A DNA stretch of 64,000 nt from a virus. The translations under genes and the position numbers were made by a program. The notes below the pieces were generated by a model, which ran no database searches, was not told the origin of the DNA, and saw only the letters and a program-made list of their open reading frames with translations. Each line of letters opens with the position of its first letter. Within the stretch, counting starts at the first letter, position 1. This document shows, piece by piece, positions 1-64,000 of the stretch. The stretch covers positions 64,001-128,000 of IMG/VR virus record IMGVR_UViG_3300013126_000010. One strand, given 5' to 3'.

Positions 1-609
1 GGTGTGTGGCTGTTCTATCGCAGTTTCCACTTTAGATGGAACCAATTGTTCAGCCATTTCTAATAATCTTGATACTTCGTCTGTTAAACGAGCAGCATCT
101 TTACGATATTTTTCCGCTAGTTGTTCATCAGTTATTACATTGTTTAATTGTTGTACCGGTTCAGGTACTTTTTCAGGGAGTGGTTTGGTTATTTCTTCAA
201 TATTAGCAGACTGTTGTTCATCTGATTTTATTGCTAAATCTTGTACGCTAACCCCTTTATTTTGTGCAATAATTTGATTTAATTCAGCTAAATTGATAGA
301 AGTCAACTGATTGGGGATCATTTCAATTTTATCTGTCGGAATTTTAACTAAATGACCTTTTGCATGGAGAGAAACAAGCATATTGCTTCCGTCAGGAAAA
401 GTTGATCTATATAGTACATCAGCTAGTTCAAATGATGATTGAGCAGCATTGGATTCCACCAGTTTCATTAATGAATCATGGTAGGAATCCTGCAAGGATT
501 CGGTGGGGATGATTAGACAACTAAATGCATCCCCTGGTAAAGTCCTGTATGCCACTAAACAACGTCTGCCGTTTGAAATAACTTTGCCTACGTGATTTAG
601 GTTTGACAT
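1..609 (-). CDS. hypothetical protein, runs off the left edge (MSNLNHVGKVISNGRRCLVAYRTLPGD...)
   Basis: Manual translation from ATG at 609 is open to position 1; absent from the ORF track because it has no stop in the window. Confidence 0.8.
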   Translation of the reverse strand, partial: MSNLNHVGKVISNGRRCLVAYRTLPGDAFSCLIIPTESLQDSYHDSLMKLVESNAAQSSFELADVLYRSTFPDGSNMLVSLHAKGHLVKIPTDKIEMIPNQLTSINLAELNQIIAQNKGVSVQDLAIKSDEQQSANIEEITKPLPEKVPEPVQQLNNVITDEQLAEKYRKDAARLTDEVSRLLEMAEQLVPSKVETAIEQPHT

Positions 610-612
610 ATA

Positions 613-873
613 TTATTCTCCGGTTTGATCGCCACTGTCACCAGTGGTTTGTTCACTTTGGGTTTTTGCTGCTTGATTAACGAATGCAGCTAATTTTTTC
701 CAAACACGACCAACATCTTCAGATTCTGGTGCTTTGATTGCGCCACGTTCAATTGCTGCACCGATGATACGGGTAGCTAATTCCAAATCTTGCAGCGTGA
801 TAACCACATCTTGTGGTGCTTGTTCTTGTTGTACTTGATCGGTTGGTTCAGTTGTTGTTACTTCTTCAGTCAT
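613..873 (-). CDS. hypothetical protein
   Basis: 86-aa ORF, tightly packed in the operon. Confidence 0.75.
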   Translation of the reverse strand: MTEEVTTTEPTDQVQQEQAPQDVVITLQDLELATRIIGAAIERGAIKAPESEDVGRVWKKLAAFVNQAAKTQSEQTTGDSGDQTGE

Positions 874-889
874 GTTAAATTTCCTATGG

Positions 890-1315
890 TTAAATATTGG
901 TTTTTGGTAAGGCTTTCTGAGCCTTTATTGCTTTTGTCAACCCATATCGTTTAATATCACCAGAAAATAGGTATAATTCTATACTCTTACGTTCTGAAAA
1001 TACTATTATTGAATGATACCTAAGTAAATAGGGACATTCCATATGTTTTGACAAAAATACTATCACACTTGGATTAATTTCCATGTGTTCGGCAAATGGT
1101 ACTTCATATGCCTGAATCTTTAAATCATTTATGAGAAATGAATACCCTTCTTCACTTAATCTTAGTCCTGATGTTTTTGCAGTAGAATTCCACCATTTAT
1201 ACATATGGTATTTTATATTTGCATCATCACAACTTAATCCAGCTTTTTTTAAGAATATTTCTGTATATATCTCTTTAGAAAGAATAACATTTCTCCTACG
1301 TTTTAAAATCACCAC
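890..1315 (-). CDS. hypothetical protein (start uncertain)
   Basis: 141-aa ORF in the operon. Confidence 0.7.
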   Translation of the reverse strand: MVILKRRRNVILSKEIYTEIFLKKAGLSCDDANIKYHMYKWWNSTAKTSGLRLSEEGYSFLINDLKIQAYEVPFAEHMEINPSVIVFLSKHMECPYLLRYHSIIVFSERKSIELYLFSGDIKRYGLTKAIKAQKALPKTNI

Positions 1316-1535
1316 CGTCCATTTTAATTGATATTGTATCAGTTGATGGAGTGGTTGAAATTTTATCTATTATAGCAGAAAAATCACCAACTAGCACACT
1401 ATTTACTTCAGATAAACAATATACAAGTGATTTAGCTGTTTTGATATCCATTTTTACTTCTTTTTGAGAACTTAGCTCTGCCGATTTAACTAAATTGATA
1501 AATTGTTGAATAGGAATTGTATTTATCTTACTCAT
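1296..1535 (-). CDS. hypothetical protein
   Basis: 79-aa ORF overlapping the rnh stop. Confidence 0.7.
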   Translation of the reverse strand: MSKINTIPIQQFINLVKSAELSSQKEVKMDIKTAKSLVYCLSEVNSVLVGDFSAIIDKISTTPSTDTISIKMDGGDFKT

Positions 1536-2517
1536 ATGGGTACCCTGTCTGGAATGCTACCGCATAATGCGAGGCATATTCTCCTATAGTAGTTAAATCA
1601 TATAAGCCACAAAATTTCATAAGTTTTATTCCTACCTGTGAATTTTTCTTTGGATATGATTGGTTTAATATGGTTTCATATATTTTTATTTTAATATCAT
1701 CTGGTTGGGCATTTAAATCAATTAACATTTTGTTACGGTTGTAATCTTGTTCAACAATATGTTCTAATCCATTATGATCTTTCCACGTGGCATTCATTAT
1801 ATTATTCCATGCCCACCCTTTATCATGCCTGTCATTATATGCATCCAACATTCCGACTTTACTTTTTGATCCTTTTTTACGAACACCTGGGTATGCACTG
1901 AAAATATTGTCAGATGTATCGCCTCTAATGCATTTTTCAAATAATAACCATTCTGGGTCTGGTGCAGGAACTGGAGTTTGGGATACTTTATCTAATTCTG
2001 GTAAACCATCTTTATCAAATATACCAGAAGTAGTCATCAACTTTTCAGAAATACCATTATATTGAACTACATTATCAGCTAATAACTGATAAAAATCAGA
2101 ATCAGATGAAATGATAATATGCATATCATCTGGATGTGAATTGATGAACCCAGCAATTAAATCATCTGCTTCTAGCTCTGGATGTTGCAATACAGTGCAA
2201 TTCGTGCTGTTTGTGATAAATGATTGTAATTCGTTAAATGTTTCCCAAAAAAGCTTATCTTCTTCTAATTCTTTGGGTGATAATTGCGCTTTTTTATCTG
2301 ATCGGTTGGCTTTGTATGGTTGATAAACGGATTTCCGCCATGATTTACCTTCAAATGCAAATATAATATGATCACAATTAAATTTGTTCCACATTTTTTT
2401 GATACTGTTGAACATGATATGAAGTGACATACCAAGTTTAGTGTCAATCGTACCATGGGTCACATGGCGACTGCGATGAAACATGTTGCTGGAGTCAATT
2501 ATCAAAAAACTTTTCAT
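1528..2517 (-). CDS. rnh: T4-type RNase H / 5'-3' flap exonuclease
   Basis: IIDSSN, YKANR, ELEADDLI, SSDSDFYQL and GDTSDNI acidic motifs of the FEN/PIN fold. Confidence 0.9.
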   Translation of the reverse strand: MKSFLIIDSSNMFHRSRHVTHGTIDTKLGMSLHIMFNSIKKMWNKFNCDHIIFAFEGKSWRKSVYQPYKANRSDKKAQLSPKELEEDKLFWETFNELQSFITNSTNCTVLQHPELEADDLIAGFINSHPDDMHIIISSDSDFYQLLADNVVQYNGISEKLMTTSGIFDKDGLPELDKVSQTPVPAPDPEWLLFEKCIRGDTSDNIFSAYPGVRKKGSKSKVGMLDAYNDRHDKGWAWNNIMNATWKDHNGLEHIVEQDYNRNKMLIDLNAQPDDIKIKIYETILNQSYPKKNSQVGIKLMKFCGLYDLTTIGEYASHYAVAFQTGYPYE

Positions 2518-2981
2518 TAACTAGCCTCAGAATGTTCATCAGAAATTCGTTTCAGGTTTATAAAACCGGCAGTAGTATGTTCGGTGATTGGTGCTTCTGC
2601 TTCTACTAACATGTTATATGCTAGTGTTCGAAACCACCTATCAACTATTTCTTCTTCAGGATCATTTTCAAATCCAAACCCATTGGTAATTAAATAATCA
2701 ATGAATTGTTTGTTCCAGTCTAATTCAAAAAACCCATGACCAGCATTTTTATCACTTAATTGTGTATCTAATACAGATACCCACGGTTCATCACGCTCAG
2801 TTGCTAATTCCTTTGGTGTTTTTGATATTTTATTCTTTTCTTCGATAGCTTTTTCAGTTTCTTTTTTTATATATTCTAATTCTAATTTTTGCTTATCGAT
2901 GTCCTCTTGGATGGATTTTTTAAGATCACTGAACCCTAAATAATCTTCTATGATAGATTTTAATGTTTTTTTACTAGTCAT
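2517..2981 (-). CDS. hypothetical protein
   Basis: 154-aa ORF coupled to rnh. Confidence 0.75.
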   Translation of the reverse strand: MTSKKTLKSIIEDYLGFSDLKKSIQEDIDKQKLELEYIKKETEKAIEEKNKISKTPKELATERDEPWVSVLDTQLSDKNAGHGFFELDWNKQFIDYLITNGFGFENDPEEEIVDRWFRTLAYNMLVEAEAPITEHTTAGFINLKRISDEHSEAS

Positions 2982-3213
2982 TTGCCAAAATTTCCTTAAA
3001 TGTTGTTAATACATAGTTCACGATTGTTATAAAAAATGCGCCAGTGATTATGGTGTTTAATATAGGTATCACTGAGTTTCTTACCATTTCATCAAAGGAT
3101 AATCCAGTTTCTGGTTCAACAAAACCGATTCTATAGAATGTTTTATGTACGATCCAGTAATTAAATAATGATACTATGCAACTAACTAAGTATATATAAG
3201 CTAATACTTCCAT
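2974..3213 (-). CDS. small membrane protein
   Basis: Two hydrophobic segments. Confidence 0.6.
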   Translation of the reverse strand: MEVLAYIYLVSCIVSLFNYWIVHKTFYRIGFVEPETGLSFDEMVRNSVIPILNTIITGAFFITIVNYVLTTFKEILAND

Positions 3214-3215
3214 TA

Positions 3216-3443
3216 CTATTCTTTATTTACTAGAATGGATTCTGTTCTAATTTGACCGGGACGAGTTTCATCCATTACTGCCACCATAATTAATCCAGTA
3301 CCAGTTGAAAGGTTTGAAATTTGTTTCTCAATTCCTTCCACAGTAGTCATTAAATTGGTATTTAAATTATCTTTTAAATGTTCAGGAATTGGGTTTTTCT
3401 CCCATTGTTCCATTATTAAGTTCATTTTGTCTTGAAAGTTCAT
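3216..3443 (-). CDS. hypothetical protein
   Basis: 75-aa ORF in the operon. Confidence 0.6.
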   Translation of the reverse strand: MNFQDKMNLIMEQWEKNPIPEHLKDNLNTNLMTTVEGIEKQISNLSTGTGLIMVAVMDETRPGQIRTESILVNKE

Positions 3444-3870
3444 CTTTTAATTCCTTGTAACGTTGTACATCTATTATAGCTTGTTTTATAGTTTCTGCAT
3501 AATTGCATGCTTGCTGTTTGTTCATTATAATGGTATGGTTATACTGAACATAACCATTAACCCATACATTGTATGTTATATTTAGTCTATGATATAAACC
3601 ATTAATGATATATCTAAACCAATTATCAATGTTATACAATATTGGATTAGAACATGAAGAATAGGTATTGACTATATTCTTCCAGTATGCAGATTTTGGT
3701 TTGACATCAGTTGATATAGTGATCTCGCCACCATCATCTATTTCAATCATCATGTCTACCTCATCATCAGCATTCATACATGAACATGGTATGTTATATG
3801 AAACTAAATCTCCATAATCGTAGGATTTTAAAATCCCCATTGCCGGTTTTTGATATTGATAATCAATCAT
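3382..3870 (-). CDS. hypothetical protein
   Basis: 162-aa ORF. Confidence 0.7.
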   Translation of the reverse strand: MIDYQYQKPAMGILKSYDYGDLVSYNIPCSCMNADDEVDMMIEIDDGGEITISTDVKPKSAYWKNIVNTYSSCSNPILYNIDNWFRYIINGLYHRLNITYNVWVNGYVQYNHTIIMNKQQACNYAETIKQAIIDVQRYKELKDELSRQNELNNGTMGEKPNS

Positions 3871-3871
3871 A

Positions 3872-4066
3872 TTATTGAGTTTTTGTTAATTTACTTGTTG
3901 GTGATATAACAATTTTACAATCATATATCATTACATTATTAATGGCTATATCTAGTTCATTACTTATACCAGGGGATAGTTTGATGACGACTTCCAAATC
4001 GTCGTCATCAGTATCTACTGTATTAAGCAGTTTCTTTAATTCAGATACCTTCATCTTCAACAACAA
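3872..4066 (-). CDS. hypothetical protein
   Basis: 64-aa ORF. Confidence 0.6.
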   Translation of the reverse strand: MLLKMKVSELKKLLNTVDTDDDDLEVVIKLSPGISNELDIAINNVMIYDCKIVISPTSKLTKTQ

Positions 4067-4610
4067 TCATATCTGGTGTTGTATATAAATGTGCCAATAA
4101 ATTGATTGCAATAAAATCGGTGTCAATGTTAGGCAAATTATGGATATAATTTGATGCAATTAATAATTGTTCTTTTGCTTCTTCAGAATTAACTACTACT
4201 TTAACACCGTAATAGGTGTCTTTAGTTTTTTTATTGTAGCGTTTTAATCCAACCGGATACATTGCATTTTCAACCAGCAATTGTTCAGCCCAATCAGGGT
4301 AGGTACCTTTATCAAAGATATCATCAATAATATCTAATATAACAATATTATGTTGTAGAACTGATAATGGGATAAAAATACCATTTTTACGATTGTCAGT
4401 TAATCGTTCAGATGCCAATTGGATTCCATATGGCTTATCATATTGCACGAATGGTAGTTGTTTACCATTTTCGTCATACGTGGCAACAGTCAATTCGTGT
4501 GGGGAATAATAAGACACCCCATAAAAAATTTTATTATCTTCAATGTGTGATGCGACAGTGATCACGCCAGTCTTTGGAGTCCGATGCCCCATCCGAAATA
4601 CTTTAAACAT
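4041..4610 (-). CDS. hypothetical protein
   Basis: 189-aa ORF. Confidence 0.7.
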   Translation of the reverse strand: MFKVFRMGHRTPKTGVITVASHIEDNKIFYGVSYYSPHELTVATYDENGKQLPFVQYDKPYGIQLASERLTDNRKNGIFIPLSVLQHNIVILDIIDDIFDKGTYPDWAEQLLVENAMYPVGLKRYNKKTKDTYYGVKVVVNSEEAKEQLLIASNYIHNLPNIDTDFIAINLLAHLYTTPDMIVVEDEGI

Positions 4611-4624
4611 GTTATTACCTTATA

Positions 4625-4909
4625 TTAATATTTGAGATTTTCCATTGTTATAATTTTGGATAATTTATCCGCAAAATCATCACCGTCCTTAATAATGTAT
4701 CTGGAAATATGGCTCTTATCTTTCATTCTGTCATATTTCCTAAATTCTATTACTTTCCCACCAGTTGCAGGAAATATATATAAATGTGTTGCATCTTCAG
4801 TATGCAATTCTTCATCAGTTGTGCATCGAACGAGTTCCGGGGTACTACGCACGTTGTTAACGTAACCATGGTCCGCAAATAACCACTCTCTTAATAATTT
4901 TTTTAACAT
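4625..4909 (-). CDS. hypothetical protein
   Basis: 94-aa ORF. Confidence 0.7.
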   Translation of the reverse strand: MLKKLLREWLFADHGYVNNVRSTPELVRCTTDEELHTEDATHLYIFPATGGKVIEFRKYDRMKDKSHISRYIIKDGDDFADKLSKIITMENLKY

Positions 4910-4910
4910 T

Positions 4911-5252
4911 TTAGCCTACTGGTATCAATTCGACAAATGGATAGTCGATGTTATTGTCTTTTCCAACCGTTTGGTGCAAATGAAATGTTGCCCATTTTTC
5001 TTGTTGGATTCCTATAACTCCAAAACTATATGCTGCTTTGTAGCATGCAACCATATCATGGATATTGTTTGTCACTGGAGTAAAAATTGATGATTTACCA
5101 TCATTATCAAACATCCAATAATCGGTGGTGCGATATTCGATTGTTTTCCATGGTATTATATTTGAATCTAATGCTTTTATTATATCGCTCATGATTATGA
5201 ATGATGAGTTAATTGTTGCCCACGAATGAGCAACAATTATGTTATATGTCAA
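4911..5252 (-). CDS. hypothetical protein
   Basis: 113-aa ORF. Confidence 0.65.
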   Translation of the reverse strand: MTYNIIVAHSWATINSSFIIMSDIIKALDSNIIPWKTIEYRTTDYWMFDNDGKSSIFTPVTNNIHDMVACYKAAYSFGVIGIQQEKWATFHLHQTVGKDNNIDYPFVELIPVG

Positions 5253-5462
5253 TTATTTTTTATTTTCGATTCTAAGTTTCTTTTGAGTATGGTTGTAATA
5301 TCTGTTCCATACTGGGCTAGATCTGTTGTACAGGTCAGCTTCGTCAAAAGGTAACATTTTATCTCTACAAAAATCACGTAATTTATCTAAATCATCAAAA
5401 ATTTGATTAATATCTTGACGAGTTTGTGATGAAACATATGATCCTTTGTTTATTTTTGCCAT
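5253..5462 (-). CDS. hypothetical protein
   Basis: 69-aa ORF with AGGA RBS. Confidence 0.7.
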   Translation of the reverse strand: MAKINKGSYVSSQTRQDINQIFDDLDKLRDFCRDKMLPFDEADLYNRSSPVWNRYYNHTQKKLRIENKK

Positions 5463-5487
5463 ATTGAATATCCTATAAAGGTTGTTA

Positions 5488-5523
5488 ATAAATACATTGT
5501 CCGAATGTGGACAATGTATTTAT
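5488..5523. repeat. perfect 15-bp inverted repeat carrying ATAAATA in each arm
   Basis: ataaatacattgtcc-gaatgt-ggacaatgtatttat. Confidence 0.85.
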
Positions 5524-5539
5524 GTTTTAACAAACTAAA

Positions 5540-5959
5540 TCAAAATGGGTTTAAACCCTCACCATTATCTCTGTGCCATTGTACATGGTGCATTTGGCAC
5601 ATCCACCTTATGTCGTGGGGTTTGTTATAATCATCATGATGAGCCACTGTTTTGTAATTCCCACATATAATACATGGCTCTTTTGATATTTTACCATCAC
5701 GCAATGCATTATTAATAATGTTATGTGCTTTATATTTCTTGGGGAATTTTAGACGATACTGTTTTATATCATCAGCTGTTTGTCTACTTCCTCTACGTTT
5801 ATCATATTCTCTACACGCATCAATAGTATTGTTGCGATGATTGGTTGAATCAATTTTAGTACAAGATTTGCATTTACCCAAATGACCATCACTCATCATT
5901 TTGTGTATGTAAAAATCTGACAACGGTTTTTCAATATTACATTTAAAACATTTTTTCAT
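5540..5959 (-). CDS. HNH-family endonuclease with N-terminal zinc finger
   Basis: CxxC...CKxC, then CIIC...AHHDDY...WMCQMHH. Confidence 0.75.
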   Translation of the reverse strand: MKKCFKCNIEKPLSDFYIHKMMSDGHLGKCKSCTKIDSTNHRNNTIDACREYDKRRGSRQTADDIKQYRLKFPKKYKAHNIINNALRDGKISKEPCIICGNYKTVAHHDDYNKPHDIRWMCQMHHVQWHRDNGEGLNPF

Positions 5960-5999
5960 TATGTTTCTTAATCAGTTATTTATGGTTAAATATAATGAC

Positions 6000-6404
6000 T
6001 TAATTAACAGGCACATCATGTTGTTCCTCATCAAATTCATACATGACACATTTACTTACTGTTGGTAAACTATCAGATATTTTTGGTTTTTCCAATACTC
6101 TAAATTCTTCTGCAATAATATCCACATATTTGTGGGTAACATCATTTGTATCTTTCCATTTTGTTGTCTTAATACGTCCTTTTACGTATACTAATGAACC
6201 AACTGTTAGTTTGTCCATAACATAAGATCCTAATTTACCGTATAAAACAACATTGTGCCATTCTGTTTCAGAATGTCTCTCATTATTCCTATCTTTCCAT
6301 TCCCGTTTTGTTGCAACATTCACGTTGGTTACAGAACCAGTTGGAATATCTTTTCTTTCTGGTTCTGTGCCTACTCTACCAATTAACGTAACTTCATTTA
6401 TCAT
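6000..6404 (-). CDS. ssb: bacterial-type single-stranded DNA-binding protein
   Basis: NEVTLIGRVG, VAT...W, TEWHNVVLYG, GSLVYVKGRIKT OB-fold motifs. Confidence 0.9.
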   Translation of the reverse strand: MINEVTLIGRVGTEPERKDIPTGSVTNVNVATKREWKDRNNERHSETEWHNVVLYGKLGSYVMDKLTVGSLVYVKGRIKTTKWKDTNDVTHKYVDIIAEEFRVLEKPKISDSLPTVSKCVMYEFDEEQHDVPVN

Positions 6405-6413
6405 TTTTCTTTC

Positions 6414-7205
6414 CTATTGTGCAGCTGGGATAATATAATCATAAACCACCATACCACTATCAACTGAGATTTTTAATCCTCCGTTGTCTGATATAAACAT
6501 GGTCTTTTCGCCGTCCAGATTTAGTACACTTAATACAGGATCAACTAGCCATTCCCATTTATGTTTTAATATTCCATCAACATCTGAATGGAATACAAAT
6601 GAACCAGCATGGGATGCAGCATTCCCGAATGAAATAACTAAGTTGGAACGTTCTGTTTTCGCCTGAAACTTCTTCTCTTCTTTATTTGCAGTAGATTGTA
6701 GTTTCAAACGTTTTATGGATTCTATGGTTGGTTTAAACTCTATAACCCATTTTGGTTCACTGAAAATAACACCATTCATTTTTTGATCGATTAACATGGT
6801 GTGCATGAACCTATATTCATTTCTGAAATCACCAGATTCATTTTCAAAGTGAATATGATCTGGTGATGTTATGTCATTTTTAGTGACGTTTACTACTTTG
6901 ATGGTGGCATTTTCTTTATATTCTGGATTTTTTAGATGATGGTCTAATTTTTCCATGTTTGAAAAACCAAAAGAACCCGAAAATTCAGGAATAACTTCAT
7001 GGGTTTTTGCATATAAAATTATAGATCTGTCTGGTGCAACTGATTCCAATCCAGTTGAAGTGTTGTCTGATGTAATTTTTACCATAGGTAAATAGCCAAG
7101 ACCATATGTATGGTCTACAATATCGCGTAAAATTTCTTGTAAAGTACTCATATTATTTGAATGTAAATAAAGTGTCGAAAGTATTTTTCTTTGTTGTTGA
7201 TGCAA
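6414..7205 (-). CDS. probable sliding clamp (gp45/PCNA-like)
   Basis: About 245 aa, directly downstream of PolB; C-terminal ISVDSGMVVYDYIIPA is typical of clamps. Confidence 0.6.
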   Translation of the reverse strand: MHQQQRKILSTLYLHSNNMSTLQEILRDIVDHTYGLGYLPMVKITSDNTSTGLESVAPDRSIILYAKTHEVIPEFSGSFGFSNMEKLDHHLKNPEYKENATIKVVNVTKNDITSPDHIHFENESGDFRNEYRFMHTMLIDQKMNGVIFSEPKWVIEFKPTIESIKRLKLQSTANKEEKKFQAKTERSNLVISFGNAASHAGSFVFHSDVDGILKHKWEWLVDPVLSVLNLDGEKTMFISDNGGLKISVDSGMVVYDYIIPAAQ

Positions 7206-10026
7206 TGTCGAAATCTAATACACCGATCAGGTTTTCTAATTTCTTGTCTACTATTGTTTCCTCCATTAAATCGTCATCGAACGGCATATCCTTAAACCAT
7301 TCTGGTAATCGCATTTCATCAATTGGGTATGCAACACTAGTAAAACCAAGAGGATTATTAGTTAATTTACATACTATCACTTTAAAACCATCAACAATAT
7401 TCATTGAATATTTGTCATTATGAATTTTTTTAAGCATATTCCAATTAATAGCAGCTCTAACATGCCCTGGCATATTAGCTTTACCTTTATCATCCTCTAT
7501 TTTCATGAATTTTCCGATATTATTAACTCGTTTCGGTGTCCCTTTTTCCCATCCTGGTCGTTTTCTAAATTCATCTCTGAATTCTCGAATACGATTTAAG
7601 ATAGTTTCATGATCAACATCCAGCAAAACATTTTCAAGTATTTCGGATAGAAAGTCTTGCATGTACTCAGGGGTATCTGCGCGTTTTAAATCTAATCCCA
7701 TTGCCTTGATTTCGCCTTCTTTTCCGTTTTTATCATAGCGTTTCCCTTCTTTGTCATAGTATAGCACTGCATAACGTTTTTTGGTAATGAAAAGAGCATT
7801 CGTACCAACAATTTCTCTACCAGCCCTTATAACATCACCTCTATTTTTTGGACAATTGAATGCATTGAACATAAAATCAGGGAATGTTTCATTTACCATT
7901 TCACCTATGTTATCGTATAATTCAACAACAAGGTTTTTATCCCATGGAATAGTTCCATTATCTATTTCTGGTTTAAACGTATCATACGCAGAAAAATATA
8001 CACTATCTGTATCATTATAGATGATAGATTTCCCCAAATAATCATAATTACCAGTTATAATTTGATTTACTTCTGCAGTCATATGTTTAACAATCTGTCT
8101 ACCAGTTAGTGTAGTTGATTGCCCAATTCGTTTATCAAAAAATCTACATCCACTATTAAGTATTGCACCATACAGTGAATTCAAGTTAATCTTTCTAATA
8201 TGCTGCGATTTATCCCAATATTCAATTAATCTGGTGACTTCAGCTTTATCATTGGCTAATATTTTTCCATTATCGATAGTTAAATCATATTTAACTATCA
8301 TATTTTGAAATTCTTCGGTTGAACCATTTTCTAATGTACTATAAAAAGTATCCCAATCAATATCTTTTACTGACATTTTTGTAGATGTGGTAGATAATGG
8401 TAAGATTATTTTATCTTTAAATCGTTCTGGTATTGAAATACCACCATCGAGATTAATGTAATTTTTAGTAATCTTTTGTTGAGATTTTCGTTCTGCATAC
8501 CATTTTTTCAATAATCCAGGAATTATACCTTCACGTTCATATGAAAACAATGTTCCATTGGCAGATAACATTAATTTATTTGACTTTGTATTAAAGATCA
8601 AATTATAAATTTCAGCGGCACTATGTTGGGTAGATTTACCATCTGTCCAATCAATGTATAACATAGTGCCTTTATCTTGTTTCATTACAAAGTCATATTC
8701 CAATGAGGCAAATATACCTTCCCATGCAGCAGCAAATGAATGACCGTCTTTTAATTTAGAATTAATATAATTATCAGTATATTCTTGTCGTATTTGACCA
8801 ATGATGGACTCTGGTCCCATGTTTAATGCACGAATGGTACTTGGGTACAGTGAGTTGATGTCAAGAGAACCGATCCATTTATGCAATCCTTTTCGTGGGT
8901 ATGCAACATATGCCCCTGCAGCTTGCGTAGATTCGCTCTCAGGGATTCTTTTACGGGATGGCACCCGTAGCCCTAGTTCATGTGCTTCGTTGATTATAGC
9001 CTGTTCTGTGACGGCTACAGCCCCCATTGTGGTTTGTAATAAAACAGTATTGGTGTGTGCAAGTGCATTGGCAGTATTAATGAATTTCAGTTTTACATCC
9101 AATTTATTCAATAATGCAACGTCTTGTCGATTGTATATAACAAATGTTCTAAAGTCATTGTTATATAATTGATCTAATGTTCCTTCATATACAGTTTTAC
9201 TTTCATTAACTTCTAATTGTCCAATGAAATCTAATCGATATGATGATTGTTCTTCATAAGTGTATTTTTGATACAATTCCAAATAGTCTAAATGAACCCT
9301 ACCAAATAGGTCATAAGTAACTGATGTTTTTCCAAATTTTTCATATTCACGTGCTCTGGGCAATAAATCCCATAAACAAAATCTCCTTGATTCATCATTC
9401 GATAATGTCATTTTGACTCTGTTTACAGTATATGGAATATCATAGCCAGTACTGTTCCAGCCAGATAATACATCAGCATCCTCAATCAGATCAAGAAAAT
9501 TTAATAATAATTCTCTTTCATTTCTACAAATGATAGTATTTGGTAAATCTTTTACTAACTCTTCTGCTTGTTCAAATGTTATTGTTTTTGGTGGGACTGC
9601 TAGAGTAACTAATGTATCCAACCATTGTAAATGCAGAGAAACAGCTGTAATAGGCATGAAGGCATCGGCAGTACTTGAATAACCAAGCTCTGGATCAAAA
9701 TCCACCTCGATGTCGAAAAAGCAGACATTTAATATTGGTGGTTCTGCATGCATATAATTTTCACTCAAACATACAAATGTTTGGTTTAAATCTGATTCAT
9801 ATACTTTTTTATTTTGGTGGAGTTTCAGGTTTTTTTGAAACTCCTTATATGACTTTGACCTTATAGGTATAAGGGGTTCGTTATATATTGATCGGTGTGT
9901 TCCTGATGGGCTAGGAACAAAGAATTGGTACGTTGCAGGGTAATCAATAAACTTACGTCTACCATTTTTACGTTCTACAACATGCACCATATTCCCATCT
10001 TTATTAAAATGAGCGTCTACGTACAT
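7153..10026 (-). CDS. polB: family B DNA polymerase (gp43-like)
   Basis: Exo DIEVD, GWNSTGYD; pol DINSLYPS, KINLNSLYG, YNDTDS, KKRYA; likely start MYVDAH at 10026. Confidence 0.97.
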   Translation of the reverse strand: MYVDAHFNKDGNMVHVVERKNGRRKFIDYPATYQFFVPSPSGTHRSIYNEPLIPIRSKSYKEFQKNLKLHQNKKVYESDLNQTFVCLSENYMHAEPPILNVCFFDIEVDFDPELGYSSTADAFMPITAVSLHLQWLDTLVTLAVPPKTITFEQAEELVKDLPNTIICRNERELLLNFLDLIEDADVLSGWNSTGYDIPYTVNRVKMTLSNDESRRFCLWDLLPRAREYEKFGKTSVTYDLFGRVHLDYLELYQKYTYEEQSSYRLDFIGQLEVNESKTVYEGTLDQLYNNDFRTFVIYNRQDVALLNKLDVKLKFINTANALAHTNTVLLQTTMGAVAVTEQAIINEAHELGLRVPSRKRIPESESTQAAGAYVAYPRKGLHKWIGSLDINSLYPSTIRALNMGPESIIGQIRQEYTDNYINSKLKDGHSFAAAWEGIFASLEYDFVMKQDKGTMLYIDWTDGKSTQHSAAEIYNLIFNTKSNKLMLSANGTLFSYEREGIIPGLLKKWYAERKSQQKITKNYINLDGGISIPERFKDKIILPLSTTSTKMSVKDIDWDTFYSTLENGSTEEFQNMIVKYDLTIDNGKILANDKAEVTRLIEYWDKSQHIRKINLNSLYGAILNSGCRFFDKRIGQSTTLTGRQIVKHMTAEVNQIITGNYDYLGKSIIYNDTDSVYFSAYDTFKPEIDNGTIPWDKNLVVELYDNIGEMVNETFPDFMFNAFNCPKNRGDVIRAGREIVGTNALFITKKRYAVLYYDKEGKRYDKNGKEGEIKAMGLDLKRADTPEYMQDFLSEILENVLLDVDHETILNRIREFRDEFRKRPGWEKGTPKRVNNIGKFMKIEDDKGKANMPGHVRAAINWNMLKKIHNDKYSMNIVDGFKVIVCKLTNNPLGFTSVAYPIDEMRLPEWFKDMPFDDDLMEETIVDKKLENLIGVLDFDIASTTKKNTFDTLFTFK

Positions 10027-10076
10027 ATTTCTCCTACAGTTCTTCGGGCGACTGTTAACCAAATTACATAGATTAA

Positions 10077-10361
10077 TTAAATATTATTAATTAATCCAAT
10101 GACCACTAAAGACATTATAACTGAGTATATTAGTAAGAATATACTAATATATTTCCACATACTTATAATACTATTTTTGTGGTCGATAAGATATTTGTTG
10201 ACATTAATCTGATTATTTAAGATTTGAATCTCTAATAATAATTGTTTATTCTCAAATTCAAGATCTTGTTGGGTATTATCAGATGTTTTTAGTAATGTCC
10301 AGAATTGCTTCAACTTCTTGGAAATCTTCATTGTATTGTTCCCATTGACCTTTGTGTGCAA
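10077..10361 (-). CDS. coiled-coil protein with C-terminal membrane anchor
   Basis: 94-aa ORF with hydrophobic C-terminus. Confidence 0.55.
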   Translation of the reverse strand: MHTKVNGNNTMKISKKLKQFWTLLKTSDNTQQDLEFENKQLLLEIQILNNQINVNKYLIDHKNSIISMWKYISIFLLIYSVIMSLVVIGLINNI

Positions 10362-10539
10362 TTTTTATTGCTTTATTGATAATAGCTGGTTTAATTTGTA
10401 GTTCTTCAGCCATTGCTTTTACTGTTTCTGATAATCCTTCTTTTAGATCATCGATTTCTCGCATAACTACTGAACCTTCACTGATAAGTTTTTCTAGTTT
10501 AGCTTTTTCTTCTGGACCGTAAATTCTTGATGATGACAT
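10279..10539 (-). CDS. small dsDNA-binding protein (T4 DsbA/GapR-like)
   Basis: EIDDLKEGLSETVKAMAEELQIKPAIINKAIKIAHK pattern. Confidence 0.65.
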   Translation of the reverse strand: MSSSRIYGPEEKAKLEKLISEGSVVMREIDDLKEGLSETVKAMAEELQIKPAIINKAIKIAHKGQWEQYNEDFQEVEAILDITKNI

Positions 10540-10626
10540 ATTTTCTCCTATTAAAGATATATTTACTGTTTACAAAAATGTAGTAATGTGTTATTATAGT
10601 GTTAACCTTAATAATTTACCACTACT

Positions 10627-10965
10627 ATGAAATCACTACTCTTTGTGTTGATAATTTTAGCAAGTTTTTCTGTGAATGCAAATGAAGCATATGGAACCTA
10701 TGTTGATGACCCAACGAAACCATTTGATGCTACTAATGTTAGGCATGAAACGGTTTCTATAACATGGGTTCGAGTCGCACCTTCGAATATTAATTCTGCA
10801 TGCGCAGTGGAATCAAAAAAACGTGGTTATACCCCTATTAAATATAATAAAGATGCATGTTCGTTTTGGGATGGGACAGAATGTACTATTATTACTGGAA
10901 ACAATACAACGATGCATACAACTGGGCATGAATTTCGCCATTGTTTCCAGGGTTCATGGCATTAA
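10627..10965 (+). CDS. small secreted protein with HExxH motif
   Basis: Signal peptide, GHEFRHC, four Cys. Confidence 0.65.
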   Translation: MKSLLFVLIILASFSVNANEAYGTYVDDPTKPFDATNVRHETVSITWVRVAPSNINSACAVESKKRGYTPIKYNKDACSFWDGTECTIITGNNTTMHTTGHEFRHCFQGSWH

Positions 10966-11864
10966 TCTTTGCCGTACATTGCGTAATATGGTTCTAGTAG
11001 TTTAGCCAATTCTGGTTGATATTCTATATTTTTTTCCAGATCAAACGCTAATGCGTTTAATTCCATTTCTTCTGCTCTAGTGAAATTAGATGTAGCTGGG
11101 TTAGTAACCTTTTTGATAGCTGATCCAGTGGCTGCGGTATTAGAATTAGTAGCCTGTTTGGTAGTTGAGCCTGCTCCTGTAGTATTATTTTGGGATGGTT
11201 TATTACCACCGCTTGCCATTGCACTACTGCCATTATCAGTTGATGCGTTACTTAAATATTTTTTCCCAGCAGCAACCAATGCAATTGCTGACCCACCAAT
11301 TGCGGCTGATCCTAATATAGAAGAAATCCCAGGAATTTTCTTTAATTCGGCTGCAGCAACTTCTGGATTTGCATTTTGTAATGCTTTTTGGATAGGAACT
11401 AATGCTGTTGATTTTGATACTAATTCCCCAGGAATATCAGCCAATGGTGGCGCTGATGATCCAATTGGGTTGTTTTTAGGGATATATTCTCCTTCAATGG
11501 GTTTTGGAGATATACTTGACCCAGTTTTCGGTACACCAGCTGGATTGTTATGCAATTGTTTTACCAGTGCGGTTCCTTTACTCAAATCACCAATATTATT
11601 AGCTACTGATCCAATTGAGGATTTTGGATTTGCGGTTTTTGACGCATATGCGGCATTTTTTGGTAATAATTCAATTTGCTTTGGTGATAATTGCTGTCCT
11701 ATAGAAGAAAAATAACTTTTAACATCATTGATTATTTCTTCTGCAGACTTGCCATTACGTGCCGCAGCAGTAATTGCTTTTTGCAATTGTATAGCATTAA
11801 CCTCAGTGATGTATTGTTCCGAGACAATGGTTTGATATTTTTTCATTTCTTGTATCATATTCAT
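10962..11864 (-). CDS. probable virion/internal head protein
   Basis: 300-aa low-complexity ORF in the late operon. Confidence 0.65.
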   Translation of the reverse strand: MNMIQEMKKYQTIVSEQYITEVNAIQLQKAITAAARNGKSAEEIINDVKSYFSSIGQQLSPKQIELLPKNAAYASKTANPKSSIGSVANNIGDLSKGTALVKQLHNNPAGVPKTGSSISPKPIEGEYIPKNNPIGSSAPPLADIPGELVSKSTALVPIQKALQNANPEVAAAELKKIPGISSILGSAAIGGSAIALVAAGKKYLSNASTDNGSSAMASGGNKPSQNNTTGAGSTTKQATNSNTAATGSAIKKVTNPATSNFTRAEEMELNALAFDLEKNIEYQPELAKLLEPYYAMYGKD

Positions 11865-11866
11865 AA

Positions 11867-12454
11867 TTATTCTTGCCCTATTAATTCATACTGTACCATT
11901 AAGTTATACAGATCTTCGGTATAAATTCCATCCACTTCAATGTCTGCGCCCATGTTATTTAATTCGGATTGAACTGCCGCGATATCAGCATTATATTCTT
12001 GTGAATTATACTCAGGTGACTGTTCTGGCGCATCTTGTTTATTATTAAAAAAACGGGTGATAGCTTGCATAACCTCTTCTCTATTTTCATATAATAAACT
12101 GAATAGGTCATACAATCCAGCAATAGCAGCAGTCTGTGGGATCACATATCCTATCGCAGTTAATGCATGTATAATTGCTGATTTATATTCGCCATTTTGA
12201 TAATCGGTAAATGCATCTTTTCCTAATTCTCCTGCGCGAATGAATGAAAATATCTTAGAAAAAAATTTAGCCGCGCCATCACCGATCATTGCCATCATGG
12301 GTGATGATATTTTATTTCCTATCGCAGCAGTAGCACTTCCAATTATTGCGGTGTTACCAGACGTTGATTTTACATCATCAACAGATAATTCATACAATGG
12401 AATGCCGGATTCTAACAATCTTATTGTGTCGAGTGTGTGTTTTATATGATTCAT
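11867..12454 (-). CDS. probable virion/internal head protein
   Basis: 195-aa ORF; N-terminus ends in LLE. Confidence 0.65.
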   Translation of the reverse strand: MNHIKHTLDTIRLLESGIPLYELSVDDVKSTSGNTAIIGSATAAIGNKISSPMMAMIGDGAAKFFSKIFSFIRAGELGKDAFTDYQNGEYKSAIIHALTAIGYVIPQTAAIAGLYDLFSLLYENREEVMQAITRFFNNKQDAPEQSPEYNSQEYNADIAAVQSELNNMGADIEVDGIYTEDLYNLMVQYELIGQE

Positions 12455-13182
12455 GACGGCTTATTCAAAAAACCAATAATTTCACGCTTTGTTTGCATAT
12501 CAGTAGTATTAAACATTTTTTTAGTTTCCGCGTCCAACATATCATCTACACCCATATCCATTCCACCTAATTTACCAAGTATTGATGTATTTTTATCTTT
12601 TAAAAATTGTTTCAACTTTATTTTTTTATCTTGTGGCAGTGCATTAAATGCCGCTGCTAATTTATCTGGTGTTGAGTTTAGCGACAATGCTGCTTTTTGT
12701 GTGGTAACGGCTGGAGTAATATTATTAGGTTTAGCTGCTTGTCCACTCTGCCCATTATTTGCTGGCACTGCTTGAGGTTGCATAGCAGGAGTTGTTCCTT
12801 TATTAGCTATGTCAGGTACATCATCTGCTGGTACAACGCGAGGTTGGGTGGCTGGAGTTTGTGTAGAAGGAGCAGTTGCAGGAGTAGCTGCTTTTGCACT
12901 TTGTCCTTTATTTTGAGTAGGAGCAGGCGATGTTGTTTTATTAGGAGCAGATGAAGTTTTTCCATGTGCTGCTTGCGCTTTTGACATAAGCTGTTTAAAT
13001 CTAGCTATTTTTTGTGGAGTAGCAGTAAAAATAGGATGACCAGTTTGAACTGATGGTGATCCTGATGCAACAGGAGCTGCGGCAGATTTGTTGATTTCAT
13101 CCTGTGATGGTATATAATCTCCATGATCATCTTCAAATAATCCAAAAGATTCCAATAACTGTTGAGCAATGCCTTTTTTCAT
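12451..13182 (-). CDS. Ala/Pro/Thr-rich probable virion protein
   Basis: 243-aa ORF with RBS. Confidence 0.65.
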   Translation of the reverse strand: MKKGIAQQLLESFGLFEDDHGDYIPSQDEINKSAAAPVASGSPSVQTGHPIFTATPQKIARFKQLMSKAQAAHGKTSSAPNKTTSPAPTQNKGQSAKAATPATAPSTQTPATQPRVVPADDVPDIANKGTTPAMQPQAVPANNGQSGQAAKPNNITPAVTTQKAALSLNSTPDKLAAAFNALPQDKKIKLKQFLKDKNTSILGKLGGMDMGVDDMLDAETKKMFNTTDMQTKREIIGFLNKPS

Positions 13183-13200
13183 GATATATCCTATTTAATT

Positions 13201-13283
13201 TGTGCTACATTTTATATAATGAGGGTAGCGGGTCATTATATCGGCTGTAGCTACCGTGCGCCCTAACGTAACAGTCCCAGGCT
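13201..13283 (-). ncRNA. candidate structured intergenic RNA (hairpin plus pseudoknot)
   Basis: 9-bp stem AUAUAAUGA/UCAUUAUAU with loop CCCGCUACCC complementary to upstream GGUAGC; GC-rich island. Confidence 0.5.
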
Positions 13284-13755
13284 AAATGTGTTCAGGTGGT
13301 GGTAATTGTTCTTGTTCACCTACAATAGCATCATATTGATCCATTGTTAAAGTTTCACCATCTTTGCTGAATTCTATTAATTTTTCTGCAACATTATGAA
13401 GATCCATATCTGTTTGTGCATCTTCTTTTGCGTATTCTAATAATCTGATTAATAACGGAACATCCATTGATACAATATCAACTGGATTAGATTCATCTTT
13501 CAAAAAGTGTTTTGCACCATGTCTAGAAGTTCGTCTTACACTTTTTTTCAAACCATGGGTACGTTTTAAATCTCTGGATAATGAAGAACTACGACCAGTA
13601 TGATGAAAACCAATTTTTTCATTCATCGAGTTTTCTTCCAAAATGATTGACATATATTTTGACAATTCATTGGAAGTTGATTCTGATAATATTTCAGTAG
13701 ATTTAATCTCTGAATCTAAATTATCAATCACTGACAATAATTTCTTCATTTCCAT
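13282..13755 (-). CDS. probable virion/internal head protein
   Basis: 157-aa ORF. Confidence 0.65.
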   Translation of the reverse strand: MEMKKLLSVIDNLDSEIKSTEILSESTSNELSKYMSIILEENSMNEKIGFHHTGRSSSLSRDLKRTHGLKKSVRRTSRHGAKHFLKDESNPVDIVSMDVPLLIRLLEYAKEDAQTDMDLHNVAEKLIEFSKDGETLTMDQYDAIVGEQEQLPPPEHI

Positions 13756-13758
13756 TAT

Positions 13759-14619
13759 TTATCCTTTTTTAGCTTGCTGTTTCCACATTGCGGAAGCGGC
13801 GATAGCAGTTGGATTTGATGCTCCAGATTTTTTAGCAGCTTTTTCTACCTTTGAAAATCCTTTTCCTTTCTTACCGATGTCTTCACCAGCTTTTGCTTTT
13901 TTCACCACAGTTGATTTTTCTTTTTTTGTCATTCCTGCACTTGGTTTCGCTTTTTCAGCCAAAGATTCAGTTGCACGTTTTAATGGACCTAATCCCATTG
14001 TCTCAAAACCACCTGCACGAGCTTTTTCCATTTTTGCATCATGAATTAATGCTTTCCATTTATCTCTTACAGATTTTGGGTCGCCTTTTATATCTTTGAA
14101 TCCACTATTTGGTTCACCGATAATCATCATGAATGACCCTAAATTCAATAACTCTAATTTACCAAATTTTGGATGGTGGACATCAACATACTTGGTACCA
14201 AGATATGGACCTTCATCTAATCGTGTATCACATGATTCATTACATTGTGAGCAGTCTTCGGTGCATGCATTTTTTACTTCTTTTTTAACAGCTTTCTTTT
14301 TAGCATGTTTTAAATTAGCTTTAGCTTCCATTAGTTTTTGTTGATATTTTGTTTGCAAATGTTCTGCATAAATATCAGCATTATCTAAATGATCACCAAA
14401 TTCTGATTTTTTGATATCAAATTCCATAAAATGATATACACTTGCAATATAATCAGCTGCTTTAGTAATTTTTGCTTGAACCCATGCTGGTAATTCTTGA
14501 CCATCATGAATCATTTTTATTAATTTTAAACTATACTTGCCGGTTTTATATAAATCAGCACGTGCCATAGGTGCATCATCACTAAAATCTTCCATAGGTT
14601 GGTTATTATCTAAATTCAT
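13759..14619 (-). CDS. Lys/Ala-rich probable virion protein
   Basis: 286-aa ORF; ATAAATA at 14637-14643 upstream. Confidence 0.7.
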   Translation of the reverse strand: MNLDNNQPMEDFSDDAPMARADLYKTGKYSLKLIKMIHDGQELPAWVQAKITKAADYIASVYHFMEFDIKKSEFGDHLDNADIYAEHLQTKYQQKLMEAKANLKHAKKKAVKKEVKNACTEDCSQCNESCDTRLDEGPYLGTKYVDVHHPKFGKLELLNLGSFMMIIGEPNSGFKDIKGDPKSVRDKWKALIHDAKMEKARAGGFETMGLGPLKRATESLAEKAKPSAGMTKKEKSTVVKKAKAGEDIGKKGKGFSKVEKAAKKSGASNPTAIAASAMWKQQAKKG

Positions 14620-14644
14620 TATTATCTCCGTTTTATTATTTATG

Positions 14645-14989
14645 CTAAAAGCCCAAAGATTTTTTTATGCGCTGCGACAATGATGGTTGCGCAATAACTT
14701 TCACTGGTTTTAATAGTGCTTGTTTTTTTACTATCTTTTGTGAACGATCAATACCTTTTTCACGTTTATCTCTTTTTGCAAAATCAGCATCACCTTGAGA
14801 TTCATCACCTTCATTGTCAAAATCGCCATTCCATGTATTATGAATTTTTCTATTACCTTCATCATCATGTTCTTTAGCATCTTTAGCTGCTTTTGATCTA
14901 TATCTTACATGGGTATTATTACTTAATTCGGTTAACCCATCTTTATCCATCCATTCATGTAATAATTGTGTTAAATGTTTTTTGCTCAT
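14645..14989 (-). CDS. hypothetical late protein
   Basis: 114-aa ORF. Confidence 0.65.
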   Translation of the reverse strand: MSKKHLTQLLHEWMDKDGLTELSNNTHVRYRSKAAKDAKEHDDEGNRKIHNTWNGDFDNEGDESQGDADFAKRDKREKGIDRSQKIVKKQALLKPVKVIAQPSLSQRIKKSLGF

Positions 14990-14990
14990 A

Positions 14991-15236
14991 TTATGCTCTC
15001 TTAACTACTGATCCAAATAGATTATTTGAATCTAATCCATTATCCGTTGGTTTTTGTTTTTTTGGTTTAGGCTGTGCCGGTGATTTGGTACCAGACCCAG
15101 TTGCAATTGAACCGGTGTATGATTTGTTACCACGAGCAGATCCAGGAGATATATGTGGATTTGGACTAACCGCTATACTGCCTGCACTAGTAGAACCAAC
15201 TGTCGCTGTCTCTGAAATTATTTCCCATGTTTTCAT
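14991..15236 (-). CDS. small probable internal head protein
   Basis: N-terminus MKTWEIISE resembles the T4 capsid-targeting sequence. Confidence 0.65.
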   Translation of the reverse strand: MKTWEIISETATVGSTSAGSIAVSPNPHISPGSARGNKSYTGSIATGSGTKSPAQPKPKKQKPTDNGLDSNNLFGSVVKRA

Positions 15237-15240
15237 TATA

Positions 15241-15807
15241 TTACCACTCTATTGGATTTAAAAAACCTAGTAAATGAAGACCGGATGACTTGGTAAAATC
15301 AAAACTTCGTATTTTTCTATATATACCATCACCATTGCGATCTGCTTCTGCTGATATAGCTTTACCAGGAGAAGTATTTGCTTCTAATGTCGCCATTGAT
15401 TTACCATCACATGCGACGACAATTCCAGCATGACCGTTAGATGTTGACCCTTTTTGCATAAAAAATATAGATCCTGGAATTGGATCTTTTGTAATTAATC
15501 CTTTACATGCATTATAACTGGTCATTACACTTGGGTTTAGTTTTTTACCAAAATTAGATAATACTTCAGATGGTGCATTTAAATTAGAATATGCCAATCT
15601 CCAAATAGTCTCGGAAAATGCCATACAATATGGCCATCCTGGTTGCCATCCTGATTTTTTCATTTCAGCTTCCAATAATGCACTTTCTTCTTTTCCACTA
15701 TTTGGGTCCAGTATTGACCTCCATGCAGCATTGTCTTTTATTTCAAATAAATTGACAAAATGTGAACCAACTTTAATTATTTCATTCCCTATTTCTTGTT
15801 TATTCAT
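15241..15807 (-). CDS. CHAP-domain peptidoglycan hydrolase
   Basis: PYCMAF (Cys), PGSIFF, NGHAGIV (His), TLEANT. Confidence 0.8.
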   Translation of the reverse strand: MNKQEIGNEIIKVGSHFVNLFEIKDNAAWRSILDPNSGKEESALLEAEMKKSGWQPGWPYCMAFSETIWRLAYSNLNAPSEVLSNFGKKLNPSVMTSYNACKGLITKDPIPGSIFFMQKGSTSNGHAGIVVACDGKSMATLEANTSPGKAISAEADRNGDGIYRKIRSFDFTKSSGLHLLGFLNPIEW

Positions 15808-16358
15808 TATTTTCTACCTCTGAATCCAGTAGGAAATCTAGAAGTATCTAATGGAAACCAAGTATCAAACCATTCTTTTGTACCGGGTTTGATGTTATTC
15901 TCTTTCACATACTCAGCATTGGCAGCAGCTTTATTATTTATATGTTCCAATGTTACCGGAGTAAATGTATTAGAACCATTACCAATACCTGCTAGTTTGG
16001 CTATGTGATTAATTTCTTCTGAAACAGAATCAGTAAGTGGGCTAGATGGGGAATCCGGTGAATTATCTTTTTCCAATTTGTCGGATTCTTGTTGATATAG
16101 TTGGTTACATATATCACTTAAATCTTCTGGAGACAATTTTTCTGGCAGTTGGTCAAGATCGTATACATCTTTGTATACATCATAGGCACGTTTAACTACT
16201 GGTACTAATAATGCCTTATTAATAGGCAAATTGTACTTGTGATGGTTTTCTATTTTTTGAACTATCGGATAGAAAACTTCTTTATAGAATGTTGTATCAT
16301 TATTGATAAACTGTAGCAAGTCATCAACAATATCAAAATCAATGTCATTTTTATGCAT
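15807..16358 (-). CDS. hypothetical late protein
   Basis: 183-aa ORF, first gene of the late operon. Confidence 0.75.
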   Translation of the reverse strand: MHKNDIDFDIVDDLLQFINNDTTFYKEVFYPIVQKIENHHKYNLPINKALLVPVVKRAYDVYKDVYDLDQLPEKLSPEDLSDICNQLYQQESDKLEKDNSPDSPSSPLTDSVSEEINHIAKLAGIGNGSNTFTPVTLEHINNKAAANAEYVKENNIKPGTKEWFDTWFPLDTSRFPTGFRGRK

Positions 16359-16362
16359 AAAA

Positions 16363-16397
16363 AATCCTCATATTATATTTATCATAATATGAGGATT
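16363..16397 (-). promoter_or_regulatory. late promoter (ATAAATA) in the loop of an RBS-sequestering hairpin
   Basis: AATCCTCATATTAT-GATAAAT-ATAATATGAGGATT, 14-bp perfect stem containing GAGGA. Confidence 0.75.
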
Positions 16398-16433
16398 GTA
16401 GTTATATACTCAATACTTAGTATTTCATGAGTA

Positions 16434-18731
16434 TCATTTTGATAAGTCTTCTTTGGTAGTGTCTGAATCTACCGTTGTCACTGCACGTTGTTGTTTAGCT
16501 TTGGCATCCAATATTAACCCATCATTACCGACTTTAATAGTCAATGTCCCACCATTTTTTAAATTACCAAATAATAGTAGTTTTGCTAATGGGCGTTTGA
16601 TATGTTTATCGATGATTCTGTTTAATGGTCTAGCACCCATTTTTGGATCAAACCCATTTTCTACCAACCAATCAATTGCATCATCACTGATTTTGAATTT
16701 AACTGATTTTGCTGTTAGTTGTGTTTTAACATCGACCAAGAATTTACCAACAACTTTGATCATTGTTTCTTTGGACAATTTATTAAAGGTGATAATACCA
16801 TCCAATCTGTTTCTGAACTCAGGTGATAGGAACTTATTGATTTCCTTGTTGTCTAATGTTTTTTCAAGAGAACCAAATCCTATGCTATTGCGTTCAGAGT
16901 CAGCTGCACCAGCATTGGTAGTCATAATAATTACCGAATTTCGGCAATCAGCAACTTTGCCATTTGAACCAGTAATAGTACCGTAATCCAGCATCTGCAG
17001 GCAAATTTGCATAACATCAGGGTGTGCTTTTTCAATTTCGTCTAATAATAGTACACAATTGGGGTTTTCTTGTACACTAGTGATTAGTTGACCAGCATTA
17101 TCATCGAAACCAACATATCCTGGTGGGCTACCAATCAACTTTGCAACAGAATGTTTCTCTTGATATTCACTCATATCAAATCGAATAAGTTTAACTCCCA
17201 GCAGTGTTGCTAATTGTTTTGATAATTCCGTTTTACCACACCCGGTTGGACCAATAAACACAAATGAACCAATGGGTTTTGATTCATCTTTTAGACCTGC
17301 TCTACTAACCATAATCTTATCAGCAACTTCAGTAATTGCTTCATCTTGACCATATATGGTTGATCTAAGATTACTTTCCAAGTTTTCCATTACGGTACTT
17401 TCCTGTTCAGCAATTTGATCTACTGGCATATTGATCATTTTTGCCAATTCAAATTGTACGGAATGTTCATTTACGATTTTTTTACTGTCAACCATAAGGT
17501 TAAATCGTGAACATGCACAATCAATCAAGTCAATGGCTTTATCTGGTAGTTTTTTATCAGTCTGATATTTTACCGACAGTTGTACTGCTGCTTTGATAGC
17601 TTCATCACGGATTTTTACTTTATGATGTTGTTCATAATATTTTTTCAATCCCTTTAAAATATCAATTGAGTCAGAAATTGATGGTTCGTCAACAGTAATA
17701 CGTTGAAAACGGCGCATTAATGCCCGATCTTTTTCGAAATGTTTTCGATATTCTTCCCAGGTGGTTGATGCAACAACTTTTACATTCCCCCTGCTTAATG
17801 CAGGTTTCATCATGTTTGCTAAATCATTTGCACTATTATTACCTGAACCTGCCCCATTCATCATATGTGCTTCATCGATAAACATGATAGCTTTTGGTTT
17901 ATTTGATAATGCTTTTAATACCAGTTTGAACCGTTCTTCGAAGTCACCACGATATTTGCTACCTGCAAGCATTGCTGTGATATCTAAACTATAAACAACA
18001 TAGTCTTTTAAAAATTCTGGTACATCACCGTTGACGATCTTAAATGCAAGACCTTCGATAACTGCAGTTTTGCCTACACCCGGTGCACCAACTAAAATGG
18101 CATTAGATTTAGACCGTCTGCCCAAAGTTAGTGCCAGTTGTTCCAATTCATCTGATCGACCAATTACTGGATCAATCTTGCCAGTTTTTACCTCATCATT
18201 CAGGTTTACAGTGAATGCTTTCAATGCACGGGATGCTTGCGAATCTCTTGATTTACCAGATGAGCTGTTATCAGCTGTATCTGATTCATCATCATCTGCA
18301 GTAGATGCTGATGTATAATCGATAAATTTATCTTTATCAACACCGGCTTTTTGGATGAAATACAATGCATGTGAATGTTTTTCACTAAAAATGGCAATGA
18401 ATGCATCACGCACCTCAATCAATTGTCTACCATTAAACAAAACTTGAGTGAATGCTCGATTTAATACTCGTTCAATTGCTTGGGTTTTTTTGGGCTTCAC
18501 TACACTGCTATTGGTTTTGATATCATTCATTGCTGTATTAATATGTGTTTCCACGTCATTTTGCAATGATTTGACATTGGTTCCGAAACCTTTTAGTTGT
18601 TCAGCCAATTCGTCATGTTGCAGCATTATGAATAACAAATGCTCAACCGTTAGATATTCATGTTTTAGTTGGATTGCAAGATTGATCGAATCTTCAAAAA
18701 TTGATTGAAGACTTTTACTAGGTTCTACCAT
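16434..18731 (-). CDS. clpA: ATP-dependent Clp protease ATPase subunit ClpA
   Basis: Clp N domain (HEYLTVEHLL), two AAA+ modules GAPGVGKT and GPTGCGKT, LIRFDMSEYQEKHSVAKLIGSPPGYVG; no ClpB middle domain. Confidence 0.95.
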   Translation of the reverse strand: MVEPSKSLQSIFEDSINLAIQLKHEYLTVEHLLFIMLQHDELAEQLKGFGTNVKSLQNDVETHINTAMNDIKTNSSVVKPKKTQAIERVLNRAFTQVLFNGRQLIEVRDAFIAIFSEKHSHALYFIQKAGVDKDKFIDYTSASTADDDESDTADNSSSGKSRDSQASRALKAFTVNLNDEVKTGKIDPVIGRSDELEQLALTLGRRSKSNAILVGAPGVGKTAVIEGLAFKIVNGDVPEFLKDYVVYSLDITAMLAGSKYRGDFEERFKLVLKALSNKPKAIMFIDEAHMMNGAGSGNNSANDLANMMKPALSRGNVKVVASTTWEEYRKHFEKDRALMRRFQRITVDEPSISDSIDILKGLKKYYEQHHKVKIRDEAIKAAVQLSVKYQTDKKLPDKAIDLIDCACSRFNLMVDSKKIVNEHSVQFELAKMINMPVDQIAEQESTVMENLESNLRSTIYGQDEAITEVADKIMVSRAGLKDESKPIGSFVFIGPTGCGKTELSKQLATLLGVKLIRFDMSEYQEKHSVAKLIGSPPGYVGFDDNAGQLITSVQENPNCVLLLDEIEKAHPDVMQICLQMLDYGTITGSNGKVADCRNSVIIMTTNAGAADSERNSIGFGSLEKTLDNKEINKFLSPEFRNRLDGIITFNKLSKETMIKVVGKFLVDVKTQLTAKSVKFKISDDAIDWLVENGFDPKMGARPLNRIIDKHIKRPLAKLLLFGNLKNGGTLTIKVGNDGLILDAKAKQQRAVTTVDSDTTKEDLSK

Positions 18732-18786
18732 TTTGTTACCTCGTTGTTGATAATAATCTTATTGTAGCACACTATGATGATAATGT

Positions 18787-18810
18787 AAAGGGGCATTTTG
18801 CCCCTTTTTT
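18787..18810. terminator. intrinsic terminator-like hairpin
   Basis: aaaggggc-atttt-gcccctttttt. Confidence 0.7.
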
Positions 18811-20326
18811 ATCTACGCCATTTACCTTCTTTTATAAGGATCATTTGTCGTTTTCCATTAGGGTGAATAATGCAGTGTCCATGATGCCAAGATGATGGAC
18901 TCTTTTTATTGTATTCCATTTTACTTATACAGCTATGACCTACACTATATGCACCTTCAATAATCGCTGGTACATGAGTGTGCCCAGTTATAACCTTTAA
19001 GCCAAGTCTTGCAAATTGCGCAGTAGAACCCTTGGAACCATTTAATCCATGATCCCCATGCATTGATAATTCTATATCATGAAGTTTAAATGATTCTGCA
19101 TTTTTTAAGAATCTAATATTGTCATAATCGTAATATTCTCTACTCCATAATTCAAATAGGGACATTGATTCTTTTTTTTGTTTTATATGATACCCAATCA
19201 ATCTACTTAGATCGTGATATATACAATAATTAGTTAAATCTTTATTAATTGCATCAGCAGATGAAATCCATTTGTCTAAATGCCCATTATGATTTGATTC
19301 AACGATAATACTGGTACAATCACTTGGTGTAGTATCTATTAAATATTCTATAGTTGTCTTTAATTCTTTTTCAACATCATTGTCACCATTAACTAGTTTT
19401 GCAAATTGAAGAACAATATCAGTTTTATGATGATGTGATGCTGAATAAAAATCCAGAACATCATGTCTAATTAAATATTCTGGTCTTAATGTATTTACCA
19501 TACTATCAGTATTATAATATGTGGCTGCTGCAACAGATTGGTCAATAAATTTAACGTGTTCATCCCCAATAACAATACCAGATACTTTATTACATGAAGA
19601 AATTGATTTCATGAAGTAATACTTATCGACATCATAAAAACCACCATCATTATCACAATTTAGAACTCTAACATGAAATGATTCTATTGATGGATCTTCC
19701 TCTACTACCAATGCTGCAAATGAATGATTAAAGGTAGCACGTTCTCCTTGTTTTGATTTTGTATATACAGGATAAGATACACACCCAGTAGTATATAATG
19801 CACATGGTGTATCTATTTGATTTCTTGCCACCATTGCCATTCTAATTTGTGGTGATGGTATTATATGTGATATACCTTTAGTTGAGTCGTTCCATCCAGC
19901 AAAAGGGTTAGTAACTGTTGGTGATATTTTCATACCAGCTAACAGTTTTAATGCTTGCAGCAAGTGTACTGTGTTTGAATAAAAATATGGTTCTAGATTT
20001 GAATCCCATGCTACATTTTTTATATTTAATTCAGGGACAGTATATTTTAATGGTATTATTAATAAATCAGCATCATTATGCTCACAATACGTATGCAATG
20101 ATTCCACGAATTGTGTATTAGTATCAGCATTATTAATACATGTAGTAATAACCCATGTATTAACTTTCTTTTTACTTACATATTGCGGGATAATACCTTC
20201 TTCGATAAATTCATAGAAATTACTATGGCAATTTTTACATTTATAACGCTGACGATTTCTCCCACCTATTGGTGTTGGACCTTTTTTTATTACATGTTTA
20301 CTGCCGCAGTTTCCACATCTAGCCAT
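18809..20326 (-). CDS. T5 A1-like protein with N-terminal zinc ribbon
   Basis: CxxC...CxxC N-terminus, then WVITT..NN, GDEH, HDVLDF, HGDHG, GHTH metallophosphoesterase-like motifs as recalled for A1. Confidence 0.65.
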   Translation of the reverse strand: MARCGNCGSKHVIKKGPTPIGGRNRQRYKCKNCHSNFYEFIEEGIIPQYVSKKKVNTWVITTCINNADTNTQFVESLHTYCEHNDADLLIIPLKYTVPELNIKNVAWDSNLEPYFYSNTVHLLQALKLLAGMKISPTVTNPFAGWNDSTKGISHIIPSPQIRMAMVARNQIDTPCALYTTGCVSYPVYTKSKQGERATFNHSFAALVVEEDPSIESFHVRVLNCDNDGGFYDVDKYYFMKSISSCNKVSGIVIGDEHVKFIDQSVAAATYYNTDSMVNTLRPEYLIRHDVLDFYSASHHHKTDIVLQFAKLVNGDNDVEKELKTTIEYLIDTTPSDCTSIIVESNHNGHLDKWISSADAINKDLTNYCIYHDLSRLIGYHIKQKKESMSLFELWSREYYDYDNIRFLKNAESFKLHDIELSMHGDHGLNGSKGSTAQFARLGLKVITGHTHVPAIIEGAYSVGHSCISKMEYNKKSPSSWHHGHCIIHPNGKRQMILIKEGKWRR

Positions 20327-21095
20327 ATATTTGCTCGTGTATGTTGGTTAATGTTCTGACAATTTCTTGATCAGTTATTTTTGGGATATCAACATTGATT
20401 GTTATTATTAAATTTCCAGCTGTGTTCTTATTAATATTAATAAATCCGATTCCAGTGAACGTTATTTCATTCTTTTCTGGTAATCCTGGTGGGATAGCAA
20501 CCGTTAATACATTACCATCTATATTTTTTATTGCTTTGGTAGCTCCAATCATAGCTTCAAATACAGAAATGTCAATAGTGGTATGCAGGTCATCCCCGGA
20601 TCTCCAGAATGATTCATGCTCTTCCAGTATAAATGTAACATGCAAATCACCTCTATCAATATTGCTGATTGAATTATCACCTAAACCATGATAACAAATT
20701 AATTGATTATTTCTAACCCCGGCAGGAACAAATAGTTCCACCAATTGAATAGTACCATTTAACAATTCATAACGTGTATCAATGTTACCACCATTATAGC
20801 TAATTTCAAGTGAAAGTGGTACTAAAATTGCCAAATCTTTATTGGTTTCGGTTGAATCATATCCCAAATCATCAAAATAATCGTCCGATATCGTCCAATT
20901 AAATTCAATTTCGTCTTCGGTATCTGGAGTGGTTAAATTATAAATTATGTTTGTGTATGCGCGTTTTATTTTGGAAAAGTGTTCAGCATTACCACCACGA
21001 TCAGGATGATGCTTCATTGCCATTTTTCTATAAGCTCGTTTTACATCATCAATCGAGGTGGTATACTGTATCCCAAGTACTGAATAGTTATCCAT
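20319..21095 (-). CDS. DnaJ/CbpA-class J-domain co-chaperone
   Basis: J domain with HPD; DnaJ C-terminal domain; no Zn finger. Confidence 0.9.
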   Translation of the reverse strand: MDNYSVLGIQYTTSIDDVKRAYRKMAMKHHPDRGGNAEHFSKIKRAYTNIIYNLTTPDTEDEIEFNWTISDDYFDDLGYDSTETNKDLAILVPLSLEISYNGGNIDTRYELLNGTIQLVELFVPAGVRNNQLICYHGLGDNSISNIDRGDLHVTFILEEHESFWRSGDDLHTTIDISVFEAMIGATKAIKNIDGNVLTVAIPPGLPEKNEITFTGIGFININKNTAGNLIITINVDIPKITDQEIVRTLTNIHEQIYG

Positions 21096-21133
21096 GTTTA
21101 TGATATGATTGTGTGCTTATTGCACAGTTATGG

Positions 21134-21871
21134 TTATTTGGTGGTTCTTAATACTAATGCTTTATTGCTGTTTTCAAATATAAAGTTTTCACCAATCTTT
21201 GATATATTGAATTCTCCAATATATTTAGAAAGGAACATAATCTCACCTATATCTTTTGACTCGAACATTGGTTTTTCTGTTTGATTGGAATACACATCTA
21301 TTTTATTACCAAATTCTATTATTTTCATTTTTAGTGGTTCTGCGAATCTTTTTTTGAATATTAGATTATCATCATCTATATGAATACTTTCTAGATAACT
21401 TCTATGAAAAAAGTTAGAAAAGTTGTTCAAATGCTCAGAATTCTTACGTGACTCATATTCTTCTTTTGAAACAGGGACATTTTCTGTTAATGATTCATCA
21501 GATGCCGGTATGCTGTGAAATGATTTATAATATCTAAATTTAAACTCTTTTAAGTTAGTTAATAGTTTAATACCATTTAACAATTCCATTATTTGAGATG
21601 GTATTCTTCTAGTACGTTGTATTTCTACGAATACTTTATATTTACCGTCATTTAGTTCCCCTGGTGTAAAGTCAGAATCCAGTACGAAATCATATCCACG
21701 TTCTATAAAGTTAACTAAATCTTTTGATGCTTCTAAACTATCGATAGTAAATGATAACACGCAAATATCTGCATCTGTTCCCATTTTAGATGTATAACTA
21801 TCTATTTCAAAAATATTGTCAACAAGATCTTCCAGATCATTTGCAAGTAATTCTTCATTAAGCTGGGACAT
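21134..21871 (-). CDS. hypothetical protein
   Basis: 245-aa ORF. Confidence 0.75.
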   Translation of the reverse strand: MSQLNEELLANDLEDLVDNIFEIDSYTSKMGTDADICVLSFTIDSLEASKDLVNFIERGYDFVLDSDFTPGELNDGKYKVFVEIQRTRRIPSQIMELLNGIKLLTNLKEFKFRYYKSFHSIPASDESLTENVPVSKEEYESRKNSEHLNNFSNFFHRSYLESIHIDDDNLIFKKRFAEPLKMKIIEFGNKIDVYSNQTEKPMFESKDIGEIMFLSKYIGEFNISKIGENFIFENSNKALVLRTTK

Positions 21872-22439
21872 TTGATCCTCCAGTTAAATCAGCTGGCATT
21901 CCTACTCCTGGTGCAGGTGTTCCTGGCATTGGTTGCATTTGTGTTTGCATTGCATCTGCCTGTTGAGCTGCTGATGCGTCCACCCGTGAGTTTCTACCAA
22001 CCCCCATTTTATGTTTCATCATTGCCATGTAACCTTCATACATATCTGATATTAATTCTTTTGGTAATATGAAATGAACTACCCATACTTCTTTTCTATC
22101 TAACCTGGGTTTTTTTGTTCCTGGTCTAAAATCTTCTTCTGATTTTACCTTTCTAGGTTCAATCATATGAGTTTTTTCATATTTTATTTTGCATCCATAA
22201 TCTAGTAATCTTTTTGCACCCATTGGGTCAGGCATTTTGTTACGTGGCCACATAAAGGCTACTTTAATCCAATGCCTTTTCACTTCAGGTCCATAAACAA
22301 GTTCGCCATCAATCCAATTTTCGTACACGTATAAATCCATTTCATCTAATACTCGTTCAATATCCTTGAGAACAGACAAACTAGAGTTTGATGAATATAT
22401 TGTGTTAATATTTTGTATGATATCCAATTGATCGATCAT
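21858..22439 (-). CDS. hypothetical protein
   Basis: 193-aa ORF; ATAAATA at 22470-22476 upstream. Confidence 0.75.
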   Translation of the reverse strand: MIDQLDIIQNINTIYSSNSSLSVLKDIERVLDEMDLYVYENWIDGELVYGPEVKRHWIKVAFMWPRNKMPDPMGAKRLLDYGCKIKYEKTHMIEPRKVKSEEDFRPGTKKPRLDRKEVWVVHFILPKELISDMYEGYMAMMKHKMGVGRNSRVDASAAQQADAMQTQMQPMPGTPAPGVGMPADLTGGSNVPA

Positions 22440-22514
22440 TGATAAAATCCATGTTTTTAAATGTATAAGTATTTATCTTAATAAATAAATTATATATACA
22501 TCGGAGAATATATA

Positions 22515-23240
22515 ATGGCAAGACAACGAACAGAAAAAAAGTTAACAACAGAAAAAGTGATAAAACCTAAATTTATGGAGGAACGCACACAAAACATAAC
22601 ACCGTTAGTCCCATTAAACCCATTACAGGCACAATATATTAAATTCGTGCAAGAAAAAAGGCTGGTGATTGCGACTGGTTATCCAGGTACCAGTAAAACG
22701 TATATTCCTACTGTTATTGCATGTGATTTATGGCGCAAAGGTGAAATAGATCAGATATTTTTAACTAGACCAAATATATCACAATCAAAAAGTCTAGGTT
22801 TTTTTAGTGGTTCACTAGTTGAAAAAATGATGAACTGGTTGTTACCTGTTTTAGATATTATGTATAAACGATTAGGACGAAATGTAGTAGAAATAGCTAT
22901 AAAGAATGGTGATATAGCATTCATACCATTGGAGACCATAAAAGGTATGTCATTTGGACAGAGAACTTTTGTTATATGTGATGAGGCCGAGGATTTAACA
23001 GTTGCCGAAGCGAAAGCGGTAGTCACCAGACAAGGGGGTGGTACCATGATATTGGCTGGTGACTTGGAACAATCTGCACTGGATGAAAAATCTGGGTTAT
23101 TATTTTTGAAAAATATAGTTGAAAAAACCCCAGAATTGGAGAAATTCACAGGGTTTGTAGATTTTAATAGACCATCTGATATCGTTCGTTCAGCAGAATG
23201 TAAAGCATGGATATTGGCACTTAAAAATCATAAATGCTAG
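22515..23240 (+). CDS. phoH: PhoH-family ATPase
   Basis: GYPGTSKT, LTRP, GFFSGSLVEK, KGMSF, DEAE, GDLEQ, DIVRS. Confidence 0.92.
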   Translation: MARQRTEKKLTTEKVIKPKFMEERTQNITPLVPLNPLQAQYIKFVQEKRLVIATGYPGTSKTYIPTVIACDLWRKGEIDQIFLTRPNISQSKSLGFFSGSLVEKMMNWLLPVLDIMYKRLGRNVVEIAIKNGDIAFIPLETIKGMSFGQRTFVICDEAEDLTVAEAKAVVTRQGGGTMILAGDLEQSALDEKSGLLFLKNIVEKTPELEKFTGFVDFNRPSDIVRSAECKAWILALKNHKC

Positions 23241-23245
23241 TTAAC

Positions 23246-23267
23246 TAGCCCTTGTAATAGAGGGCTA
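23246..23267. terminator. hairpin between convergent phoH and clamp-loader genes
   Basis: tagccct-tgtaatag-agggcta. Confidence 0.55.
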
Positions 23268-24197
23268 TTACTTTAACGCTGCTGCAATCCTAATCAATGT
23301 AGCAGATAAGTTTATTTCTGGGTCAGAAATCATAGTATGTTCAACTAATCCACGTTTTACTTCTAGTATAATCTTTTCTTGGATATCTATATTATCAGTA
23401 AGTATATCCAAGTTGGTATAAATCCATTTAAATATGTCTTCCATATCTTCTGGTCTAGCTTTTTCACACAGTAATAATCTTGCTTCTCGAATTTTACCTT
23501 CTTTGAATAATTCAACCATTTCTATTTTATAGTCTGCAGTTGTGCTATCACCAGTATCAGGGATTAATAGTTGATTATTTACTGTATTATACTGTAATAA
23601 ATTAATACATTTTCTAAGATCTGGATATGTTGCCTTTACATAGGTATCTAACGTATCTAATTCAAACTCAATTCCTTCGGTAGCTAGAATGGTTGCTGCT
23701 CTAATTGAATATTCAACTTTATCAAGTTTTTCAATATGAAATCCCTGACATCTTGAGTGAATTGCTGGTATTATTCTATTAGGATAGTTAGCAGTTAGTA
23801 TAAACCTAGAAGTTATATGATATTCTTCTAATAATCCTCGTAATGCAGCCTGTGCGTTAACACTTAAATAATCGGCCTCATCCAAAAATACCACTCTCTT
23901 TTCACCAAATGGCATTAATTCTACAAATTTTACTATAGTATCCCTGATATCATCGATAGAATTAGTTCTAGATGCATTAATTTCCAACACATCATATTCA
24001 TGAATACCAATTTCATTAATTAACAATTTCGCAAGCGTGGTTTTTCCGACGCCAGGGCTACCACTGAACAAACAATGTGGTATTTCTTTATCATTAATCC
24101 ATCGTTGAACTTTTAATTTTTGTTCAGTGTCTTTAAATACATAATCATCTACTGAAGCTGGTCGGTATTTTTCAACCCAGAGTGTTTTTTCAATCAT
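23268..24197 (-). CDS. clamp loader small subunit (RFC/gp44-like)
   Basis: LWVEKYRP, GSPGVGKTT, EINAS, DEADYL, SRC, DLRKCIN. Confidence 0.93.
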   Translation of the reverse strand: MIEKTLWVEKYRPASVDDYVFKDTEQKLKVQRWINDKEIPHCLFSGSPGVGKTTLAKLLINEIGIHEYDVLEINASRTNSIDDIRDTIVKFVELMPFGEKRVVFLDEADYLSVNAQAALRGLLEEYHITSRFILTANYPNRIIPAIHSRCQGFHIEKLDKVEYSIRAATILATEGIEFELDTLDTYVKATYPDLRKCINLLQYNTVNNQLLIPDTGDSTTADYKIEMVELFKEGKIREARLLLCEKARPEDMEDIFKWIYTNLDILTDNIDIQEKIILEVKRGLVEHTMISDPEINLSATLIRIAAALK

Positions 24198-24223
24198 TGT
24201 TTTGTTAAACTTGTAAATTAAAC

Positions 24224-24252
24224 ATTATAGGACTATACTGGACAATTTGCAA
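24224..24252 (-). promoter_or_regulatory. sigma70-type promoter
   Basis: TTGCAA-17-TATAAT. Confidence 0.65.
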
Positions 24253-24255
24253 CAT

Positions 24256-24277
24256 AAAAAAGGGGCCAATGCCCCTT
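24256..24277 (-). terminator. intrinsic terminator
   Basis: AAGGGGC-ATTG-GCCCCTT followed by a T run. Confidence 0.75.
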
Positions 24278-24280
24278 AAA

Positions 24281-24691
24281 TTATAGATCACCTTCTTGTC
24301 GATGTTCACTATAGTATGGATCAAATGTTCCACCTGGATATCGTTTTTCTAGCTTTACCACATTTTCTGCTAAAACATCGTTAGGATCTAGGTTTAATGC
24401 ACGACACGCATTAATCCAGTACCAACCAATATCACCTAATTCTCGTTTCATGTGAAATATAGTGTCACTATTTAATTCCTTTCCCTGGAACAAAATTTTC
24501 TTTGGCAATTCACAAAATTCGCCTGATTCTGCTGCTAATCCAATCGCGCCAGTTAATAATAATGGGATATTCACCCCAGTATCTGCTAGTTCTCTAACTC
24601 TATTAATAAATAATTCAACATCATTAGATTCATTTGATGTAACTTCAGATACGAATGCTTTATATTTGTTTAAATCGATTTGTTTTGTCAT
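24281..24691 (-). CDS. mazG: MazG-like NTP pyrophosphohydrolase
   Basis: GLAAESGEFCE...ELGDIGWY...NVVKLEKRYP. Confidence 0.88.
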   Translation of the reverse strand: MTKQIDLNKYKAFVSEVTSNESNDVELFINRVRELADTGVNIPLLLTGAIGLAAESGEFCELPKKILFQGKELNSDTIFHMKRELGDIGWYWINACRALNLDPNDVLAENVVKLEKRYPGGTFDPYYSEHRQEGDL

Positions 24692-25023
24692 TTTGCTATA
24701 TTATAGTCTAAAGGTTTTTCATCACTGACTAGTAAAATATCATTATTATCCACTTTACGGATATCAAATTTTGAACCATCAGCCTCTTCTATTGTCACAC
24801 CACGAGTCCATCGACCATGGTCTACATAGATCCATTGTCCAACTGAAACATCTTTTTGTTCTGGACCCACCGCATATACTTTACCCCAGCGTGGTTTAAT
24901 CCCCTCAACTTTACCATCTTGATTAGGAATGATAATACCAGTGGTGGTAAATTCTTCTTTAAATTCCATGTCAACGACAATAACATCATCGTGTATAGCT
25001 CTTAGTTTACCTTTGATTGCCAT
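24688..25023 (-). CDS. groES: GroES-like co-chaperonin
   Basis: LRAIHDDVIV, GIIIP, GKVYAVGP, DILLV. Confidence 0.85.
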   Translation of the reverse strand: MAIKGKLRAIHDDVIVVDMEFKEEFTTTGIIIPNQDGKVEGIKPRWGKVYAVGPEQKDVSVGQWIYVDHGRWTRGVTIEEADGSKFDIRKVDNNDILLVSDEKPLDYNIAK

Positions 25024-25361
25024 TATGCCTCCGGCACATCTGATTGTTCAACTGACCGAGTTGATTTTGTTTTTTGTTGAGTAGTTTGCTGGACAACCGG
25101 TGTAGGTTGTGTTGGTTGGGACATTGCTTTAACTCTAGCTGGTTGTGACACTACATTATCGCTAGTTGGGTAGTTTTCTGCAACCGGATCTTCGATTTTT
25201 TTAATTATTTTCCCACCTGGACCAATTGTATCACCTCGTGCATTTACTTTAGCATTACCAACTGCTAGTGTTGTTTCATTTCTCATGATTAATTTGTCTA
25301 GCTCAATGGCAACGCCATTCATAGATCTATATATTTTTCTACCACGGTCATTAAATGACAT
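25023..25361 (-). CDS. hypothetical protein
   Basis: 112-aa ORF. Confidence 0.7.
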   Translation of the reverse strand: MSFNDRGRKIYRSMNGVAIELDKLIMRNETTLAVGNAKVNARGDTIGPGGKIIKKIEDPVAENYPTSDNVVSQPARVKAMSQPTQPTPVVQQTTQQKTKSTRSVEQSDVPEA

Positions 25362-25873
25362 TAATTTTCTCCTGTTCTTAAAAATTCGGTATAGTCAAGG
25401 TTATATTTCAATGAATCTATTTTATGCACTCCTAATATATACAGTACATAACTAGCCACGGAACTACCCCGACCAACACCCCATACGATGTTACATTCTC
25501 GCAACGTATCAACAATATATTTAAGTACCGTTAATACTGGTATCATATTTAGTTTTTCAAATAACATCAATTCTTCCATACATCGTATTTTCTGAGAATC
25601 AGATTGACAATTCTCTAAACAAAATACATATATATCAAAATCATTATATTCTGGTGGTATCATCCATTCAGATTGTTTGATTTTGTCATATTCTTCTATA
25701 TCAAAAGATTGATTAGCATTTGTATCGATATTTAGCATACTATTACTGATGAATTTTTTTATTTCTTCAGTATTTTCAGCTTTTATACCATCAAATTTAA
25801 ATTTACCCTTATAAATCAGGTCAAATAGATCATTTGATTGAAATATTGGGCTTCCATAATTGTCATATTTCAT
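25361..25873 (-). CDS. mini DnaE-like protein (fragment of Pol III alpha)
   Basis: WGVGRGSSVASYVLYILGVHKID signature; only 170 aa. Confidence 0.8.
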   Translation of the reverse strand: MKYDNYGSPIFQSNDLFDLIYKGKFKFDGIKAENTEEIKKFISNSMLNIDTNANQSFDIEEYDKIKQSEWMIPPEYNDFDIYVFCLENCQSDSQKIRCMEELMLFEKLNMIPVLTVLKYIVDTLRECNIVWGVGRGSSVASYVLYILGVHKIDSLKYNLDYTEFLRTGEN

Positions 25874-26052
25874 TTAGCCTGCACACATGTTATGGTAGTA
25901 TCTACTTCTTTTTCATACTTCTTCAAATCAGTAACGGTTTGCTCACCGATAATCTTACAAGAAGTCTCTGATGGTAAGTTTGTAATTATCTTAGTATCCA
26001 AATCGTGATGGAATTGACCAAGCAGTGATGTAGTTAGTATTAAAGTCCACAT
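25870..26052 (-). CDS. hypothetical protein
   Basis: 60-aa ORF. Confidence 0.55.
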   Translation of the reverse strand: MWTLILTTSLLGQFHHDLDTKIITNLPSETSCKIIGEQTVTDLKKYEKEVDTTITCVQAK

Positions 26053-26106
26053 AAAGGTTATATTGGAATAATGTGAACTCTATTATAGCATAAAACCTTT
26101 GATGTG

Positions 26107-26337
26107 CTACTCGACTCGAATCAATGAAGCCAAATCAACATCCATTTCATCCTGTTGTTTCTTCCACACCTTGAGTCTACGTTGCTGGAGTTCATTTTGA
26201 TAGTCTTCTATGATCATTGCCAATTGAAATCGCATATCCTGGTTAGTGGCTAACCAATATTTTCTGTTCAGGTCTGACAGTTTAGTTTCAAGTTGAGTAT
26301 CGTTAAGATCTGATAAATTATTAATTAATGGATGCAT
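26107..26337 (-). CDS. hypothetical coiled-coil protein
   Basis: 76-aa ORF. Confidence 0.7.
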   Translation of the reverse strand: MHPLINNLSDLNDTQLETKLSDLNRKYWLATNQDMRFQLAMIIEDYQNELQQRRLKVWKKQQDEMDVDLASLIRVE

Positions 26338-26339
26338 AG

Positions 26340-27353
26340 TTATATAGAGTAAAATAAAAGATTTGTTCCGCCAGATTGAGAAGTTGTTATTAAAATTTTA
26401 TTATTTACTGGATCATACGTCATTTTATTAAGAGTTTGGCCAGAAGCTAATGTCACCGGGAGGATATTTGAATACCAGCTAACTAAATCAGCAGAATAAA
26501 GATAAGTTGATGAACCAGAAGTTAATATATAAAATCCATTCAAATAAGAAATGTTTGTCCATGTTGTAGTTGAATAAGCGCTAGGTAACGTAATTGCTGT
26601 CCACGTTAACCCGTCAGAAGATGAATATAAAGAATTTGCAATCGATTGTCTTCTACAAAATAGTAAATTATTTGCCATCCCTATAGGATTGACATAATTC
26701 GTTGACGAAAATGGGGTTGTCTCCGCAACAGTAGTCCACACCATAGATGTTGGATTAACAGAAGATAATGAACAATAATTAACATTTCCTCCACTATTAT
26801 ACACAAATAATGTATTATTTAAAATCCACGCAGAAAGTGGACTTAATCCCGTTACTCCAGAACTTACAGGAGTAGACCAAGTTGATCCATTTGTTGTATA
26901 AGATATAATACTTGCCGTAAAAACTCTTATTAAATAAAAAGTTCCATTGTCTGAAACTCCAGAAAAAATTCCAGTTGAACTAGATGTTGGGAATAAACCA
27001 GCTGTTAATGACCAAGTATTACCTCCATTAGTTGTTATTAACCCAGCGCTAGTATTTGTTCTAGTGCATATTAAAGTGGTTGAATTAACAACAAATGGTG
27101 TTTTATAAGACAAATTACTAACAGGATCATTCGGGATTGTTTGATCAACCCAATTTACACCATCAGAAGAATATTGTCCTATTGTAGCTTTAGATATTGT
27201 TGGTATAATAAAATTTTTACCATTCATTGTCATCACCTGTGACCAAAATGAAGTTGTTGGTAAGGTGACTGCTGCAAATGTTGGTCCTATTGGGTTAGAG
27301 ATACCAACTACTTCATTCCCAGCAGCAGCCATAATTAAATTTAATACACTCAT
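26340..27353 (-). CDS. tail-fibre-associated beta-propeller protein
   Basis: Repeated SxDGxxW (BNR-like) motifs; follows the tail fibre gene. Confidence 0.6.
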   Translation of the reverse strand: MSVLNLIMAAAGNEVVGISNPIGPTFAAVTLPTTSFWSQVMTMNGKNFIIPTISKATIGQYSSDGVNWVDQTIPNDPVSNLSYKTPFVVNSTTLICTRTNTSAGLITTNGGNTWSLTAGLFPTSSSTGIFSGVSDNGTFYLIRVFTASIISYTTNGSTWSTPVSSGVTGLSPLSAWILNNTLFVYNSGGNVNYCSLSSVNPTSMVWTTVAETTPFSSTNYVNPIGMANNLLFCRRQSIANSLYSSSDGLTWTAITLPSAYSTTTWTNISYLNGFYILTSGSSTYLYSADLVSWYSNILPVTLASGQTLNKMTYDPVNNKILITTSQSGGTNLLFYSI

Positions 27354-27354
27354 A

Positions 27355-29808
27355 TTAGTTGCTATCCTTTGCTAATACTAAACCTCTCCACGTAACACCA
27401 GCATCATAAGTATAAAATCCAAGTATATCAACACCAGTAGTGGTTAATGTTGGGGCAACACCACCAGCCCATTTTACTGATGATGGCCATGTTATATTTG
27501 TTCCAGGATTTGTGACTTCTAAAATAAATGAATACACGTTTCCAGACGTTGACGCATTAATAAATGTAAAAGAAGTGGCACCAGAAATAGTCTTATAGAA
27601 TACCGATCCAGATGAAACATCTATTGAAGTACTTGCAATAGATAACGCTTTTTCTATAGTTCTATTAACTGTTAAATTACCGGAAATAGTTGAACTTGAT
27701 GTAGTAGAAACTGCATTAGTAATCCCATATCCAGCTAGTGTTGTAGGTTTTCCGGTTACAATTTTAGACCAATCTAAATCAGGTATATCATTTGAAGTTA
27801 ATGCCACTGTACCAGAAGTAACTCGACCAAAACTATCAACACCAACACTATAATACGCCCCACTAACTCCAACAGGTTTTAATGCTAAACCAGTAGTCGT
27901 CATAATAATAGTGTTATTATCAGTCATTACATCTTGATAATTAGTTCTCCATGATGGAACTAATCCCGGACCATTAGATGTTAATACTTGTCCAACTTCG
28001 CCGACACCATTTTCCAAAACCAAAGAACTACTTAAATTTAATTGATATATATTTGTGTTCGTAAACGGTATAACTGAAAAATTGTTTTCATATTTTGAGA
28101 TTTCACTTATGTTACAAGATGGAATTGATAATACTGGGTTTGTTAATAAATCAATTCGGCCTGTTATCCCATTAGTACTAATAAAAGTATCATCGTTAGT
28201 AACTAAATCAAAATTATTAAGTGTCAAACCAACAGAAGATATTAATCCAGATATAGAATTATTATTTGGATATTTAACTAAATTAGGACTTGATGATATT
28301 AATAGAAATGAATCTGTTGCATTTAATTCATCGGCTGGCATCCCATATGATGTTAATCCGTCAATTTTATTTTGCCAATTAATTACTCCATTTTCAGTTA
28401 TTTGTAACACAATAACAGTATTAATATATACAGCTTTTATAAAAATATTATTTCCATTATTAGCTATTGCAATTGGTTCAATACTATCAAAATTTGTATT
28501 TGAAATACTTGATAATCTTTTTTGCCAAATAATGGAACCATCAGTGCCTGAAAATTTAATTATAGCAAATGATATATTATCATCAAGGATTAATCCGTAA
28601 ATATCATTATTGTTATCAATGCAAAAATCTATTAATGTGGAAATAGTAGAATTTATATAAATCGAAAATATTTCTGTTGCCAATCCATTATTATATTTTA
28701 TGAATCCAGGTCCTAATACATCTGTTAATGTGTGGAATTCAACAAGTGCTATTAAATTTTGATTAGAATCATATTTTACTTTTCTAAAATTACATTCAGA
28801 AAAACTAGCATAATTTTGGTATATTAATCCATCTAAATTGAATGAAAATTCATAGATGAATTGAATTTCTTGATAATGGTAGCTAATAATGAAAACTGGG
28901 TCAGTTAGATTATTAGTTGAAGGTTTTAACGCAATATCTGCATATTGATTATTATCATAAGATGGTATTAAGTATTCATTTATTAGCATACCGGATTCAG
29001 GATCAATACTTAACAAATATAGATTTGTTTGTTGATCGGAAGCTAAAACAACTAATACTTTATATTTTGATTCATATAAAACTTTAATCGGTGATAAATA
29101 TGTTTGATTTTTTAATTCTTTAGACCATATTAACCCACCATCTGCAGAAAATTTTACAAGAACTCCACCATCCATTCCTTCACTAGGAATACCATATAAT
29201 CTATAGATAAATCCATCTGGATCAATTTCTGTATTAAAATTAATTAGCGAAGTTCTAAATGAATACCAATTCATCCAATAATCATAATGCTTAGTAGTTC
29301 CTATTTCAGTATTACCGGCACTACTCATCATTACTAATGTATTATCAACTGTAGTTAATACCTGACCTAAACCAGCATCCGCCACTTGCACAGAAGAATT
29401 ACCCTGATATATTTTACTAACGATTACGTCCCCAATATCCCCATTGACAGAGGTGACTAAATTAGTGAAATTATCAATATCTTGTATCCATTGATATGTG
29501 GTGCCGTCCCATGATAAAATAGTATTTGCTATCGTTGGTGATGGTAACGGATTCCATGCATCAGTCAAACGTCCTTTACCATCAACGGTAAATCCAAAAT
29601 AATTACCAGGAGTAACTCCTGTATCTGGTAATGTTATTAAATCAATGTTAGAAACTGTCAATTTTAAATCTTCGATTTCAGAATCTATTAATAATAAACT
29701 ATTTTTGATGTATGAATAGTTATCTCTAAATCCTTGTGATGAATTATCTACCCCTAATACGGGAAAGTTTATAACGATATCGTTGATTGCGTTTAGTAAG
29801 TTGCTCAT
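27355..29808 (-). CDS. tail fibre protein
   Basis: N-terminal FPVLGVDNSSQGFRDN, TVDGKGRLT and KPTTLAGYGIT fibre repeats, C-terminal ITWPSSVKWAGG domain; ATAAATA at 29842-29848. Confidence 0.75.
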   Translation of the reverse strand: MSNLLNAINDIVINFPVLGVDNSSQGFRDNYSYIKNSLLLIDSEIEDLKLTVSNIDLITLPDTGVTPGNYFGFTVDGKGRLTDAWNPLPSPTIANTILSWDGTTYQWIQDIDNFTNLVTSVNGDIGDVIVSKIYQGNSSVQVADAGLGQVLTTVDNTLVMMSSAGNTEIGTTKHYDYWMNWYSFRTSLINFNTEIDPDGFIYRLYGIPSEGMDGGVLVKFSADGGLIWSKELKNQTYLSPIKVLYESKYKVLVVLASDQQTNLYLLSIDPESGMLINEYLIPSYDNNQYADIALKPSTNNLTDPVFIISYHYQEIQFIYEFSFNLDGLIYQNYASFSECNFRKVKYDSNQNLIALVEFHTLTDVLGPGFIKYNNGLATEIFSIYINSTISTLIDFCIDNNNDIYGLILDDNISFAIIKFSGTDGSIIWQKRLSSISNTNFDSIEPIAIANNGNNIFIKAVYINTVIVLQITENGVINWQNKIDGLTSYGMPADELNATDSFLLISSSPNLVKYPNNNSISGLISSVGLTLNNFDLVTNDDTFISTNGITGRIDLLTNPVLSIPSCNISEISKYENNFSVIPFTNTNIYQLNLSSSLVLENGVGEVGQVLTSNGPGLVPSWRTNYQDVMTDNNTIIMTTTGLALKPVGVSGAYYSVGVDSFGRVTSGTVALTSNDIPDLDWSKIVTGKPTTLAGYGITNAVSTTSSSTISGNLTVNRTIEKALSIASTSIDVSSGSVFYKTISGATSFTFINASTSGNVYSFILEVTNPGTNITWPSSVKWAGGVAPTLTTTGVDILGFYTYDAGVTWRGLVLAKDSN

Positions 29809-32654
29809 GCTATTTGTGTCCTGTCCGTGGGGAAGTAGATATATTTATCTGTGGTATTATATGAATACTGAATAGAGTAAGCTGAATCTACCACTGGAGT
29901 AAATGATAATGGTGAATTTAATACTGCTTGTTTTGTTGCACCATTATATGATAATATTGTTTTAGTTTCGTTATTAATGATAAAATTCATACCTACATAA
30001 CTATTATCATTAGTAGACGCTGACAAATCCAGCACTACTGTAGAATTTGTGCTATTTGCTTGTAATTTATCATCAATGTTAGAGGCTACTACTATGTTAT
30101 TTTTCGTAGAAGATATGATATATCTATCAATGTCAAAATCGATATCATTGAAATTAAAACCAGTAGTTGAAATATAATTTTGAATATTTAACAATATACT
30201 ATCAGCCATTCCAATTTTGCAATAACATAGAACTATTGCAGGGGTATAATCTAATTCTACCATAGAACCATCTTGAATAGTTCTCATCCATAATGGTAAT
30301 CTATGTCGTTCATGATGTCCCATATCATTAATACGCTTTCTCCATAATGATATACTTGATGGTTGTTTATACTGAGTATATTGATCATTAAATACCATAT
30401 TGGTTCTATCAATAGTTACACTAAATGGGCTATTATCAATTGTTATAGGAACATTGTCTTTCGATGTGAATATATTAAGTGGTAAGTGTTTTTTCCCTAT
30501 TTCTAATGGATCTAATATTTCAACATATATTACTTCATATATTTTAGTATGCGTTCCGGGTATTTTTGCTACAGCCTTTTTTACATCACCGAATTGAAAC
30601 TTTTTTCGTAAATGATTTTGACCAACCGTGCTTAGAATATCAATCATAGATTTAGTTTCTATACCTGCATAAACTAACATGGTCATATCTGATTGTATTC
30701 CGAAATATTGATCACCGTGTCTATATATTGCATCATTTTCGAATACTTCATTATTGTATATAAATGAAGTAAATGCATCTCGTTGTTTTGGTTTCAATAA
30801 TGGTTTTACATAAACGTCACTATACTGAATATCATTTGGTACGTACACCTCTATGGTAAACTTTTTCGATATTTGTGCCAATCCGAACAGGTCACTTGCT
30901 AATACTTCGAATGTATACGATCTATCTATTGTGGTGGTATCATTATCAAGGATAAAATCATAATTAGTAATTCTAGGATATTCGAATTGATTTATTTTTC
31001 CAGTGATTTCCCCTAGACTATTCATATATAATCCAGGAGGCAATGTTCCAGATATTATAGAATAGGTAACACGAATTGTGTTAGTGCATTTTGCTTCAAC
31101 ATATAATGTACTAGGTGTTTCAACTTCTAATACTCCTAGATTTGATTCAGTGATCCATTTAATATTATTATCTATTTCCCCAATAACTTTTAATGTGAAT
31201 GTCCTCGAAGATGACGCAGTATCATAGTTACTTTTATATGTACCAATGTTTGTTGGTAATACAGTTAATGTGGGACCAGTAGCAGATATTGTATGATTAA
31301 TATCTGCATACCATTGATATATTTCCCATGGATATAAAACTGATTGTTCAGAATAATATGTTTCACCAGATGTAAAATTTCTATATATCCAAACAGAATT
31401 TAATGTTGGTCTATACAACTTTACCCCGGATTCACCACTTATATAATCTAAACTGGTGTATATTCTATATGCATCATATGATTCGAGTGCATAATTTCTA
31501 TAAACAATTGTGTTATTTAATTTTATAGGGAAAGTATCTATCGTACTTTCAATTGGTTCTGGTCTAACTTTCCCAATTCTAGTAGCAGTAACTGTGAAAT
31601 TAAATGTTTTGGTAACTGCCGGTTGATATGGTATGATTCCAAATATTTCTGCAGTAGTAGTATCGAATTGCATTCCGTGCGGTAACTGACATATAGTTCC
31701 ATCTGGATTGAAAGTATCTATTGAATATAATACTGGATTTTTTGCTTCTGTTTCATATATATCTAGTTTAAATGTTTGATAATTGCTTGCACGTACAGAT
31801 CCTAAATCACTTGGGGTAAACCATAATGGATTTCTTAAACTGCTCACGTCTGCTGTATAATCAGTATCACCTAAGTGTAAACTATCATTGTCACTAAAAA
31901 ATGAATCATCACCAACAACAAATATTTTAAATTTTCGTTGGGTTATTGTATTTCCGTCAGAAATAGATACTACAAATTCATAATTTCTATTAAGTTTTTT
32001 AGGCTGCGGATAATACTCGGAATAACCATATCCTAAAAAATCGAAACCATATGAATCAAAACCATATGAATTTATTGTTCCTTTATCATATCCAGCACTA
32101 TCATATGGATTCGTATCATAAAATCCAGATGATTGTTGGTTTAATGTTTGTGATAGTAATGGTTTTATAAATCCATATATTCTACCGGTAGGTGATAATG
32201 TAAGTCCAGGAGGTAATATTCCATCTTTTTGGTTAATCCAGAATGTCAACTGCTGACCAGCAACAATATCATTATCAATTGCTAACAACTGGAAATCGAC
32301 ATATGATTCATCAAGTATATAATAAGAATCACTTGGCCCAATCGGTAATTCACCTTCATTTGTGACCCATGATGTAATATCAGCGCCATCAACATTTATG
32401 GTAAAAGTTCTATCTGATATCAAGCTGTTAAGAACTGCTCGTATAACAAATTTTGATTTTTTTAATGATACTACTTCGTGTGGTGTACCAATGATTTCAT
32501 TATTTTTTAAATAAAGTCCCCCAGGCAATGATCCAGATATCAATGTTGTAGTCGTATTAATAGAATCTACTAATGGCAATGTATATTGATATGCAGATGC
32601 TTCAGGTATAGTATCTAATGATATAGGGTTAGGAATACTCCAAATATTTGCCAT
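29805..32654 (-). CDS. large Ig-like-repeat structural protein (baseplate wedge-like)
   Basis: Repeated SGxLPPGL...GxIxG putative-Ig motifs. Confidence 0.65.
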   Translation of the reverse strand: MANIWSIPNPISLDTIPEASAYQYTLPLVDSINTTTTLISGSLPGGLYLKNNEIIGTPHEVVSLKKSKFVIRAVLNSLISDRTFTINVDGADITSWVTNEGELPIGPSDSYYILDESYVDFQLLAIDNDIVAGQQLTFWINQKDGILPPGLTLSPTGRIYGFIKPLLSQTLNQQSSGFYDTNPYDSAGYDKGTINSYGFDSYGFDFLGYGYSEYYPQPKKLNRNYEFVVSISDGNTITQRKFKIFVVGDDSFFSDNDSLHLGDTDYTADVSSLRNPLWFTPSDLGSVRASNYQTFKLDIYETEAKNPVLYSIDTFNPDGTICQLPHGMQFDTTTAEIFGIIPYQPAVTKTFNFTVTATRIGKVRPEPIESTIDTFPIKLNNTIVYRNYALESYDAYRIYTSLDYISGESGVKLYRPTLNSVWIYRNFTSGETYYSEQSVLYPWEIYQWYADINHTISATGPTLTVLPTNIGTYKSNYDTASSSRTFTLKVIGEIDNNIKWITESNLGVLEVETPSTLYVEAKCTNTIRVTYSIISGTLPPGLYMNSLGEITGKINQFEYPRITNYDFILDNDTTTIDRSYTFEVLASDLFGLAQISKKFTIEVYVPNDIQYSDVYVKPLLKPKQRDAFTSFIYNNEVFENDAIYRHGDQYFGIQSDMTMLVYAGIETKSMIDILSTVGQNHLRKKFQFGDVKKAVAKIPGTHTKIYEVIYVEILDPLEIGKKHLPLNIFTSKDNVPITIDNSPFSVTIDRTNMVFNDQYTQYKQPSSISLWRKRINDMGHHERHRLPLWMRTIQDGSMVELDYTPAIVLCYCKIGMADSILLNIQNYISTTGFNFNDIDFDIDRYIISSTKNNIVVASNIDDKLQANSTNSTVVLDLSASTNDNSYVGMNFIINNETKTILSYNGATKQAVLNSPLSFTPVVDSAYSIQYSYNTTDKYIYFPTDRTQIA

Positions 32655-32663
32655 GTAGAATCC

Positions 32664-33566
32664 TTAGCTCAAATTCACCCACACACCATTCTGATAGCCC
32701 TGGAACGCATTGTCAGTCGTGTTGTAAATCATATCACCAGCGACAGCGGTAATGGCATCTCGTTCAATGGTGGTCATCTGAGCGAGTCTCAGTGGTGCTT
32801 TAACAGTTAATTCCTCTAACGTGGTTGGAATATAATGAATCCCATCCCACACTAATAACTGATTTATAGCAGGGACATTGGTTGAAACATTATACAATCC
32901 TTCAATACTATGATTACTTATATTGTCTACCGTGCCAGATACATCACCAATGACTGATCCGGTATGAACTCCAGTAGTATTACCGAATACGTTGCCATAT
33001 ACATCACCCGTAAGTACACCATCAATAGATGTTGTTACAGTAATGATATCAGTTACAATATTACCACATGTTATATTTTTACCACTGGCATTTACATCAG
33101 ATGAAAATATTATAGAATTGTTAGTTTTTAATACTAATGATTTATCAGAAAATAATTCTACCGCATTATTTACAGTAGATATTGCTATTTCATTCAGTTT
33201 TAGGTTAGAGTATTCACCATCAACTTTATTGAATATTGAATACCCATTAGTGTCTAAATCACTAGAAAGAGTAGGTGATAAATCATCAATTAACCCATTA
33301 ATAGATTCTGGTACACTAATTATAATATGTTCAGGGGTATCTGTTATAATAACTTGCTGAGAATATGATATTAATGGTTTGAATTTTATATTTACACCAT
33401 CAACTACTAACACTGAAGAACCGGTGGTTGTGGTGTTGTCAAATGTGTTTAATCTTTCTTTTAGATATTTTAAATTATTATCTGTTTTGTGGAAAGCAGT
33501 ATTAAGGTCATCTGCTGTTCCAGAATTAGCCAATGCTCCAAAATTGTAATTAGTCCATTCAGTCAT
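32664..33566 (-). CDS. baseplate/tail structural protein (gp9/gp10-like N-terminus)
   Basis: ANSGTADDLNTAFHK motif. Confidence 0.6.
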   Translation of the reverse strand: MTEWTNYNFGALANSGTADDLNTAFHKTDNNLKYLKERLNTFDNTTTTGSSVLVVDGVNIKFKPLISYSQQVIITDTPEHIIISVPESINGLIDDLSPTLSSDLDTNGYSIFNKVDGEYSNLKLNEIAISTVNNAVELFSDKSLVLKTNNSIIFSSDVNASGKNITCGNIVTDIITVTTSIDGVLTGDVYGNVFGNTTGVHTGSVIGDVSGTVDNISNHSIEGLYNVSTNVPAINQLLVWDGIHYIPTTLEELTVKAPLRLAQMTTIERDAITAVAGDMIYNTTDNAFQGYQNGVWVNLS

Positions 33567-33575
33567 TTTTATTCC

Positions 33576-34727
33576 TTATAATTGGTATACACTAAACCAT
33601 GTTGTTCCATCACATGCAATAATAGCTGATGTCATTACAGTGTTGAGTATATCTATTCCACTATACTTCAAGTTAATATTATCACTGCTAGTACTATGAA
33701 TAATTACTGATCTACCAGCGATAAGTGGTAAATTATATACCCGTGCTGAACCGTGGGTGTCATTAATTGATAACACAGTTGGTAAATTTGCATTGGTAAA
33801 TGTAATTGGTCCAGTTGTAGAATCGACTAAAGCAGATGGTGATGGCTCTAATGCAGTTATTCTAGATGCCAATGAAGATTCAGCTGATTGTGCGCGTGTT
33901 ATCTCATTATTAATACTAGTTGTTCTTGATGATGCTTCATTGCTTATAGCAGTAGTTAATGATGCTTCGGCTGCTTGGGCACGTGTTATCTCACTATTAA
34001 TACTGGATGTTCTTGATGATGCTTCATTACTGATAGCAGTAGCTAATGATGATTCAGCTGATTGTGCGCGTGTTATCTCATTATTAATACTAGTTGTTCT
34101 TAATGATGCTTCATTACTGATAGCAGTAGCTAATGATGATTCAGCTGATTGTGCACGTGTTGTTTCGGATGAAATAGCATCAGAAATGGTTGTAATACTA
34201 TTGGTAATAGCCAGTTCAGCCGCAGTTGCTCGTGATATTTCAGAATCCAACGAAGAAATTGATGCTACTACGTTGCTATCAACGGCAATAGTTCCAACAG
34301 TAAGTTCAATAGGTAAAATACCATACCCAGCCGTAAATGCATTCCATGCTAATTCATTACTGAAATAATACTTACCACCGCTTTCTGTAATTTGATCAGT
34401 ATATAGATTGGCTAATGAATTTGCTGATATTAGTATATTATTATCTGATGATACATCAATGGTAACACCTGCTCCAGCGATAATATTTCTGCATGAAATA
34501 CTATTACCAGAATTGTTGCTCATTAAAAGTTGATTGGAACTATATGGATTGGTAGTTTTATTTCCAAAATCGGATAGATTTGCAAATTTTAACGTATCTC
34601 CACCAAGTATTGCACTGGATAGTAACGAAAAATTAGAATTAACTTTTTTGAATGCTTCTCTGATGGTGTCACCAGAACCGTCATTTCCACGTGTCCCTAC
34701 ATCGATGGATTGAATTGTTGTTGCCAT
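33576..34727 (-). CDS. baseplate/tail fibre protein with coiled-coil repeats
   Basis: GNDGSGDTIREAFKKVN N-terminus; EITRAQxAE repeats; ATAAATA at 34755-34761. Confidence 0.65.
   Translation of the reverse strand: MATTIQSIDVGTRGNDGSGDTIREAFKKVNSNFSLLSSAILGGDTLKFANLSDFGNKTTNPYSSNQLLMSNNSGNSISCRNIIAGAGVTIDVSSDNNILISANSLANLYTDQITESGGKYYFSNELAWNAFTAGYGILPIELTVGTIAVDSNVVASISSLDSEISRATAAELAITNSITTISDAISSETTRAQSAESSLATAISNEASLRTTSINNEITRAQSAESSLATAISNEASSRTSSINSEITRAQAAEASLTTAISNEASSRTTSINNEITRAQSAESSLASRITALEPSPSALVDSTTGPITFTNANLPTVLSINDTHGSARVYNLPLIAGRSVIIHSTSSDNINLKYSGIDILNTVMTSAIIACDGTTWFSVYQL
33878..34160. repeat. 87-bp (29-aa) coding tandem repeat, about 3.3 copies
   Basis: Unit SLATAISNEASxRTTSINNEITRAQSAES. 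Confidence 0.9.
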
Positions 34728-34775
34728 TAGGATAAAATCTCCGCATATTTCTATTATTTATCCATAATAGAAAAC

Positions 34776-35477
34776 TCAGATCCAATGGTTTATAATAATA
34801 TCATCGATGACATCTGATGGCTTTGGATCGCCATGAAAAACTAAAATTTTAGTGTCCGGGTGAATAATAGGTGCTGATTTTTGTTGGAATGTTATCTTAT
34901 TTTCGATTTTTATTAATTCATTTCTATTTCTCACTTCCCATTTATAACTTCGTATCCAGTTATCAGGAAAATATTCAAAATTATCGGTTAAGTATTTATT
35001 TAAAAAATCTTGGTCACCATGAAATGAATGTATTTGATTAAAATCATTTTTCAGAATGTCCCAAAGATGGTGGTAATTGGCTGATTTAAATTTGAATACC
35101 GAACTATTGAATTTCGTCCATGTTGGTATCGATGCTCTAGTAAAATCCCTGATGATACTAAATTTGGTTGGTTCATACTGAAATATATCGTCAATGTTGT
35201 TAATTATGACGACATCGAGGTCAATAAATAAAATTTCACCATGGATAGGCATTTCATCACTGAATACCCACGGTTTGAACCACCATCCAGATAAATTGTA
35301 ATCTGGTAATGGTATATGATGTATATTTGGGTGCAACCCAAGTGGATCTTCTGTTATACAAGCAAAACGAAAAGGAATTGTTAAGTTCCTTTTCGTCATG
35401 TTGTACAATTTATTCACATAATCATATGAATATTTGGTGCCATGCTTTAGACATAACACCCATTTTTCATTTAGCAT
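34776..35477 (-). CDS. glycosyltransferase-like protein (GT-A)
   Basis: CLKHGTKY, WWFK, FIDLD (DxD), GDQD, FHGDPKP. Confidence 0.7.
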   Translation of the reverse strand: MLNEKWVLCLKHGTKYSYDYVNKLYNMTKRNLTIPFRFACITEDPLGLHPNIHHIPLPDYNLSGWWFKPWVFSDEMPIHGEILFIDLDVVIINNIDDIFQYEPTKFSIIRDFTRASIPTWTKFNSSVFKFKSANYHHLWDILKNDFNQIHSFHGDQDFLNKYLTDNFEYFPDNWIRSYKWEVRNRNELIKIENKITFQQKSAPIIHPDTKILVFHGDPKPSDVIDDIIINHWI

Positions 35478-35701
35478 GCACCTGGGCCACTGATAGGCTG
35501 TGCATTACCATTTTCATCAATCAGTATTTTAACGTGGTCAATACATCTCGTTTCAATACGTCCATTTAAACCATACGAATAGTCTGATTGTGTTGATATC
35601 GTATCCCCGTTAAGAGCAGGTATTGCGATAGATGCAATAATACCAATAATAGCAATTACTATCATCAGTTCAATTAAAGTGAATCCGTTAACAGCTTTCA
35701 T
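35471..35701 (-). CDS. short type IV pilin-like protein
   Basis: G|FTLIELMIVIAIIGIIASIAIP class III signal/N-methylation helix. Confidence 0.85.
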   Translation of the reverse strand: MKAVNGFTLIELMIVIAIIGIIASIAIPALNGDTISTQSDYSYGLNGRIETRCIDHVKILIDENGNAQPISGPGAC

Positions 35702-35713
35702 ATGTTTCCTGTA

Positions 35714-36175
35714 TTATGCAATTGTGCGATTAATTGAACCATATCTGATAGCAATTCTTGTCAGAATTGTTGGATGGCTCAGGTCTTTGTTATACTTACC
35801 AAGAACGATTTCTTCGGCAATATCATCAGGTTTTGATGATGAATAATCAAAACTACCCAGTTTGATATCACCAAGTAAGCAACCACCAAAGGTGATGGTT
35901 TCAATTACATTACCGTTATTCAGTACTTCTAAATTCATATTGAACTTAGTATGCTGTGTACCAGTGTTTAATGATTGGATACTTTTAGCCAGATCGTTAT
36001 TTACATCATCTTCACAATACAAATATACAGTGGCATAGTCACGAGTAGAATTGAGTGAAAATGGGGAGATTTTGACCAATTGTTCTGAAATCACAGTTGT
36101 TACTTCATCCTCGACTGTGCGGCATTTGATTGATAGACGAAAATTATCACGCAGTTTTGGTGTACGAATTGTCAT
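35714..36175 (-). CDS. divergent tail-tube-like protein
   Basis: TPKLRDNFRL...LEVLNNGNVIETITFGGCLLGDIKLGSFDYSSS resembles the gp19-type tube pattern. Confidence 0.45.
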   Translation of the reverse strand: MTIRTPKLRDNFRLSIKCRTVEDEVTTVISEQLVKISPFSLNSTRDYATVYLYCEDDVNNDLAKSIQSLNTGTQHTKFNMNLEVLNNGNVIETITFGGCLLGDIKLGSFDYSSSKPDDIAEEIVLGKYNKDLSHPTILTRIAIRYGSINRTIA

Positions 36176-36209
36176 ATTGTTACCTTGAGTTGTTGTTAAA
36201 AAATTGTAG

Positions 36210-36452
36210 TCATTTCCATTTAAGAATATAAAATATTAGCTTTTCTTCTGTAAATAATACTCTGACATTTATCATCATATCACCATCTGGTGTATATGTC
36301 AATAGTTTTTCGATAGAAACAGCATTATTTTTCACCCATCGTCCTTTTGATGTTTTCATAAATTGTTCAATACTACTATCATGATACATCATTTTAGTAG
36401 TATACACTATGATTGATTTTAATGTGCGAGTTTTTCCTGCTACCAGGGTCAT
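36210..36452 (-). CDS. hypothetical protein with C-terminal FxLKW motif
   Basis: 80-aa ORF. Confidence 0.6.
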   Translation of the reverse strand: MTLVAGKTRTLKSIIVYTTKMMYHDSSIEQFMKTSKGRWVKNNAVSIEKLLTYTPDGDMMINVRVLFTEEKLIFYILKWK

Positions 36453-37627
36453 AATGCTTTTAATAATACTTGATTTTCAGTTAATTTTCCAGATGCTTTG
36501 ATATCTAATGTATCAATATCATCAATAAAAGTCTTTAAAGCTAGTTTACCACTATTTTTAAACTTTGTCAACTGTTCAACTGGTTTTAATAACGTTTTTC
36601 CTATGGATTTTATACTATCATAATTATCAATAGAGGTTCCATTGACCGATAACCCCCCATCTTTACCAACAAATCGATAAAGTTTCCTAGTTTTTGTATC
36701 ATAAAGGAACAATTCGGTTGCACCAATGATGGTAATGGGATCAATACTACTCAAACCCAATTTTTCATCCGTTGATTTGAACTTTAGTTTTGCCACCATC
36801 TTTTCTTTACTGATAGGTTTGGCTGCACGAGGTTTCTTGATATTGGTATTTTCTACCAGTTTATCACATTCCTCAAATAATTTCAAGTATATTTCATATA
36901 ATGATCTTATTAACTTTATTGGGTATGAGCTATATGCTTCTTTTATTTGTTCATCACATGTTTTTTCTACTACTGACTGTAATTCAGTTGATATTGATGC
37001 AAATGCAGATTTAATGGTCGCAACATGCTGATGTTTAATGTTATATTCTCGTAATAGTTCATCAACTTTTATGATAATAGATTGATTTTTGTAAAATTTT
37101 TCAACAATATCATCAAATTCTGAAATAAACCGGTGAACAATCTCTTCATTTTTATCCACTTTTGGTTTTTCTTCAATTTGATCATCGTCATCAAACTCTG
37201 AAATATCCTGTTTACTGTCCTCTAGTATGCTTACAATGCGATTGCTTATCCAACCCTTTATGTCATGGTTACCCAATGCTAAGGAACGTTCTACAGGCAT
37301 TCCATTAAGCACACAGCTTATTAATCCACTAATGGTTGAATTGCATCTCCAATCTTTTACTTTTTTGAATTGTCGTATGGTATCTACATCATATCCTTCT
37401 ATAGTCATCCATTTTATAACTAATCGCTTTGATTCCTTTTTGTCTAACATGAGGTTGTAATACTGCATTGCCTCGTGGAATTTACTTCTGAATTCAGTAT
37501 CAATCCATTCTTCTGCACCGTTCCAGCTGGGACTGTTATCTTGTTTTAATGATTGTCGTATGGTATGAATATTGGTTGTTGATTTTTTCTTACGTGATTT
37601 TGCCGCCATTGTTCGCTCCGAATGCAA
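36449..37627 (-). CDS. hypothetical protein
   Basis: 392-aa ORF. Confidence 0.8.
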   Translation of the reverse strand: MHSERTMAAKSRKKKSTTNIHTIRQSLKQDNSPSWNGAEEWIDTEFRSKFHEAMQYYNLMLDKKESKRLVIKWMTIEGYDVDTIRQFKKVKDWRCNSTISGLISCVLNGMPVERSLALGNHDIKGWISNRIVSILEDSKQDISEFDDDDQIEEKPKVDKNEEIVHRFISEFDDIVEKFYKNQSIIIKVDELLREYNIKHQHVATIKSAFASISTELQSVVEKTCDEQIKEAYSSYPIKLIRSLYEIYLKLFEECDKLVENTNIKKPRAAKPISKEKMVAKLKFKSTDEKLGLSSIDPITIIGATELFLYDTKTRKLYRFVGKDGGLSVNGTSIDNYDSIKSIGKTLLKPVEQLTKFKNSGKLALKTFIDDIDTLDIKASGKLTENQVLLKAL

Positions 37628-37709
37628 TTATTTATTAATGATAGCAAATTTTTTAGATCTTACAAGATGGTGAGTTATGATCAGTTGTCCAATCATAACT
37701 CAAATGATA

Positions 37710-37940
37710 TTATTTTTTAGATTGACACGCATCTACTATGGCGTTGACTTGGTGTGACATATTGACATAATTTTTTAACAATATGTTACCTCCATCATCA
37801 GCCATAATGTTGTCTGCAATTTCAATATTTGCAGATTTTGGGATTTTTGCAGCTGGTTGTAAATTATCAATAGCTAATTCACATTGTGAACGAGCACAAC
37901 CAGATAGTAATACTATGATGAATAATGATAATTTTCTCAT
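37710..37940 (-). CDS. small lipoprotein (spanin-like candidate)
   Basis: Lipobox LSGC at residue 15. Confidence 0.55.
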   Translation of the reverse strand: MRKLSLFIIVLLSGCARSQCELAIDNLQPAAKIPKSANIEIADNIMADDGGNILLKNYVNMSHQVNAIVDACQSKK

Positions 37941-38332
37941 TGTAATTTCTCTATATCGTCATTTAACGAAGAAGATACAAGTCGTTTTTTGGACGGAGTT
38001 GGTGCAGGTTCAGGTTCAGATACTTCTTCTACGTTAACTTCTTCGGGTGCTGATATATTCTTAGGTTTAAAACCTACTTTTGTAGACGTTGCCATAGTTG
38101 ATCCAATATTGAATAAACCAGCAACAGTAGTTATACCAGTTGCTAATCCAATAAGTTGTTCCGGGGTTAATTGCATATTACAAATACCACAGTCAAACAT
38201 ATTTAATACAGCAACCAATCCAGATAGTAAAACCATTATTGTATTAGCATTAATGGTTTTTTGTTTCCAGAATTCAGGATTTGCAACAGATTTTCCTGCT
38301 TGGAAAATCTCCATCATTTGTGAAATTTTCAT
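37937..38332 (-). CDS. two-TMD membrane protein (holin-like candidate)
   Basis: Two hydrophobic helices and a charged C-terminal tail. Confidence 0.55.
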   Translation of the reverse strand: MKISQMMEIFQAGKSVANPEFWKQKTINANTIMVLLSGLVAVLNMFDCGICNMQLTPEQLIGLATGITTVAGLFNIGSTMATSTKVGFKPKNISAPEEVNVEEVSEPEPAPTPSKKRLVSSSLNDDIEKLQ

Positions 38333-38598
38333 TATTCTATACCTTTTAGCTCAACTACTGCAATTTCTATTGCCAAGTTAACTAAACGATTTGCATAAGA
38401 AATTTCTTTTACTGCAAGTTCAGCTAAAATAATACCGATAGCTGCGGTGCGTTTTGCGTCAGATGTCAACAGTGATGGATCTGATTCAATCTGTCTGATT
38501 GCATCTCTGGCAACTGGTATAATAATATCCAATTGTTCTTGTACTGCTTTTTTAAAAAACTTTGAAAAAAAGTTTTTTAGTGCGTCGAATAGTTTCAT
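38332..38598 (-). CDS. hypothetical late protein (LL-H holin-like C-terminus)
   Basis: ATAAATA at 38622-38628 and AGGAG RBS; KRTAA...LAIEIAV. Confidence 0.55.
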   Translation of the reverse strand: MKLFDALKNFFSKFFKKAVQEQLDIIIPVARDAIRQIESDPSLLTSDAKRTAAIGIILAELAVKEISYANRLVNLAIEIAVVELKGIE

Positions 38599-38627
38599 GA
38601 TTTTCTCCTAATTAGTATGACTATTTA

Positions 38628-38789
38628 TCATTCTAATGGATGTTCTGGCCTATTTGAGCAGTACTCACAATTTTCATCGTCACATTTATGTTCTAACCAA
38701 ATATTACATAGCGCACAAAAATATGCATCATATTTTTGATCATACATTTGTGGTTGTTTGCAATGTGGACAAATATCGATTTGTATCAT
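38628..38789 (-). CDS. 53-aa Cys-rich zinc-binding protein (not in the ORF track)
   Basis: Manual translation MIQIDICPHC...CALC...C...CEYC; ATGA overlap with the upstream gene. Confidence 0.6.
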   Translation of the reverse strand: MIQIDICPHCKQPQMYDQKYDAYFCALCNIWLEHKCDDENCEYCSNRPEHPLE

Positions 38790-39607
38790 GTCCACATTGA
38801 TTGACGAACTTTTATCAATCTTATCATCATTTTTTCATCTTCATCATCATATTCCTTTTCTATATGATGTAAAACATCTAATAATTTTGATGTCTTCTTT
38901 TGCTCTTCTGGTGTTTTATCGTTAAAATATGAAAATAAATTATCTTCATTGGATCGTCGTGAATCACAATAAGCAGACCATCCACTAATATCATATGGGT
39001 CTGGTCTATTTGGTCTAATATTTTTCCACCATTCATACAATTCTAATTGTTCTTTTGCTGCAATAGCTTGTAATGTTGGTGTTCCATAATCCTGATCTAA
39101 CCAATGGGTGTATTCTTCATTGGTTAATGTCATTTCCCATTTTAAATAATCGACTCCAGCTTCAGGGCATCTCCACTCTCTAAACCATCTTAACAACCAA
39201 TATTTGCGGAATGTGGGTACAGCATATTTTTTCTGTGCATCTTTACTCCACATACAGTAATGCCATGCTTTTTCCACTTCAACGAAGTTTACCAATTCAT
39301 CAAACAAACAGTTTAAGATTCTAGTATCAAAATCGTACCATTGTCCTTTTTTTAAATTAGACGTTAACGCATGGGTTTTTGTAGTGAATCTATTATTCAA
39401 ATAATATCTGACATCATTAATTTTACCAGGGATATAATTAACAAACTTTTGCACATCATCAAAAAATTCTTCAACTAACCAATATCGAAACGGGAAATCA
39501 TCTTTTGCTGTTTTATGCCAATCATCCCATCCTTCCCATGTTTCACTATATGGTTTTGTTGTTCCGCGAATTTTGTCTGCAAGTTTGCTACAACTCCAGT
39601 AGTTCAT
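38786..39607 (-). CDS. hypothetical protein
   Basis: 273-aa Trp-rich ORF. Confidence 0.8.
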   Translation of the reverse strand: MNYWSCSKLADKIRGTTKPYSETWEGWDDWHKTAKDDFPFRYWLVEEFFDDVQKFVNYIPGKINDVRYYLNNRFTTKTHALTSNLKKGQWYDFDTRILNCLFDELVNFVEVEKAWHYCMWSKDAQKKYAVPTFRKYWLLRWFREWRCPEAGVDYLKWEMTLTNEEYTHWLDQDYGTPTLQAIAAKEQLELYEWWKNIRPNRPDPYDISGWSAYCDSRRSNEDNLFSYFNDKTPEEQKKTSKLLDVLHHIEKEYDDEDEKMMIRLIKVRQSMWT

Positions 39608-39608
39608 G

Positions 39609-39809
39609 TTACCTCTGATATTTAATTAATGGTTGTTGATCTTCTTTTAGTGGCCAACTGTATGTTCTATAACAATCAACACACCCTTTCATAAACTGTG
39701 TTCTAAATAGGAGCATTGATGTTTTGCAAAATGGGCATTTATCATTATTAAACAATATCAATTGTTCGATTGTTAATGATGAATTATTTGTCATGCCTAA
39801 ATCCAGCAA
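39609..39809 (-). CDS. small zinc-ribbon protein
   Basis: CPFC...CVDC. Confidence 0.6.
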   Translation of the reverse strand: MLDLGMTNNSSLTIEQLILFNNDKCPFCKTSMLLFRTQFMKGCVDCYRTYSWPLKEDQQPLIKYQR

Positions 39810-41082
39810 ATCTTGGAAAACGCAATGAGTAAGTTAAATCTTGATTCTGTGTAATAGCATCTGCCATAATTTCTACTGTTTTTCCAATAATATCACGTTT
39901 ATTTATCCAATATTCACCTCGTTGTTCATCTGAAAATCCAGAACCACAACTAACATCAATTAATCGTCCATCATCTATTCCATTACACGAGAATGCCCCC
40001 ATCATCCCTTCATATTTACCAGTACCCTCTACTACATCAAATACAACAAGATCAACTGATATAACAGGTTTTTTCTTTAGCCATGCCACTGAACGTTTTA
40101 ATTCATACGGAGCATCGGGATCTTTTAACATTATTCCTTCAAATCCACCAGCAATTGCAGTTTCATTAAGTTGTTTGAATCGTATGTTACCTTCTGCAGT
40201 GTCTAAATCAACCAACTCTTGATTAACAACTTGTATATAATTAGCAAGAGCCAAAAATATGTTTCTGCCATACCAATTATGCAATTTTTCAAGACGTTCG
40301 TATTGTGGTATTTCACATTTACCACGTTGAAAATCAACAAGTGGGATCATGTCAAACAAATACAATACTGAATCATTTGTAACAACATTATCTTTTCGAT
40401 AAAGTTGTTTCATTAATGCTTGAAAATTAGAACCCATTATCTCACCATCAAAAACATACGGTTGATCTAAATGAATGGACATTTGACCAAGCTGGTTTCG
40501 AATTTGTGGGAAGTTTATAAATTCTTTTCCATTTCTACTATATTGACACACATGGCCATTTGGATACACTATCGAAACAATACGAACACCATCATATTTT
40601 ATATCTATTAGTTTTTTACCCTTTACTTTTGATTCATGTTTTGCAGAATCATGTGCCAATTGTACAGAAAATACTGGTACGTGATATTGATTAAACTGTT
40701 TATCAACAACGTTATTGACTGTTTTTTCATTTACGCCACATTTTAGATTTTTATCTAATATTCGACGATACCAGAAATTCCATTCATCTGCAATAGACAA
40801 TTCCATCATTGTTTGGATTGCATCCCTTGCTGCATGACCAGTAAGGTCTCGATCACGTAATTGTATAAGCAATCCTTCGAAATCATCCCAGGTGATACCA
40901 GGACCATCAATTTTGGCAACTGGTAATTGTTTCACTCCAAAAGTAGTTAATGCATCAAGACAGTATTTTAATCCATTAAAAAACTCATCATTTTGTGACT
41001 GTGCTGCATCCAAGATAACACTTTCTTTGAATAATCTACTGTTATCGGTTTCTAATTGTTGGATGATTTCGAATGGTTTCAT
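39784..41082 (-). CDS. lig: ATP-dependent DNA ligase
   Basis: KYDGVR motif I, VFDGEI, EGIMLK, WLKKK, SLRFPRF. Confidence 0.95.
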   Translation of the reverse strand: MKPFEIIQQLETDNSRLFKESVILDAAQSQNDEFFNGLKYCLDALTTFGVKQLPVAKIDGPGITWDDFEGLLIQLRDRDLTGHAARDAIQTMMELSIADEWNFWYRRILDKNLKCGVNEKTVNNVVDKQFNQYHVPVFSVQLAHDSAKHESKVKGKKLIDIKYDGVRIVSIVYPNGHVCQYSRNGKEFINFPQIRNQLGQMSIHLDQPYVFDGEIMGSNFQALMKQLYRKDNVVTNDSVLYLFDMIPLVDFQRGKCEIPQYERLEKLHNWYGRNIFLALANYIQVVNQELVDLDTAEGNIRFKQLNETAIAGGFEGIMLKDPDAPYELKRSVAWLKKKPVISVDLVVFDVVEGTGKYEGMMGAFSCNGIDDGRLIDVSCGSGFSDEQRGEYWINKRDIIGKTVEIMADAITQNQDLTYSLRFPRFAGFRHDK

Positions 41083-41083
41083 G

Positions 41084-42154
41084 TTATTTACAGTTTAAGA
41101 GTTGGTGGTAAACAATTGTAGCTCCTATTTGTACTTTTGCCAAACATGATTGATATGGGTCGAACATAAATGGTGCCATTTTCCAGTTCATATCAGTATC
41201 AATTACCAAATCATGACTATCATCCCACACAGAGGCCACATTGTAGTTATTGATAAAATATGTTTCATCGGTACTTTCATCTAATACCAATTTACCACCA
41301 ATAATCACCATATTGTTTTTTACAATGGCTGGATTAAAAACCACTTTATTAATAGGATCTGTTGTGTCATACACGTAAATATTAAGAACAATTGGTTTTT
41401 TAGATACTAATTTTTTTGAAGTATCTGGTTCTTTTGCTTTTAATGTCACAGTGTGCCACAAATTTGCTTGTTCAACGGTTGGGGTCCAAATTATATCAAT
41501 AGTTGGAATTCCAGTGTGTTCAGATGTGTAAATATCAGATAATGTCGCACCAATTGGTAAAATACCATCTAGCGTAATCACATCTTCTTGCTTATCATAA
41601 ACTTGGATTGATATTTTAGATTCAACTCCAGCTTTAATATTCCAAACACTTTCTGTTGAAAAGATAACTGGGGCACTGTTTGGTAGTTTTGCATTGGTTT
41701 TATGCACAACTGGCTTAGGTGTCGCAGTAGGTTTAGGAGTAGAAGTTGGTGTAGGTGTTGGTGGTGTGGTTGGTAATGGTGTACTTGTTGGTAATGGTGT
41801 ACTGGTTGGAACCGGGGTACTTGTTGATGGCGTAGTTGGTTTGGGTGTAGATGTAGGTTGGGCAGTTGGTGTTGCAGTAACGGTCGGTTTTGTCGTGGCA
41901 GTTGGGTTGGGAGTTGCTGTTGCGACTGGTGCTGTACAAACAAATGAACCATTGTATGCTCCTCCCATTGTTGGGTATTTTGCTAAACAAAATGCAGCAA
42001 TACCGTTTTTACCAGTAGTCTTTAAACTACCAGATGGGTAACCAGCGTGGCATGCAGCACAGTTGGATGTACCATTTGCAGTGGCTATAGCCGGAGTCGC
42101 ATAGGCATCTACTCATACAATAGATGCCATTAACAATACAATATATTTAATCAT
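41084..42154 (-). pseudogene. secreted CxxCH / Pro-Thr linker / Ig-like protein interrupted by an in-frame TGA at codon 14 (pseudogene or recoded gene)
   Basis: MIKYIVLLMASIV*VDAYATPAIATANGTSNCAACH continues in frame into the 41084-41968 ORF; AAAGGT RBS. Confidence 0.7.
41716..41935. repeat. Pro/Thr low-complexity coding repeat
   Basis: TATP/TSTP repeats. Confidence 0.8.
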
Positions 42155-42269
42155 GATAGTACCTTTAAGTTATTAGAAATACACGGTGTTTATCACCGGC
42201 TATGTTTATTATATCAGATGTTGGTGCGGAAATAATTGATTAAGTTAACAATTTTAATCAATTATCAAG

Positions 42270-42878
42270 TTATGGACGTTTTTCTATCACTTTATCCGCT
42301 AACCCGAATGAGACAGCATCGTCTGCACTCATGAAAAAATCTCGTTGCATTGCATTTTTAAAATCATCATATGATTTTCCAGCAGAATTATGTTTAACAT
42401 ACAACTCTGTCAACCGTTCATTCAACCGCTCAGATTCTTCGAACTGTATTTTCATATCGTGGATAGTACCACGGGTGCCAGCAGATACACTGTGAATCAT
42501 TGTTCTGGTATCTGGAAGAATAAATCGTTTACTGGGTGCACCAGCTTGTGCAAGGAATGAACCCATTGAGCACACTTGACCCATTGCATAAGTTGCAACA
42601 TCTGGTTTGATAAACTCCATTGTATTATAGATGGACAATCCTGCAGTAACTGATCCACCAGGAGAATTAATAAAAATGCTTATGTCAGAGGTTGGATCTT
42701 CTGATTCTAAGAATAATAGTTGTGCAACAATGACATGTGACATTTCATCATGGATTTCGCCATTGATAAAAATCACTCTATCACGCAACATTCTGCTAAA
42801 AATATCGAAGCTACGTTCACCACGCGATGATTGTTCAACAACAACCGGGATTAAATTACTCATTATTATATTCACCAT
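42270..42878 (-). CDS. clpP: ClpP protease subunit
   Basis: [24 protein letters not shown] (Ser), MIH (His), RDFFMSA (Asp). Confidence 0.97.
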
Positions 42879-43000
42879 TTACTAAGGGGGTTTCAGAAAA
42901 ATCTTTAATTGTGTTAGTCATTATAACATGATCTATAATGTTTGGCAATATAAAAACACTTAATAAAATGACAACAGTCCAAAATAAATAATTATTCATG

Positions 43001-43852
43001 TTAAATCTCAATAGTCAAAAATTCATCCCATCCAGTATATTCTGTATATCTTTCAGAAATATAACCACGAGGATTACAGATTATATTAGTTTGTCCTATC
43101 ATATAATTTTTATAATTATGCATGTGCCCATGCGTCCACACCTTTATTTGTGGATTATCCAATATCATCTCTTCTAAATTAGTGGCATATGCACCATTCA
43201 TTTCTTTTTCATGCGCGAAACGTTCATCTACACTTTGAAAACTAGGAGCATGATGAGTACAAATAATAACATTATCATTTGTAGAATATGCTAATTCTTT
43301 CTTTAAGTAATCTAATGATTTTTGATGACGCTTGATTGTGTCAATCGGTAATACTTTTCTATACCCAGCATGATCATTTTTAATAACTTTATAATCTGAC
43401 ATACAATCTTTGACGATGTATTCTGTCAATTGATTGTAATTATTTAAATCAGTCCATAATGTACAACCAATGAATTTAATATCATCGATGGTTATCGTTT
43501 CATTTTCTAAGTAATGAATATTTCCATAGTTTGCACATTCATTTCTTAAATCATCAATTGATTCATGAAATTTAGAATGATAGAATTCATGATTTCCGGC
43601 AACATAAACCACATGTTTAAATAATTTACTGGCTGTTTCCAAGAATCTTCTAAAACGTATTGCTAGTTGTTGTGTGGGACCATATTCATTCTCGTCGTCC
43701 CAAACAGGCAATGAACCATATGGATAATCATGAAATGCATGCGCCAACATGATATCACCAGATAATATTAATATATCTGCATCAGATGGATTAGTAATAG
43801 TATAATCATACCATTCAGTATGTAAATCCGATAAAATTCTAATTCGATTCAT
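43001..43852 (-). CDS. calcineurin-like metallophosphoesterase
   Basis: SDLH, GD, GNHE, THHAP, HGHMH. Confidence 0.9.
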   Translation of the reverse strand: MNRIRILSDLHTEWYDYTITNPSDADILILSGDIMLAHAFHDYPYGSLPVWDDENEYGPTQQLAIRFRRFLETASKLFKHVVYVAGNHEFYHSKFHESIDDLRNECANYGNIHYLENETITIDDIKFIGCTLWTDLNNYNQLTEYIVKDCMSDYKVIKNDHAGYRKVLPIDTIKRHQKSLDYLKKELAYSTNDNVIICTHHAPSFQSVDERFAHEKEMNGAYATNLEEMILDNPQIKVWTHGHMHNYKNYMIGQTNIICNPRGYISERYTEYTGWDEFLTIEI

Positions 43853-44510
43853 CGTTAATCTTATATCCTTTAATTGCAGTCAGCCTAGTGGCATTTTTAT
43901 CTGCATAATAACAATAGTCTGTATTTTTTATAATAGCAGTAGTTATGCTATACATTCCCAATGATAACTCATATGGACTGTACCAAGAAACCAATTTGTA
44001 ATCAATTATACCAGTAACATTATACCCATTATAATGTTTTGTTTTGATTGTATGGATAATTTCACATAGTACATTTGATATCATTTCACCTGGATTACCC
44101 AGAATACTATCTTCTACGAATTTTGCCTTACGCTTTATAATTTTAGATGACTTATATTTTACATAAAAATCCGGTAATTTTGCTAATTTTCGGAGATTGG
44201 TTAATGATACTCGCTCAGTATCCAATAATCTAAAAATTGACAGCAAATAACTTTGGGAATAACTTAATTCATCCTTATTGAATTCAAGTGATTCTAGATT
44301 TCTATATTTACGAATGAAATCAATCATTTCATCAGCCAACGTAATATCTTGATCAGTTACTGTGCAGATTGGTGCATCAGCGTGAACTCTATACAATGTA
44401 TTTTCAGCTAACCTGAATACAACATCTGGATCATCTTTATGTGAACTATATCCACCTGATTCACGAAATGCAGCACAGCACACTCGAAGTTCATTTGTCA
44501 ACTTATTCAT
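43839..44510 (-). CDS. hypothetical protein (likely start MNKLTNE)
   Basis: ORF downstream of a sigma70 promoter. Confidence 0.7.
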   Translation of the reverse strand: MNKLTNELRVCCAAFRESGGYSSHKDDPDVVFRLAENTLYRVHADAPICTVTDQDITLADEMIDFIRKYRNLESLEFNKDELSYSQSYLLSIFRLLDTERVSLTNLRKLAKLPDFYVKYKSSKIIKRKAKFVEDSILGNPGEMISNVLCEIIHTIKTKHYNGYNVTGIIDYKLVSWYSPYELSLGMYSITTAIIKNTDYCYYADKNATRLTAIKGYKINDESN

Positions 44511-44541
44511 AATATCGGTATTTGTGTAATGATAAATATAG

Positions 44542-44571
44542 GTAGATCGCGGAATAGCCGTTCCCATCTAC
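44542..44571 (+). promoter_or_regulatory. structured leader upstream of Seg-type endonuclease 1
   Basis: GTAGAT-CGC-GGAA tagccg TTCC-C-ATCTAC, preceded by ATAAATA. Confidence 0.6.
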
Positions 44572-44586
44572 TCTTAACATACTTTT

Positions 44587-44615
44587 ATTATATCATAAGG
44601 ATACAACTATGTCAA
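44587..44615 (-). promoter_or_regulatory. sigma70-type promoter
   Basis: TTGACA-17-TATAAT with extended -10 TG. Confidence 0.8.
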
Positions 44616-45502
44616 GCATTAATATTTATACATCATCACAATTTGATAACTTTAAGCCAACATGGCTTTACATAAAACAACATAACAAAACTGGTTTGAA
44701 ATATTTTGGTAAAACAATATTAGATCCTATTAATTACAACGGTTCTGGTAAACACTGGAAGCGTCATTTAAAAAAGCATGGAGCTGATATAGTAACATCA
44801 TGGTGTAAATTATTTACTGATATCGATGAATTAGTTAACTATGCCATAAATTTTTCAATAGAAAATCGTATCGTGGAATCACCTGATTGGGCAAATTTAA
44901 TAATAGAAAATGGTTTGGATGGTGGTGGGTCTCCATCTATTGAAACTAGAAAAAAGATTTCAAATTCTCTTATTGGGTATGGCAAGGGTATGGCAAAAGG
45001 GCCATTTACAGTGTCACATTTAAATAATATGTCATTATGTAGAAAAGGGATATCAACCGGTCCATGCTCACCAGAAACTAAGAAAAAAATTGCAGCAGCA
45101 AATAAAATGCCAACCGCAGAATTTATAACAAAATCAATGGGCATCCATGGTAATAAGTATAATTATGATAAAGTTGCACACATCAATCACCATACCCCTG
45201 TTATTCTTATATGTCCAAAACACGGAGAATGGTACCAAACCCCAATGGATCATTTGGCTGGATGTGGCTGCCCAGCGTGTGGTAATATTAAAAAAGGTAT
45301 TTCAAAATCAAAAACTGCATTTTTAAAGTTTTCTACACAAGCTAGTCACAAATTTAATAATAAATTTATATACGACATTAAAAATTATAATGGAGCCAGA
45401 CATCCAATGATTATTATTTGTCCAATTCATGGTGCGTTTGAACAAATCCCATATGTACATCTGAGATCAAGATGTGGATGTAATTACTGTTTAACATTAT
45501 AA
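44609..45502 (+). mobile_element. Seg-like (GIY-YIG-related) homing endonuclease with C-terminal CPxHG zinc repeats
   Basis: WLYIKQHNKTGLKYFGKT...YNGSG; CPKHG and CPIHG repeats; antisense to its neighbours. Confidence 0.75.
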
Positions 45503-45715
45503 ACGGAATGATATCCTCCCACGTGCTAAATCATAAGGTGACATTTCTATTCTCACTGTATCACCCAGTACGATCTTAATCTTATGTTGTTTAAGTCGTC
45601 CACTTAGATAACATAGAACCATGTGGTCATTTGTTTCTAATTTTACTTTGAATGTTGAATTTGGTAATACATCAATCACCGAACCAACTACCTCAATCAC
45701 ATCACTCTTTGCCAT
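45497..45715 (-). CDS. infA: translation initiation factor IF-1
   Basis: MAKSDVIEVVG...LPNSTFKVKL...SGRL...GDTVRIEMSPYDLARGRI. Confidence 0.95.
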   Translation of the reverse strand: MAKSDVIEVVGSVIDVLPNSTFKVKLETNDHMVLCYLSGRLKQHKIKIVLGDTVRIEMSPYDLARGRISFRL

Positions 45716-45890
45716 TTTGTTTTTTAATATAAAGTTTATCATTATCGACAGTCAAAATCACAGTATCACCTGGATTCAAACCAATTTTACCACACACATC
45801 TTCTGGAATCGTCATTAATGCCGAACCATCTGGAAGATCAGTGAATATTTCATCATATGTATAAGTCGTTATCATCATATGGAACCACAA
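45702..45890 (-). CDS. AbrB/MazE-like DNA-binding protein
   Basis: MTIPEDVCGKIGLNPGDTV. Confidence 0.7.
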   Translation of the reverse strand: MWFHMMITTYTYDEIFTDLPDGSALMTIPEDVCGKIGLNPGDTVILTVDNDKLYIKKQNGKE

Positions 45891-46251
45891 TCCATCCTAA
45901 TTTACGCAGATCTTCTCTTACTTCATCTGATACTGCACTTTCTGGAAGATGCATTCGTATTATACCATCATCTTCTATAGGTGTCAACTCTGCTGTACCA
46001 ATTCCTGAACAATAATAGTCCATGTAATCACCTTCACCACGTATATTTGCCATTATACCACCAGCATATCGCCATGAACATGACCACATTTCATCAGAAA
46101 GTATGCACCAATTATCAATTTTTTGAAATTGATTGTTACATAGTGCTGCATATAAGTTTTGAGCATACATTTCAGAGCTTTGTATCTTTTTTTTCATCCA
46201 CTCAACCTCTGATAAATCAACTTCTAAATCATATTTTCTATTAATAGCCAT
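45853..46251 (-). CDS. hypothetical protein
   Basis: 132-aa ORF. Confidence 0.75.
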   Translation of the reverse strand: MAINRKYDLEVDLSEVEWMKKKIQSSEMYAQNLYAALCNNQFQKIDNWCILSDEMWSCSWRYAGGIMANIRGEGDYMDYYCSGIGTAELTPIEDDGIIRMHLPESAVSDEVREDLRKLGWIVVPYDDNDLYI

Positions 46252-46291
46252 TAAAAAATCCTAAATACATTTTTACTTATTTATTTACACC

Positions 46292-46903
46292 ATGTCTAAA
46301 CTATTTTTACCAAATGTTACATTACTAATCGTCGATTGTTTAGAATATGATAGAGCAAAATTAGCATTTGACCATTGTTGCGCCAATATTAAGTTTGGTG
46401 ATGCCAAAATTTTAACAAGTTTGGACATTGATTCACCAGAAATAATCAAAATCGATCCAATAACCACTATAGAACAGTATTCTGACTTCATGATATATGA
46501 ATTATACAAATATTGCAACACTGAGAAGATGTTAATAGCACAATGGGATGGATTCGTTAGAAATATGGCAATGTGGGATGATAACTTCCTATTATATGAC
46601 TATATAGGAGCACCATGGCCATCTAATCTTCTATATAATGGAGTTCCATCAACATTTACGGTTGGAAATGGTGGTTTTTCATTAAGAAGTAGAAAATTAA
46701 TGGAGTTCATGGCGACTGATAACAGATTAACCTATCATTACTTGGAAGATGTCATGATATGCCAATTAAATCGGGCATATTTAGAAATGAATGGTTTTGT
46801 ATTTGCTCCATTTGAGTTAGCATACAATTTTAGTTGGGAATGTGGGGAAGAACATGATTCATTTGGTGTTCACCAGCGTATGAGATTATATCGCCCTAGT
46901 TAG
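46292..46903 (+). CDS. DUF5672-like glycosyltransferase-related protein
   Basis: QWDG, YDYIGAPW, VGNGGFSLRS, EDV, FGVH. Confidence 0.7.
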   Translation: MSKLFLPNVTLLIVDCLEYDRAKLAFDHCCANIKFGDAKILTSLDIDSPEIIKIDPITTIEQYSDFMIYELYKYCNTEKMLIAQWDGFVRNMAMWDDNFLLYDYIGAPWPSNLLYNGVPSTFTVGNGGFSLRSRKLMEFMATDNRLTYHYLEDVMICQLNRAYLEMNGFVFAPFELAYNFSWECGEEHDSFGVHQRMRLYRPS

Positions 46904-47075
46904 AATTATATTTTAAATGTATTTTTTGCTCGTGCTGATATACATACATACGGGTTCATTCGTAGCACCGCATATTCCTTATGAAATCTGGTGATGGACA
47001 CTTTGACTAACTTATTTTTATAACTTACCAAAACCTCATCACCAACTTCCAATTTAGAACCTAATTTATCAGTAA

Positions 47076-47363
47076 TCATAATTTCAACAAATACATTGTA
47101 ACTAATTTTTGATCAAGAACAACAATATCATAAGGATATCGTAATAATGTTTCAGAACTTCTATATCGTTTATCACCTGTTCTTAACTTTCGAATCTTTA
47201 CCATTTTTGGAGTCATTTTTTCAACAGTCCCCACTTTAATAGTATTACCATCGGCATATCCAACTGGTGATCCTTCAACAATTGGATTACCTAACAAATC
47301 GTTATATTCTATATCATCATTCATAACGTTTAAGAAATATTCGTAGAATCTCAAATTTATCAA
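47076..47363 (-). CDS. hypothetical protein
   Basis: 95-aa ORF. Confidence 0.6.
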   Translation of the reverse strand: MINLRFYEYFLNVMNDDIEYNDLLGNPIVEGSPVGYADGNTIKVGTVEKMTPKMVKIRKLRTGDKRYRSSETLLRYPYDIVVLDQKLVTMYLLKL

Positions 47364-47718
47364 ATCCTTTTAGATTTGATTTTATATGTGGTGCTAATTT
47401 TTTTTGATAATATGAAACTACACCGGACCCTGCAATTGAATACCAACTATCATCCTTTATTTTATCAAAAAACCCACTTTCTAAATATACCCTAAACTTG
47501 TGATTACATATCGCTGCTGTTTCTGTAGCGATTGGGGATTTAAACATCATATATCCAGCTACACTAAATGCAGCATTATATAACATGAATATCCCATTCC
47601 AATATACACACCAATCATCAATTTCATTATTGAAAAATACGATAGGCTTAGGATCTATTAAACTCCATTGATAATATTTTTCAAAATTCATAATCAGATA
47701 CTTCAGTGTTAAAATCAA
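47317..47718 (-). CDS. hypothetical protein
   Basis: 133-aa ORF. Confidence 0.6.
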   Translation of the reverse strand: MILTLKYLIMNFEKYYQWSLIDPKPIVFFNNEIDDWCVYWNGIFMLYNAAFSVAGYMMFKSPIATETAAICNHKFRVYLESGFFDKIKDDSWYSIAGSGVVSYYQKKLAPHIKSNLKGFDKFEILRIFLKRYE

Positions 47719-48337
47719 GTAAAAGTTCGTTATTTGTAATATGATTTATTAATTCTTTATCAGGAGTATAACCATATGATATATACTTTATTAATCGTTT
47801 TATAAATCCGGCTCTACTTATCTTATCTGGTTCACATGTAATGGTTTTGTTATTTTCATCTGCGAAAGTAGTTTCACCAACTTTTAATTTATATCCATCA
47901 GTTGCATATTTACAGATACCAAAATCAAAGTCATCTAATAAATCTTCTACCGAATTGTAAAATTTTCGTTTAATAAGTTGGATGTGAACCTCATGTCCAA
48001 CATTAAACGAAAATGTTTCGGCATTATTTGATGAAAATATAATACTACCTTCTCTACATGCTCTTAATTTAGAAGATAGTAATGCAAATTGAGTGTTATC
48101 TTTGAAAAATATATCCCAATCTGAATGACTCATAACTTCACGATTCATCATTTTTCTGACAGAACCACCGGCTAACCATGGACCATCATGTATATCTAAT
48201 TTTAAATACTCAGCTAATTTATTTCCAGTGTTCGTAAGTAACGAACGATTGGTGATAATATCTTTAAATGGTGGTCCTACAAATCGTTCGCGCTTAAAAG
48301 AATCACTTACGAAAGAATCCAAATTAAAAAAACTCAT
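47681..48337 (-). CDS. class II nucleotidyltransferase head-like protein (CCA/poly(A) polymerase-like)
   Basis: LAGGSVR...SDWDIF, FDF. Confidence 0.65.
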   Translation of the reverse strand: MSFFNLDSFVSDSFKRERFVGPPFKDIITNRSLLTNTGNKLAEYLKLDIHDGPWLAGGSVRKMMNREVMSHSDWDIFFKDNTQFALLSSKLRACREGSIIFSSNNAETFSFNVGHEVHIQLIKRKFYNSVEDLLDDFDFGICKYATDGYKLKVGETTFADENNKTITCEPDKISRAGFIKRLIKYISYGYTPDKELINHITNNELLLDFNTEVSDYEF

Positions 48338-49029
48338 GATACTGGTATCTCACCTGTTGTAACTTTACGGATAACTTCGACCTTTTTTTGATCTTCGGAT
48401 ATTGTAGCAGGTTTTACAAAACCATCCAAACCATATTTCTTACCGTTCCAAAAATCAGTTTTTTTATCAAGTATTCGTTCTGGATATTCTTCGACATATG
48501 CAACATCTTTTAAAATAACAGCCACAAAGTCATTCCAAATACCTCTATTCTGCGCACTTGTGTACGATTCTAGGAGCACCGAGTTAAGACCGTTACGTTT
48601 GCCCCAGGTAACTAATGCATCACCGGAATCAGGATAAAATCTCCAGCAATCTACTGGCCATCTATGAACATCACCATTACTGGGTACATTCAAATAGAAC
48701 AATCCATGAGGTTTTAATACTCTCATTATTTCTAAGTATAATACCCAAAATAATTCAGAATGTTCAAATACACTACTACATACGATAACATCGGTGGAAT
48801 TATCGGCAAATGGTAGAACATATGGATCATCTAATTTAACATCAACTCCGTTTCCATCAACAAAGTCAACGCCAATATATTCTAATCCAGGGGGGAATAT
48901 AGGACGTAAACTTCCATTTACGTCCTGGGAACCAATTTCAATGATTTTATAATCATCATTAATATTGATTAAATGATCATGATAGGTGTCTTTAAATTCT
49001 GTGCAATTTTTGTATGCAGTTGGATGCAT
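48334..49029 (-). CDS. class I SAM-dependent methyltransferase
   Basis: IEIGS, GVDF, VFEH, DCWRF. Confidence 0.85.
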   Translation of the reverse strand: MHPTAYKNCTEFKDTYHDHLININDDYKIIEIGSQDVNGSLRPIFPPGLEYIGVDFVDGNGVDVKLDDPYVLPFADNSTDVIVCSSVFEHSELFWVLYLEIMRVLKPHGLFYLNVPSNGDVHRWPVDCWRFYPDSGDALVTWGKRNGLNSVLLESYTSAQNRGIWNDFVAVILKDVAYVEEYPERILDKKTDFWNGKKYGLDGFVKPATISEDQKKVEVIRKVTTGEIPVS

Positions 49030-49045
49030 TATATATCTCCATAAT

Positions 49046-49079
49046 AAAAAAGGTGATTACCATAATGATAACCACCTTT
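49046..49079 (-). terminator. terminator-like hairpin
   Basis: AAAGGTG...CACCTTT followed by a T run. Confidence 0.5.
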
Positions 49080-49082
49080 GTA

Positions 49083-49661
49083 TTATAGCAATATAATGGT
49101 AATCGCCAAGCAAAACAGTGAAATAAGAACTATAGCCCATGACCGGTCATCTGATAAACCTTCTTTGTAGTATTCTTCAATCACTGGATTATTCAACCAA
49201 TTAAATTTAGTAGTAGAATACTTGATTCTAACATCACGATTGTTTCTAATATACCAGAATAAATATCCCAACCAAATTGTTGTAAACACAAATGATTGAA
49301 TTATGTCATGTATTTGTGTTAATACATCATTACCTAGTACTTTGTATACAATTAGTCCAGTAGTAATCATACCAACCGGTGTAGTTAAAAAGTTGTTGGC
49401 TTCAACGTTTAATTCTTTCATTGCTGCACCGAGTGCTTTAGCAACACTTTGTCCAATATCAGCATACTTACCAATATCTTCTGCTGATGGTGCAATAACT
49501 TGGTTAGGTTTTGAATTTAACGCCGCTGTCTCAGCGATTGTTTTTGCAATCTCTGCTCGTTGTACAGCCGTTAGGTTATCAAACCCTGTTAAATCATTAG
49601 TTGTAATGGCACTTGCATGATACGACAACATAATACCGCATAACATAATAATATATTTCAT
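49083..49661 (-). CDS. exported/membrane protein
   Basis: Signal peptide plus 2-3 TM helices. Confidence 0.7.
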   Translation of the reverse strand: MKYIIMLCGIMLSYHASAITTNDLTGFDNLTAVQRAEIAKTIAETAALNSKPNQVIAPSAEDIGKYADIGQSVAKALGAAMKELNVEANNFLTTPVGMITTGLIVYKVLGNDVLTQIHDIIQSFVFTTIWLGYLFWYIRNNRDVRIKYSTTKFNWLNNPVIEEYYKEGLSDDRSWAIVLISLFCLAITIILL

Positions 49662-49685
49662 TTTATTTTTACCTATATAGTGTGA

Positions 49686-50195
49686 TTAAGAAACTTGACA
49701 TCCAAGATTGCGCAACTCTTTTCTAAATTCAGTTGCAACTTTTGCATCACTGCATTTGATGTGTTGGATATTTATTTTAGAAGCATCCCAATAATCTTTT
49801 GCTTCTTTAAAACCAAATCCCGTGAATGTTGTAATACATTTAATAACTGGCACAGCATTACCTGCACTCTCTGCAGCGGCAGCACGAAATGCTACCGTGT
49901 GGGATGTTCCACCTGACATCATTGCCATAAAAATTTTATGTTTCAATGATTTACCGACTGCTTCTCCCATTGCATCCCAAACTTCCATTCCTTTAGTTGG
50001 ACCATAATATGCAGTCAATGATGTCACGAATTGAATTCCATCGGCAATTACTGATTCCATTTCATGATCTGGTTCAGGATTTTCAACCACATCATGTGAA
50101 ATACAACTTGGGTCATGTTCAATGATGCCATCGATTCTTGGGTGACCGCAGCAAGAACAATAACCAGTAATTTTACCACTCATAATAATCTCCAA
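49686..50195 (-). CDS. protein with C-terminal ribosomal L7/L12 CTD-like domain
   Basis: VPVIKCITTFTGFGFKEAKD...EFRKELRNLGCQV. Confidence 0.6.
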   Translation of the reverse strand: MEIIMSGKITGYCSCCGHPRIDGIIEHDPSCISHDVVENPEPDHEMESVIADGIQFVTSLTAYYGPTKGMEVWDAMGEAVGKSLKHKIFMAMMSGGTSHTVAFRAAAAESAGNAVPVIKCITTFTGFGFKEAKDYWDASKINIQHIKCSDAKVATEFRKELRNLGCQVS

Positions 50196-50231
50196 ATAAA
50201 AAGGCGTATAATTTACTTAACTTATAAGTAT

Positions 50232-50260
50232 ATCATACGCCTTTATTATGGTTATGTCAA
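50232..50260 (-). promoter_or_regulatory. sigma70-type promoter
   Basis: TTGACA-17-TATGAT. Confidence 0.7.
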
Positions 50261-50265
50261 GTATT

Positions 50266-51327
50266 TTATGCTAAGTCAACATCATATCGACCTGAGTTGA
50301 TAGTATCAAGCATAATCGAAACTGGTGTAAAGTTTTCAGCTGCTAAAATACTACGTAATATACTTGGACTGTATCCACTTACCATTGCAGTTCCTGTTTG
50401 ATCAAATTTTACAGGTACATGGCCTGCATCATTCAGGTTCCAAAATATGATCGACGGCAAAGTAAATCCTGCTTTTTCATATTTTCTTTTTACCATTAGT
50501 AAAGCACAATCATATTTATTACATGCCTGATTAAATTGCATGTCAGAGCATATTAACAAATATTTTGGCATTTCTTCATCGGTCAATTTATTATCCAAAC
50601 CAACTTTCAAAATAGCATCGAATGCTGATGCCAATGATGTACTCATCCCCCATTCCATTCGGTTCAATTGATTCATTTTTTGAATCAAGTTTCCTTTCAG
50701 AACTTCAATACGAGAATTTTCAGAGAATGTCAATACAACATCTTTAAATGGTCCAGTATTTTTATCTGCACAGTATAAACCAAGTGCAATAGAAATATCT
50801 ATACAACGTAGGTTAGGATTGCCACCGACTGAACAAGTCATTGAACCAGAAACGTCTGCCATAACCAAAATATTACCACCAGTCATATAGTTAGGCAATG
50901 CTTCCCATTGTGCCAATGCAACGTCCCTATCACCAGTATTAACTGATTTTACCACATCATGAGGATAAATTGCACTAGCATTAATTTTGGTATCACCTGA
51001 TACCAATCCAGCTTTATATGCGGTATATTGTTCAGGAGCATTTTTATTAAATGCTTTTTGGTATCGTGCTGCAGCTACAGATGGTACATGTGAAAACTCA
51101 ATGGAATCCCATTGTTGGGCGCACATCAAATCCTCCACCGTTTCTGACATATCAGCAACAGTTTTTCTATACATCTTAGGTGATAGTTTGAAGAATTGTC
51201 TCAATTCTATAGCAATGTCTTTTTTAGATGATTTTTCACGAGGAAGCCATTTACAGCATGTTCCTGCAGTGTTTAATTGTTGTTTTAACAGGTTAGTAAG
51301 TTCGATTTTAGAAGTCATATTATTCAC
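50266..51327 (-). CDS. DUF2828/TROVE-vWA protein, C-terminal piece
   Basis: KWLPRE, HVPSVA, KINAS.IYPHD, vWA MIDAS DVSGSM, CSDMQFN, IIFWNL, VSGYS. Confidence 0.85.
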   Translation of the reverse strand: MNNMTSKIELTNLLKQQLNTAGTCCKWLPREKSSKKDIAIELRQFFKLSPKMYRKTVADMSETVEDLMCAQQWDSIEFSHVPSVAAARYQKAFNKNAPEQYTAYKAGLVSGDTKINASAIYPHDVVKSVNTGDRDVALAQWEALPNYMTGGNILVMADVSGSMTCSVGGNPNLRCIDISIALGLYCADKNTGPFKDVVLTFSENSRIEVLKGNLIQKMNQLNRMEWGMSTSLASAFDAILKVGLDNKLTDEEMPKYLLICSDMQFNQACNKYDCALLMVKRKYEKAGFTLPSIIFWNLNDAGHVPVKFDQTGTAMVSGYSPSILRSILAAENFTPVSIMLDTINSGRYDVDLA

Positions 51328-51357
51328 TCTGGAAAGTTATTAAAGAAAGTATACTTT

Positions 51358-51385
51358 ATTATATCAGGTATATAGAAAAAATCAA
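51358..51385 (-). promoter_or_regulatory. sigma70-like promoter for the C-terminal piece
   Basis: TTGATT-16-TATAAT with extended -10 TG. Confidence 0.55.
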
Positions 51386-51409
51386 GAAATATTTTGATAA
51401 ATAATAGAT

Positions 51410-51439
51410 GTAGATCGCGATATGGGGATATCCATCTAC
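51410..51439 (+). promoter_or_regulatory. structured leader upstream of Seg-type endonuclease 2
   Basis: GTAGAT-CGC-GATAT gggg ATATC-C-ATCTAC, preceded by ATAAATA. Confidence 0.6.
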
Positions 51440-51466
51440 TTTAACAGTCATTAGGAGACTATCAAC

Positions 51467-52399
51467 ATGAATATTTATTCAAACTTTAAACCAACATATT
51501 TATATATCAAAACACACAACGTTACTGGCCTTCAGTATTTTGGTAAAACAATAAATGATCCATTTAAATATAAAGGTTCTGGTAAACGCTGGTTAAATCA
51601 TTTAAAAATTCATGGAAATAATGTCACTACTTCAGTAATTGGTTATTACACTGATGTTAATTCCTGTATCGATGTTGCTATTAAATTTAGTGCAGAACAT
51701 AATATAGTAGAATCAACTGCATGGGCAAATATTATACCAGAAAATGGAATTAATGGTGGTGGAACTGCATCACAACTGCACACTGTTCCTGTAAGAGAAC
51801 AGGCTGCATTAACATGTTTAGCAAGATATGGTAAAGAACACCCCTCATTAGTTCCATCGATAAAATTAAAAGCCAAGGTCACTCATATACAAAGATATGG
51901 TGACCTTGGGTGTAATTTAAATTCATCCAACTCCATCGCAAAACGGAATAAAACGAATTTAATTAAATACGGTAATGCATGTGCCGCCAACAAAGATGGT
52001 AATAAATCATCAATAATTGCACAGAGAACATTAAGATCTAGACCAGTCATTTTGGAACTAAAATTTCATGCATATAAAAGAAAAATATCACTACCATCTA
52101 ATTGGGTGTATAAGGACGACGACTGGCTGAATAACACATTATCTACCATATTAAAACTACCTGTATATGCTCCTGATATTAGTATGTACAATAATAGTCA
52201 ATTATCTAGATATAACAAGTTAAATAGACCACAAGTAATCAGATTATTAGAAATATCAAATTTATTGGATATAAAATTAGGTAAAAACTGGTTTCAACAA
52301 TCTGATTATTATATTTCTAACCTTCTTGACGAAGTTTTAATAACAATTTCTGACAGTCATCTTCCGACATCTCTTCAATTTTTGAAAGATATAATTTAG
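51467..52399 (+). mobile_element. Seg-like homing endonuclease inserted antisense within the DUF2828 gene
   Basis: YLYIKTHNVTGLQYFGKT...YKGSG; same N-terminal domain as the 44609 ORF. Confidence 0.8.
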
Positions 52400-52808
52400 C
52401 TTGTATTCCAGCATCCAATGCTTCTTTGATCAATCCATAAGCTTGATCTTTAAAATGTTTGGTAGTGAAAATTAACAAATCATCAAATCTACCATATTCT
52501 GGAACATATGGAATTACTTTTTCCAGCATTTCTGGATGGTTTGTTTCCATATATTGCAGAATATCACGGAAGATTTTACGTTCACCTGCACCACCACGAA
52601 CATCACGTGCCCATAATGCCACCTTGATGGCTAATTCTTTATCTTCTTGAAATGCTCGTTCGAATTGTGGGGTAATATCTTTTCCACGTGATGCGCCTAT
52701 TGCGAAAAACAAATTTACCAAGTTGTCACAAGAAGTTGTGTAAGCTACCATACCATTTGCGGTAGTGGTTTCGAATTGGGTGTTTTGTACTGCTGTTGAA
52801 AAGCTCAT
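52317..52808 (-). CDS. DUF2828/TROVE-like protein, N-terminal piece
   Basis: TANGMVAY, LFFAIGASRG, WARDVRGGAGER, EYGRFDDL. Confidence 0.85.
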   Translation of the reverse strand: MSFSTAVQNTQFETTTANGMVAYTTSCDNLVNLFFAIGASRGKDITPQFERAFQEDKELAIKVALWARDVRGGAGERKIFRDILQYMETNHPEMLEKVIPYVPEYGRFDDLLIFTTKHFKDQAYGLIKEALDAGIQAKLYLSKIEEMSEDDCQKLLLKLRQEG

Positions 52809-52819
52809 GTTTCACCTAT

Positions 52820-52859
52820 CAGGTTAATGTTAATTTTAAGTTGTTGCTGTATATAACCT
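52820..52859 (-). ncRNA. AGG-ACAGCAA-CCUG family element 1 (leader of the DUF2828 gene)
   Basis: AGGUUAUAU ACAGCAA ... UUAACCUG directly before RBS AGGUGA. Confidence 0.6.
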
Positions 52860-52860
52860 T

Positions 52861-52889
52861 ATTATACCATATAAGTTATGGTATGTCAA
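52861..52889 (-). promoter_or_regulatory. sigma70-type promoter
   Basis: TTGACA-17-TATAAT with extended -10 TG. Confidence 0.8.
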
Positions 52890-53157
52890 AATATTTTTTT
52901 AATTTATTAAGTTTAATATTCCATCTATTAGTATGTTCATGAAATGAACCGAATATACTATCTTGATTTTCATTAACCCAGTCTTTCACTATATCAACTT
53001 CATGTGAATATAACCATGATGATGGGATTGTGAATTTATTTGTTAGATTCTCAAGAATATCATAATATTTGTCCAAATAATATACTTTATCATTTTTTAA
53101 GATATCATTAGTGTCATGTTTATTATGAATAGGATCTAATATTTCACAAACCTTCAT
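52876..53157 (-). CDS. hypothetical protein
   Basis: 93-aa ORF. Confidence 0.65.
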   Translation of the reverse strand: MKVCEILDPIHNKHDTNDILKNDKVYYLDKYYDILENLTNKFTIPSSWLYSHEVDIVKDWVNENQDSIFGSFHEHTNRWNIKLNKLKKYFDIP

Positions 53158-53354
53158 AGTTTACCTTCTGCTTTTAACCGAAGATATTCTTCTCGTTTTC
53201 TTAGTACTTCTGGGTTGTTTGCCCATCGAGTAACAATATCACCAAACTCATGAATTGCGTTCAATTGTTTAATCAATATATTATATTCTTCTTTTTTCTC
53301 ATCAGACCAATTTTCATCAGCTGGAGGGTATTCTTTTAATTCATTGATGTTCAT
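53154..53354 (-). CDS. hypothetical protein
   Basis: 66-aa ORF. Confidence 0.65.
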   Translation of the reverse strand: MNINELKEYPPADENWSDEKKEEYNILIKQLNAIHEFGDIVTRWANNPEVLRKREEYLRLKAEGKL

Positions 53355-53377
53355 GTTTATTCCAAAAAATAAAATAT

Positions 53378-53543
53378 CAGGGTAAAGATTACGATTATTT
53401 TCCTTGGCTAACGTGGTCCCAAGTTTGTTTGCTCATATGTATTATACCTTCACAGATCTCTATGACTTTCGCCAACATCTCCAGTATTGAATACCCGATT
53501 TCAAACTCCATTAATATAATTATGGTTTTGCTGAATTTACCCT
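53378..53543 (-). ncRNA. AGG-CAGCAA-CCUG family element 2 (166 nt)
   Basis: AGGGUAAA/UUUACCCU 8-bp closing stem with CAGCAA. Confidence 0.55.
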
Positions 53544-53559
53544 ACAACTATTATTAAAT

Positions 53560-53990
53560 GTCTGCATTCTTATACTCTGCCACCCAATATGATTCGTAGT
53601 CATACTAGTGATGGTTATTCTCCATCCTATCAATAAAATAATAATTCTTATATTACTATACACGTGCCTTAAATGCCTTCTCATAGTGGATGACTCATTA
53701 CCTTCATCGTTGGAAAATAGTAGCCTGACTACTACAACCTGCATAATTCTCTGCCATATCTATGGTGTATAGTAATACGTAGTGCTTTTAGACTTATTGT
53801 CTAAGGATCATACTCATTGCTTATATCTCAATTATAAACCGATCTTACAACCCAATATGATATTTTATAGTATAATATTGACTAGTTCGTTACGCTAATG
53901 TATTTGATAGATTCATACTAACTGTAGTATGCAATATATATGTTGTTAACATCAATCTATCTGCATTCTCTCTGCCACAAATATGTAGTG
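53560..53990 (-). other. degenerate tRNA-like units
   Basis: UGGCAGAG(N2-6)AUGCA D-arm motif at 53575, 53749 and 53970. Confidence 0.5.
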
Positions 53991-54061
53991 TATCATGTAG
54001 TATATAATATTATGTCATATTTGTATTATAACATAATTATTTGTCTATGTCTAGACAAATT

Positions 54062-54173
54062 TGGCGGGCTAGAATAGACATTACTCTATTGTATGTACTG
54101 TTCGTCCACTGTTAGTGTTTACTATGTACGATGGTTGCGATACCATCTGCATATGTTTCTCTGCCACTAACCC
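54062..54173 (-). tRNA. atypical tRNA-like gene (8-nt anticodon loop, long variable region, CCA end)
   Basis: GGGUUAG/CUAGCCC-G-CCA acceptor; GAUGG-UAUCGCAA-CCAUC. Confidence 0.5.
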
Positions 54174-54182
54174 ATAATTCAT

Positions 54183-54258
54183 TGGAGATCATAGTTGGAT
54201 TTTAACCAACGTAAACACGGTTTTGCAAACCGGCGCATAAACACTCTGCCATATGACC
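54183..54258 (-). tRNA. tRNA-Cys(GCA), non-canonical T loop
   Basis: GGUCAUA/UAUGAUC-U-CCA; UU-GCA-AA loop; T loop UUAAAAU. Confidence 0.75.
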
Positions 54259-54271
54259 ATAATTGTTTATT

Positions 54272-54511
54272 TTAACTTTTTTCTATCGTAATTTCGATTG
54301 TTTTTGGCACAATTGAAATATGAATTGGTTCCGGGATAATTTGACGAGCCGCTTGGATAATGCTATCAAAATATTCTTGAATTTTATGCATAGGTAACGT
54401 ACCAGTATCTACTGTAAATATTACCCTATCACCTTCTGTCAATTTAGTTACATCTAACAAATCAATTTTTTCTATTTGTTTTATCATTTTTATTCCTATA
54501 TTGGAGCACAA
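54272..54511 (-). CDS. hypothetical protein (likely start MIKQIEK)
   Basis: 79-aa ORF. Confidence 0.6.
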   Translation of the reverse strand: MCSNIGIKMIKQIEKIDLLDVTKLTEGDRVIFTVDTGTLPMHKIQEYFDSIIQAARQIIPEPIHISIVPKTIEITIEKS

Positions 54512-54696
54512 ATCAAGAATTGAACTTGAATTTAAAAAATATTAAAAAATTTATTAAATAAACTACCTGATACTGGTACACCAGTAATAGTAACAACATT
54601 GGCTATTACATCAGACAGCTGGTCATTTCCTAAATATTTATTCATGTACCGGACCATTTATGCTATTAATACAACAGTAAATCAAAATCGTATGAC

Positions 54697-55368
54697 TTAC
54701 TTATAACGGCAATTATCAAAATGATATCGAGTCATGTTTGATGTGCCACCACTTTTATTACAATATGGACAAACAACAACTTCCTGCTTACCTGTTGTTA
54801 TACCTTTATTCCATGGTATCTGTTCACCAATTTTTCCTTTATTCCACGGAGTATTTCCAAGCCCTTTTCCAGTTCGATTAATAGAGATTTTTTCCTTTAT
54901 TTCTTCTGTCATTGGGTGTGGAGGGATTCCTCTCCTATGTAATAGTACTCTTCCGGTATACCATCCATCTGGAATTAATTCAGTGTTTAGGATTTTTTTA
55001 TTTATTTCTCCGTTAGTTATCCAAATAGTACCATATTGGCTATTATTCGCACCACGTTGATTATCGGAAATGGTGTTAGTGAATCTTCTTTTCAACCATC
55101 CATACAACGTTCGATTGATTCGTTTGCCTTTATGGCCTTGACACATTTTATTAACAGCATAAATTAGTGTGTGATGTTCTGGATATATTTTTACCAATAA
55201 CACGTGGCATAAAAAATGTTCTTCTGGTGTTAGTTTAACCAAATTATCCTTATTATTTGTTCCACCAATACACTTAGGAATAATATGATGTCTCTCATGG
55301 TATTCATTATCTATGTTTCTAGATTGCGCTCTAATAATTAATTTATTATATATTTTTTTATAATCCAT
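54697..55368 (-). mobile_element. Mob-type HNH homing endonuclease with NUMOD-like tail
   Basis: HERHHIIPKCIGG...NLVKLTPEEHFLCH; PWNKG repeats; ATAAATA at 55373-55379. Confidence 0.9.
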
Positions 55369-55398
55369 TAATTATTTATCAATTTCGAACTTGCGTAA

Positions 55399-55436
55399 CA
55401 GGCGTGGAATGCTAAAATTACTGCTGTAACTATCCT
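55399..55436 (-). ncRNA. AGG-ACAGCA family element 3 (imperfect)
   Basis: First 15 nt AGGAUAGUUACAGCA are identical to element 6. Confidence 0.45.
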
Positions 55437-55627
55437 AAATTTTATAATTCGTCTTCTTCAAGAAAATGGAACTGATACCCATCTGGCATATTCATTCCAA
55501 CTTGATTACATTCATCAATGGACATTTCTTCATCTTGAAATGCACCAAAAACAAAATCAAACATCGTTTGGGGTTCAACCATCTCAAAAAATGTCATACT
55601 ATTTCTCTCTAAAATCAATTATAATAT

Positions 55628-55656
55628 ATTATAGCATGATTATGGTTTGATGTCAA
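55628..55656 (-). promoter_or_regulatory. sigma70-type promoter
   Basis: TTGACA-17-TATAAT with extended -10 TG. Confidence 0.85.
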
Positions 55657-55661
55657 CGCTT

Positions 55662-56384
55662 CTACGCTAACAAGTTAGCCCAATCAGGTTTATTTTTATA
55701 GAACATATGAAGATTATTATTTATTTTTTCATAATTTAAGTTATAATATGTTGCTAACACATGTAAACTAGTGGTTGAAAATAAACTAACATGTCCATTA
55801 CGAGGACATGCATACCACCATTCTAGCGGTATTGATATATTTTTATCATTAATTAATGTCGAAAATAATATAACACCAGTAGGTGATAACCTATGTAACA
55901 GTTCTATCATTGTTGCATGGATGTCAATACAATGCTCAAATACTTCAAATGCAGTAATTAGATTATATTCACTATACAAACTAGTTAATTCTATGCTATC
56001 ATAATACTTGTCATATGATATGGAATTCCAGCCATTGCTTTGTAATGTTTTGGATAATAATCCTTTCCCACCACCATAATCAAAATGAGTTATATTAGGT
56101 AAATATTTTAATAATTTATTATTAATAAAGCATGCATTGGTGAATGGTCTGGTGTATTCATGATCTGGATCTATTATAGCATAATCATCATTATATACAT
56201 AATACCCAAGTTTACTATCACCCCAGTCATACATGGTCGGTGTATACACAAACCCACAATATGGGCATCGTCTATATTCGATAAGAATATCACTCCCCCC
56301 ACCATGTATTCCAATACTAGATTTATTGAAATCTATATTATCAATAAATACAGTGTCATTATTACAAATAGTACAGGTATTCAT
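55662..56384 (-). CDS. class I SAM-dependent methyltransferase
   Basis: N-terminal CxxC/CxxC, FDYGGGKG, FEVFEH, GHVSLF. Confidence 0.85.
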   Translation of the reverse strand: MNTCTICNNDTVFIDNIDFNKSSIGIHGGGSDILIEYRRCPYCGFVYTPTMYDWGDSKLGYYVYNDDYAIIDPDHEYTRPFTNACFINNKLLKYLPNITHFDYGGGKGLLSKTLQSNGWNSISYDKYYDSIELTSLYSEYNLITAFEVFEHCIDIHATMIELLHRLSPTGVILFSTLINDKNISIPLEWWYACPRNGHVSLFSTTSLHVLATYYNLNYEKINNNLHMFYKNKPDWANLLA

Positions 56385-56767
56385 TATAAATATGGTGTAA
56401 TATACAATAATTCAATTTCAGATGTACTCATTGGATTTACATTTGAATATTGTTTGTACAATCCTCCAAATTTCCTAGTTACTCTGTCATAAGTATAAAT
56501 TATATCAACTGTTGTTTGATCAACATAACAAATGATACCTTGACTGGGTATACCATCAAACCATTCTGGTGCAGTATACAATTCCCATTCATCAGTATTT
56601 GCAAATACTTCAGTGTGCGGTTGAGTTACCCCATCCTTATAAACCAATGTCATAATAGTATTGGAATCATATTCCAAATACTTGATTGGATTATCTGGAT
56701 TAGCCCATGCCAATTTCGATACTCTGTCGCCATTTAACATTGCTTGTAAAATTTCTTTACGTGTCAT
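56384..56767 (-). CDS. hypothetical protein
   Basis: 127-aa ORF. Confidence 0.65.
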   Translation of the reverse strand: MTRKEILQAMLNGDRVSKLAWANPDNPIKYLEYDSNTIMTLVYKDGVTQPHTEVFANTDEWELYTAPEWFDGIPSQGIICYVDQTTVDIIYTYDRVTRKFGGLYKQYSNVNPMSTSEIELLYITPYL

Positions 56768-56792
56768 ATTTTTTTCCTAAACAATAATATAT

Positions 56793-57065
56793 TTACTGTT
56801 TTTTCTTAATACTAAATTTTAATGTACTAAGGTCGTATCCACGTTCTTCTAATAATTTTACCAATGGTTGTTCTGAAATCATCGACCCTGGTCTGTATCT
56901 TTCATTACAGAAAACTTGAAATAATAATGCACTATCTGCACCATTATGTCCTGCACCATCACCCCAGAATACAATTATATCATCTGGATCTTTACGTTCC
57001 AACTTTCCATATTGTAATCTAAGTTCACCATCTTTTGCTTTAGGTGGCCTGAATTGTTTAGCCAT
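56793..57065 (-). CDS. hypothetical protein
   Basis: 90-aa ORF. Confidence 0.7.
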   Translation of the reverse strand: MAKQFRPPKAKDGELRLQYGKLERKDPDDIIVFWGDGAGHNGADSALLFQVFCNERYRPGSMISEQPLVKLLEERGYDLSTLKFSIKKKQ

Positions 57066-57253
57066 TATAGCAATGATCCCACAACAATCCCAATGGCAAC
57101 ACCGACACTAAGCATGAAAACAAACCATCCATTCAATCCACGTAAAAATCTAGCATGGTCTGTATGATAATCAAATTTTGCATACAAAAATCCACAAACT
57201 ACAATCAATATTGCAATTAAAACAGCCATCATGTTTCCTATTTTTCAATTATA

Positions 57254-57337
57254 TGGTAGGTCAGGTGAGAGTCGAACTCACAATCCTTCCGGCAATGCGA
57301 TCTAAGCGCATCGTGTATGCCATTCCACCACTGACCC
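57254..57337 (-). tRNA. tRNA-Leu(UAG)
   Basis: GGGUCAG/CUGACCU-A-CCA; AUGCG-CU UAG AU-CGCAU; long variable arm; UUCGACU T loop. Confidence 0.92.
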
Positions 57338-57338
57338 A

Positions 57339-57662
57339 TTATATATTTCGTTCTTTTGAATTATCAAAAATTTGTAAAAACTTATTACCATCAGTATGGG
57401 TATCAACTAATATCATGGTGTATTCTTCTCCACGATATACCCATTTATTTAAAAATCGTTGAGTATATATCTCATTACGATAATAATTTCCATCAGAATC
57501 AAGATCTTCTTCAGTTTCAGAAAAAATCACATTATCATTATTTTGTATTCGCCAGAAATAATCCCTGGCATCATCAAATGGATATATACACCAATCTTCT
57601 TTATATCCAAAATATTGAAATATTTGATTTCTAAGACTTTGTTCTTGATCTAATAGATTCAT
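57339..57662 (-). CDS. hypothetical protein
   Basis: 107-aa ORF. Confidence 0.7.
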   Translation of the reverse strand: MNLLDQEQSLRNQIFQYFGYKEDWCIYPFDDARDYFWRIQNNDNVIFSETEEDLDSDGNYYRNEIYTQRFLNKWVYRGEEYTMILVDTHTDGNKFLQIFDNSKERNI

Positions 57663-58042
57663 TATTTAATAGTTATTTCACTAGGTAAAGTCCACATGGC
57701 ACCAGTGAATGGATCAATTAATACCATCCCAATTATGCCGCCAACCAACAAATTGCCAAAATACCAATTATTCAAGGAACTATCAATAATTCCTAACCCA
57801 ACATGCTCATTATTTTTATCTAAAACATCAACATGATAGGTTGATTTTTGAAAATATCCATTACCAGTTGATAATGAAACTGTTGCTGGAATATTTCCTT
57901 TATAAATGATGGAATTATCGGAATTGGTGATAACTGCTTTCGCATCACCGGTATGTTTAATTGATACTTCTTGTACAGAACCACTAATTATTGTAGCACA
58001 TCCTGATAAAAATAACAAACTTAATGCAAATATCTTTTTCAT
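57662..58042 (-). CDS. lipoprotein
   Basis: Lipobox LSGC. Confidence 0.75.
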   Translation of the reverse strand: MKKIFALSLLFLSGCATIISGSVQEVSIKHTGDAKAVITNSDNSIIYKGNIPATVSLSTGNGYFQKSTYHVDVLDKNNEHVGLGIIDSSLNNWYFGNLLVGGIIGMVLIDPFTGAMWTLPSEITIK

Positions 58043-58079
58043 AAAAATCTCCTAAAATAATATTTATGAAGATTTCAGG

Positions 58080-58286
58080 TTATTTCCATAATATGAGAGT
58101 ATTAAAAAACCAAACAATTATTACAACAATTATACTAACAACCCAAATGGTCCATTCTGTTGATGTAGCACCATATTCTTTGAAAATTTTGTATGCTCTA
58201 CCTAATGTTGCTAAAAAATATATGGCTGCAACTGTTATAACAATACTACCAAATAATTTTGATTGTAAAAAATCTAATATGTTCAT
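58080..58286 (-). CDS. small membrane protein
   Basis: Two TM helices. Confidence 0.55.
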   Translation of the reverse strand: MNILDFLQSKLFGSIVITVAAIYFLATLGRAYKIFKEYGATSTEWTIWVVSIIVVIIVWFFNTLILWK

Positions 58287-58394
58287 AATATTTACTCAGG
58301 TTATTAGTAATTTGGATATATCATTTTTCCCACTCTACCACAGTGTATTACTAGGAGATATAATTATGCTGAAAATAACCTATTATTCATCATA

Positions 58395-58598
58395 TCATGT
58401 TTTTGTCACATGTAATGACGCTACATTATCATGAATTACAACATTTGATGTTACTTGTTGTAATTCCAAATCAATCCCTCTAATAATTTCATCTTCGATA
58501 TTAATGTTGTAATATTCTTTTAAATCTATGCTAGCTTCTTCTGTATAGCGAAAAGTTATACCTTTATAGTTACTTTCATGTACATGGTCGTTGTTCAT
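58395..58598 (-). CDS. hypothetical protein
   Basis: 67-aa ORF. Confidence 0.55.
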   Translation of the reverse strand: MNNDHVHESNYKGITFRYTEEASIDLKEYYNINIEDEIIRGIDLELQQVTSNVVIHDNVASLHVTKT

Positions 58599-58616
58599 AC
58601 CTTATCCTTCAATATG

Positions 58617-58883
58617 TTATCCCCAAACAGTTCCCCATGATTTATCTGAATATAATCTAAACATCATATAATCAGAATGATCACGACTATCCTGTTCTAC
58701 ATACCAACATTCATAAGGTTGGTCTTCATCATCAACATCATCCTTATGGTCATATCTTTCAATCAATTTAATAGTGGCACCTAATTTATTGAAAATATAA
58801 ATTATGGTGTCTTTTACTGATCCATTGACCAATGATGTTCCAATTTGGTCATAATCATCAATCATTTCTGCCATCGTATTCAT
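58617..58883 (-). CDS. hypothetical protein
   Basis: 88-aa acidic ORF. Confidence 0.6.
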   Translation of the reverse strand: MNTMAEMIDDYDQIGTSLVNGSVKDTIIYIFNKLGATIKLIERYDHKDDVDDEDQPYECWYVEQDSRDHSDYMMFRLYSDKSWGTVWG

Positions 58884-59209
58884 TATGAATCCTTAATTAA
58901 TAATCTATCAATGTTTTGTTCCATTAATTGACTAATTCGTTTATGATCGGTATATGGGTTATCTAACCAATGTGAATATTTTAATCTGAAAAATGTTTCT
59001 TTTTGTTGATCATAGATTGTAACGGCCCATATTTGTATACCATCAAACCCACTAGCAGCTAATAATATTCCTTGCCATCCTACCCCTTTTCTGAAATGGT
59101 GGGTATGTTTTACTTCTGGACCAACGTTACTAATCAAATATGAAAAGGTTTCAGTAATTCTATTTTCATAGTCATGATCATATTGCACATTACCGTATAT
59201 TACTAACAT
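58883..59209 (-). CDS. hypothetical protein (FxLKY motif)
   Basis: 108-aa ORF. Confidence 0.6.
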   Translation of the reverse strand: MLVIYGNVQYDHDYENRITETFSYLISNVGPEVKHTHHFRKGVGWQGILLAASGFDGIQIWAVTIYDQQKETFFRLKYSHWLDNPYTDHKRISQLMEQNIDRLLIKDS

Positions 59210-59333
59210 TATTTCATATATTGATTCAAGTTAAAATTATTATAGCATGGTTTATTTAAATATTATACGTTAATTAATGGTATATTTATCGAAGATACTA
59301 CATATAGTATAGTGTGACCAATAATGCCACTAG

Positions 59334-59413
59334 AGCTAGGGGTGAGATTCGAACTCACGATGTGGTATTCCTCGTTACAAGGGAGGTACAATCGGCCACT
59401 ATGTGACCCTAGC
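59334..59413 (-). tRNA. tRNA-Thr(UGU), CCA not encoded
   Basis: GCUAGGG/CCCUAGC; CU UGU AA loop; GUGAG-UUCGAAU-CUCAC T arm; enlarged variable region. Confidence 0.7.
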
Positions 59414-59446
59414 TCTAGTAGCACTACGGTATGTTAAAGTATTTTG

Positions 59447-59518
59447 CTCCCCCATCTCGATTCGAACGAGACTCACGATGCTTAACAGGCATGCCGCACA
59501 CCTAGTGCGTTCAGGGGA
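59447..59518 (-). tRNA. tRNA-Asn(GUU), CCA not encoded
   Basis: UCCCCUG/UGGGGGA-G; CU GUU AA loop; UCUCG-UUCGAAU-CGAGA T arm. Confidence 0.8.
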
Positions 59519-59566
59519 GCAAAATACTCTATTCTTTATTATAGCATTTATTTATCAAAAATGCAA

Positions 59567-59655
59567 CAGGATGATATCATTTTGCGGGAACTATGGATTC
59601 AAACCATACAAACGCTTCCACTAGCGGTTCTCGATTAGATTGCAGTAATCATCCT
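59567..59655 (-). ncRNA. family element 4 enclosing an anticodon-less tRNA mimic
   Basis: AGGAUGAU/AUCAUCCU stem; D arm CGCU-AGUGGA-AGCG joined to T arm UAUGG-UUUGAAU-CCAUA. Confidence 0.7.
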
Positions 59656-59663
59656 ACAATTTC

Positions 59664-59692
59664 ATTATAGCATATAAAATGATTATATGCAA
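59664..59692 (-). promoter_or_regulatory. sigma70-type promoter for element 4
   Basis: TTGCAT-17-TATAAT; predicted +1 within about 2 nt of the AGG start. Confidence 0.7.
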
Positions 59693-59699
59693 GTCTTAT

Positions 59700-60260
59700 T
59701 TAATCGAAAAAATTATACCAGACAGTTGGGCCTGATTCATCCAAAAATTTAGTGGAATATCCACTTCCAAATCTTTCAAATAGATAGCATTTATCGATAT
59801 CCATTAATGTTCCTGAATATGGTTCAATCTCTCCAGAAGATTTATTTAAAATAGAAACTTTCATTATATGATGATTAACGATTGATTTAATCAAACTCTC
59901 ACCTTTATTAAAAATTGCACCATCTGCGATAATAGGATAATCAGATTCTTCTTTTACTGAAAATATCAGCCATTTTATAGCAGATGTGTTTCTATATTCT
60001 GGAAATACATAAATCATGTCAACATTATTATACATAATATGATTTATAGAAACGGATGATAATTTTATTAATCCTAATATAGTATTAGATTCTTTAACTA
60101 ACAGATAGGTATTATTATTTTTATATAATGCAATATTATCATTTACTTCTACAATTTTAGATGATCCGACAAAATAATTATCATACACCCATTTATATGA
60201 TATTTTAGAATCATCAAATGATCCAGCTGAAAATGATTCTATTATTTCGTTAAATCTCAT
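59700..60260 (-). CDS. possible GNAT-fold late protein
   Basis: MRFNEIIE N-terminus; IYVFPEYRN; ATAAATA at 60285-60291. Confidence 0.55.
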   Translation of the reverse strand: MRFNEIIESFSAGSFDDSKISYKWVYDNYFVGSSKIVEVNDNIALYKNNNTYLLVKESNTILGLIKLSSVSINHIMYNNVDMIYVFPEYRNTSAIKWLIFSVKEESDYPIIADGAIFNKGESLIKSIVNHHIMKVSILNKSSGEIEPYSGTLMDIDKCYLFERFGSGYSTKFLDESGPTVWYNFFD

Positions 60261-60309
60261 TAAATTATACCATAAATTGTATCATATTTATCACTAAAAC
60301 TATTATCAA

Positions 60310-60790
60310 GGATACACTGGGTTTTTACCAATAACACTTGGTCAGTATGTGCATAACATCCCGAATAATCTAGTTTAGGGAACCACCCCGTCACGTTGAT
60401 TACCGATAAGCAGGAATCGTTCACCTGCATCGTATCCCGATAATAGTTCTATATAATTTGGTGGATTGTTTTTTCGTTACTGTATAAGTACAATCCACCT
60501 AAAACTTATTTGCTATTACTTATGCAGTAATAGCAAATCCAGCATAAACGTCATCGTTTGCGTTTAATTTTTTGATTTTTACATCTTTCTCGATGATTCT
60601 AAATTATTCTTTCTCAACCACGTCGAAAACCTTTCATCCCCATAATAAGAGCATTGTTGCTATAATTAGGATTGGGTTCAGGTGTTATCGCTAACAAGGG
60701 AGTTCAATGCCCTTATTGTGGAGATGGGCGTATCGAAACGCCGTCCGCAATTTTTACTTAAATAATCTTTCAGCCATTTCTAGCAACGAA
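60310..60790 (-). ncRNA. ssrA: circularly permuted (two-piece) tmRNA; outer boundaries approximate
   Basis: Acceptor piece GGAC-GGCGU UUCGAU ACGCC-CAUCUCC-A (about 60790-60719) precedes coding piece GGGGAUG AAAGGUUUUCGAC (from 60641); G3.U70; tag ANDDVYAGFAITA* at 60561-60520. Confidence 0.88.
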
Positions 60791-60795
60791 TTCTT

Positions 60796-60996
60796 TTAAT
60801 CATCATCTATTTCATCATCTGTGCTTGCACGAATAATCATAGTATCACATGAACATAATAATTCATATGCTTTCTCAAATGTCCCTTCCAGCCAAAATAT
60901 TTTTTTGGAGCAAGTATGACATTCAAATACAACACATCCTGTAGTAATATCACATATATTTTTAAACTGTATTTTAAATGTTTCAAAATCAATCAT
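60796..60996 (-). CDS. hypothetical protein
   Basis: 66-aa ORF with CxxC. Confidence 0.55.
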   Translation of the reverse strand: MIDFETFKIQFKNICDITTGCVVFECHTCSKKIFWLEGTFEKAYELLCSCDTMIIRASTDDEIDDD

Positions 60997-61135
60997 ATCG
61001 TTATGTTTTTAATAATATTCTATTGTTGCATGATCGAGTCAGATCATCAACGAATTTATATAAGAATACTGTTACATCTGTGAACCAGATAATGACCATC
61101 ATTTTTATAATGATGACCACCAGTATTCTATAATT

Positions 61136-61789
61136 TTAATCTTTACCACTTAATGACAACAGTATTTGAAGAATGTTCAAGAACATATTCAAAATATCCA
61201 AATATAGTTGGACAGTTGCTCTAATGTAATTAGTTTCACCACCATTAATAATTTCACTGGTGTCATACAATATAAATCCAGAGAATATTACAACGGCGGC
61301 AAATGATACCATCAATTGTAATCCAGGAATATGAAATATAATCCCTGCAATACTGACCACGATTAGACCGATCAATGCTACGAATAATGTTCCACCTAAA
61401 AATCCAAAATCTTTCTTAGTGATGGTCACATAAGACGATAATGCGATGAATACAAGAGCAGTAAGACCGAATGCATATGCGATTAGTTCTGGACCATTAA
61501 CAAACTGTTCAGTAACTTGATGCAGTACTGGTCCAAGTGTTAATCCTTCAAATCCAGTGAACAACAGTACACAAACCAACCCAAGTGATGATTCTGCAGT
61601 TGCCATTGTAAGAAATAACAATCCAATTGCTACTATCAATTGCACCCATATATTAATGGGTTCGATATTCATCAGTACTGCCACCCAAGCTGAAATGGCT
61701 GTGTTGAGTAATGTACCGGATAATAACCAGTATGTATTACGTAGTACTTTGTTCGTTTCGAAAGTTGAATCTATTGTTGTAGCTGCCAT
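61136..61789 (-). CDS. yccA: Bax inhibitor-1/YccA family membrane protein
   Basis: NKVLRNTYWLL, FTGFEGLTLGP, TKKDFGFLG, ILYDTS.II.GGETNY, LYLDILN. Confidence 0.93.
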   Translation of the reverse strand: MAATTIDSTFETNKVLRNTYWLLSGTLLNTAISAWVAVLMNIEPINIWVQLIVAIGLLFLTMATAESSLGLVCVLLFTGFEGLTLGPVLHQVTEQFVNGPELIAYAFGLTALVFIALSSYVTITKKDFGFLGGTLFVALIGLIVVSIAGIIFHIPGLQLMVSFAAVVIFSGFILYDTSEIINGGETNYIRATVQLYLDILNMFLNILQILLSLSGKD

Positions 61790-61927
61790 TTAAAATTCCT
61801 ATATTGTTAAGATTTATTTATTATAACATGATGTAAAAATATCAGCAGATGATGACTAGTCATCTGTACCCATTGTACTGCACTCCTGGGTGGAAGTCAT
61901 TTAGTCACTGACATTAAATTTAGTATA

Positions 61928-62218
61928 TCATACTCCAAAGTATGTTGTCAACTCGTTTATCATTATAACTGGCTGTTCATTTTCAGTAAATATTTTAGGA
62001 ATTACGTGCTGATACATATATACATCTTCTTGAATATTTGATAATTCGGTTGGATTATATATCCTATAAAGATCATCAGTAAAATTATTGGTGTGTTCAT
62101 GATGATACTCATAGAATTCATAAAAACTATTAATTATAGAATCCCCTTTCAAAATATCCATTAGTTTTTTACGAGAATTTACTGTTATTTCAGCAAGTCT
62201 CATATACCCCATCCCCAT
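61928..62218 (-). CDS. hypothetical protein
   Basis: 96-aa ORF. Confidence 0.55.
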   Translation of the reverse strand: MGMGYMRLAEITVNSRKKLMDILKGDSIINSFYEFYEYHHEHTNNFTDDLYRIYNPTELSNIQEDVYMYQHVIPKIFTENEQPVIMINELTTYFGV

Positions 62219-62385
62219 TTTTCTGAATGTTCTTTGACTTTTTTATTTGCCAGCATCATTTGATCAATCAATGATTGTAATTCTTCATCTGACATTTTTT
62301 TTAAGTTTGGATTTAATTTATTTCCATATACATCGAACATATCTTCAGTATTAACACTGTCATCATCATTTAATTCATTTATCAT
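62200..62385 (-). CDS. hypothetical protein
   Basis: 61-aa ORF. Confidence 0.55.
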   Translation of the reverse strand: MINELNDDDSVNTEDMFDVYGNKLNPNLKKMSDEELQSLIDQMMLANKKVKEHSEKWGWGI

Positions 62386-62397
62386 GACAAATTTTCC

Positions 62398-62595
62398 TTA
62401 TTTTCTAAATCGTGGCATGTTACCAATATAACCATCAGGAATAAAGCATTCAAGCATTGGGATAAGAGTACTTAGTTCAATTACTGGTGTTTTTTCTACT
62501 AATTTATATTCACCATCTATTAAAAGATAATATACATCATCAACATGATGATCCAATTGTGGTTGGAATATTGTTTTTAGGTCTGTTAACGTCAT
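62398..62595 (-). CDS. hypothetical protein
   Basis: 65-aa ORF. Confidence 0.55.
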   Translation of the reverse strand: MTLTDLKTIFQPQLDHHVDDVYYLLIDGEYKLVEKTPVIELSTLIPMLECFIPDGYIGNMPRFRK

Positions 62596-62644
62596 TTTTA
62601 TATAAACCTGTTGTTCATATGTTATTTTCTAAATAGTGGCACGA

Positions 62645-63037
62645 TCAATAGATTTTATTCATTATTTCATTAAAGACATCATTGTCTGTATAAGTTTGAT
62701 AATCTACTGTAAAATCAAAAACATCGCTTATGTCGTTACCGAATACATTAATTAATGCAGTTCTCCACTCATTCATACAGGAATCATACTCAGATGGATC
62801 GATTTCATATGAAGTATAACCAATACTATTAATCCCGTCAGCTGGTCTACATGAAAAATCATGAACTCCATATTTAGACTCTAGTTCATCAATAATTTCT
62901 TCACATTCTTCTGATGGTTCAAAGAAGAAATCTTCAAAAAACTCAGATTCGGCATTAAATAAAAAACCTTTCCAGGTGTGTTGTTTGGTTTTTTGATTGT
63001 AAAAGTTAAAATAGAATACTGAATTATGTGTTGGCAT
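62645..63037 (-). CDS. hypothetical acidic protein
   Basis: 130-aa ORF downstream of a promoter. Confidence 0.65.
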   Translation of the reverse strand: MPTHNSVFYFNFYNQKTKQHTWKGFLFNAESEFFEDFFFEPSEECEEIIDELESKYGVHDFSCRPADGINSIGYTSYEIDPSEYDSCMNEWRTALINVFGNDISDVFDFTVDYQTYTDNDVFNEIMNKIY

Positions 63038-63062
63038 GATATTTACCTAATTGATGTAAGTG

Positions 63063-63203
63063 TTATTTTATTTTACCATGGTTATCATCGTTTGGCAAGT
63101 CTTTTTTATCTTTTTTACCCCAAATTCTATCCCAGTTGTCGTCGAATTTTTTCTTATCTACTGGTCTAGGCTTTGAACCTTTACCACCTTCCCATTGTGA
63201 CAT
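63063..63203 (-). CDS. 46-aa small protein (GKGSKPRPVDKKKFDDNWDRIW), not in the ORF track
   Basis: Manual translation; fills the gap next to the upstream stop. Confidence 0.55.
   Translation of the reverse strand: MSQWEGGKGSKPRPVDKKKFDDNWDRIWGKKDKKDLPNDDNHGKIK
63070..63098 (-). promoter_or_regulatory. sigma70-type promoter
   Basis: TTGCCA-17-TAAAAT with extended -10 TG. Confidence 0.6.
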
Positions 63204-63204
63204 A

Positions 63205-63414
63205 TTATCCCCATTTTAATAAAAATAATGTTTCATGATTTGGATTTTCAAAAGAGAATGTCCTATATGGTGGATTTCGAATGGCAACGGGAGAGATCCA
63301 TTCTGTATAATAACCAATCCCTATATTTTCGTTTAACCATTGGTCCAAATCTTCACCATTTTGGGTTATTTCCCAAATTTTATCATTATTGATGCGTATT
63401 TTATTTATCGACAT
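63205..63414 (-). CDS. hypothetical protein with C-terminal FxLKW motif
   Basis: 69-aa ORF. Confidence 0.6.
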   Translation of the reverse strand: MSINKIRINNDKIWEITQNGEDLDQWLNENIGIGYYTEWISPVAIRNPPYRTFSFENPNHETLFLLKWG

Positions 63415-63611
63415 ACTTCTGCATCATATTCTTTTTCAGTCATGCAAATGATTTTAACAGTATGAAAATGATTTGCCAATACATCATCTTTCAGTCTATC
63501 TTTTTCGGCATCTTCAAAATTGAAGTAGAACTTTTCAGTGGTTTTGTGCATATCAGAATAAATGATACCATCTTTTCGTTTTTGCATTATTACATAAACT
63601 TCATATGCCAT
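63405..63611 (-). CDS. hypothetical protein
   Basis: 68-aa ORF. Confidence 0.6.
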   Translation of the reverse strand: MAYEVYVIMQKRKDGIIYSDMHKTTEKFYFNFEDAEKDRLKDDVLANHFHTVKIICMTEKEYDAEVCR

Positions 63612-63820
63612 TATACTAACTCACTTAATTTGTCAACAGCTGATTCAATATTGTCAATGGCTTCATCACAATTATTTAAATGATCTTTAACTTCATATAA
63701 CAATTCACGCAATTTATCACGTTCTTTTGACAATGATTCTTTGTGTTTTGTCAATTCTTTGATAGCTTTATCGATATTGTTTGTTTTTTTCATAATTATA
63801 TACAGGTTGATGTTTTTCAC
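63611..63820 (-). CDS. small coiled-coil protein
   Basis: 69-aa ORF. Confidence 0.6.
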   Translation of the reverse strand: MKNINLYIIMKKTNNIDKAIKELTKHKESLSKERDKLRELLYEVKDHLNNCDEAIDNIESAVDKLSELV

Positions 63821-63824
63821 ATTT

Positions 63825-63857
63825 CAGGTATGATTGTTTATTTGCGGTAATCAACCT
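63825..63857 (-). ncRNA. family element 5 (minimal stem-loop)
   Basis: AGGUUGAUU ACCGCAA AUAAAC AAUCAUACCUG. Confidence 0.6.
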
Positions 63858-63864
63858 AAATTAG

Positions 63865-63988
63865 CAGGATAGTTTTTATACGTTGCTCTACCAGTCTGAG
63901 CTAACTTCTCCATAGTATTTGGGAGAAGTATGGGATTTGAACCCATGACCAACGGCTTAACAGGCTATTTAATTGCTGTAACTATCCT
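63865..63988 (-). ncRNA. family element 6: circularly permuted tRNA inside the closing stem (YrlA-like topology)
   Basis: AGGAUAGUU/AACUAUCCU 9 bp; order CUGUUAA loop, T arm AUGGG-UUCAAAU-CCCAU, acceptor ACUUCUCC-loop-GGAGAAGU, D arm GCUC-AGACUGGUA-GAGC. Confidence 0.8.
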
Positions 63989-64000
63989 AATTCATAATTT

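What the first reader, a model, noticed from the sequence alone, without database searches (positions are those of the whole stretch)
52820..63988. Candidate system: a family of six closing-stem RNAs with tRNA-mimic cargo around a Ro60-like gene
Seen: six minus-strand intergenic elements (52820, 53378, 55399, 59567, 63825, 63865) share 5' AGG-N5-7-(A)C(A/U/C)GCA(A/G) and 3' CCUG. The stem sequences differ but still pair (AGGGUAAA/UUUACCCU, AGGAUGAU/AUCAUCCU, AGGAUAGUU/AACUAUCCU), and the cargo ranges from 6 nt to about 140 nt, twice a rearranged tRNA. One copy lies immediately before the RBS of the DUF2828 gene. Established: Ro60 binds Y RNAs through a stem formed by their 5' and 3' ends, and bacterial YrlA RNAs carry a tRNA-like domain. 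Inference: a phage Ro/Y-like RNP with its own binding motif, autoregulated through its leader, presenting tRNA decoys (for example against anticodon nucleases or tRNA-modifying toxins) or scaffolding RNA repair.
Basis: partly seen in the sequence, partly recalled or inferred. Interest (0 to 1): 0.9.

Follow-up and report, generated by a model that had tools for sequence, protein, structure and literature searches.

The report
Phage Ro60-like protein's partner RNAs
A large uncultured phage carries a family of small RNA genes that share one conserved "handle" and carry pieces of tRNA; they are most likely the partner RNAs of the neighbouring Ro60-shaped protein, and I found this pairing across very different phages but described in neither Rfam nor any paper I searched.

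Summary
The family is real. Five complete elements and one truncated copy lie in the window, all on the minus strand, and five more lie upstream in the same 185-kb phage contig.

- **Handle:** the two ends pair as (U)AGG.../...CCUG. CAGCAA sits exactly 7 nt after AGG. An A-rich stretch precedes the 3' strand, and the stem covaries.
- **Cargo:** tRNA parts, namely a permuted YrlA-like tRNA body, a D/T elbow, or an anticodon-loop-like hairpin.
- **Protein:** the neighbouring DUF2828/DUF7788 protein, split here by an inserted gene, models as a full-length Ro60 (TROVE ring plus vWA) fold, although its sequence does not match TROVE.
- **Distribution:** the same handle lies beside DUF2828 in phages of Ralstonia, Salmonella, Listeria, Mycobacterium and Vibrio. 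In IMG/VR, 52 of 77 contigs with closed elements carry DUF2828, against 3 of 41 chance matches.
- **Leader:** in 32 of 47 loci an element ends within 100 nt of the start codon, next to the ribosome-binding site. This fits autoregulation.

Binding, RNA ends and function were not shown. The handle resembles Dictyostelium Class I RNAs, below the Rfam threshold. Earlier notes show this scan already found the family in at least 207 other genomes. I found no paper or Rfam family describing it.

The parts
63865..63989 (-). E1: handle (UAGGAUAGUU / AACUAUCCUG) plus a permuted tRNA-like body, with T arm, loop-closed acceptor stem, D arm and an inner stem in place of the anticodon stem
   Evidence: RNAfold z -3.05. 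Rfam YrlA 39 bits, E 8.5e-6, below GA 69; only the tRNA-like core aligns.
63803..63858 (-). E2: minimal 55-nt element. Handle (UAGGUUGAU / AUCAACCUG, core CCGCAA) plus a 5-bp hairpin with the 7-nt loop CCUGAAA
   Evidence: Rfam Dicty_Class_I_RNA 20.4 bits, full model length, below GA 41.5.
59567..59656 (-). E3: handle (UAGGAUGAU / AUCAUCCUG, core CUGCAA) plus a cargo with a D-like hairpin and a T-arm-like hairpin (AUGGUUUGAAUCCAU). A TATAAT box lies 8 nt upstream.
55399..55437 (-). E4: truncated copy. It has the 5' module UAGGAUAGUUACAGCAG and a start resembling E1's cargo, but no 3' strand. The HNH endonuclease ORF 55368-54697 follows.
   Evidence: no fold; no partner sequence nearby.
53378..53544 (-). 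E5: handle (UAGGGUAAA / UUUACCCUG) plus a cargo of about 140 nt. It belongs to a conserved class of about 165 nt that shares CUGGAG and UGAAGG motifs.
   Evidence: alignment with nine elements from other phage contigs.
52820..52860 (-). E6: 40-nt leader element (AGGUUA / UAACCUG, CAGCAA). It ends 11 nt before the DUF2828 start codon, and the Shine-Dalgarno AGGUGA starts 3 nt after its last G.
   Evidence: the same short leader class occurs in L003, L005 and L043.
52861..52889 (-). Perfect sigma-70-type promoter (TTGACA, 17 nt, TG-TATAAT). Its -10 box abuts E6, so transcripts started here would probably lack most of E6's 5' strand.
   Evidence: 12 of 12 matches. The same arrangement occurs in relative L003.
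52317..52808 (-). N-terminal piece of the DUF2828 (Ro60-like) gene: 163 aa, homologous to residues 1-134 of full-length relatives
51467..52399 (+). Inserted ORF (310 aa) that splits the DUF2828 gene. Its N-terminus resembles GIY-YIG Seg-type homing endonucleases, and a paralogue lies at 44609-45502.
   Evidence: only a weak DUF7487 match; no group I intron model matched; no PHROG match.
50266..51327 (-). C-terminal piece of the DUF2828 gene: 353 aa, comprising the rest of the helical ring plus the vWA domain (DUF7788) with MIDAS residues DxSxS...T...D. It has its own promoter-like site and start.
   Evidence: PF11443, and PF25043 at 6.8e-47.; phrog_850 'RNA-binding protein'.

Best explanation
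These elements are genes for small non-coding RNAs built from two modules.

**Handle (conserved).** The two ends of the RNA pair in a 6-9 bp stem, 5' (U)AGG... with ...CCUG 3'. The outer pairs are conserved and the inner pairs covary. The stem opens into an internal loop. Its 5' side is two or three bases followed by CAGCAA, always 7 nt after AGG. Its 3' side is A-rich.

**Cargo (exchangeable).** The cargo is made of tRNA parts: an anticodon-stem-loop look-alike, a D/T 'elbow', or a circularly permuted tRNA body of the YrlA kind.

**Partner protein (inferred).** The handle is most likely the binding site of the neighbouring DUF2828/DUF7788 protein. That protein is a very divergent structural relative of Ro60 (helical ring plus vWA/MIDAS domain). 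The whole would then be a branch of the Ro60/Y-RNA ribonucleoprotein.

**Leader copy (inferred).** The copy just before the gene's ribosome-binding site probably lets the protein repress its own translation by covering the Shine-Dalgarno sequence.

**Function (weakest step).** By analogy with two studied relatives, the particle probably helps the phage against host RNA- or tRNA-directed stress or defence:
- the Ro60-like gp130 of phage Bas63, a Felixounavirus, counters the Ppl defence system; its equivalence to this gene rests on genome position and genus, because Bas63 itself was not retrieved;
- phiLo Ro60 with its Y-like RNAs binds and dampens host PNPase.

Shown here: the family, its covariation, its tRNA-part cargo, the fold of the protein, the co-occurrence, and the leader position.

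Inferred: binding, processing into discrete RNAs, autoregulation, and the biological role.
For: **The family in this genome.**
- Eleven copies on one strand within about 29 kb.
- The window holds 5 closed elements against 0.06 expected.

**Covariation.**
- In an alignment of 63 short elements from many contigs, stem pairs 2-8 are 97-100% Watson-Crick, with up to four pair types per position.
- 121 cells changed on both sides, against 37.5 in shuffles (0 of 500 shuffles reached this).
- 89.8% of cells are paired, against 35-43% when one strand is slid.

**Protein fold.**
- The AlphaFold model of the full-length relative P0003 (pLDDT 83) matches Ro60/TROVE structures over about 500 columns: 9KOP, 9L5Y, 1YVR and 2NVO.
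- E-values run from 5e-10 to 2.5e-7 and TM is about 0.6.
- The MIDAS residues are invariant.

**Co-occurrence.**
- The same handle lies beside DUF2828 in Ralstonia phage RSP15 (6 copies), Salmonella phage Si3 (4), Listeria phages P100 and CKA15 (3), Mycobacterium phage Faith1 (3), Vibrio phage phi-ST2, and metagenomic relatives.
- A blind IMG/VR scan for the 5' motif gave 77 contigs with closed elements. DUF2828 is on 52 of these, including 3 of 3 that are at least 90% complete.
- Of 41 contigs with unclosed chance matches, 3 carry DUF2828, and 0 of 5 complete ones do.
- T4 and T5 have tRNA clusters but no DUF2828, and they show only scattered chance motifs.

**Leader.**
- 44 of 47 DUF2828 loci have a same-strand element upstream.
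- 32 of these end within 100 nt of the start codon (median 27 nt), with the Shine-Dalgarno sequence 0-10 nt after CCUG.

**Cargo.**
- E1 matches the tRNA-like core of YrlA.
- Of 128 short elements, 94 have a hairpin with a 7-nt loop, against 33.6 in shuffles.
- 67 have U33 and R37, against 5.4 in shuffles. The loop consensus is CUNNNAA.

**Literature.**
- CKA15's DUF2828 homologue was found in virions. Three very highly transcribed non-coding regions lie within 2 kb upstream of it, and the authors guessed these were Y RNAs (PMC12282133).
- Bas63 gp130, Ro60-like and directly upstream of the tRNA genes, counters Ppl (PMC11482910).
- phiLo Ro60 binds Y-like RNAs and PNPase (PMC12135203).
Against: - No experiment shows that DUF2828 binds the handle.
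- By sequence the protein is not a TROVE member: Pfam gives only DUF2828 and DUF7788, and its profile against PDB sequences gives E 0.7.
- The handle lacks the GNCGAA/CGAA motif that canonical Ro60 proteins are thought to contact.
- For Dictyostelium Class I RNAs, the closest RNA look-alike, the only shown direct binder is an RRM protein, Rnp1A.
- In this phage the gene is split into two ORFs, so activity here depends on the pieces assembling.
- The perfect promoter abutting E6 would start transcription inside E6's 5' strand. If so, mRNAs from that promoter may carry no closed leader element.
- The elements for the covariation and cargo statistics were picked by requiring a closing stem, and many come from related phages. 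That inflates the counts.
- The paper does not give coordinates for two of the three CKA15 transcribed regions, so their overlap with the three handle RNAs is not verified.
Confidence: 0.7

Rival explanations
1. The handle is recognised by some other protein, either a host factor or a phage RNA-binding protein (as the RRM protein Rnp1A binds Class I RNAs in Dictyostelium). DUF2828 would then act elsewhere in the same pathway, for instance on the tRNA-like cargo or on damaged RNAs.
For: The only direct binder shown for the look-alike Class I RNAs is an RRM protein. The handle lacks the canonical Ro60 contact motif. Co-occurrence shows a shared function, not contact.
Against: The pairing with DUF2828 holds across phages of Proteobacteria, Firmicutes and Actinobacteria, whose host factors differ. 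An element sits directly on the DUF2828 ribosome-binding site in most loci. That is the usual signature of a protein binding its own leader. I noticed no other gene recurring in the annotated loci, though I did not test this systematically.
Confidence: 0.12
2. The elements are processing or stability 'punctuation' for long tRNA-operon transcripts, such as sites for a host RNase, and have no life of their own as RNAs.
For: Many copies lie between tRNA genes and small ORFs on polycistronic-looking stretches. The conserved flanks, U-rich before and UU after, could be cleavage contexts.
Against: The tRNA clusters of T4 and T5 lack them. Faith1 and several metagenomic loci have them beside DUF2828 with no tRNA gene in the stretch. 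Cargo that mimics anticodon loops or whole tRNA bodies is not needed for punctuation. Some copies have their own promoter-like sites.
Confidence: 0.08
3. The elements are a DNA-level repeat, either a miniature mobile element with inverted ends or homing-endonuclease target sites, rather than RNA genes.
For: They have inverted-repeat ends. Homing endonuclease genes are frequent in the region: the HNH gene at 54697-55368 and the insert in DUF2828.
Against: All copies are on the transcribed strand. The ends differ between copies while keeping complementarity, including G-U pairs that are meaningful only in RNA. The cargos are unrelated to each other. The motif is conserved across phages with very different GC content.
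Confidence: 0.02

Closest known systems
Bacterial and mycobacteriophage Ro60 (Rsr) with the Y RNAs YrlA/YrlB (Chen et al. 2014, PMC4201824; Rfam RF02553)
   Same: A ring-plus-vWA protein is encoded beside several small RNAs on the same strand. The RNA ends pair in a stem that adjoins a conserved single-stranded motif. At least one RNA carries a tRNA-like domain with T arm, D arm and a closed acceptor stem, and E1 aligns to that core.
   Different: The protein is DUF2828, not detectably TROVE by sequence. The motif is CAGCAA at a fixed distance from the 5' end, not GNCGAA. E1 scores 39 bits against a threshold of 69, and its outer stems do not align. There are many more RNAs per genome. Short members carry only an anticodon-loop-like hairpin. 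A copy sits on the gene's leader.
Thermus phage phiLo Ro60 with Yrl1/Yrl2 (PMC12135203; PDB 9KOP, 9L5Y)
   Same: This is the best structural match to the DUF2828 model (E 4.9e-10, TM 0.60). It is a phage-encoded Ro60-like protein with phage-encoded partner RNAs upstream of the gene.
   Different: phiLo Ro60 is annotated as a TROVE protein, and its RNAs were picked by a CGAA motif. Sequence identity to the DUF2828 model is about 17%. PNPase binding has been shown for phiLo only.
Dictyostelium Class I RNAs (Rfam RF01414; Kjellin et al. 2021, PMC7919456)
   Same: Both are 42-65 nt RNAs with a short covarying stem joining the two ends, a motif (C)UUACAGCAA right after the 5' strand, an A-rich 3' part, a variable middle, and ends AAG...CUGU. 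Short phage elements align to the whole model: 32.1 bits for a copy at genome 142016, 20-27 bits for others, and 20.4 bits for window E2.
   Different: All scores are below the Rfam threshold of 41.5. The Dictyostelium RNAs are reported to be unique to dictyostelids, have their own DUSE promoter element, and are known to bind an RRM protein. I could not test whether Dictyostelium has a DUF2828 protein.
Bas63 gp130 (PhageMaP preprint, PMC11482910) and CKA15_055 (PMC12282133)
   Same: Both are Ro60-like proteins of a Felix O1-type phage and a P100-type phage, located next to the tRNA genes. The window protein is 44% identical to the Felixounavirus homologue and about 34% to the P100 homologue. 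Both papers guessed that partner Y RNAs lie nearby.
   Different: Neither paper identified the RNAs or the handle. The anti-Ppl role and the presence in virions are shown only for those phages. The equivalence of gp130 to the Si3 gene rests on genome position and genus, because Bas63 itself was not among the rows I retrieved.

Membership tests
Ro60 / TROVE-vWA proteins | Ring of helical repeats followed by a vWA domain, matching solved Ro60 structures over the full length | tested here: met
   The model of full-length relative P0003 (pLDDT 83, pTM 0.79) matches 9KOP, 9L5Y, 1YVR, 2NVO and 1YVP. E-values run from 4.9e-10 to 1.9e-6, TM is 0.53-0.62, and about 500-560 columns align.
Ro60 / TROVE-vWA proteins | MIDAS motif (DxSxS...T...D) in the vWA domain | tested here: met
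   D272, S274, S276, T344 and D376 are invariant in 40 relatives. They are present in the window's C-terminal piece.
Ro60 / TROVE-vWA proteins | Sequence membership in the TROVE family (Pfam PF05731, or a significant sequence match to solved Ro60) | tested here: not met
   Pfam gives only PF11443 and PF25043. phmmer and a 40-sequence profile against PDB sequences give no significant hit; 9KOP and 9L5Y score E 0.7.
Ro60 / TROVE-vWA proteins | Binds Y RNAs | not testable with these tools
   This needs EMSA, RIP or CLIP. Only co-occurrence and leader position were shown.
YrlA (Rfam RF02553) | Score at or above the gathering threshold of 69 bits | tested here: not met
   E1 scores 39 bits (E 8.5e-6). 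A copy at genome 145625 scores 25.9 bits. The other elements give no hit.
YrlA (Rfam RF02553) | tRNA-like domain: T arm, loop-closed acceptor stem and D arm, with a stem in place of the anticodon arm | tested here: met
   Met for E1 only, by the RNAfold structure and by alignment of model positions 23-96.
YrlA (Rfam RF02553) | GNCGAA(N0-1)G motif near the 5' end (proposed Ro60 contact; Chen 2014) | tested here: not met
   The 5' region of every element reads AGG-N7-CAGCAA. A GGCGAAA seen in some copies lies inside cargo hairpins.
Dictyostelium Class I RNAs (Rfam RF01414) | Score at or above the gathering threshold of 41.5 bits | tested here: not met
   The best score is 32.1 bits (L132 64-116). 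Window E2 scores 20.4 bits. All hits cover the full model length.
Dictyostelium Class I RNAs (Rfam RF01414) | Short covarying terminal stem, 11-nt motif next to the 5' strand, conserved ends AAG...CUGU, and 42-65 nt length | tested here: met
   Met for the short elements, by alignment A3 and the pair counts, by alignment to the model consensus GaUcuCCUUACAGCAAU...CUG, and by the description in PMC7919456.
Dictyostelium Class I RNAs (Rfam RF01414) | DUSE promoter element about 60 nt upstream; dictyostelid host | tested here: not met
   This is a phage contig. The upstream sites are sigma-70-like.
CAGCAA-handle RNAs next to DUF2828 (informal family of this scan) | Handle with fixed 7-nt spacing, a closing stem ending in CUG, and the same strand as and proximity to a DUF2828 gene | tested here: met

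The most novel reading that the evidence does not exclude
The phage handle RNAs and the Dictyostelium Class I RNAs would be one RNA family, whose ancestral partner is the DUF2828-type Ro60 paralogue. DUF2828 occurs in phages and many eukaryotes; earlier notes of this scan also report it in giant viruses. In phages the particle would display tRNA parts, namely anticodon loops (Lys-UUU, Thr-UGU and Arg-UCU are the most frequent) and tRNA elbows. These would act as baits or shields against tRNA-directed host defences. A concrete test is open. The pull-down of Class I RNA DdR-21 recovered an uncharacterised protein, DDB_G0281243 (bioRxiv 10.1101/2020.04.05.026054). If that protein is a DUF2828/vWA protein, the link is made.
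Probability: 0.2. Interest if true: 0.9.

Novelty: new variant of a known kind. Interest (0 to 1): 0.74.

Why it matters
DUF2828 is a very large family of unknown function. It occurs in 708 of about 50,700 phage records, and over 5,800 protein clusters match at E <= 1e-20. It also occurs in fungi and other eukaryotes. A defined RNA partner would turn it into a testable ribonucleoprotein.

That partner has a short, mutable handle and swappable tRNA-part cargo. It would also explain unannotated 'spacers' in the tRNA clusters of well-used phages (Felix O1 types, P100 types, mycobacteriophage cluster L). It would give a mechanistic lead for the reported anti-Ppl activity of Bas63 gp130.

If the resemblance to Dictyostelium Class I RNAs reflects common descent, a class of RNAs published as unique to social amoebae would gain relatives and a candidate partner protein.

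Tried and rejected
- **Sequence searches against solved structures:** the two protein pieces and a 40-sequence profile found nothing significant. Only the fold comparison links the protein to Ro60.
- **Group I intron in the split DUF2828 gene:** no Rfam intron model matched 51200-52500. I read it as a gene split by an inserted ORF, with a short duplicated helix at the junction.
- **RNA repair genes:** RNA ligase (PF09414), RtcB (PF01139) and CCA-adding enzyme (PF01743) were not found in the 185-kb contig. The contig is only about 52% complete, so this says little. Relatives do have an RNA ligase or RtcB close by.
- **Inner GGCGAAA motif:** I first took it for the YrlA GNCGAA motif. The alignment shows it is part of cargo hairpins and is not conserved.
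- **Promoter or terminator reading of the handle:** rejected, because the stems covary and no U-tract follows.
- **Dictyostelium DUF2828 protein:** the ESM Atlas look-up and a 'longer proteins' search gave viral and fungal members only. Avesson et al. 2011 is not held. This remains untested.
- **CKA15 transcribed regions:** the paper gives coordinates for only one of the three highly transcribed regions, and that one is ROOL-like, not a handle RNA.

Full report
**What is in the window.**
- The minus strand of 52.8-64 kb is a stretch of small ORFs, four tRNA genes, a permuted tmRNA gene and unannotated gaps.
- The window is bases 64001-128000 of a 184.7-kb IMG/VR phage contig rated about 52% complete. 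It is a distant relative of the 355-kb Serratia/Erwinia jumbo phages.
- Five complete elements of the described kind are present: 63988-63865 (E1), 63857-63803 (E2), 59655-59567 (E3), 53543-53378 (E5) and 52859-52820 (E6). One 5' fragment is also present, at 55436-55399 (E4).
- E4 has no 3' partner and is followed at once by an HNH endonuclease ORF. It is a truncated copy.
- Five further copies lie upstream in the same contig.
- All copies are on the transcribed strand.
- The window has 7 matches to AGG-N7-CNGCAR against 0.82 expected. It has 5 closed elements against 0.06 expected in 200 dinucleotide shuffles.

**Anatomy.**
- Pooling 281 distinct elements from this genome and from the loci fetched later gives this consensus: U-rich flank, (U)AGG, four to six paired bases, two or three unpaired bases, CAGCAA, variable cargo, an A-rich run, the complementary strand ending in CCU, then G and usually UU.
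- The distance from AGG to CAGCAA is always 7 nt, whatever the stem length.
- In an alignment of 63 short elements (A3), stem pairs 2-8 are 97-100% Watson-Crick, with up to four pair types per position.
- 121 cells are changed on both sides, against 37.5 in column shuffles (0 of 500 shuffles reached this). Pairing is 89.8%, against 35-43% when the 3' strand is slid by one to three columns.
- Caveat: the elements were collected by requiring a closing stem, and many phages in the sample are related. The percentage paired is therefore partly built in. The diversity of pair types is not.

**Cargo.**
- E1 folds as a handle carrying a T arm, an acceptor stem closed by a loop, a D arm and an inner stem where the anticodon stem would be. 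Its core aligns to Rfam YrlA at 39 bits, E 8.5e-6, below the threshold of 69. The outer stems do not align.
- E3 carries a D-like hairpin and a T-like hairpin in the normal order.
- E5 belongs to a conserved class of about 165 nt with shared CUGGAG and UGAAGG motifs and some covarying inner pairs.
- The short elements mostly carry one hairpin. Of 128 elements of 45-75 nt, 94 have a stem of at least 4 bp with a 7-nt loop, against 33.6 in shuffled cargo.
- 67 of them have U at loop position 2 and a purine at position 6, against 5.4 in shuffles. The loop consensus is C-U-N-N-N-A-A, the signature of an anticodon loop.
- The commonest 'anticodons' are UUU, UGU, UCU, UGA and GUA.
- Window E2 has the loop CCUGAAA, which lacks U33. 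So the cargo is tRNA parts, not random filler.

**The protein.**
- The gene after E6 is DUF2828 (PF11443) plus DUF7788 (PF25043).
- Here it is split at about residue 134 into ORFs of 163 aa and 353 aa by a plus-strand ORF that looks like a Seg-type homing endonuclease.
- The C-terminal piece has its own promoter-like site and start.
- The same split recurs in relatives: L007 and several homologues of about 350 aa.
- Full-length relatives are about 465 aa.
- An AlphaFold model of one relative (pLDDT 83) matches Ro60 structures over its whole length. The matches are Thermus phage phiLo Ro60 (9KOP, 9L5Y), Xenopus Ro60 (1YVR, 1YVP) and Deinococcus Rsr (2NVO), with E from 4.9e-10 to about 2e-6 and TM about 0.6.
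- The MIDAS residues are invariant.
- By sequence there is no significant link to TROVE.
- GenBank records already call homologues 'Ro-like RNA binding protein' or 'RNA-binding protein'.

**Co-occurrence.** The handle lies beside DUF2828 in very different phages:

| Phage | Copies | Position |
|---|---|---|
| Ralstonia phage RSP15 | 6 | in the tRNA cluster around the gene |
| Salmonella phage Si3 (Felix O1 type) | 4 | just downstream; head AGACC.../...GGUCUGG |
| Listeria phages P100 and CKA15 | 3 | directly upstream |
| Mycobacterium phage Faith1 | 3 | directly downstream; head UGG.../...CCAG |
| Vibrio phage phi-ST2 | 2 or more | about 5-7 kb upstream, in and near the tRNA cluster |
| Five metagenomic relatives | 1-5 each | mostly upstream |

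- In the reverse direction, a blind scan of IMG/VR for UUUAGGAU-N5-CAGCAA returned 118 stretches.
- 77 of them have a closing stem plus G. Of these, 52 carry DUF2828 on the contig: 34 in the fetched stretch and 18 more on the whole contig. All 3 contigs that are at least 90% complete carry it. Most of the rest are fragments rated 3-20% complete.
- Of the 41 stretches without a closing stem, which are chance matches, 3 carry DUF2828, and 0 of 5 complete ones do.
- T4 and T5 have tRNA clusters and no DUF2828. They show only scattered chance motifs.
- The association is therefore with DUF2828, not with tRNA genes as such.

**Leader position.**
- In 44 of 47 loci holding the DUF2828 N-terminus, an element lies upstream on the same strand.
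- In 32 it ends within 100 nt of the start codon (median 27 nt). It is typically a short element of 35-62 nt, with the Shine-Dalgarno sequence 0-10 nt after the final G.
- Window E6 is of this kind, ending ...UAACCUG-AU-AGGUGA-AAC-AUG.
- A protein sitting on the handle would cover the ribosome-binding site. This is inference.
- One wrinkle applies here and in relative L003. A perfect sigma-70 promoter ends 1 nt before E6, so transcripts from it should start inside E6's 5' strand and lack the stem. Only read-through transcripts from upstream would carry the closed element.

**Literature.**
- Chen et al. 2014 found YrlA RNAs next to TROVE-annotated Ro60 genes only, with a GNCGAA motif.
- Iyer et al. 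2021 note TROVE proteins in some jumbo phages.
- The phiLo study shows a phage Ro60 binding two Y-like RNAs and host PNPase.
- The CKA15 study found the DUF2828 homologue in purified virions. It also found three extremely abundant non-coding transcripts within 2 kb upstream and speculated about Y RNAs.
- I place the three handle RNAs of CKA15 at genome 25,216-25,610, behind a TTGACA-17-TATCAT promoter.
- The one region for which the CKA15 paper gives coordinates is ROOL-like (90 bits).
- The PhageMaP preprint shows that the Ro60-like gp130 of Bas63, just upstream of the tRNA genes, counters the Ppl defence system. It guesses that some 'tRNAs' there are Y RNAs.
- None of these papers describes the handle family, and Rfam has no model for it at threshold.

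**Amoeba look-alike.**
- Short elements align over the whole Rfam model of Dictyostelium Class I RNAs. Scores are 32.1 bits for a copy at genome 142016, 20-27 bits for others, and 20.4 bits for E2, all below the threshold of 41.5.
- Model consensus and phage RNAs share the terminal stem, (C)UUACAGCAA, the A-rich 3' part and the ...CUG end.
- Kjellin et al. describe exactly these features, plus ends AAG...CUGU, and state that the class is unique to dictyostelids.
- DUF2828 occurs in many eukaryotes; fungi dominate the long forms, and there is one LeuRS fusion gene model in a dinoflagellate.
- I could not test whether dictyostelids have DUF2828.
- The DdR-21 pull-down recovered an uncharacterised protein, DDB_G0281243. 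Its domain content is the obvious check.

**Earlier notes of this scan.**
- The same family has been reported from at least 207 other genomes.
- I treated those notes as leads. The Class I hit was already in my own. I tested the anticodon-loop reading. I found and read the anti-defence paper.

**Verdict.**
- The best reading is a divergent Ro60/Y-RNA-type particle: a DUF2828 ring, handle RNAs with tRNA-part cargo, and a leader copy for feedback. My confidence is about 0.7.
- The function, whether counter-defence, RNA surveillance or tRNA-enzyme baiting, is open.

Noticed in passing
window 60520-60777 (-): A permuted (two-piece) tmRNA gene: Rfam tmRNA_permuted 104.7 bits against a threshold of 47. 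The tag reading frame reads ANDDVYAGFAITA-stop. ARAGORN did not call it. The syntenic relative L003 has one too (79.5 bits).
   Followed up: partly
window 50266-52808: The DUF2828 gene is split at about residue 134 by an oppositely oriented ORF (51467-52399) that looks like a Seg-type endonuclease. A helix of about 12 residues is duplicated at the junction, and the C-terminal piece has its own promoter-like site. The same split, with a different insert, occurs in L007 and is implied by several homologues of about 350 aa.
   Followed up: partly
window 54062-54173 (-), and 53984, 53764, 53589: A 112-nt tRNA-like gene that neither ARAGORN nor Rfam tRNA called. It has a 7-bp acceptor stem, a D arm, an anticodon-type arm with a 6- or 8-nt loop, a long extra arm, an odd T arm and an encoded CCA. 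Three further copies of its D-arm-like motif (GGCAGAG...AUGCAG) follow, and these did not fold into cloverleaves.
   Followed up: partly
window 54697-55436 (-): An HNH endonuclease gene sits exactly where the body of handle RNA copy E4 should continue. This suggests a homing endonuclease insertion destroyed one RNA gene.
   Followed up: partly
L130 1365-1916 (Listeria phage CKA15, genome about 26,195-26,746): The region published as the most abundant transcript of phage CKA15 (up to two thirds of phage reads) matches the ROOL RNA model at 90.1 bits, E 1e-17, just under the threshold of 99.1. It lies between tRNA genes, about 1 kb upstream of the handle RNAs and DUF2828.
   Followed up: partly
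protein P0229: A dinoflagellate (Durusdinium trenchii) gene model of 1858 aa fuses DUF2828/DUF7788 with a leucyl-tRNA synthetase. If it is real and not a gene-model artefact, it is an independent hint that DUF2828 deals with tRNA.
   Followed up: no
window 53378-53543 (-) and nine elements in L003, L011, L014, L032, L051, L059, L081, L082, L100: The cargo of about 165 nt in E5 is a conserved class with invariant CUGGAG and UGAAGG motifs and a covarying inner helix. It has no Rfam match, and its shape and role are unknown.
   Followed up: partly
window 61136-61789 (-): A phage-encoded Bax-inhibitor-1 family membrane protein (PF01027, E 2.5e-53) lies in the middle of the RNA-gene region.
   Followed up: no
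L004, L006, L007, L126, L129: An RNA ligase (PF09414 type) or RtcB gene lies within about 0.2-6 kb of DUF2828 in several relatives. In Cronobacter phage GAP32 it is directly upstream, and a CCA-adding enzyme is also nearby.
   Followed up: partly

What the first reader, a model, noticed from the sequence alone, without database searches (positions are those of the whole stretch)
63865..63988. Circularly permuted tRNA that still retains an Asn anticodon loop
Seen: closing stem, then GC-CUGUUAA-GCCGUU-GGUC, T arm, an 8-bp acceptor closed by a 10-nt loop, D arm, AACG and the closing stem. This is a tRNA 3' half followed by its 5' half. The GCCUGUUAAGC segment is identical to that of tRNA-Asn at 59447. 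Established: YrlA has T-acceptor-D order with the anticodon arm replaced by the Ro-binding stem. Inference: an evolutionary intermediate from tRNA to Y-like RNA that could display a cleavable GUU anticodon as bait, or be circularised and re-cut into a tRNA as in permuted tRNA genes of red algae and archaea.
Basis: partly seen in the sequence, partly recalled or inferred. Interest (0 to 1): 0.85.

Follow-up and report, generated by a model that had tools for sequence, protein, structure and literature searches.

The report
Permuted tRNA-Asn inside phage Y-like RNA
This 125-base phage RNA gene is a complete asparagine tRNA turned inside out and closed by the conserved "handle" that travels with a Ro60-like ring protein, so it is most likely a tRNA-shaped partner RNA of that protein rather than a working tRNA gene.

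Summary
On the minus strand of window 63865-63989 lie, in order: a 10-bp closing stem, an ACAGCAA motif, a GC-CUGUUAA-GC hairpin, a T arm, an 8-bp closed acceptor, a D arm, AACG and the closing stem. Rejoined at position 29/30, ARAGORN calls it a perfect tRNA-Asn(GUU).

It is not an isolated oddity. It is one of at least 12 "stem + (A/U)CAGCAA" RNAs in this 185-kb jumbo-phage record. It has dozens of relatives in other phage contigs.

The handle type follows the protein family. DUF2828 was found in 14 of 21 records with ACAGCA handles, and TROVE in none. TROVE/Ro60 was found in all 12 records with other handles, and DUF2828 in none. A DUF2828 model folds like Ro60.

The small anticodon-like hairpin is kept in 28 of 33 distinct relatives, with compensatory pair changes. 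U33, a purine at 37 and A38 are conserved, but 15 different "anticodon" triplets occur. The frame is therefore selected, and Asn identity probably is not.

Best reading: a YrlA-like Y RNA of a Ro60 paralogue, carrying a whole-tRNA mimic. No BHB motif or RNA ligase supports maturation into a tRNA. The bait idea is open.

This scan has already reported the handle family in at least 32 other genomes.

The parts
63980..63989 (-). 5' strand of the closing (handle) stem, UAGGAUAGUU
   Evidence: Pairs 10/10 with 63865-63874. The stem sequence differs between family members but still pairs.
63973..63979 (-). Handle motif ACAGCAA, unpaired, directly after the stem
   Evidence: Shared by at least 12 minus-strand RNAs of this genome and by relatives in viral contigs. 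Records with this motif hold DUF2828 and never TROVE.
63966..63972 (-). A/U-rich linker UUAAAUA
   Evidence: Variable in length and A/U-rich in relatives.
63955..63965 (-). Anticodon-like mini hairpin GC-CUGUUAA-GC (tRNA positions 30-40; GUU at 63959-63961)
   Evidence: Identical to the 11-mer in tRNA-Asn at 59446-59518. The hairpin forms in 28 of 33 distinct relatives, with U33, R37 and A38 conserved.
63951..63954 (-). CGUU: 3' strand of the proximal anticodon stem (41-43) plus U44
   Evidence: Pairs with AACG at 63881-63884. Covaries in relatives: CCG:CGG in L235 and CGU:ACG in L240.
63947..63950 (-). Rest of the 5-nt variable loop (U)GGUC, ending in C48
   Evidence: NGGUC is kept in relatives. 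C48 can form the Levitt pair with G15 (sequence).
63930..63946 (-). T arm AUGGG-UUCAAAU-CCCAU
63904..63929 (-). Closed acceptor: ACUUCUCC, 10-nt loop CAAAUACUAU, GGAGAAGU (7 bp plus G-1:C73)
   Evidence: Relatives have 5-10 bp, one has 17 bp, and their loops are 0-21 nt.
63885..63903 (-). U8 A9 and D arm GCUC-AGACUGGUA-GAGC
63881..63884 (-). A26 and ACG (27-29): 5' strand of the proximal anticodon stem. The break point 29/30 follows.
63875..63880 (-). A-rich 3' linker UAUAAA
   Evidence: UAAAA-type linker in relatives.
63865..63874 (-). 3' strand of the closing stem AACUAUCCUG, followed by CUAAUUU
   Evidence: The ...CCUG(U/C)UAA tail recurs in relatives.
63803..63858 (-). Second, 56-nt handle RNA directly downstream (UAGGUUGAU-UACCGCAA ... 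AUCAACCUG) with a 5-bp/7-nt hairpin cargo
   Evidence: Its cargo hairpin covaries with the copy at genome 144159-144215.
52825..52857 (-). Cargo-less handle RNA just upstream of the DUF2828 gene, behind a TTGACA-17-TATAAT promoter
50266..52808 (-). Candidate protein partner: DUF2828 (Ro60-like) gene in two abutting ORFs (52317-52808 and 50266-51327), split by about 1 kb carrying a plus-strand ORF
   Evidence: Pfam PF11443. The pieces align end to end with an intact 479-aa relative. A model of that relative matches Ro60 structures over its full length.
59446..59518 (-). The phage's linear tRNA-Asn(GUU), which shares the 11-mer GCCUGUUAAGC
   Evidence: ARAGORN and sequence. It is not reported by Rfam tRNA at gathering.

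Best explanation
The element is a small non-coding RNA of the Y-RNA kind. A 10-bp stem plus an unpaired ACAGCAA motif (the 'handle') most likely docks the phage's Ro60-like ring protein (DUF2828). The handle presents a cargo that is a near-perfect, circularly permuted tRNA-Asn: T arm, closed acceptor, D arm, 5-nt variable loop and a nicked 5-bp anticodon stem with a 7-nt loop.

Shown here:
- the architecture of the element;
- its membership of a multi-copy handle family;
- the strict pairing of handle type with protein family;
- the Ro60-like fold of DUF2828;
- conservation of the anticodon-loop frame.

Inferred:
- The RNA binds DUF2828 through the handle.
- The tRNA-shaped cargo docks a host or phage tRNA-binding factor (a processing, modification, repair or cleavage enzyme) onto the ring, or titrates it, as proposed for YrlA.
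- The 7-bp-plus acceptor may be nicked by RNase P, as in M. smegmatis YrlA. This would give a two-piece particle, not a free tRNA.
- The Asn triplet itself is probably inherited from a tRNA-Asn-type ancestor, not required.
For: Architecture and tRNA quality:
- ARAGORN calls tRNA-Asn after un-permuting and nothing in the native order.
- full-length YrlA match, 39 bits, E 2e-7.

Family:
- At least 12 handle RNAs lie on the same strand of this genome. Their cargo ranges from none to whole permuted tRNAs, and one sits just upstream of the DUF2828 gene.
- Relatives with the same layout occur in viral contigs, among tRNA arrays.

Partner:
- DUF2828 was found in 14 of 21 records with ACAGCA-handle elements, and TROVE in 0 of 21.
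- TROVE was found in 12 of 12 records with other handles, and DUF2828 in 0 of 12.
- The genes lie within a few kb in L055, L057, L099, L109, L121, L122 and KP13-16.
- The top 13 PDB fold matches of a DUF2828 model are all Ro60 proteins over the full length (E 2.6e-8 to 5e-4, TM up to 0.55).
- The best sequence match in PDB is phage phiLo Ro60.

Anticodon-like hairpin:
- It forms in 28 of 33 distinct elements (shuffle mean 13.2, maximum 21 in 5000 shuffles).
- Pair 30:40 is seen as G:C, C:G, A:U and G:U. Pair 31:39 is seen as C:G and A:U.
- U33 is present in 27 of 28, A38 in 28 of 28, and a purine at 37 in 28 of 28.

Precedents:
- YrlA binds Rsr and mimics tRNA, and M. smegmatis YrlA is cut by RNase P and gains CCA in vivo (PMC4201824).
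- Phage Ro60 binds adjacent Y-like RNAs (PMC12135203).
Against: - No expression or binding data exist.
- The DUF2828 gene is 11 kb away and split in two ORFs by a 1-kb insertion.
- Two viral records rated 100% complete (G015, G018) have ACAGCAA-handle permuted elements but no detectable DUF2828 or TROVE.
- The Rfam YrlA score is below gathering (39 against 69), and the Ro60-type GNCGAA motif is absent.
- There is no strong promoter directly upstream, only a weak TTTGTA-16-TAGAAT. Other cassettes have TTGCAC-17-TGCTATAAT.
- The thermodynamic MFE fold pairs ACAGC with GcCUGU instead of forming the mini hairpin (-34.2 against -30.2 kcal/mol). That pairing is not conserved in relatives.
Confidence: 0.7

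Rival explanations
1. Bait or decoy. The handle-bound particle displays an authentic tRNA-Asn anticodon stem-loop so that a host anticodon nuclease, or another anticodon-loop enzyme, acts on the mimic and not on real tRNA. The Ro-like ring then holds or disposes of the product. This is a specific version of the best explanation, not its opposite.
For: - The 11-mer equals a genuine tRNA-Asn stem-loop, including the phage's own.
- The loop frame that anticodon-loop enzymes read (7 nt, U33, R37, A38) is conserved, while positions 34-36 differ between phages (15 triplets), as expected if targets differ by host.
- The same genome has other handle RNAs carrying whole or bare anticodon-type hairpins: Thr CGU at genome 145513-145625 and Arg UCU-like at 143704-143763.
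Against: - No nuclease target is known for this host.
- Thirteen of 28 loops have A32, and those 11-mers never occur in 1423 genuine phage tRNAs. Only 7 of 23 mimic 11-mers occur in real tRNAs, no better than when triplets are shuffled among mimics (mean 5.5; 451 of 2000 shuffles reach 7).
- Among close pairs, the triplet changes about as fast as the variable loop (4/24 against 6/40). This fits drift as well as an arms race.
Confidence: 0.15
2. Two-piece working tRNA. RNase P and 3' trimming open the acceptor loop and CCA is added. The two halves, held together by the acceptor, inner stem and handle, are charged with asparagine and used in translation.
For: - The un-permuted sequence is a flawless tRNA-Asn.
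- The acceptor is 7 bp plus G-1:C73 with a 10-nt loop, and M. smegmatis YrlA with a 7-bp acceptor is cut by RNase P and gains CCA in vivo (PMC4201824).
- Some relatives encode N73-CCA in the acceptor loop: L095, L113, L109 and L240.
- The phage's linear tRNA-Asn is atypical: ARAGORN calls it, but Rfam tRNA at gathering does not.
Against: - Most relatives close the acceptor with 0-6-nt loops and lack CCA (3 of 29).
- The discriminator here is C, paired with G-1.
- A 10-bp helix projecting from the anticodon stem at 29/30 is unlikely to fit the ribosome (inference).
- The triplet is not conserved.
- No CCA-adding enzyme was found in the record.
Confidence: 0.06
3. True permuted tRNA gene. The transcript is cut at both sides of the 29/30 junction and circularised, then opened at the acceptor to give a normal linear tRNA-Asn, as in Cyanidioschyzon merolae.
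For: The gene order is 3' half then 5' half, with an intervening acceptor loop, and the un-permuted sequence passes ARAGORN.
Against: - There is no bulge-helix-bulge at the junction: only AUA:UAU next to an asymmetric internal loop (inspection). Adding that helix costs energy.
- No splicing endonuclease is known in bacteria or phages (established knowledge).
- No RtcB, Rnl1 or Rnl2 was found in the 185 kb.
- The supposed leader and trailer are a conserved motif shared with cargo-less RNAs and tied to a protein family.
Confidence: 0.03
4. Decaying remnant of two tandem tRNA genes, with no function.
For: - The closest BLAST matches in T2-like phages span the 3' half of tRNA-Asn and the 5' half of the next tRNA.
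- A dimeric-tRNA origin has been proposed for YrlA (Sim and Wolin 2018, cited in 10.1101/312249).
Against: - The two acceptor strands are perfectly complementary (8/8) and every stem is intact.
- A 10-bp closing stem with the family motif encloses the element.
- The layout is conserved, with covariation, across many unrelated contigs.
Confidence: 0.03

Closest known systems
YrlA-type bacterial and phage Y RNAs with Ro60/Rsr (Rfam RF02553; Chen et al. 2014, PMC4201824; structure 10.1101/312249)
   Same: - The 5' and 3' ends pair into a protein-binding stem.
- The cargo is T arm, closed acceptor and D arm in that order, with the tRNA tertiary-contact residues kept.
- The RNA is encoded on the same strand as a Ro60-fold protein, with a second smaller Y-like RNA beside it (as YrlB is).
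- There is a full-length Rfam match.
   Different: - The score is 39 bits against a gathering score of 69.
- The handle motif is ACAGCAA, not GNCGAA.
- The partner family is DUF2828, not TROVE, and its gene is 11 kb away, not within 4 kb.
- A 7-nt anticodon-type loop on a nicked 5-bp stem is present, whereas S. Typhimurium YrlA 'lacks the anticodon loop'. Chen et al. drew a 'less-conserved' hairpin 5' of the T arm as a variable arm.
Circularly permuted tRNA genes of Cyanidioschyzon merolae and split or permuted tRNAs of archaea (recalled from the literature, not read here)
   Same: The 3' half lies upstream of the 5' half, joined through the acceptor ends. The rejoined sequence is a canonical tRNA.
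   Different: There is no BHB motif, no splicing endonuclease or ligase in view, and the setting is a phage of bacteria. The flanks are a conserved handle and not a disposable leader and trailer.
Thermus phage phiLo Ro60 with Yrl1/Yrl2 (PMC12135203)
   Same: A phage-encoded Ro60-fold protein with small stem-bulge-stem RNAs from its own genome. It is the best structural and sequence match of DUF2828.
   Different: The phiLo RNAs use a CGAA motif and have no tRNA-like cargo in that paper. The protein is a TROVE family member.
Dictyostelid Class I RNAs (Rfam RF01414; PMC7919456)
   Same: A short terminal stem, an unpaired ...UUACAGCAA motif right after the 5' strand, a variable middle, and a 3' end ...CUGU. 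Cargo-less members of this genome score up to 32.1 bits, E 2.8e-5.
   Different: The score is below gathering (41.5). The Class I RNAs are eukaryotic, have no tRNA cargo, and their known binder is an RRM protein. Homology was not tested further here.

Membership tests
YrlA (Rfam RF02553) | Score at or above the curated gathering threshold (69 bits) | tested here: not met
   39 bits, E 2.3e-7, model positions 1-114. Relatives score 34-59 bits.
YrlA (Rfam RF02553) | T arm, closed acceptor-like stem and D arm in that order, enclosed by a terminal stem, with tRNA elbow residues | tested here: met
YrlA (Rfam RF02553) | GNCGAAN0-1G Ro60-binding motif near the 5' end (Chen et al. 2014) | tested here: not met
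   There is no CGAA in the element. ACAGCAA occupies that place.
YrlA (Rfam RF02553) | Encoded within about 4 kb of a TROVE-domain Ro60 gene on the same strand | tested here: not met
   No TROVE in the 185 kb. A DUF2828 gene lies on the same strand 11 kb away.
YrlA (Rfam RF02553) | Binding to the Ro60 orthologue | not testable with these tools
   Needs immunoprecipitation or a gel-shift assay.
ACAGCAA-handle RNAs linked to DUF2828 (uncatalogued family) | Covarying terminal stem of 7-10 bp, directly followed by unpaired (A/U)(A/U)CAGCA(A/U), an A-rich 3' linker, and a ...CCUG end | tested here: met
ACAGCAA-handle RNAs linked to DUF2828 (uncatalogued family) | A DUF2828 protein encoded in the same genome | tested here: met
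   Across records: 14 of 21 against 0 of 12.
Circularly permuted tRNA gene (C. merolae type) | 3' half upstream of 5' half; the rejoined sequence is a canonical tRNA | tested here: met
   ARAGORN calls tRNA-Asn(gtt) after rejoining at 29/30.
Circularly permuted tRNA gene (C. merolae type) | Bulge-helix-bulge motif formed by leader and trailer at the junction | tested here: not met
   Inspection of 63966-63972 and 63875-63880 shows only a 3-bp AUA:UAU next to an asymmetric loop. That helix is unfavourable.
Circularly permuted tRNA gene (C. merolae type) | Splicing endonuclease and RNA ligase available | tested here: inconclusive
   No RtcB, Rnl1 or Rnl2 in the record. The record is only about 52% complete, the Rnl1 search had no positive control, and the host is unknown.
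Functional tRNA-Asn | Free 5' end and 3' CCA end; G73 discriminator | tested here: not met
   The acceptor is closed by a 10-nt loop. Position 73 is C, paired with G-1. CCA follows the 7th pair directly, without a discriminator.

The most novel reading that the evidence does not exclude
Phage Ro60-paralogue particles use interchangeable tRNA-shaped cargo, here a whole tRNA-Asn with a displayed anticodon loop, as decoys or sensors for host enzymes that cut or modify anticodon loops. The variable 34-36 triplet would record which host tRNA-targeting defence each phage faces. The same handle (stem + UUACAGCAA ... CUGU) may be what dictyostelid Class I RNAs are. That would give those orphan RNAs a Ro-like partner.
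Probability: 0.12. Interest if true: 0.85.

Novelty: new variant of a known kind. Interest (0 to 1): 0.6.

Why it matters
The purpose of the tRNA-like domain of bacterial Y RNAs is an open question. This element, and the relatives found here, show two things. In many phages the mimic extends to a complete anticodon arm. The same cargo is mounted on two different handles that follow two Ro60-fold protein families.

That gives concrete reagents: a 125-nt RNA, a defined handle and a defined loop. With them one can ask what binds the cargo, and whether anticodon-loop enzymes or nucleases are involved.

The result also warns annotators. Such loci are neither tRNA genes nor tRNA pseudogenes, and the curated Rfam YrlA threshold misses them.

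Tried and rejected
1. Assembly or edge artefact: rejected. The contig continues beyond the window and the layout recurs elsewhere.

2. Pairing between the ACAGCA motif and the loop, as in the MFE fold. Duplex energies in 21 relatives are no better than with shuffled loops (-2.48 against -2.38 kcal/mol). It is not a conserved feature.

3. Whether the mimic stem-loops are exact copies of real tRNA stem-loops. Seven of 23 11-mers occur in 1423 genuine phage tRNAs. Random triplets give 2.5, but triplets shuffled among mimics give 5.5. The result is inconclusive. Same-anticodon tRNAs lie in the same locus in only 6 of 17 loci that hold at least 5 tRNAs.

4. Faster or slower change of the triplet among close pairs. 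It changes at 4/24 sites, against 6/40 in the variable loop. The sample is too small and shows no signal.

5. N73-CCA in acceptor loops as a general feature: only 3 of 29.

6. A group I intron in the split DUF2828 gene: no Rfam match.

7. Dicty Class I model on other phage loci: nothing at E <= 0.01 in a 63-kb search. Only the own-genome hits remain.

8. The MAFFT alignment mis-aligns the 3' handle strand. I therefore did not build a covariance model or run the count of structure pairs. Pair statistics come from fixed-register extraction in scripts.

9. The consensus promoter scan found no minus-strand promoter upstream.

Full report
THE OBSERVATION

Read on the minus strand, window 63989-63865 is a 125-nt unit. 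In order it contains:
- a 10-bp terminal stem, UAGGAUAGUU paired with AACUAUCCUG;
- an unpaired ACAGCAA followed by an A/U linker;
- a 2-bp hairpin with a 7-nt loop, GC-CUGUUAA-GC;
- CGUU, which pairs with AACG near the 3' end;
- GGUC;
- a canonical T arm;
- an 8-bp acceptor helix closed by a 10-nt loop;
- UA;
- a canonical D arm;
- AACG, UAUAAA and the stem.

ARAGORN sees no tRNA here in the native order. When I placed residues 1-29 before residues 30-73 in a script, it called a 75-nt tRNA-Asn(gtt) in which all four stems are fully Watson-Crick. The break is therefore inside the anticodon stem, between positions 29 and 30. The 11-mer GCCUGUUAAGC is indeed identical to that of the ARAGORN tRNA-Asn at 59446-59518. 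The window is bases 64001-128000 of a 184.7-kb IMG/VR virus record rated about 52% complete. The element is not at a contig end.

WHAT IT BELONGS TO

Rfam's YrlA model (Y RNA-like A) aligns over its full length at 39 bits, E 2e-7 for the 301 bases searched. That is below the curated 69 bits.

A scan of the whole record for 'stem + [A/U]CAGCAA' found at least 12 minus-strand units with the same frame: (U)AGG-N5-7, then (A/U)(A/U)CAGCAA, then A/U-rich sequence, cargo, an A-rich linker and N5-7-CCUG. Their cargo differs:
- One has nothing. This 33-nt unit sits just upstream of the DUF2828 gene, behind a TTGACA-17-TATAAT promoter.
- Some have a single 4-5-bp hairpin with a 6-7-nt loop. One of these is the 56-nt unit directly downstream of ours, at 63803-63858.
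- Some have a tRNA elbow.
- Three have rearranged tRNAs. Ours is broken at 29/30. A Thr(CGU)-like one keeps a full 5-bp anticodon arm (genome 145513-145625). A Leu-like one is interrupted in the anticodon loop (genome 135521-135668).

The stems differ in sequence but always pair.

RELATIVES ELSEWHERE

BLAST against GenBank phages found unannotated look-alikes in several places:
- Vibrio phages phiKT1024, Va1 and phiTY18.
- Vibrio phage BONAISHI, with two copies directly upstream of a TROVE + vWA_Ro60 protein.
- Klebsiella phage KP13-16, with an array of handle RNAs directly after a DUF2828 + DUF7788 protein.

The T2-type hits are simply the 3' half of tRNA-Asn followed by the 5' half of the next tRNA gene. 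[quoted passage not shown]

Two pattern scans of IMG/VR returned over a hundred stretches each. One pattern was T loop to D arm + AACG. The other was ACAGCA to T loop. After filtering for a closed acceptor and a closing stem, 33 distinct permuted elements remained. They sit among tRNA gene arrays and all score below the Rfam YrlA threshold, at 34-49 bits.

THE PROTEIN PARTNER

I searched the full records behind these loci for DUF2828 (PF11443) and TROVE (PF05731). The partition is clean:
- DUF2828 was found in 14 of 21 records with ACAGCA-type handles (11 above the curated cut-off), and TROVE in none.
- TROVE was found in all 12 records with other handles (mostly GGUUACUUC-type, plus phiKT1024 and BONAISHI), and DUF2828 in none.

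Five of the seven ACAGCA-type records without DUF2828 are fragments rated 2-14% complete. Two (G015, G018) are rated complete and remain unexplained.

An AlphaFold model of an intact 479-aa DUF2828 protein from L121 (pLDDT 71) was searched against the PDB. Its 13 best matches are all Ro60 proteins over the full length: phage phiLo, Deinococcus Rsr, Xenopus and human (E 2.6e-8 to 5e-4). The best sequence-profile hit in the PDB is also phiLo Ro60. DUF2828 is thus a Ro60-fold protein.

In this phage the gene lies 11 kb from our element on the same strand. It is split into two abutting ORFs by about 1 kb that carries an opposite-strand ORF. Rfam sees no group I intron there.

THE ANTICODON-LIKE HAIRPIN

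Published work states that S. Typhimurium YrlA lacks the anticodon loop (10.1101/312249). Chen et al. 2014 described a 'less-conserved' hairpin 5' of the T arm and drew it as a variable arm (PMC4201824).

In the elements collected here, the hairpin sits 5' of the CGU strand that pairs with ACG after the D arm. A separate 5-nt variable loop (NGGUC, ending in C48) follows it. By position the hairpin is residues 30-40 of a tRNA.

One search gives these counts:
- Both pairs form in 28 of 33 distinct elements (shuffled partners: mean 13.2, maximum 21 in 5000).
- Pair 30:40 occurs as G:C, C:G, A:U and G:U. Pair 31:39 occurs as C:G and A:U.
- The inner stem also covaries: ACG:CGU, CCG:CGG, CGU:ACG.
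- Within the loop, U33 is present in 27 of 28, A38 in 28 of 28, and a purine at 37 in 28 of 28.
- Every G36 is followed by G37 (8/8), and every other residue at 36 is followed by A37 (20/20).
- Positions 34-36 take 15 different values.

The feature occurs under both handle types. So the frame of an anticodon loop is conserved and the 'anticodon' is not.

I tried to decide whether the triplet is under special selection, and could not:
- Only 7 of 23 mimic 11-mers occur in 1423 genuine phage tRNAs. This is no better than when triplets are shuffled among mimics.
- Close pairs differ in the triplet about as often as in the variable loop.

Genuine phage tRNA-Asn genes commonly read ...UAGCUCAG..GGUAGAGC-A-ACGGC-CUGUUAA-GCCGU-NGGUC.... 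The body of this sub-family therefore looks Asn-derived (or Asn/Thr/Lys-type). Our element keeps what is probably the ancestral loop.

HOW IT MOST LIKELY WORKS

The evidence fits a Y-RNA-type particle:
- The handle docks the Ro60-like protein. This is inferred from co-occurrence, fold and the YrlA/Rsr and phiLo precedents.
- The cargo offers a tRNA-shaped surface, here a complete one, to some tRNA-binding factor. This is inferred.

The acceptor has 7 bp plus a G-1:C73 pair and a 10-nt loop. M. smegmatis YrlA, with a 7-bp acceptor, is cut by RNase P and gains CCA in vivo (PMC4201824). Nicking into a two-piece particle is therefore plausible here, but it is not general: most relatives have 0-6-nt acceptor loops, and only 3 of 29 encode N73-CCA.

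The nearest-neighbour MFE fold differs from the tRNA-like fold by 4 kcal/mol, because it pairs ACAGC with GcCUGU. That pairing is not conserved.

RIVALS

- A true permuted tRNA gene matured through a circle lacks a BHB motif and any ligase in the record. It also cannot explain cargo-less handle RNAs.
- A charged two-piece tRNA is not excluded for this copy, but it is unlikely as the family's function.
- A decoy for anticodon-loop nucleases or modifiers is compatible with everything seen and is the most interesting open reading. Nothing here tests it.
- A dead tandem-tRNA remnant is contradicted by the perfect stems and the wide conservation.

NOVELTY

YrlA-type RNAs in bacteria and in 22 TROVE-encoding phages are published (PMC4201824). 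I found no paper on DUF2828 as a Ro60 relative or on ACAGCAA-handle RNAs: the five 'DUF2828' hits are unrelated. Rfam has no family that reaches threshold.

Earlier reports of this same scan describe the handle family in at least 32 other genomes and on this genome. My results agree with them and were obtained independently.

This report adds four things:
- the proof that this copy is a flawless permuted tRNA-Asn;
- the two-by-two partition of handle type and protein family;
- the finding that the anticodon-loop frame is a conserved part of the cargo under both handle types;
- the negative tests on triplet selection.

I class it as a new variant of a known kind.

Noticed in passing
window 60520-60777 (-): Circularly permuted (two-piece) tmRNA gene: Rfam RF04321, 104.7 bits, E 2.4e-19, full model. 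This is unusual cargo for a phage.
   Followed up: no
window 50266-52808 (-), with a plus-strand ORF at 51467-52399: The DUF2828 (Ro60-like) gene is in two abutting ORFs that together align end to end with an intact 479-aa relative. About 1 kb carrying an opposite-strand 310-aa ORF (weak DUF7487) separates them. No group I intron was found by Rfam. Relative L099 is split at the same point.
   Followed up: partly
genome 141963-142015 and 143804-143856 (window 77963-78015 and 79804-79856, beyond the window): Cargo-less handle RNAs match Rfam Dicty_Class_I_RNA (RF01414) at 32.1 bits (E 2.8e-5) and 24.9 bits, below gathering (41.5). Class I RNAs share the same plan: stem, CCUUACAGCAA, variable part, stem, CUGU. 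They are described as unique to dictyostelids (PMC7919456).
   Followed up: partly
window 63803-63858 (-): A 56-nt handle RNA lies immediately downstream of the permuted tRNA. Its motif is UACCGCAA and its cargo is a 5-bp/7-nt hairpin. The hairpin covaries (U.G to A:U) with the copy at genome 144159-144215.
   Followed up: partly
window 59446-59518 (-): The phage's linear tRNA-Asn is called by ARAGORN but not by Rfam tRNA at gathering. Its D arm looks atypical.
   Followed up: no
L095, L113, L109, L240 (viral contigs): These relatives encode a discriminator plus CCA inside the closed acceptor loop (for example CUUCCCC-G-CCA-...-GGGGAAG). This hints that some copies are opened to a CCA end.
   Followed up: partly
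genome 123656-123700, 143857-143900, 145626-145680 and others: Several cassettes are preceded by a shared promoter-like motif, (G)TTGCA(C/A/T)-N17-TGCTATAAT. The permuted tRNA-Asn has only a weak TTTGTA-16-TAGAAT and follows a 60-aa ORF.
   Followed up: partly
L004 (phiKT1024 100240-100348), L007 (BONAISHI, two copies), L006 (KP13-16 15670-16340): GenBank phages carry unannotated YrlA-like or handle RNAs next to Ro60 or DUF2828 genes. KP13-16 has a tandem array of at least five.
   Followed up: partly
G015 and G018 (records behind L107 and L114): Two viral records rated 100% complete carry ACAGCAA-handle permuted elements but have no detectable DUF2828 or TROVE gene.
   Followed up: no
L001 2047-3261 (window 64246-65460, -): The gene upstream of the element encodes a 404-aa protein with weak periplasmic-binding-protein matches. 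Earlier notes call the 7-kb block between this cassette and the next a multicopper-oxidase island.
   Followed up: no
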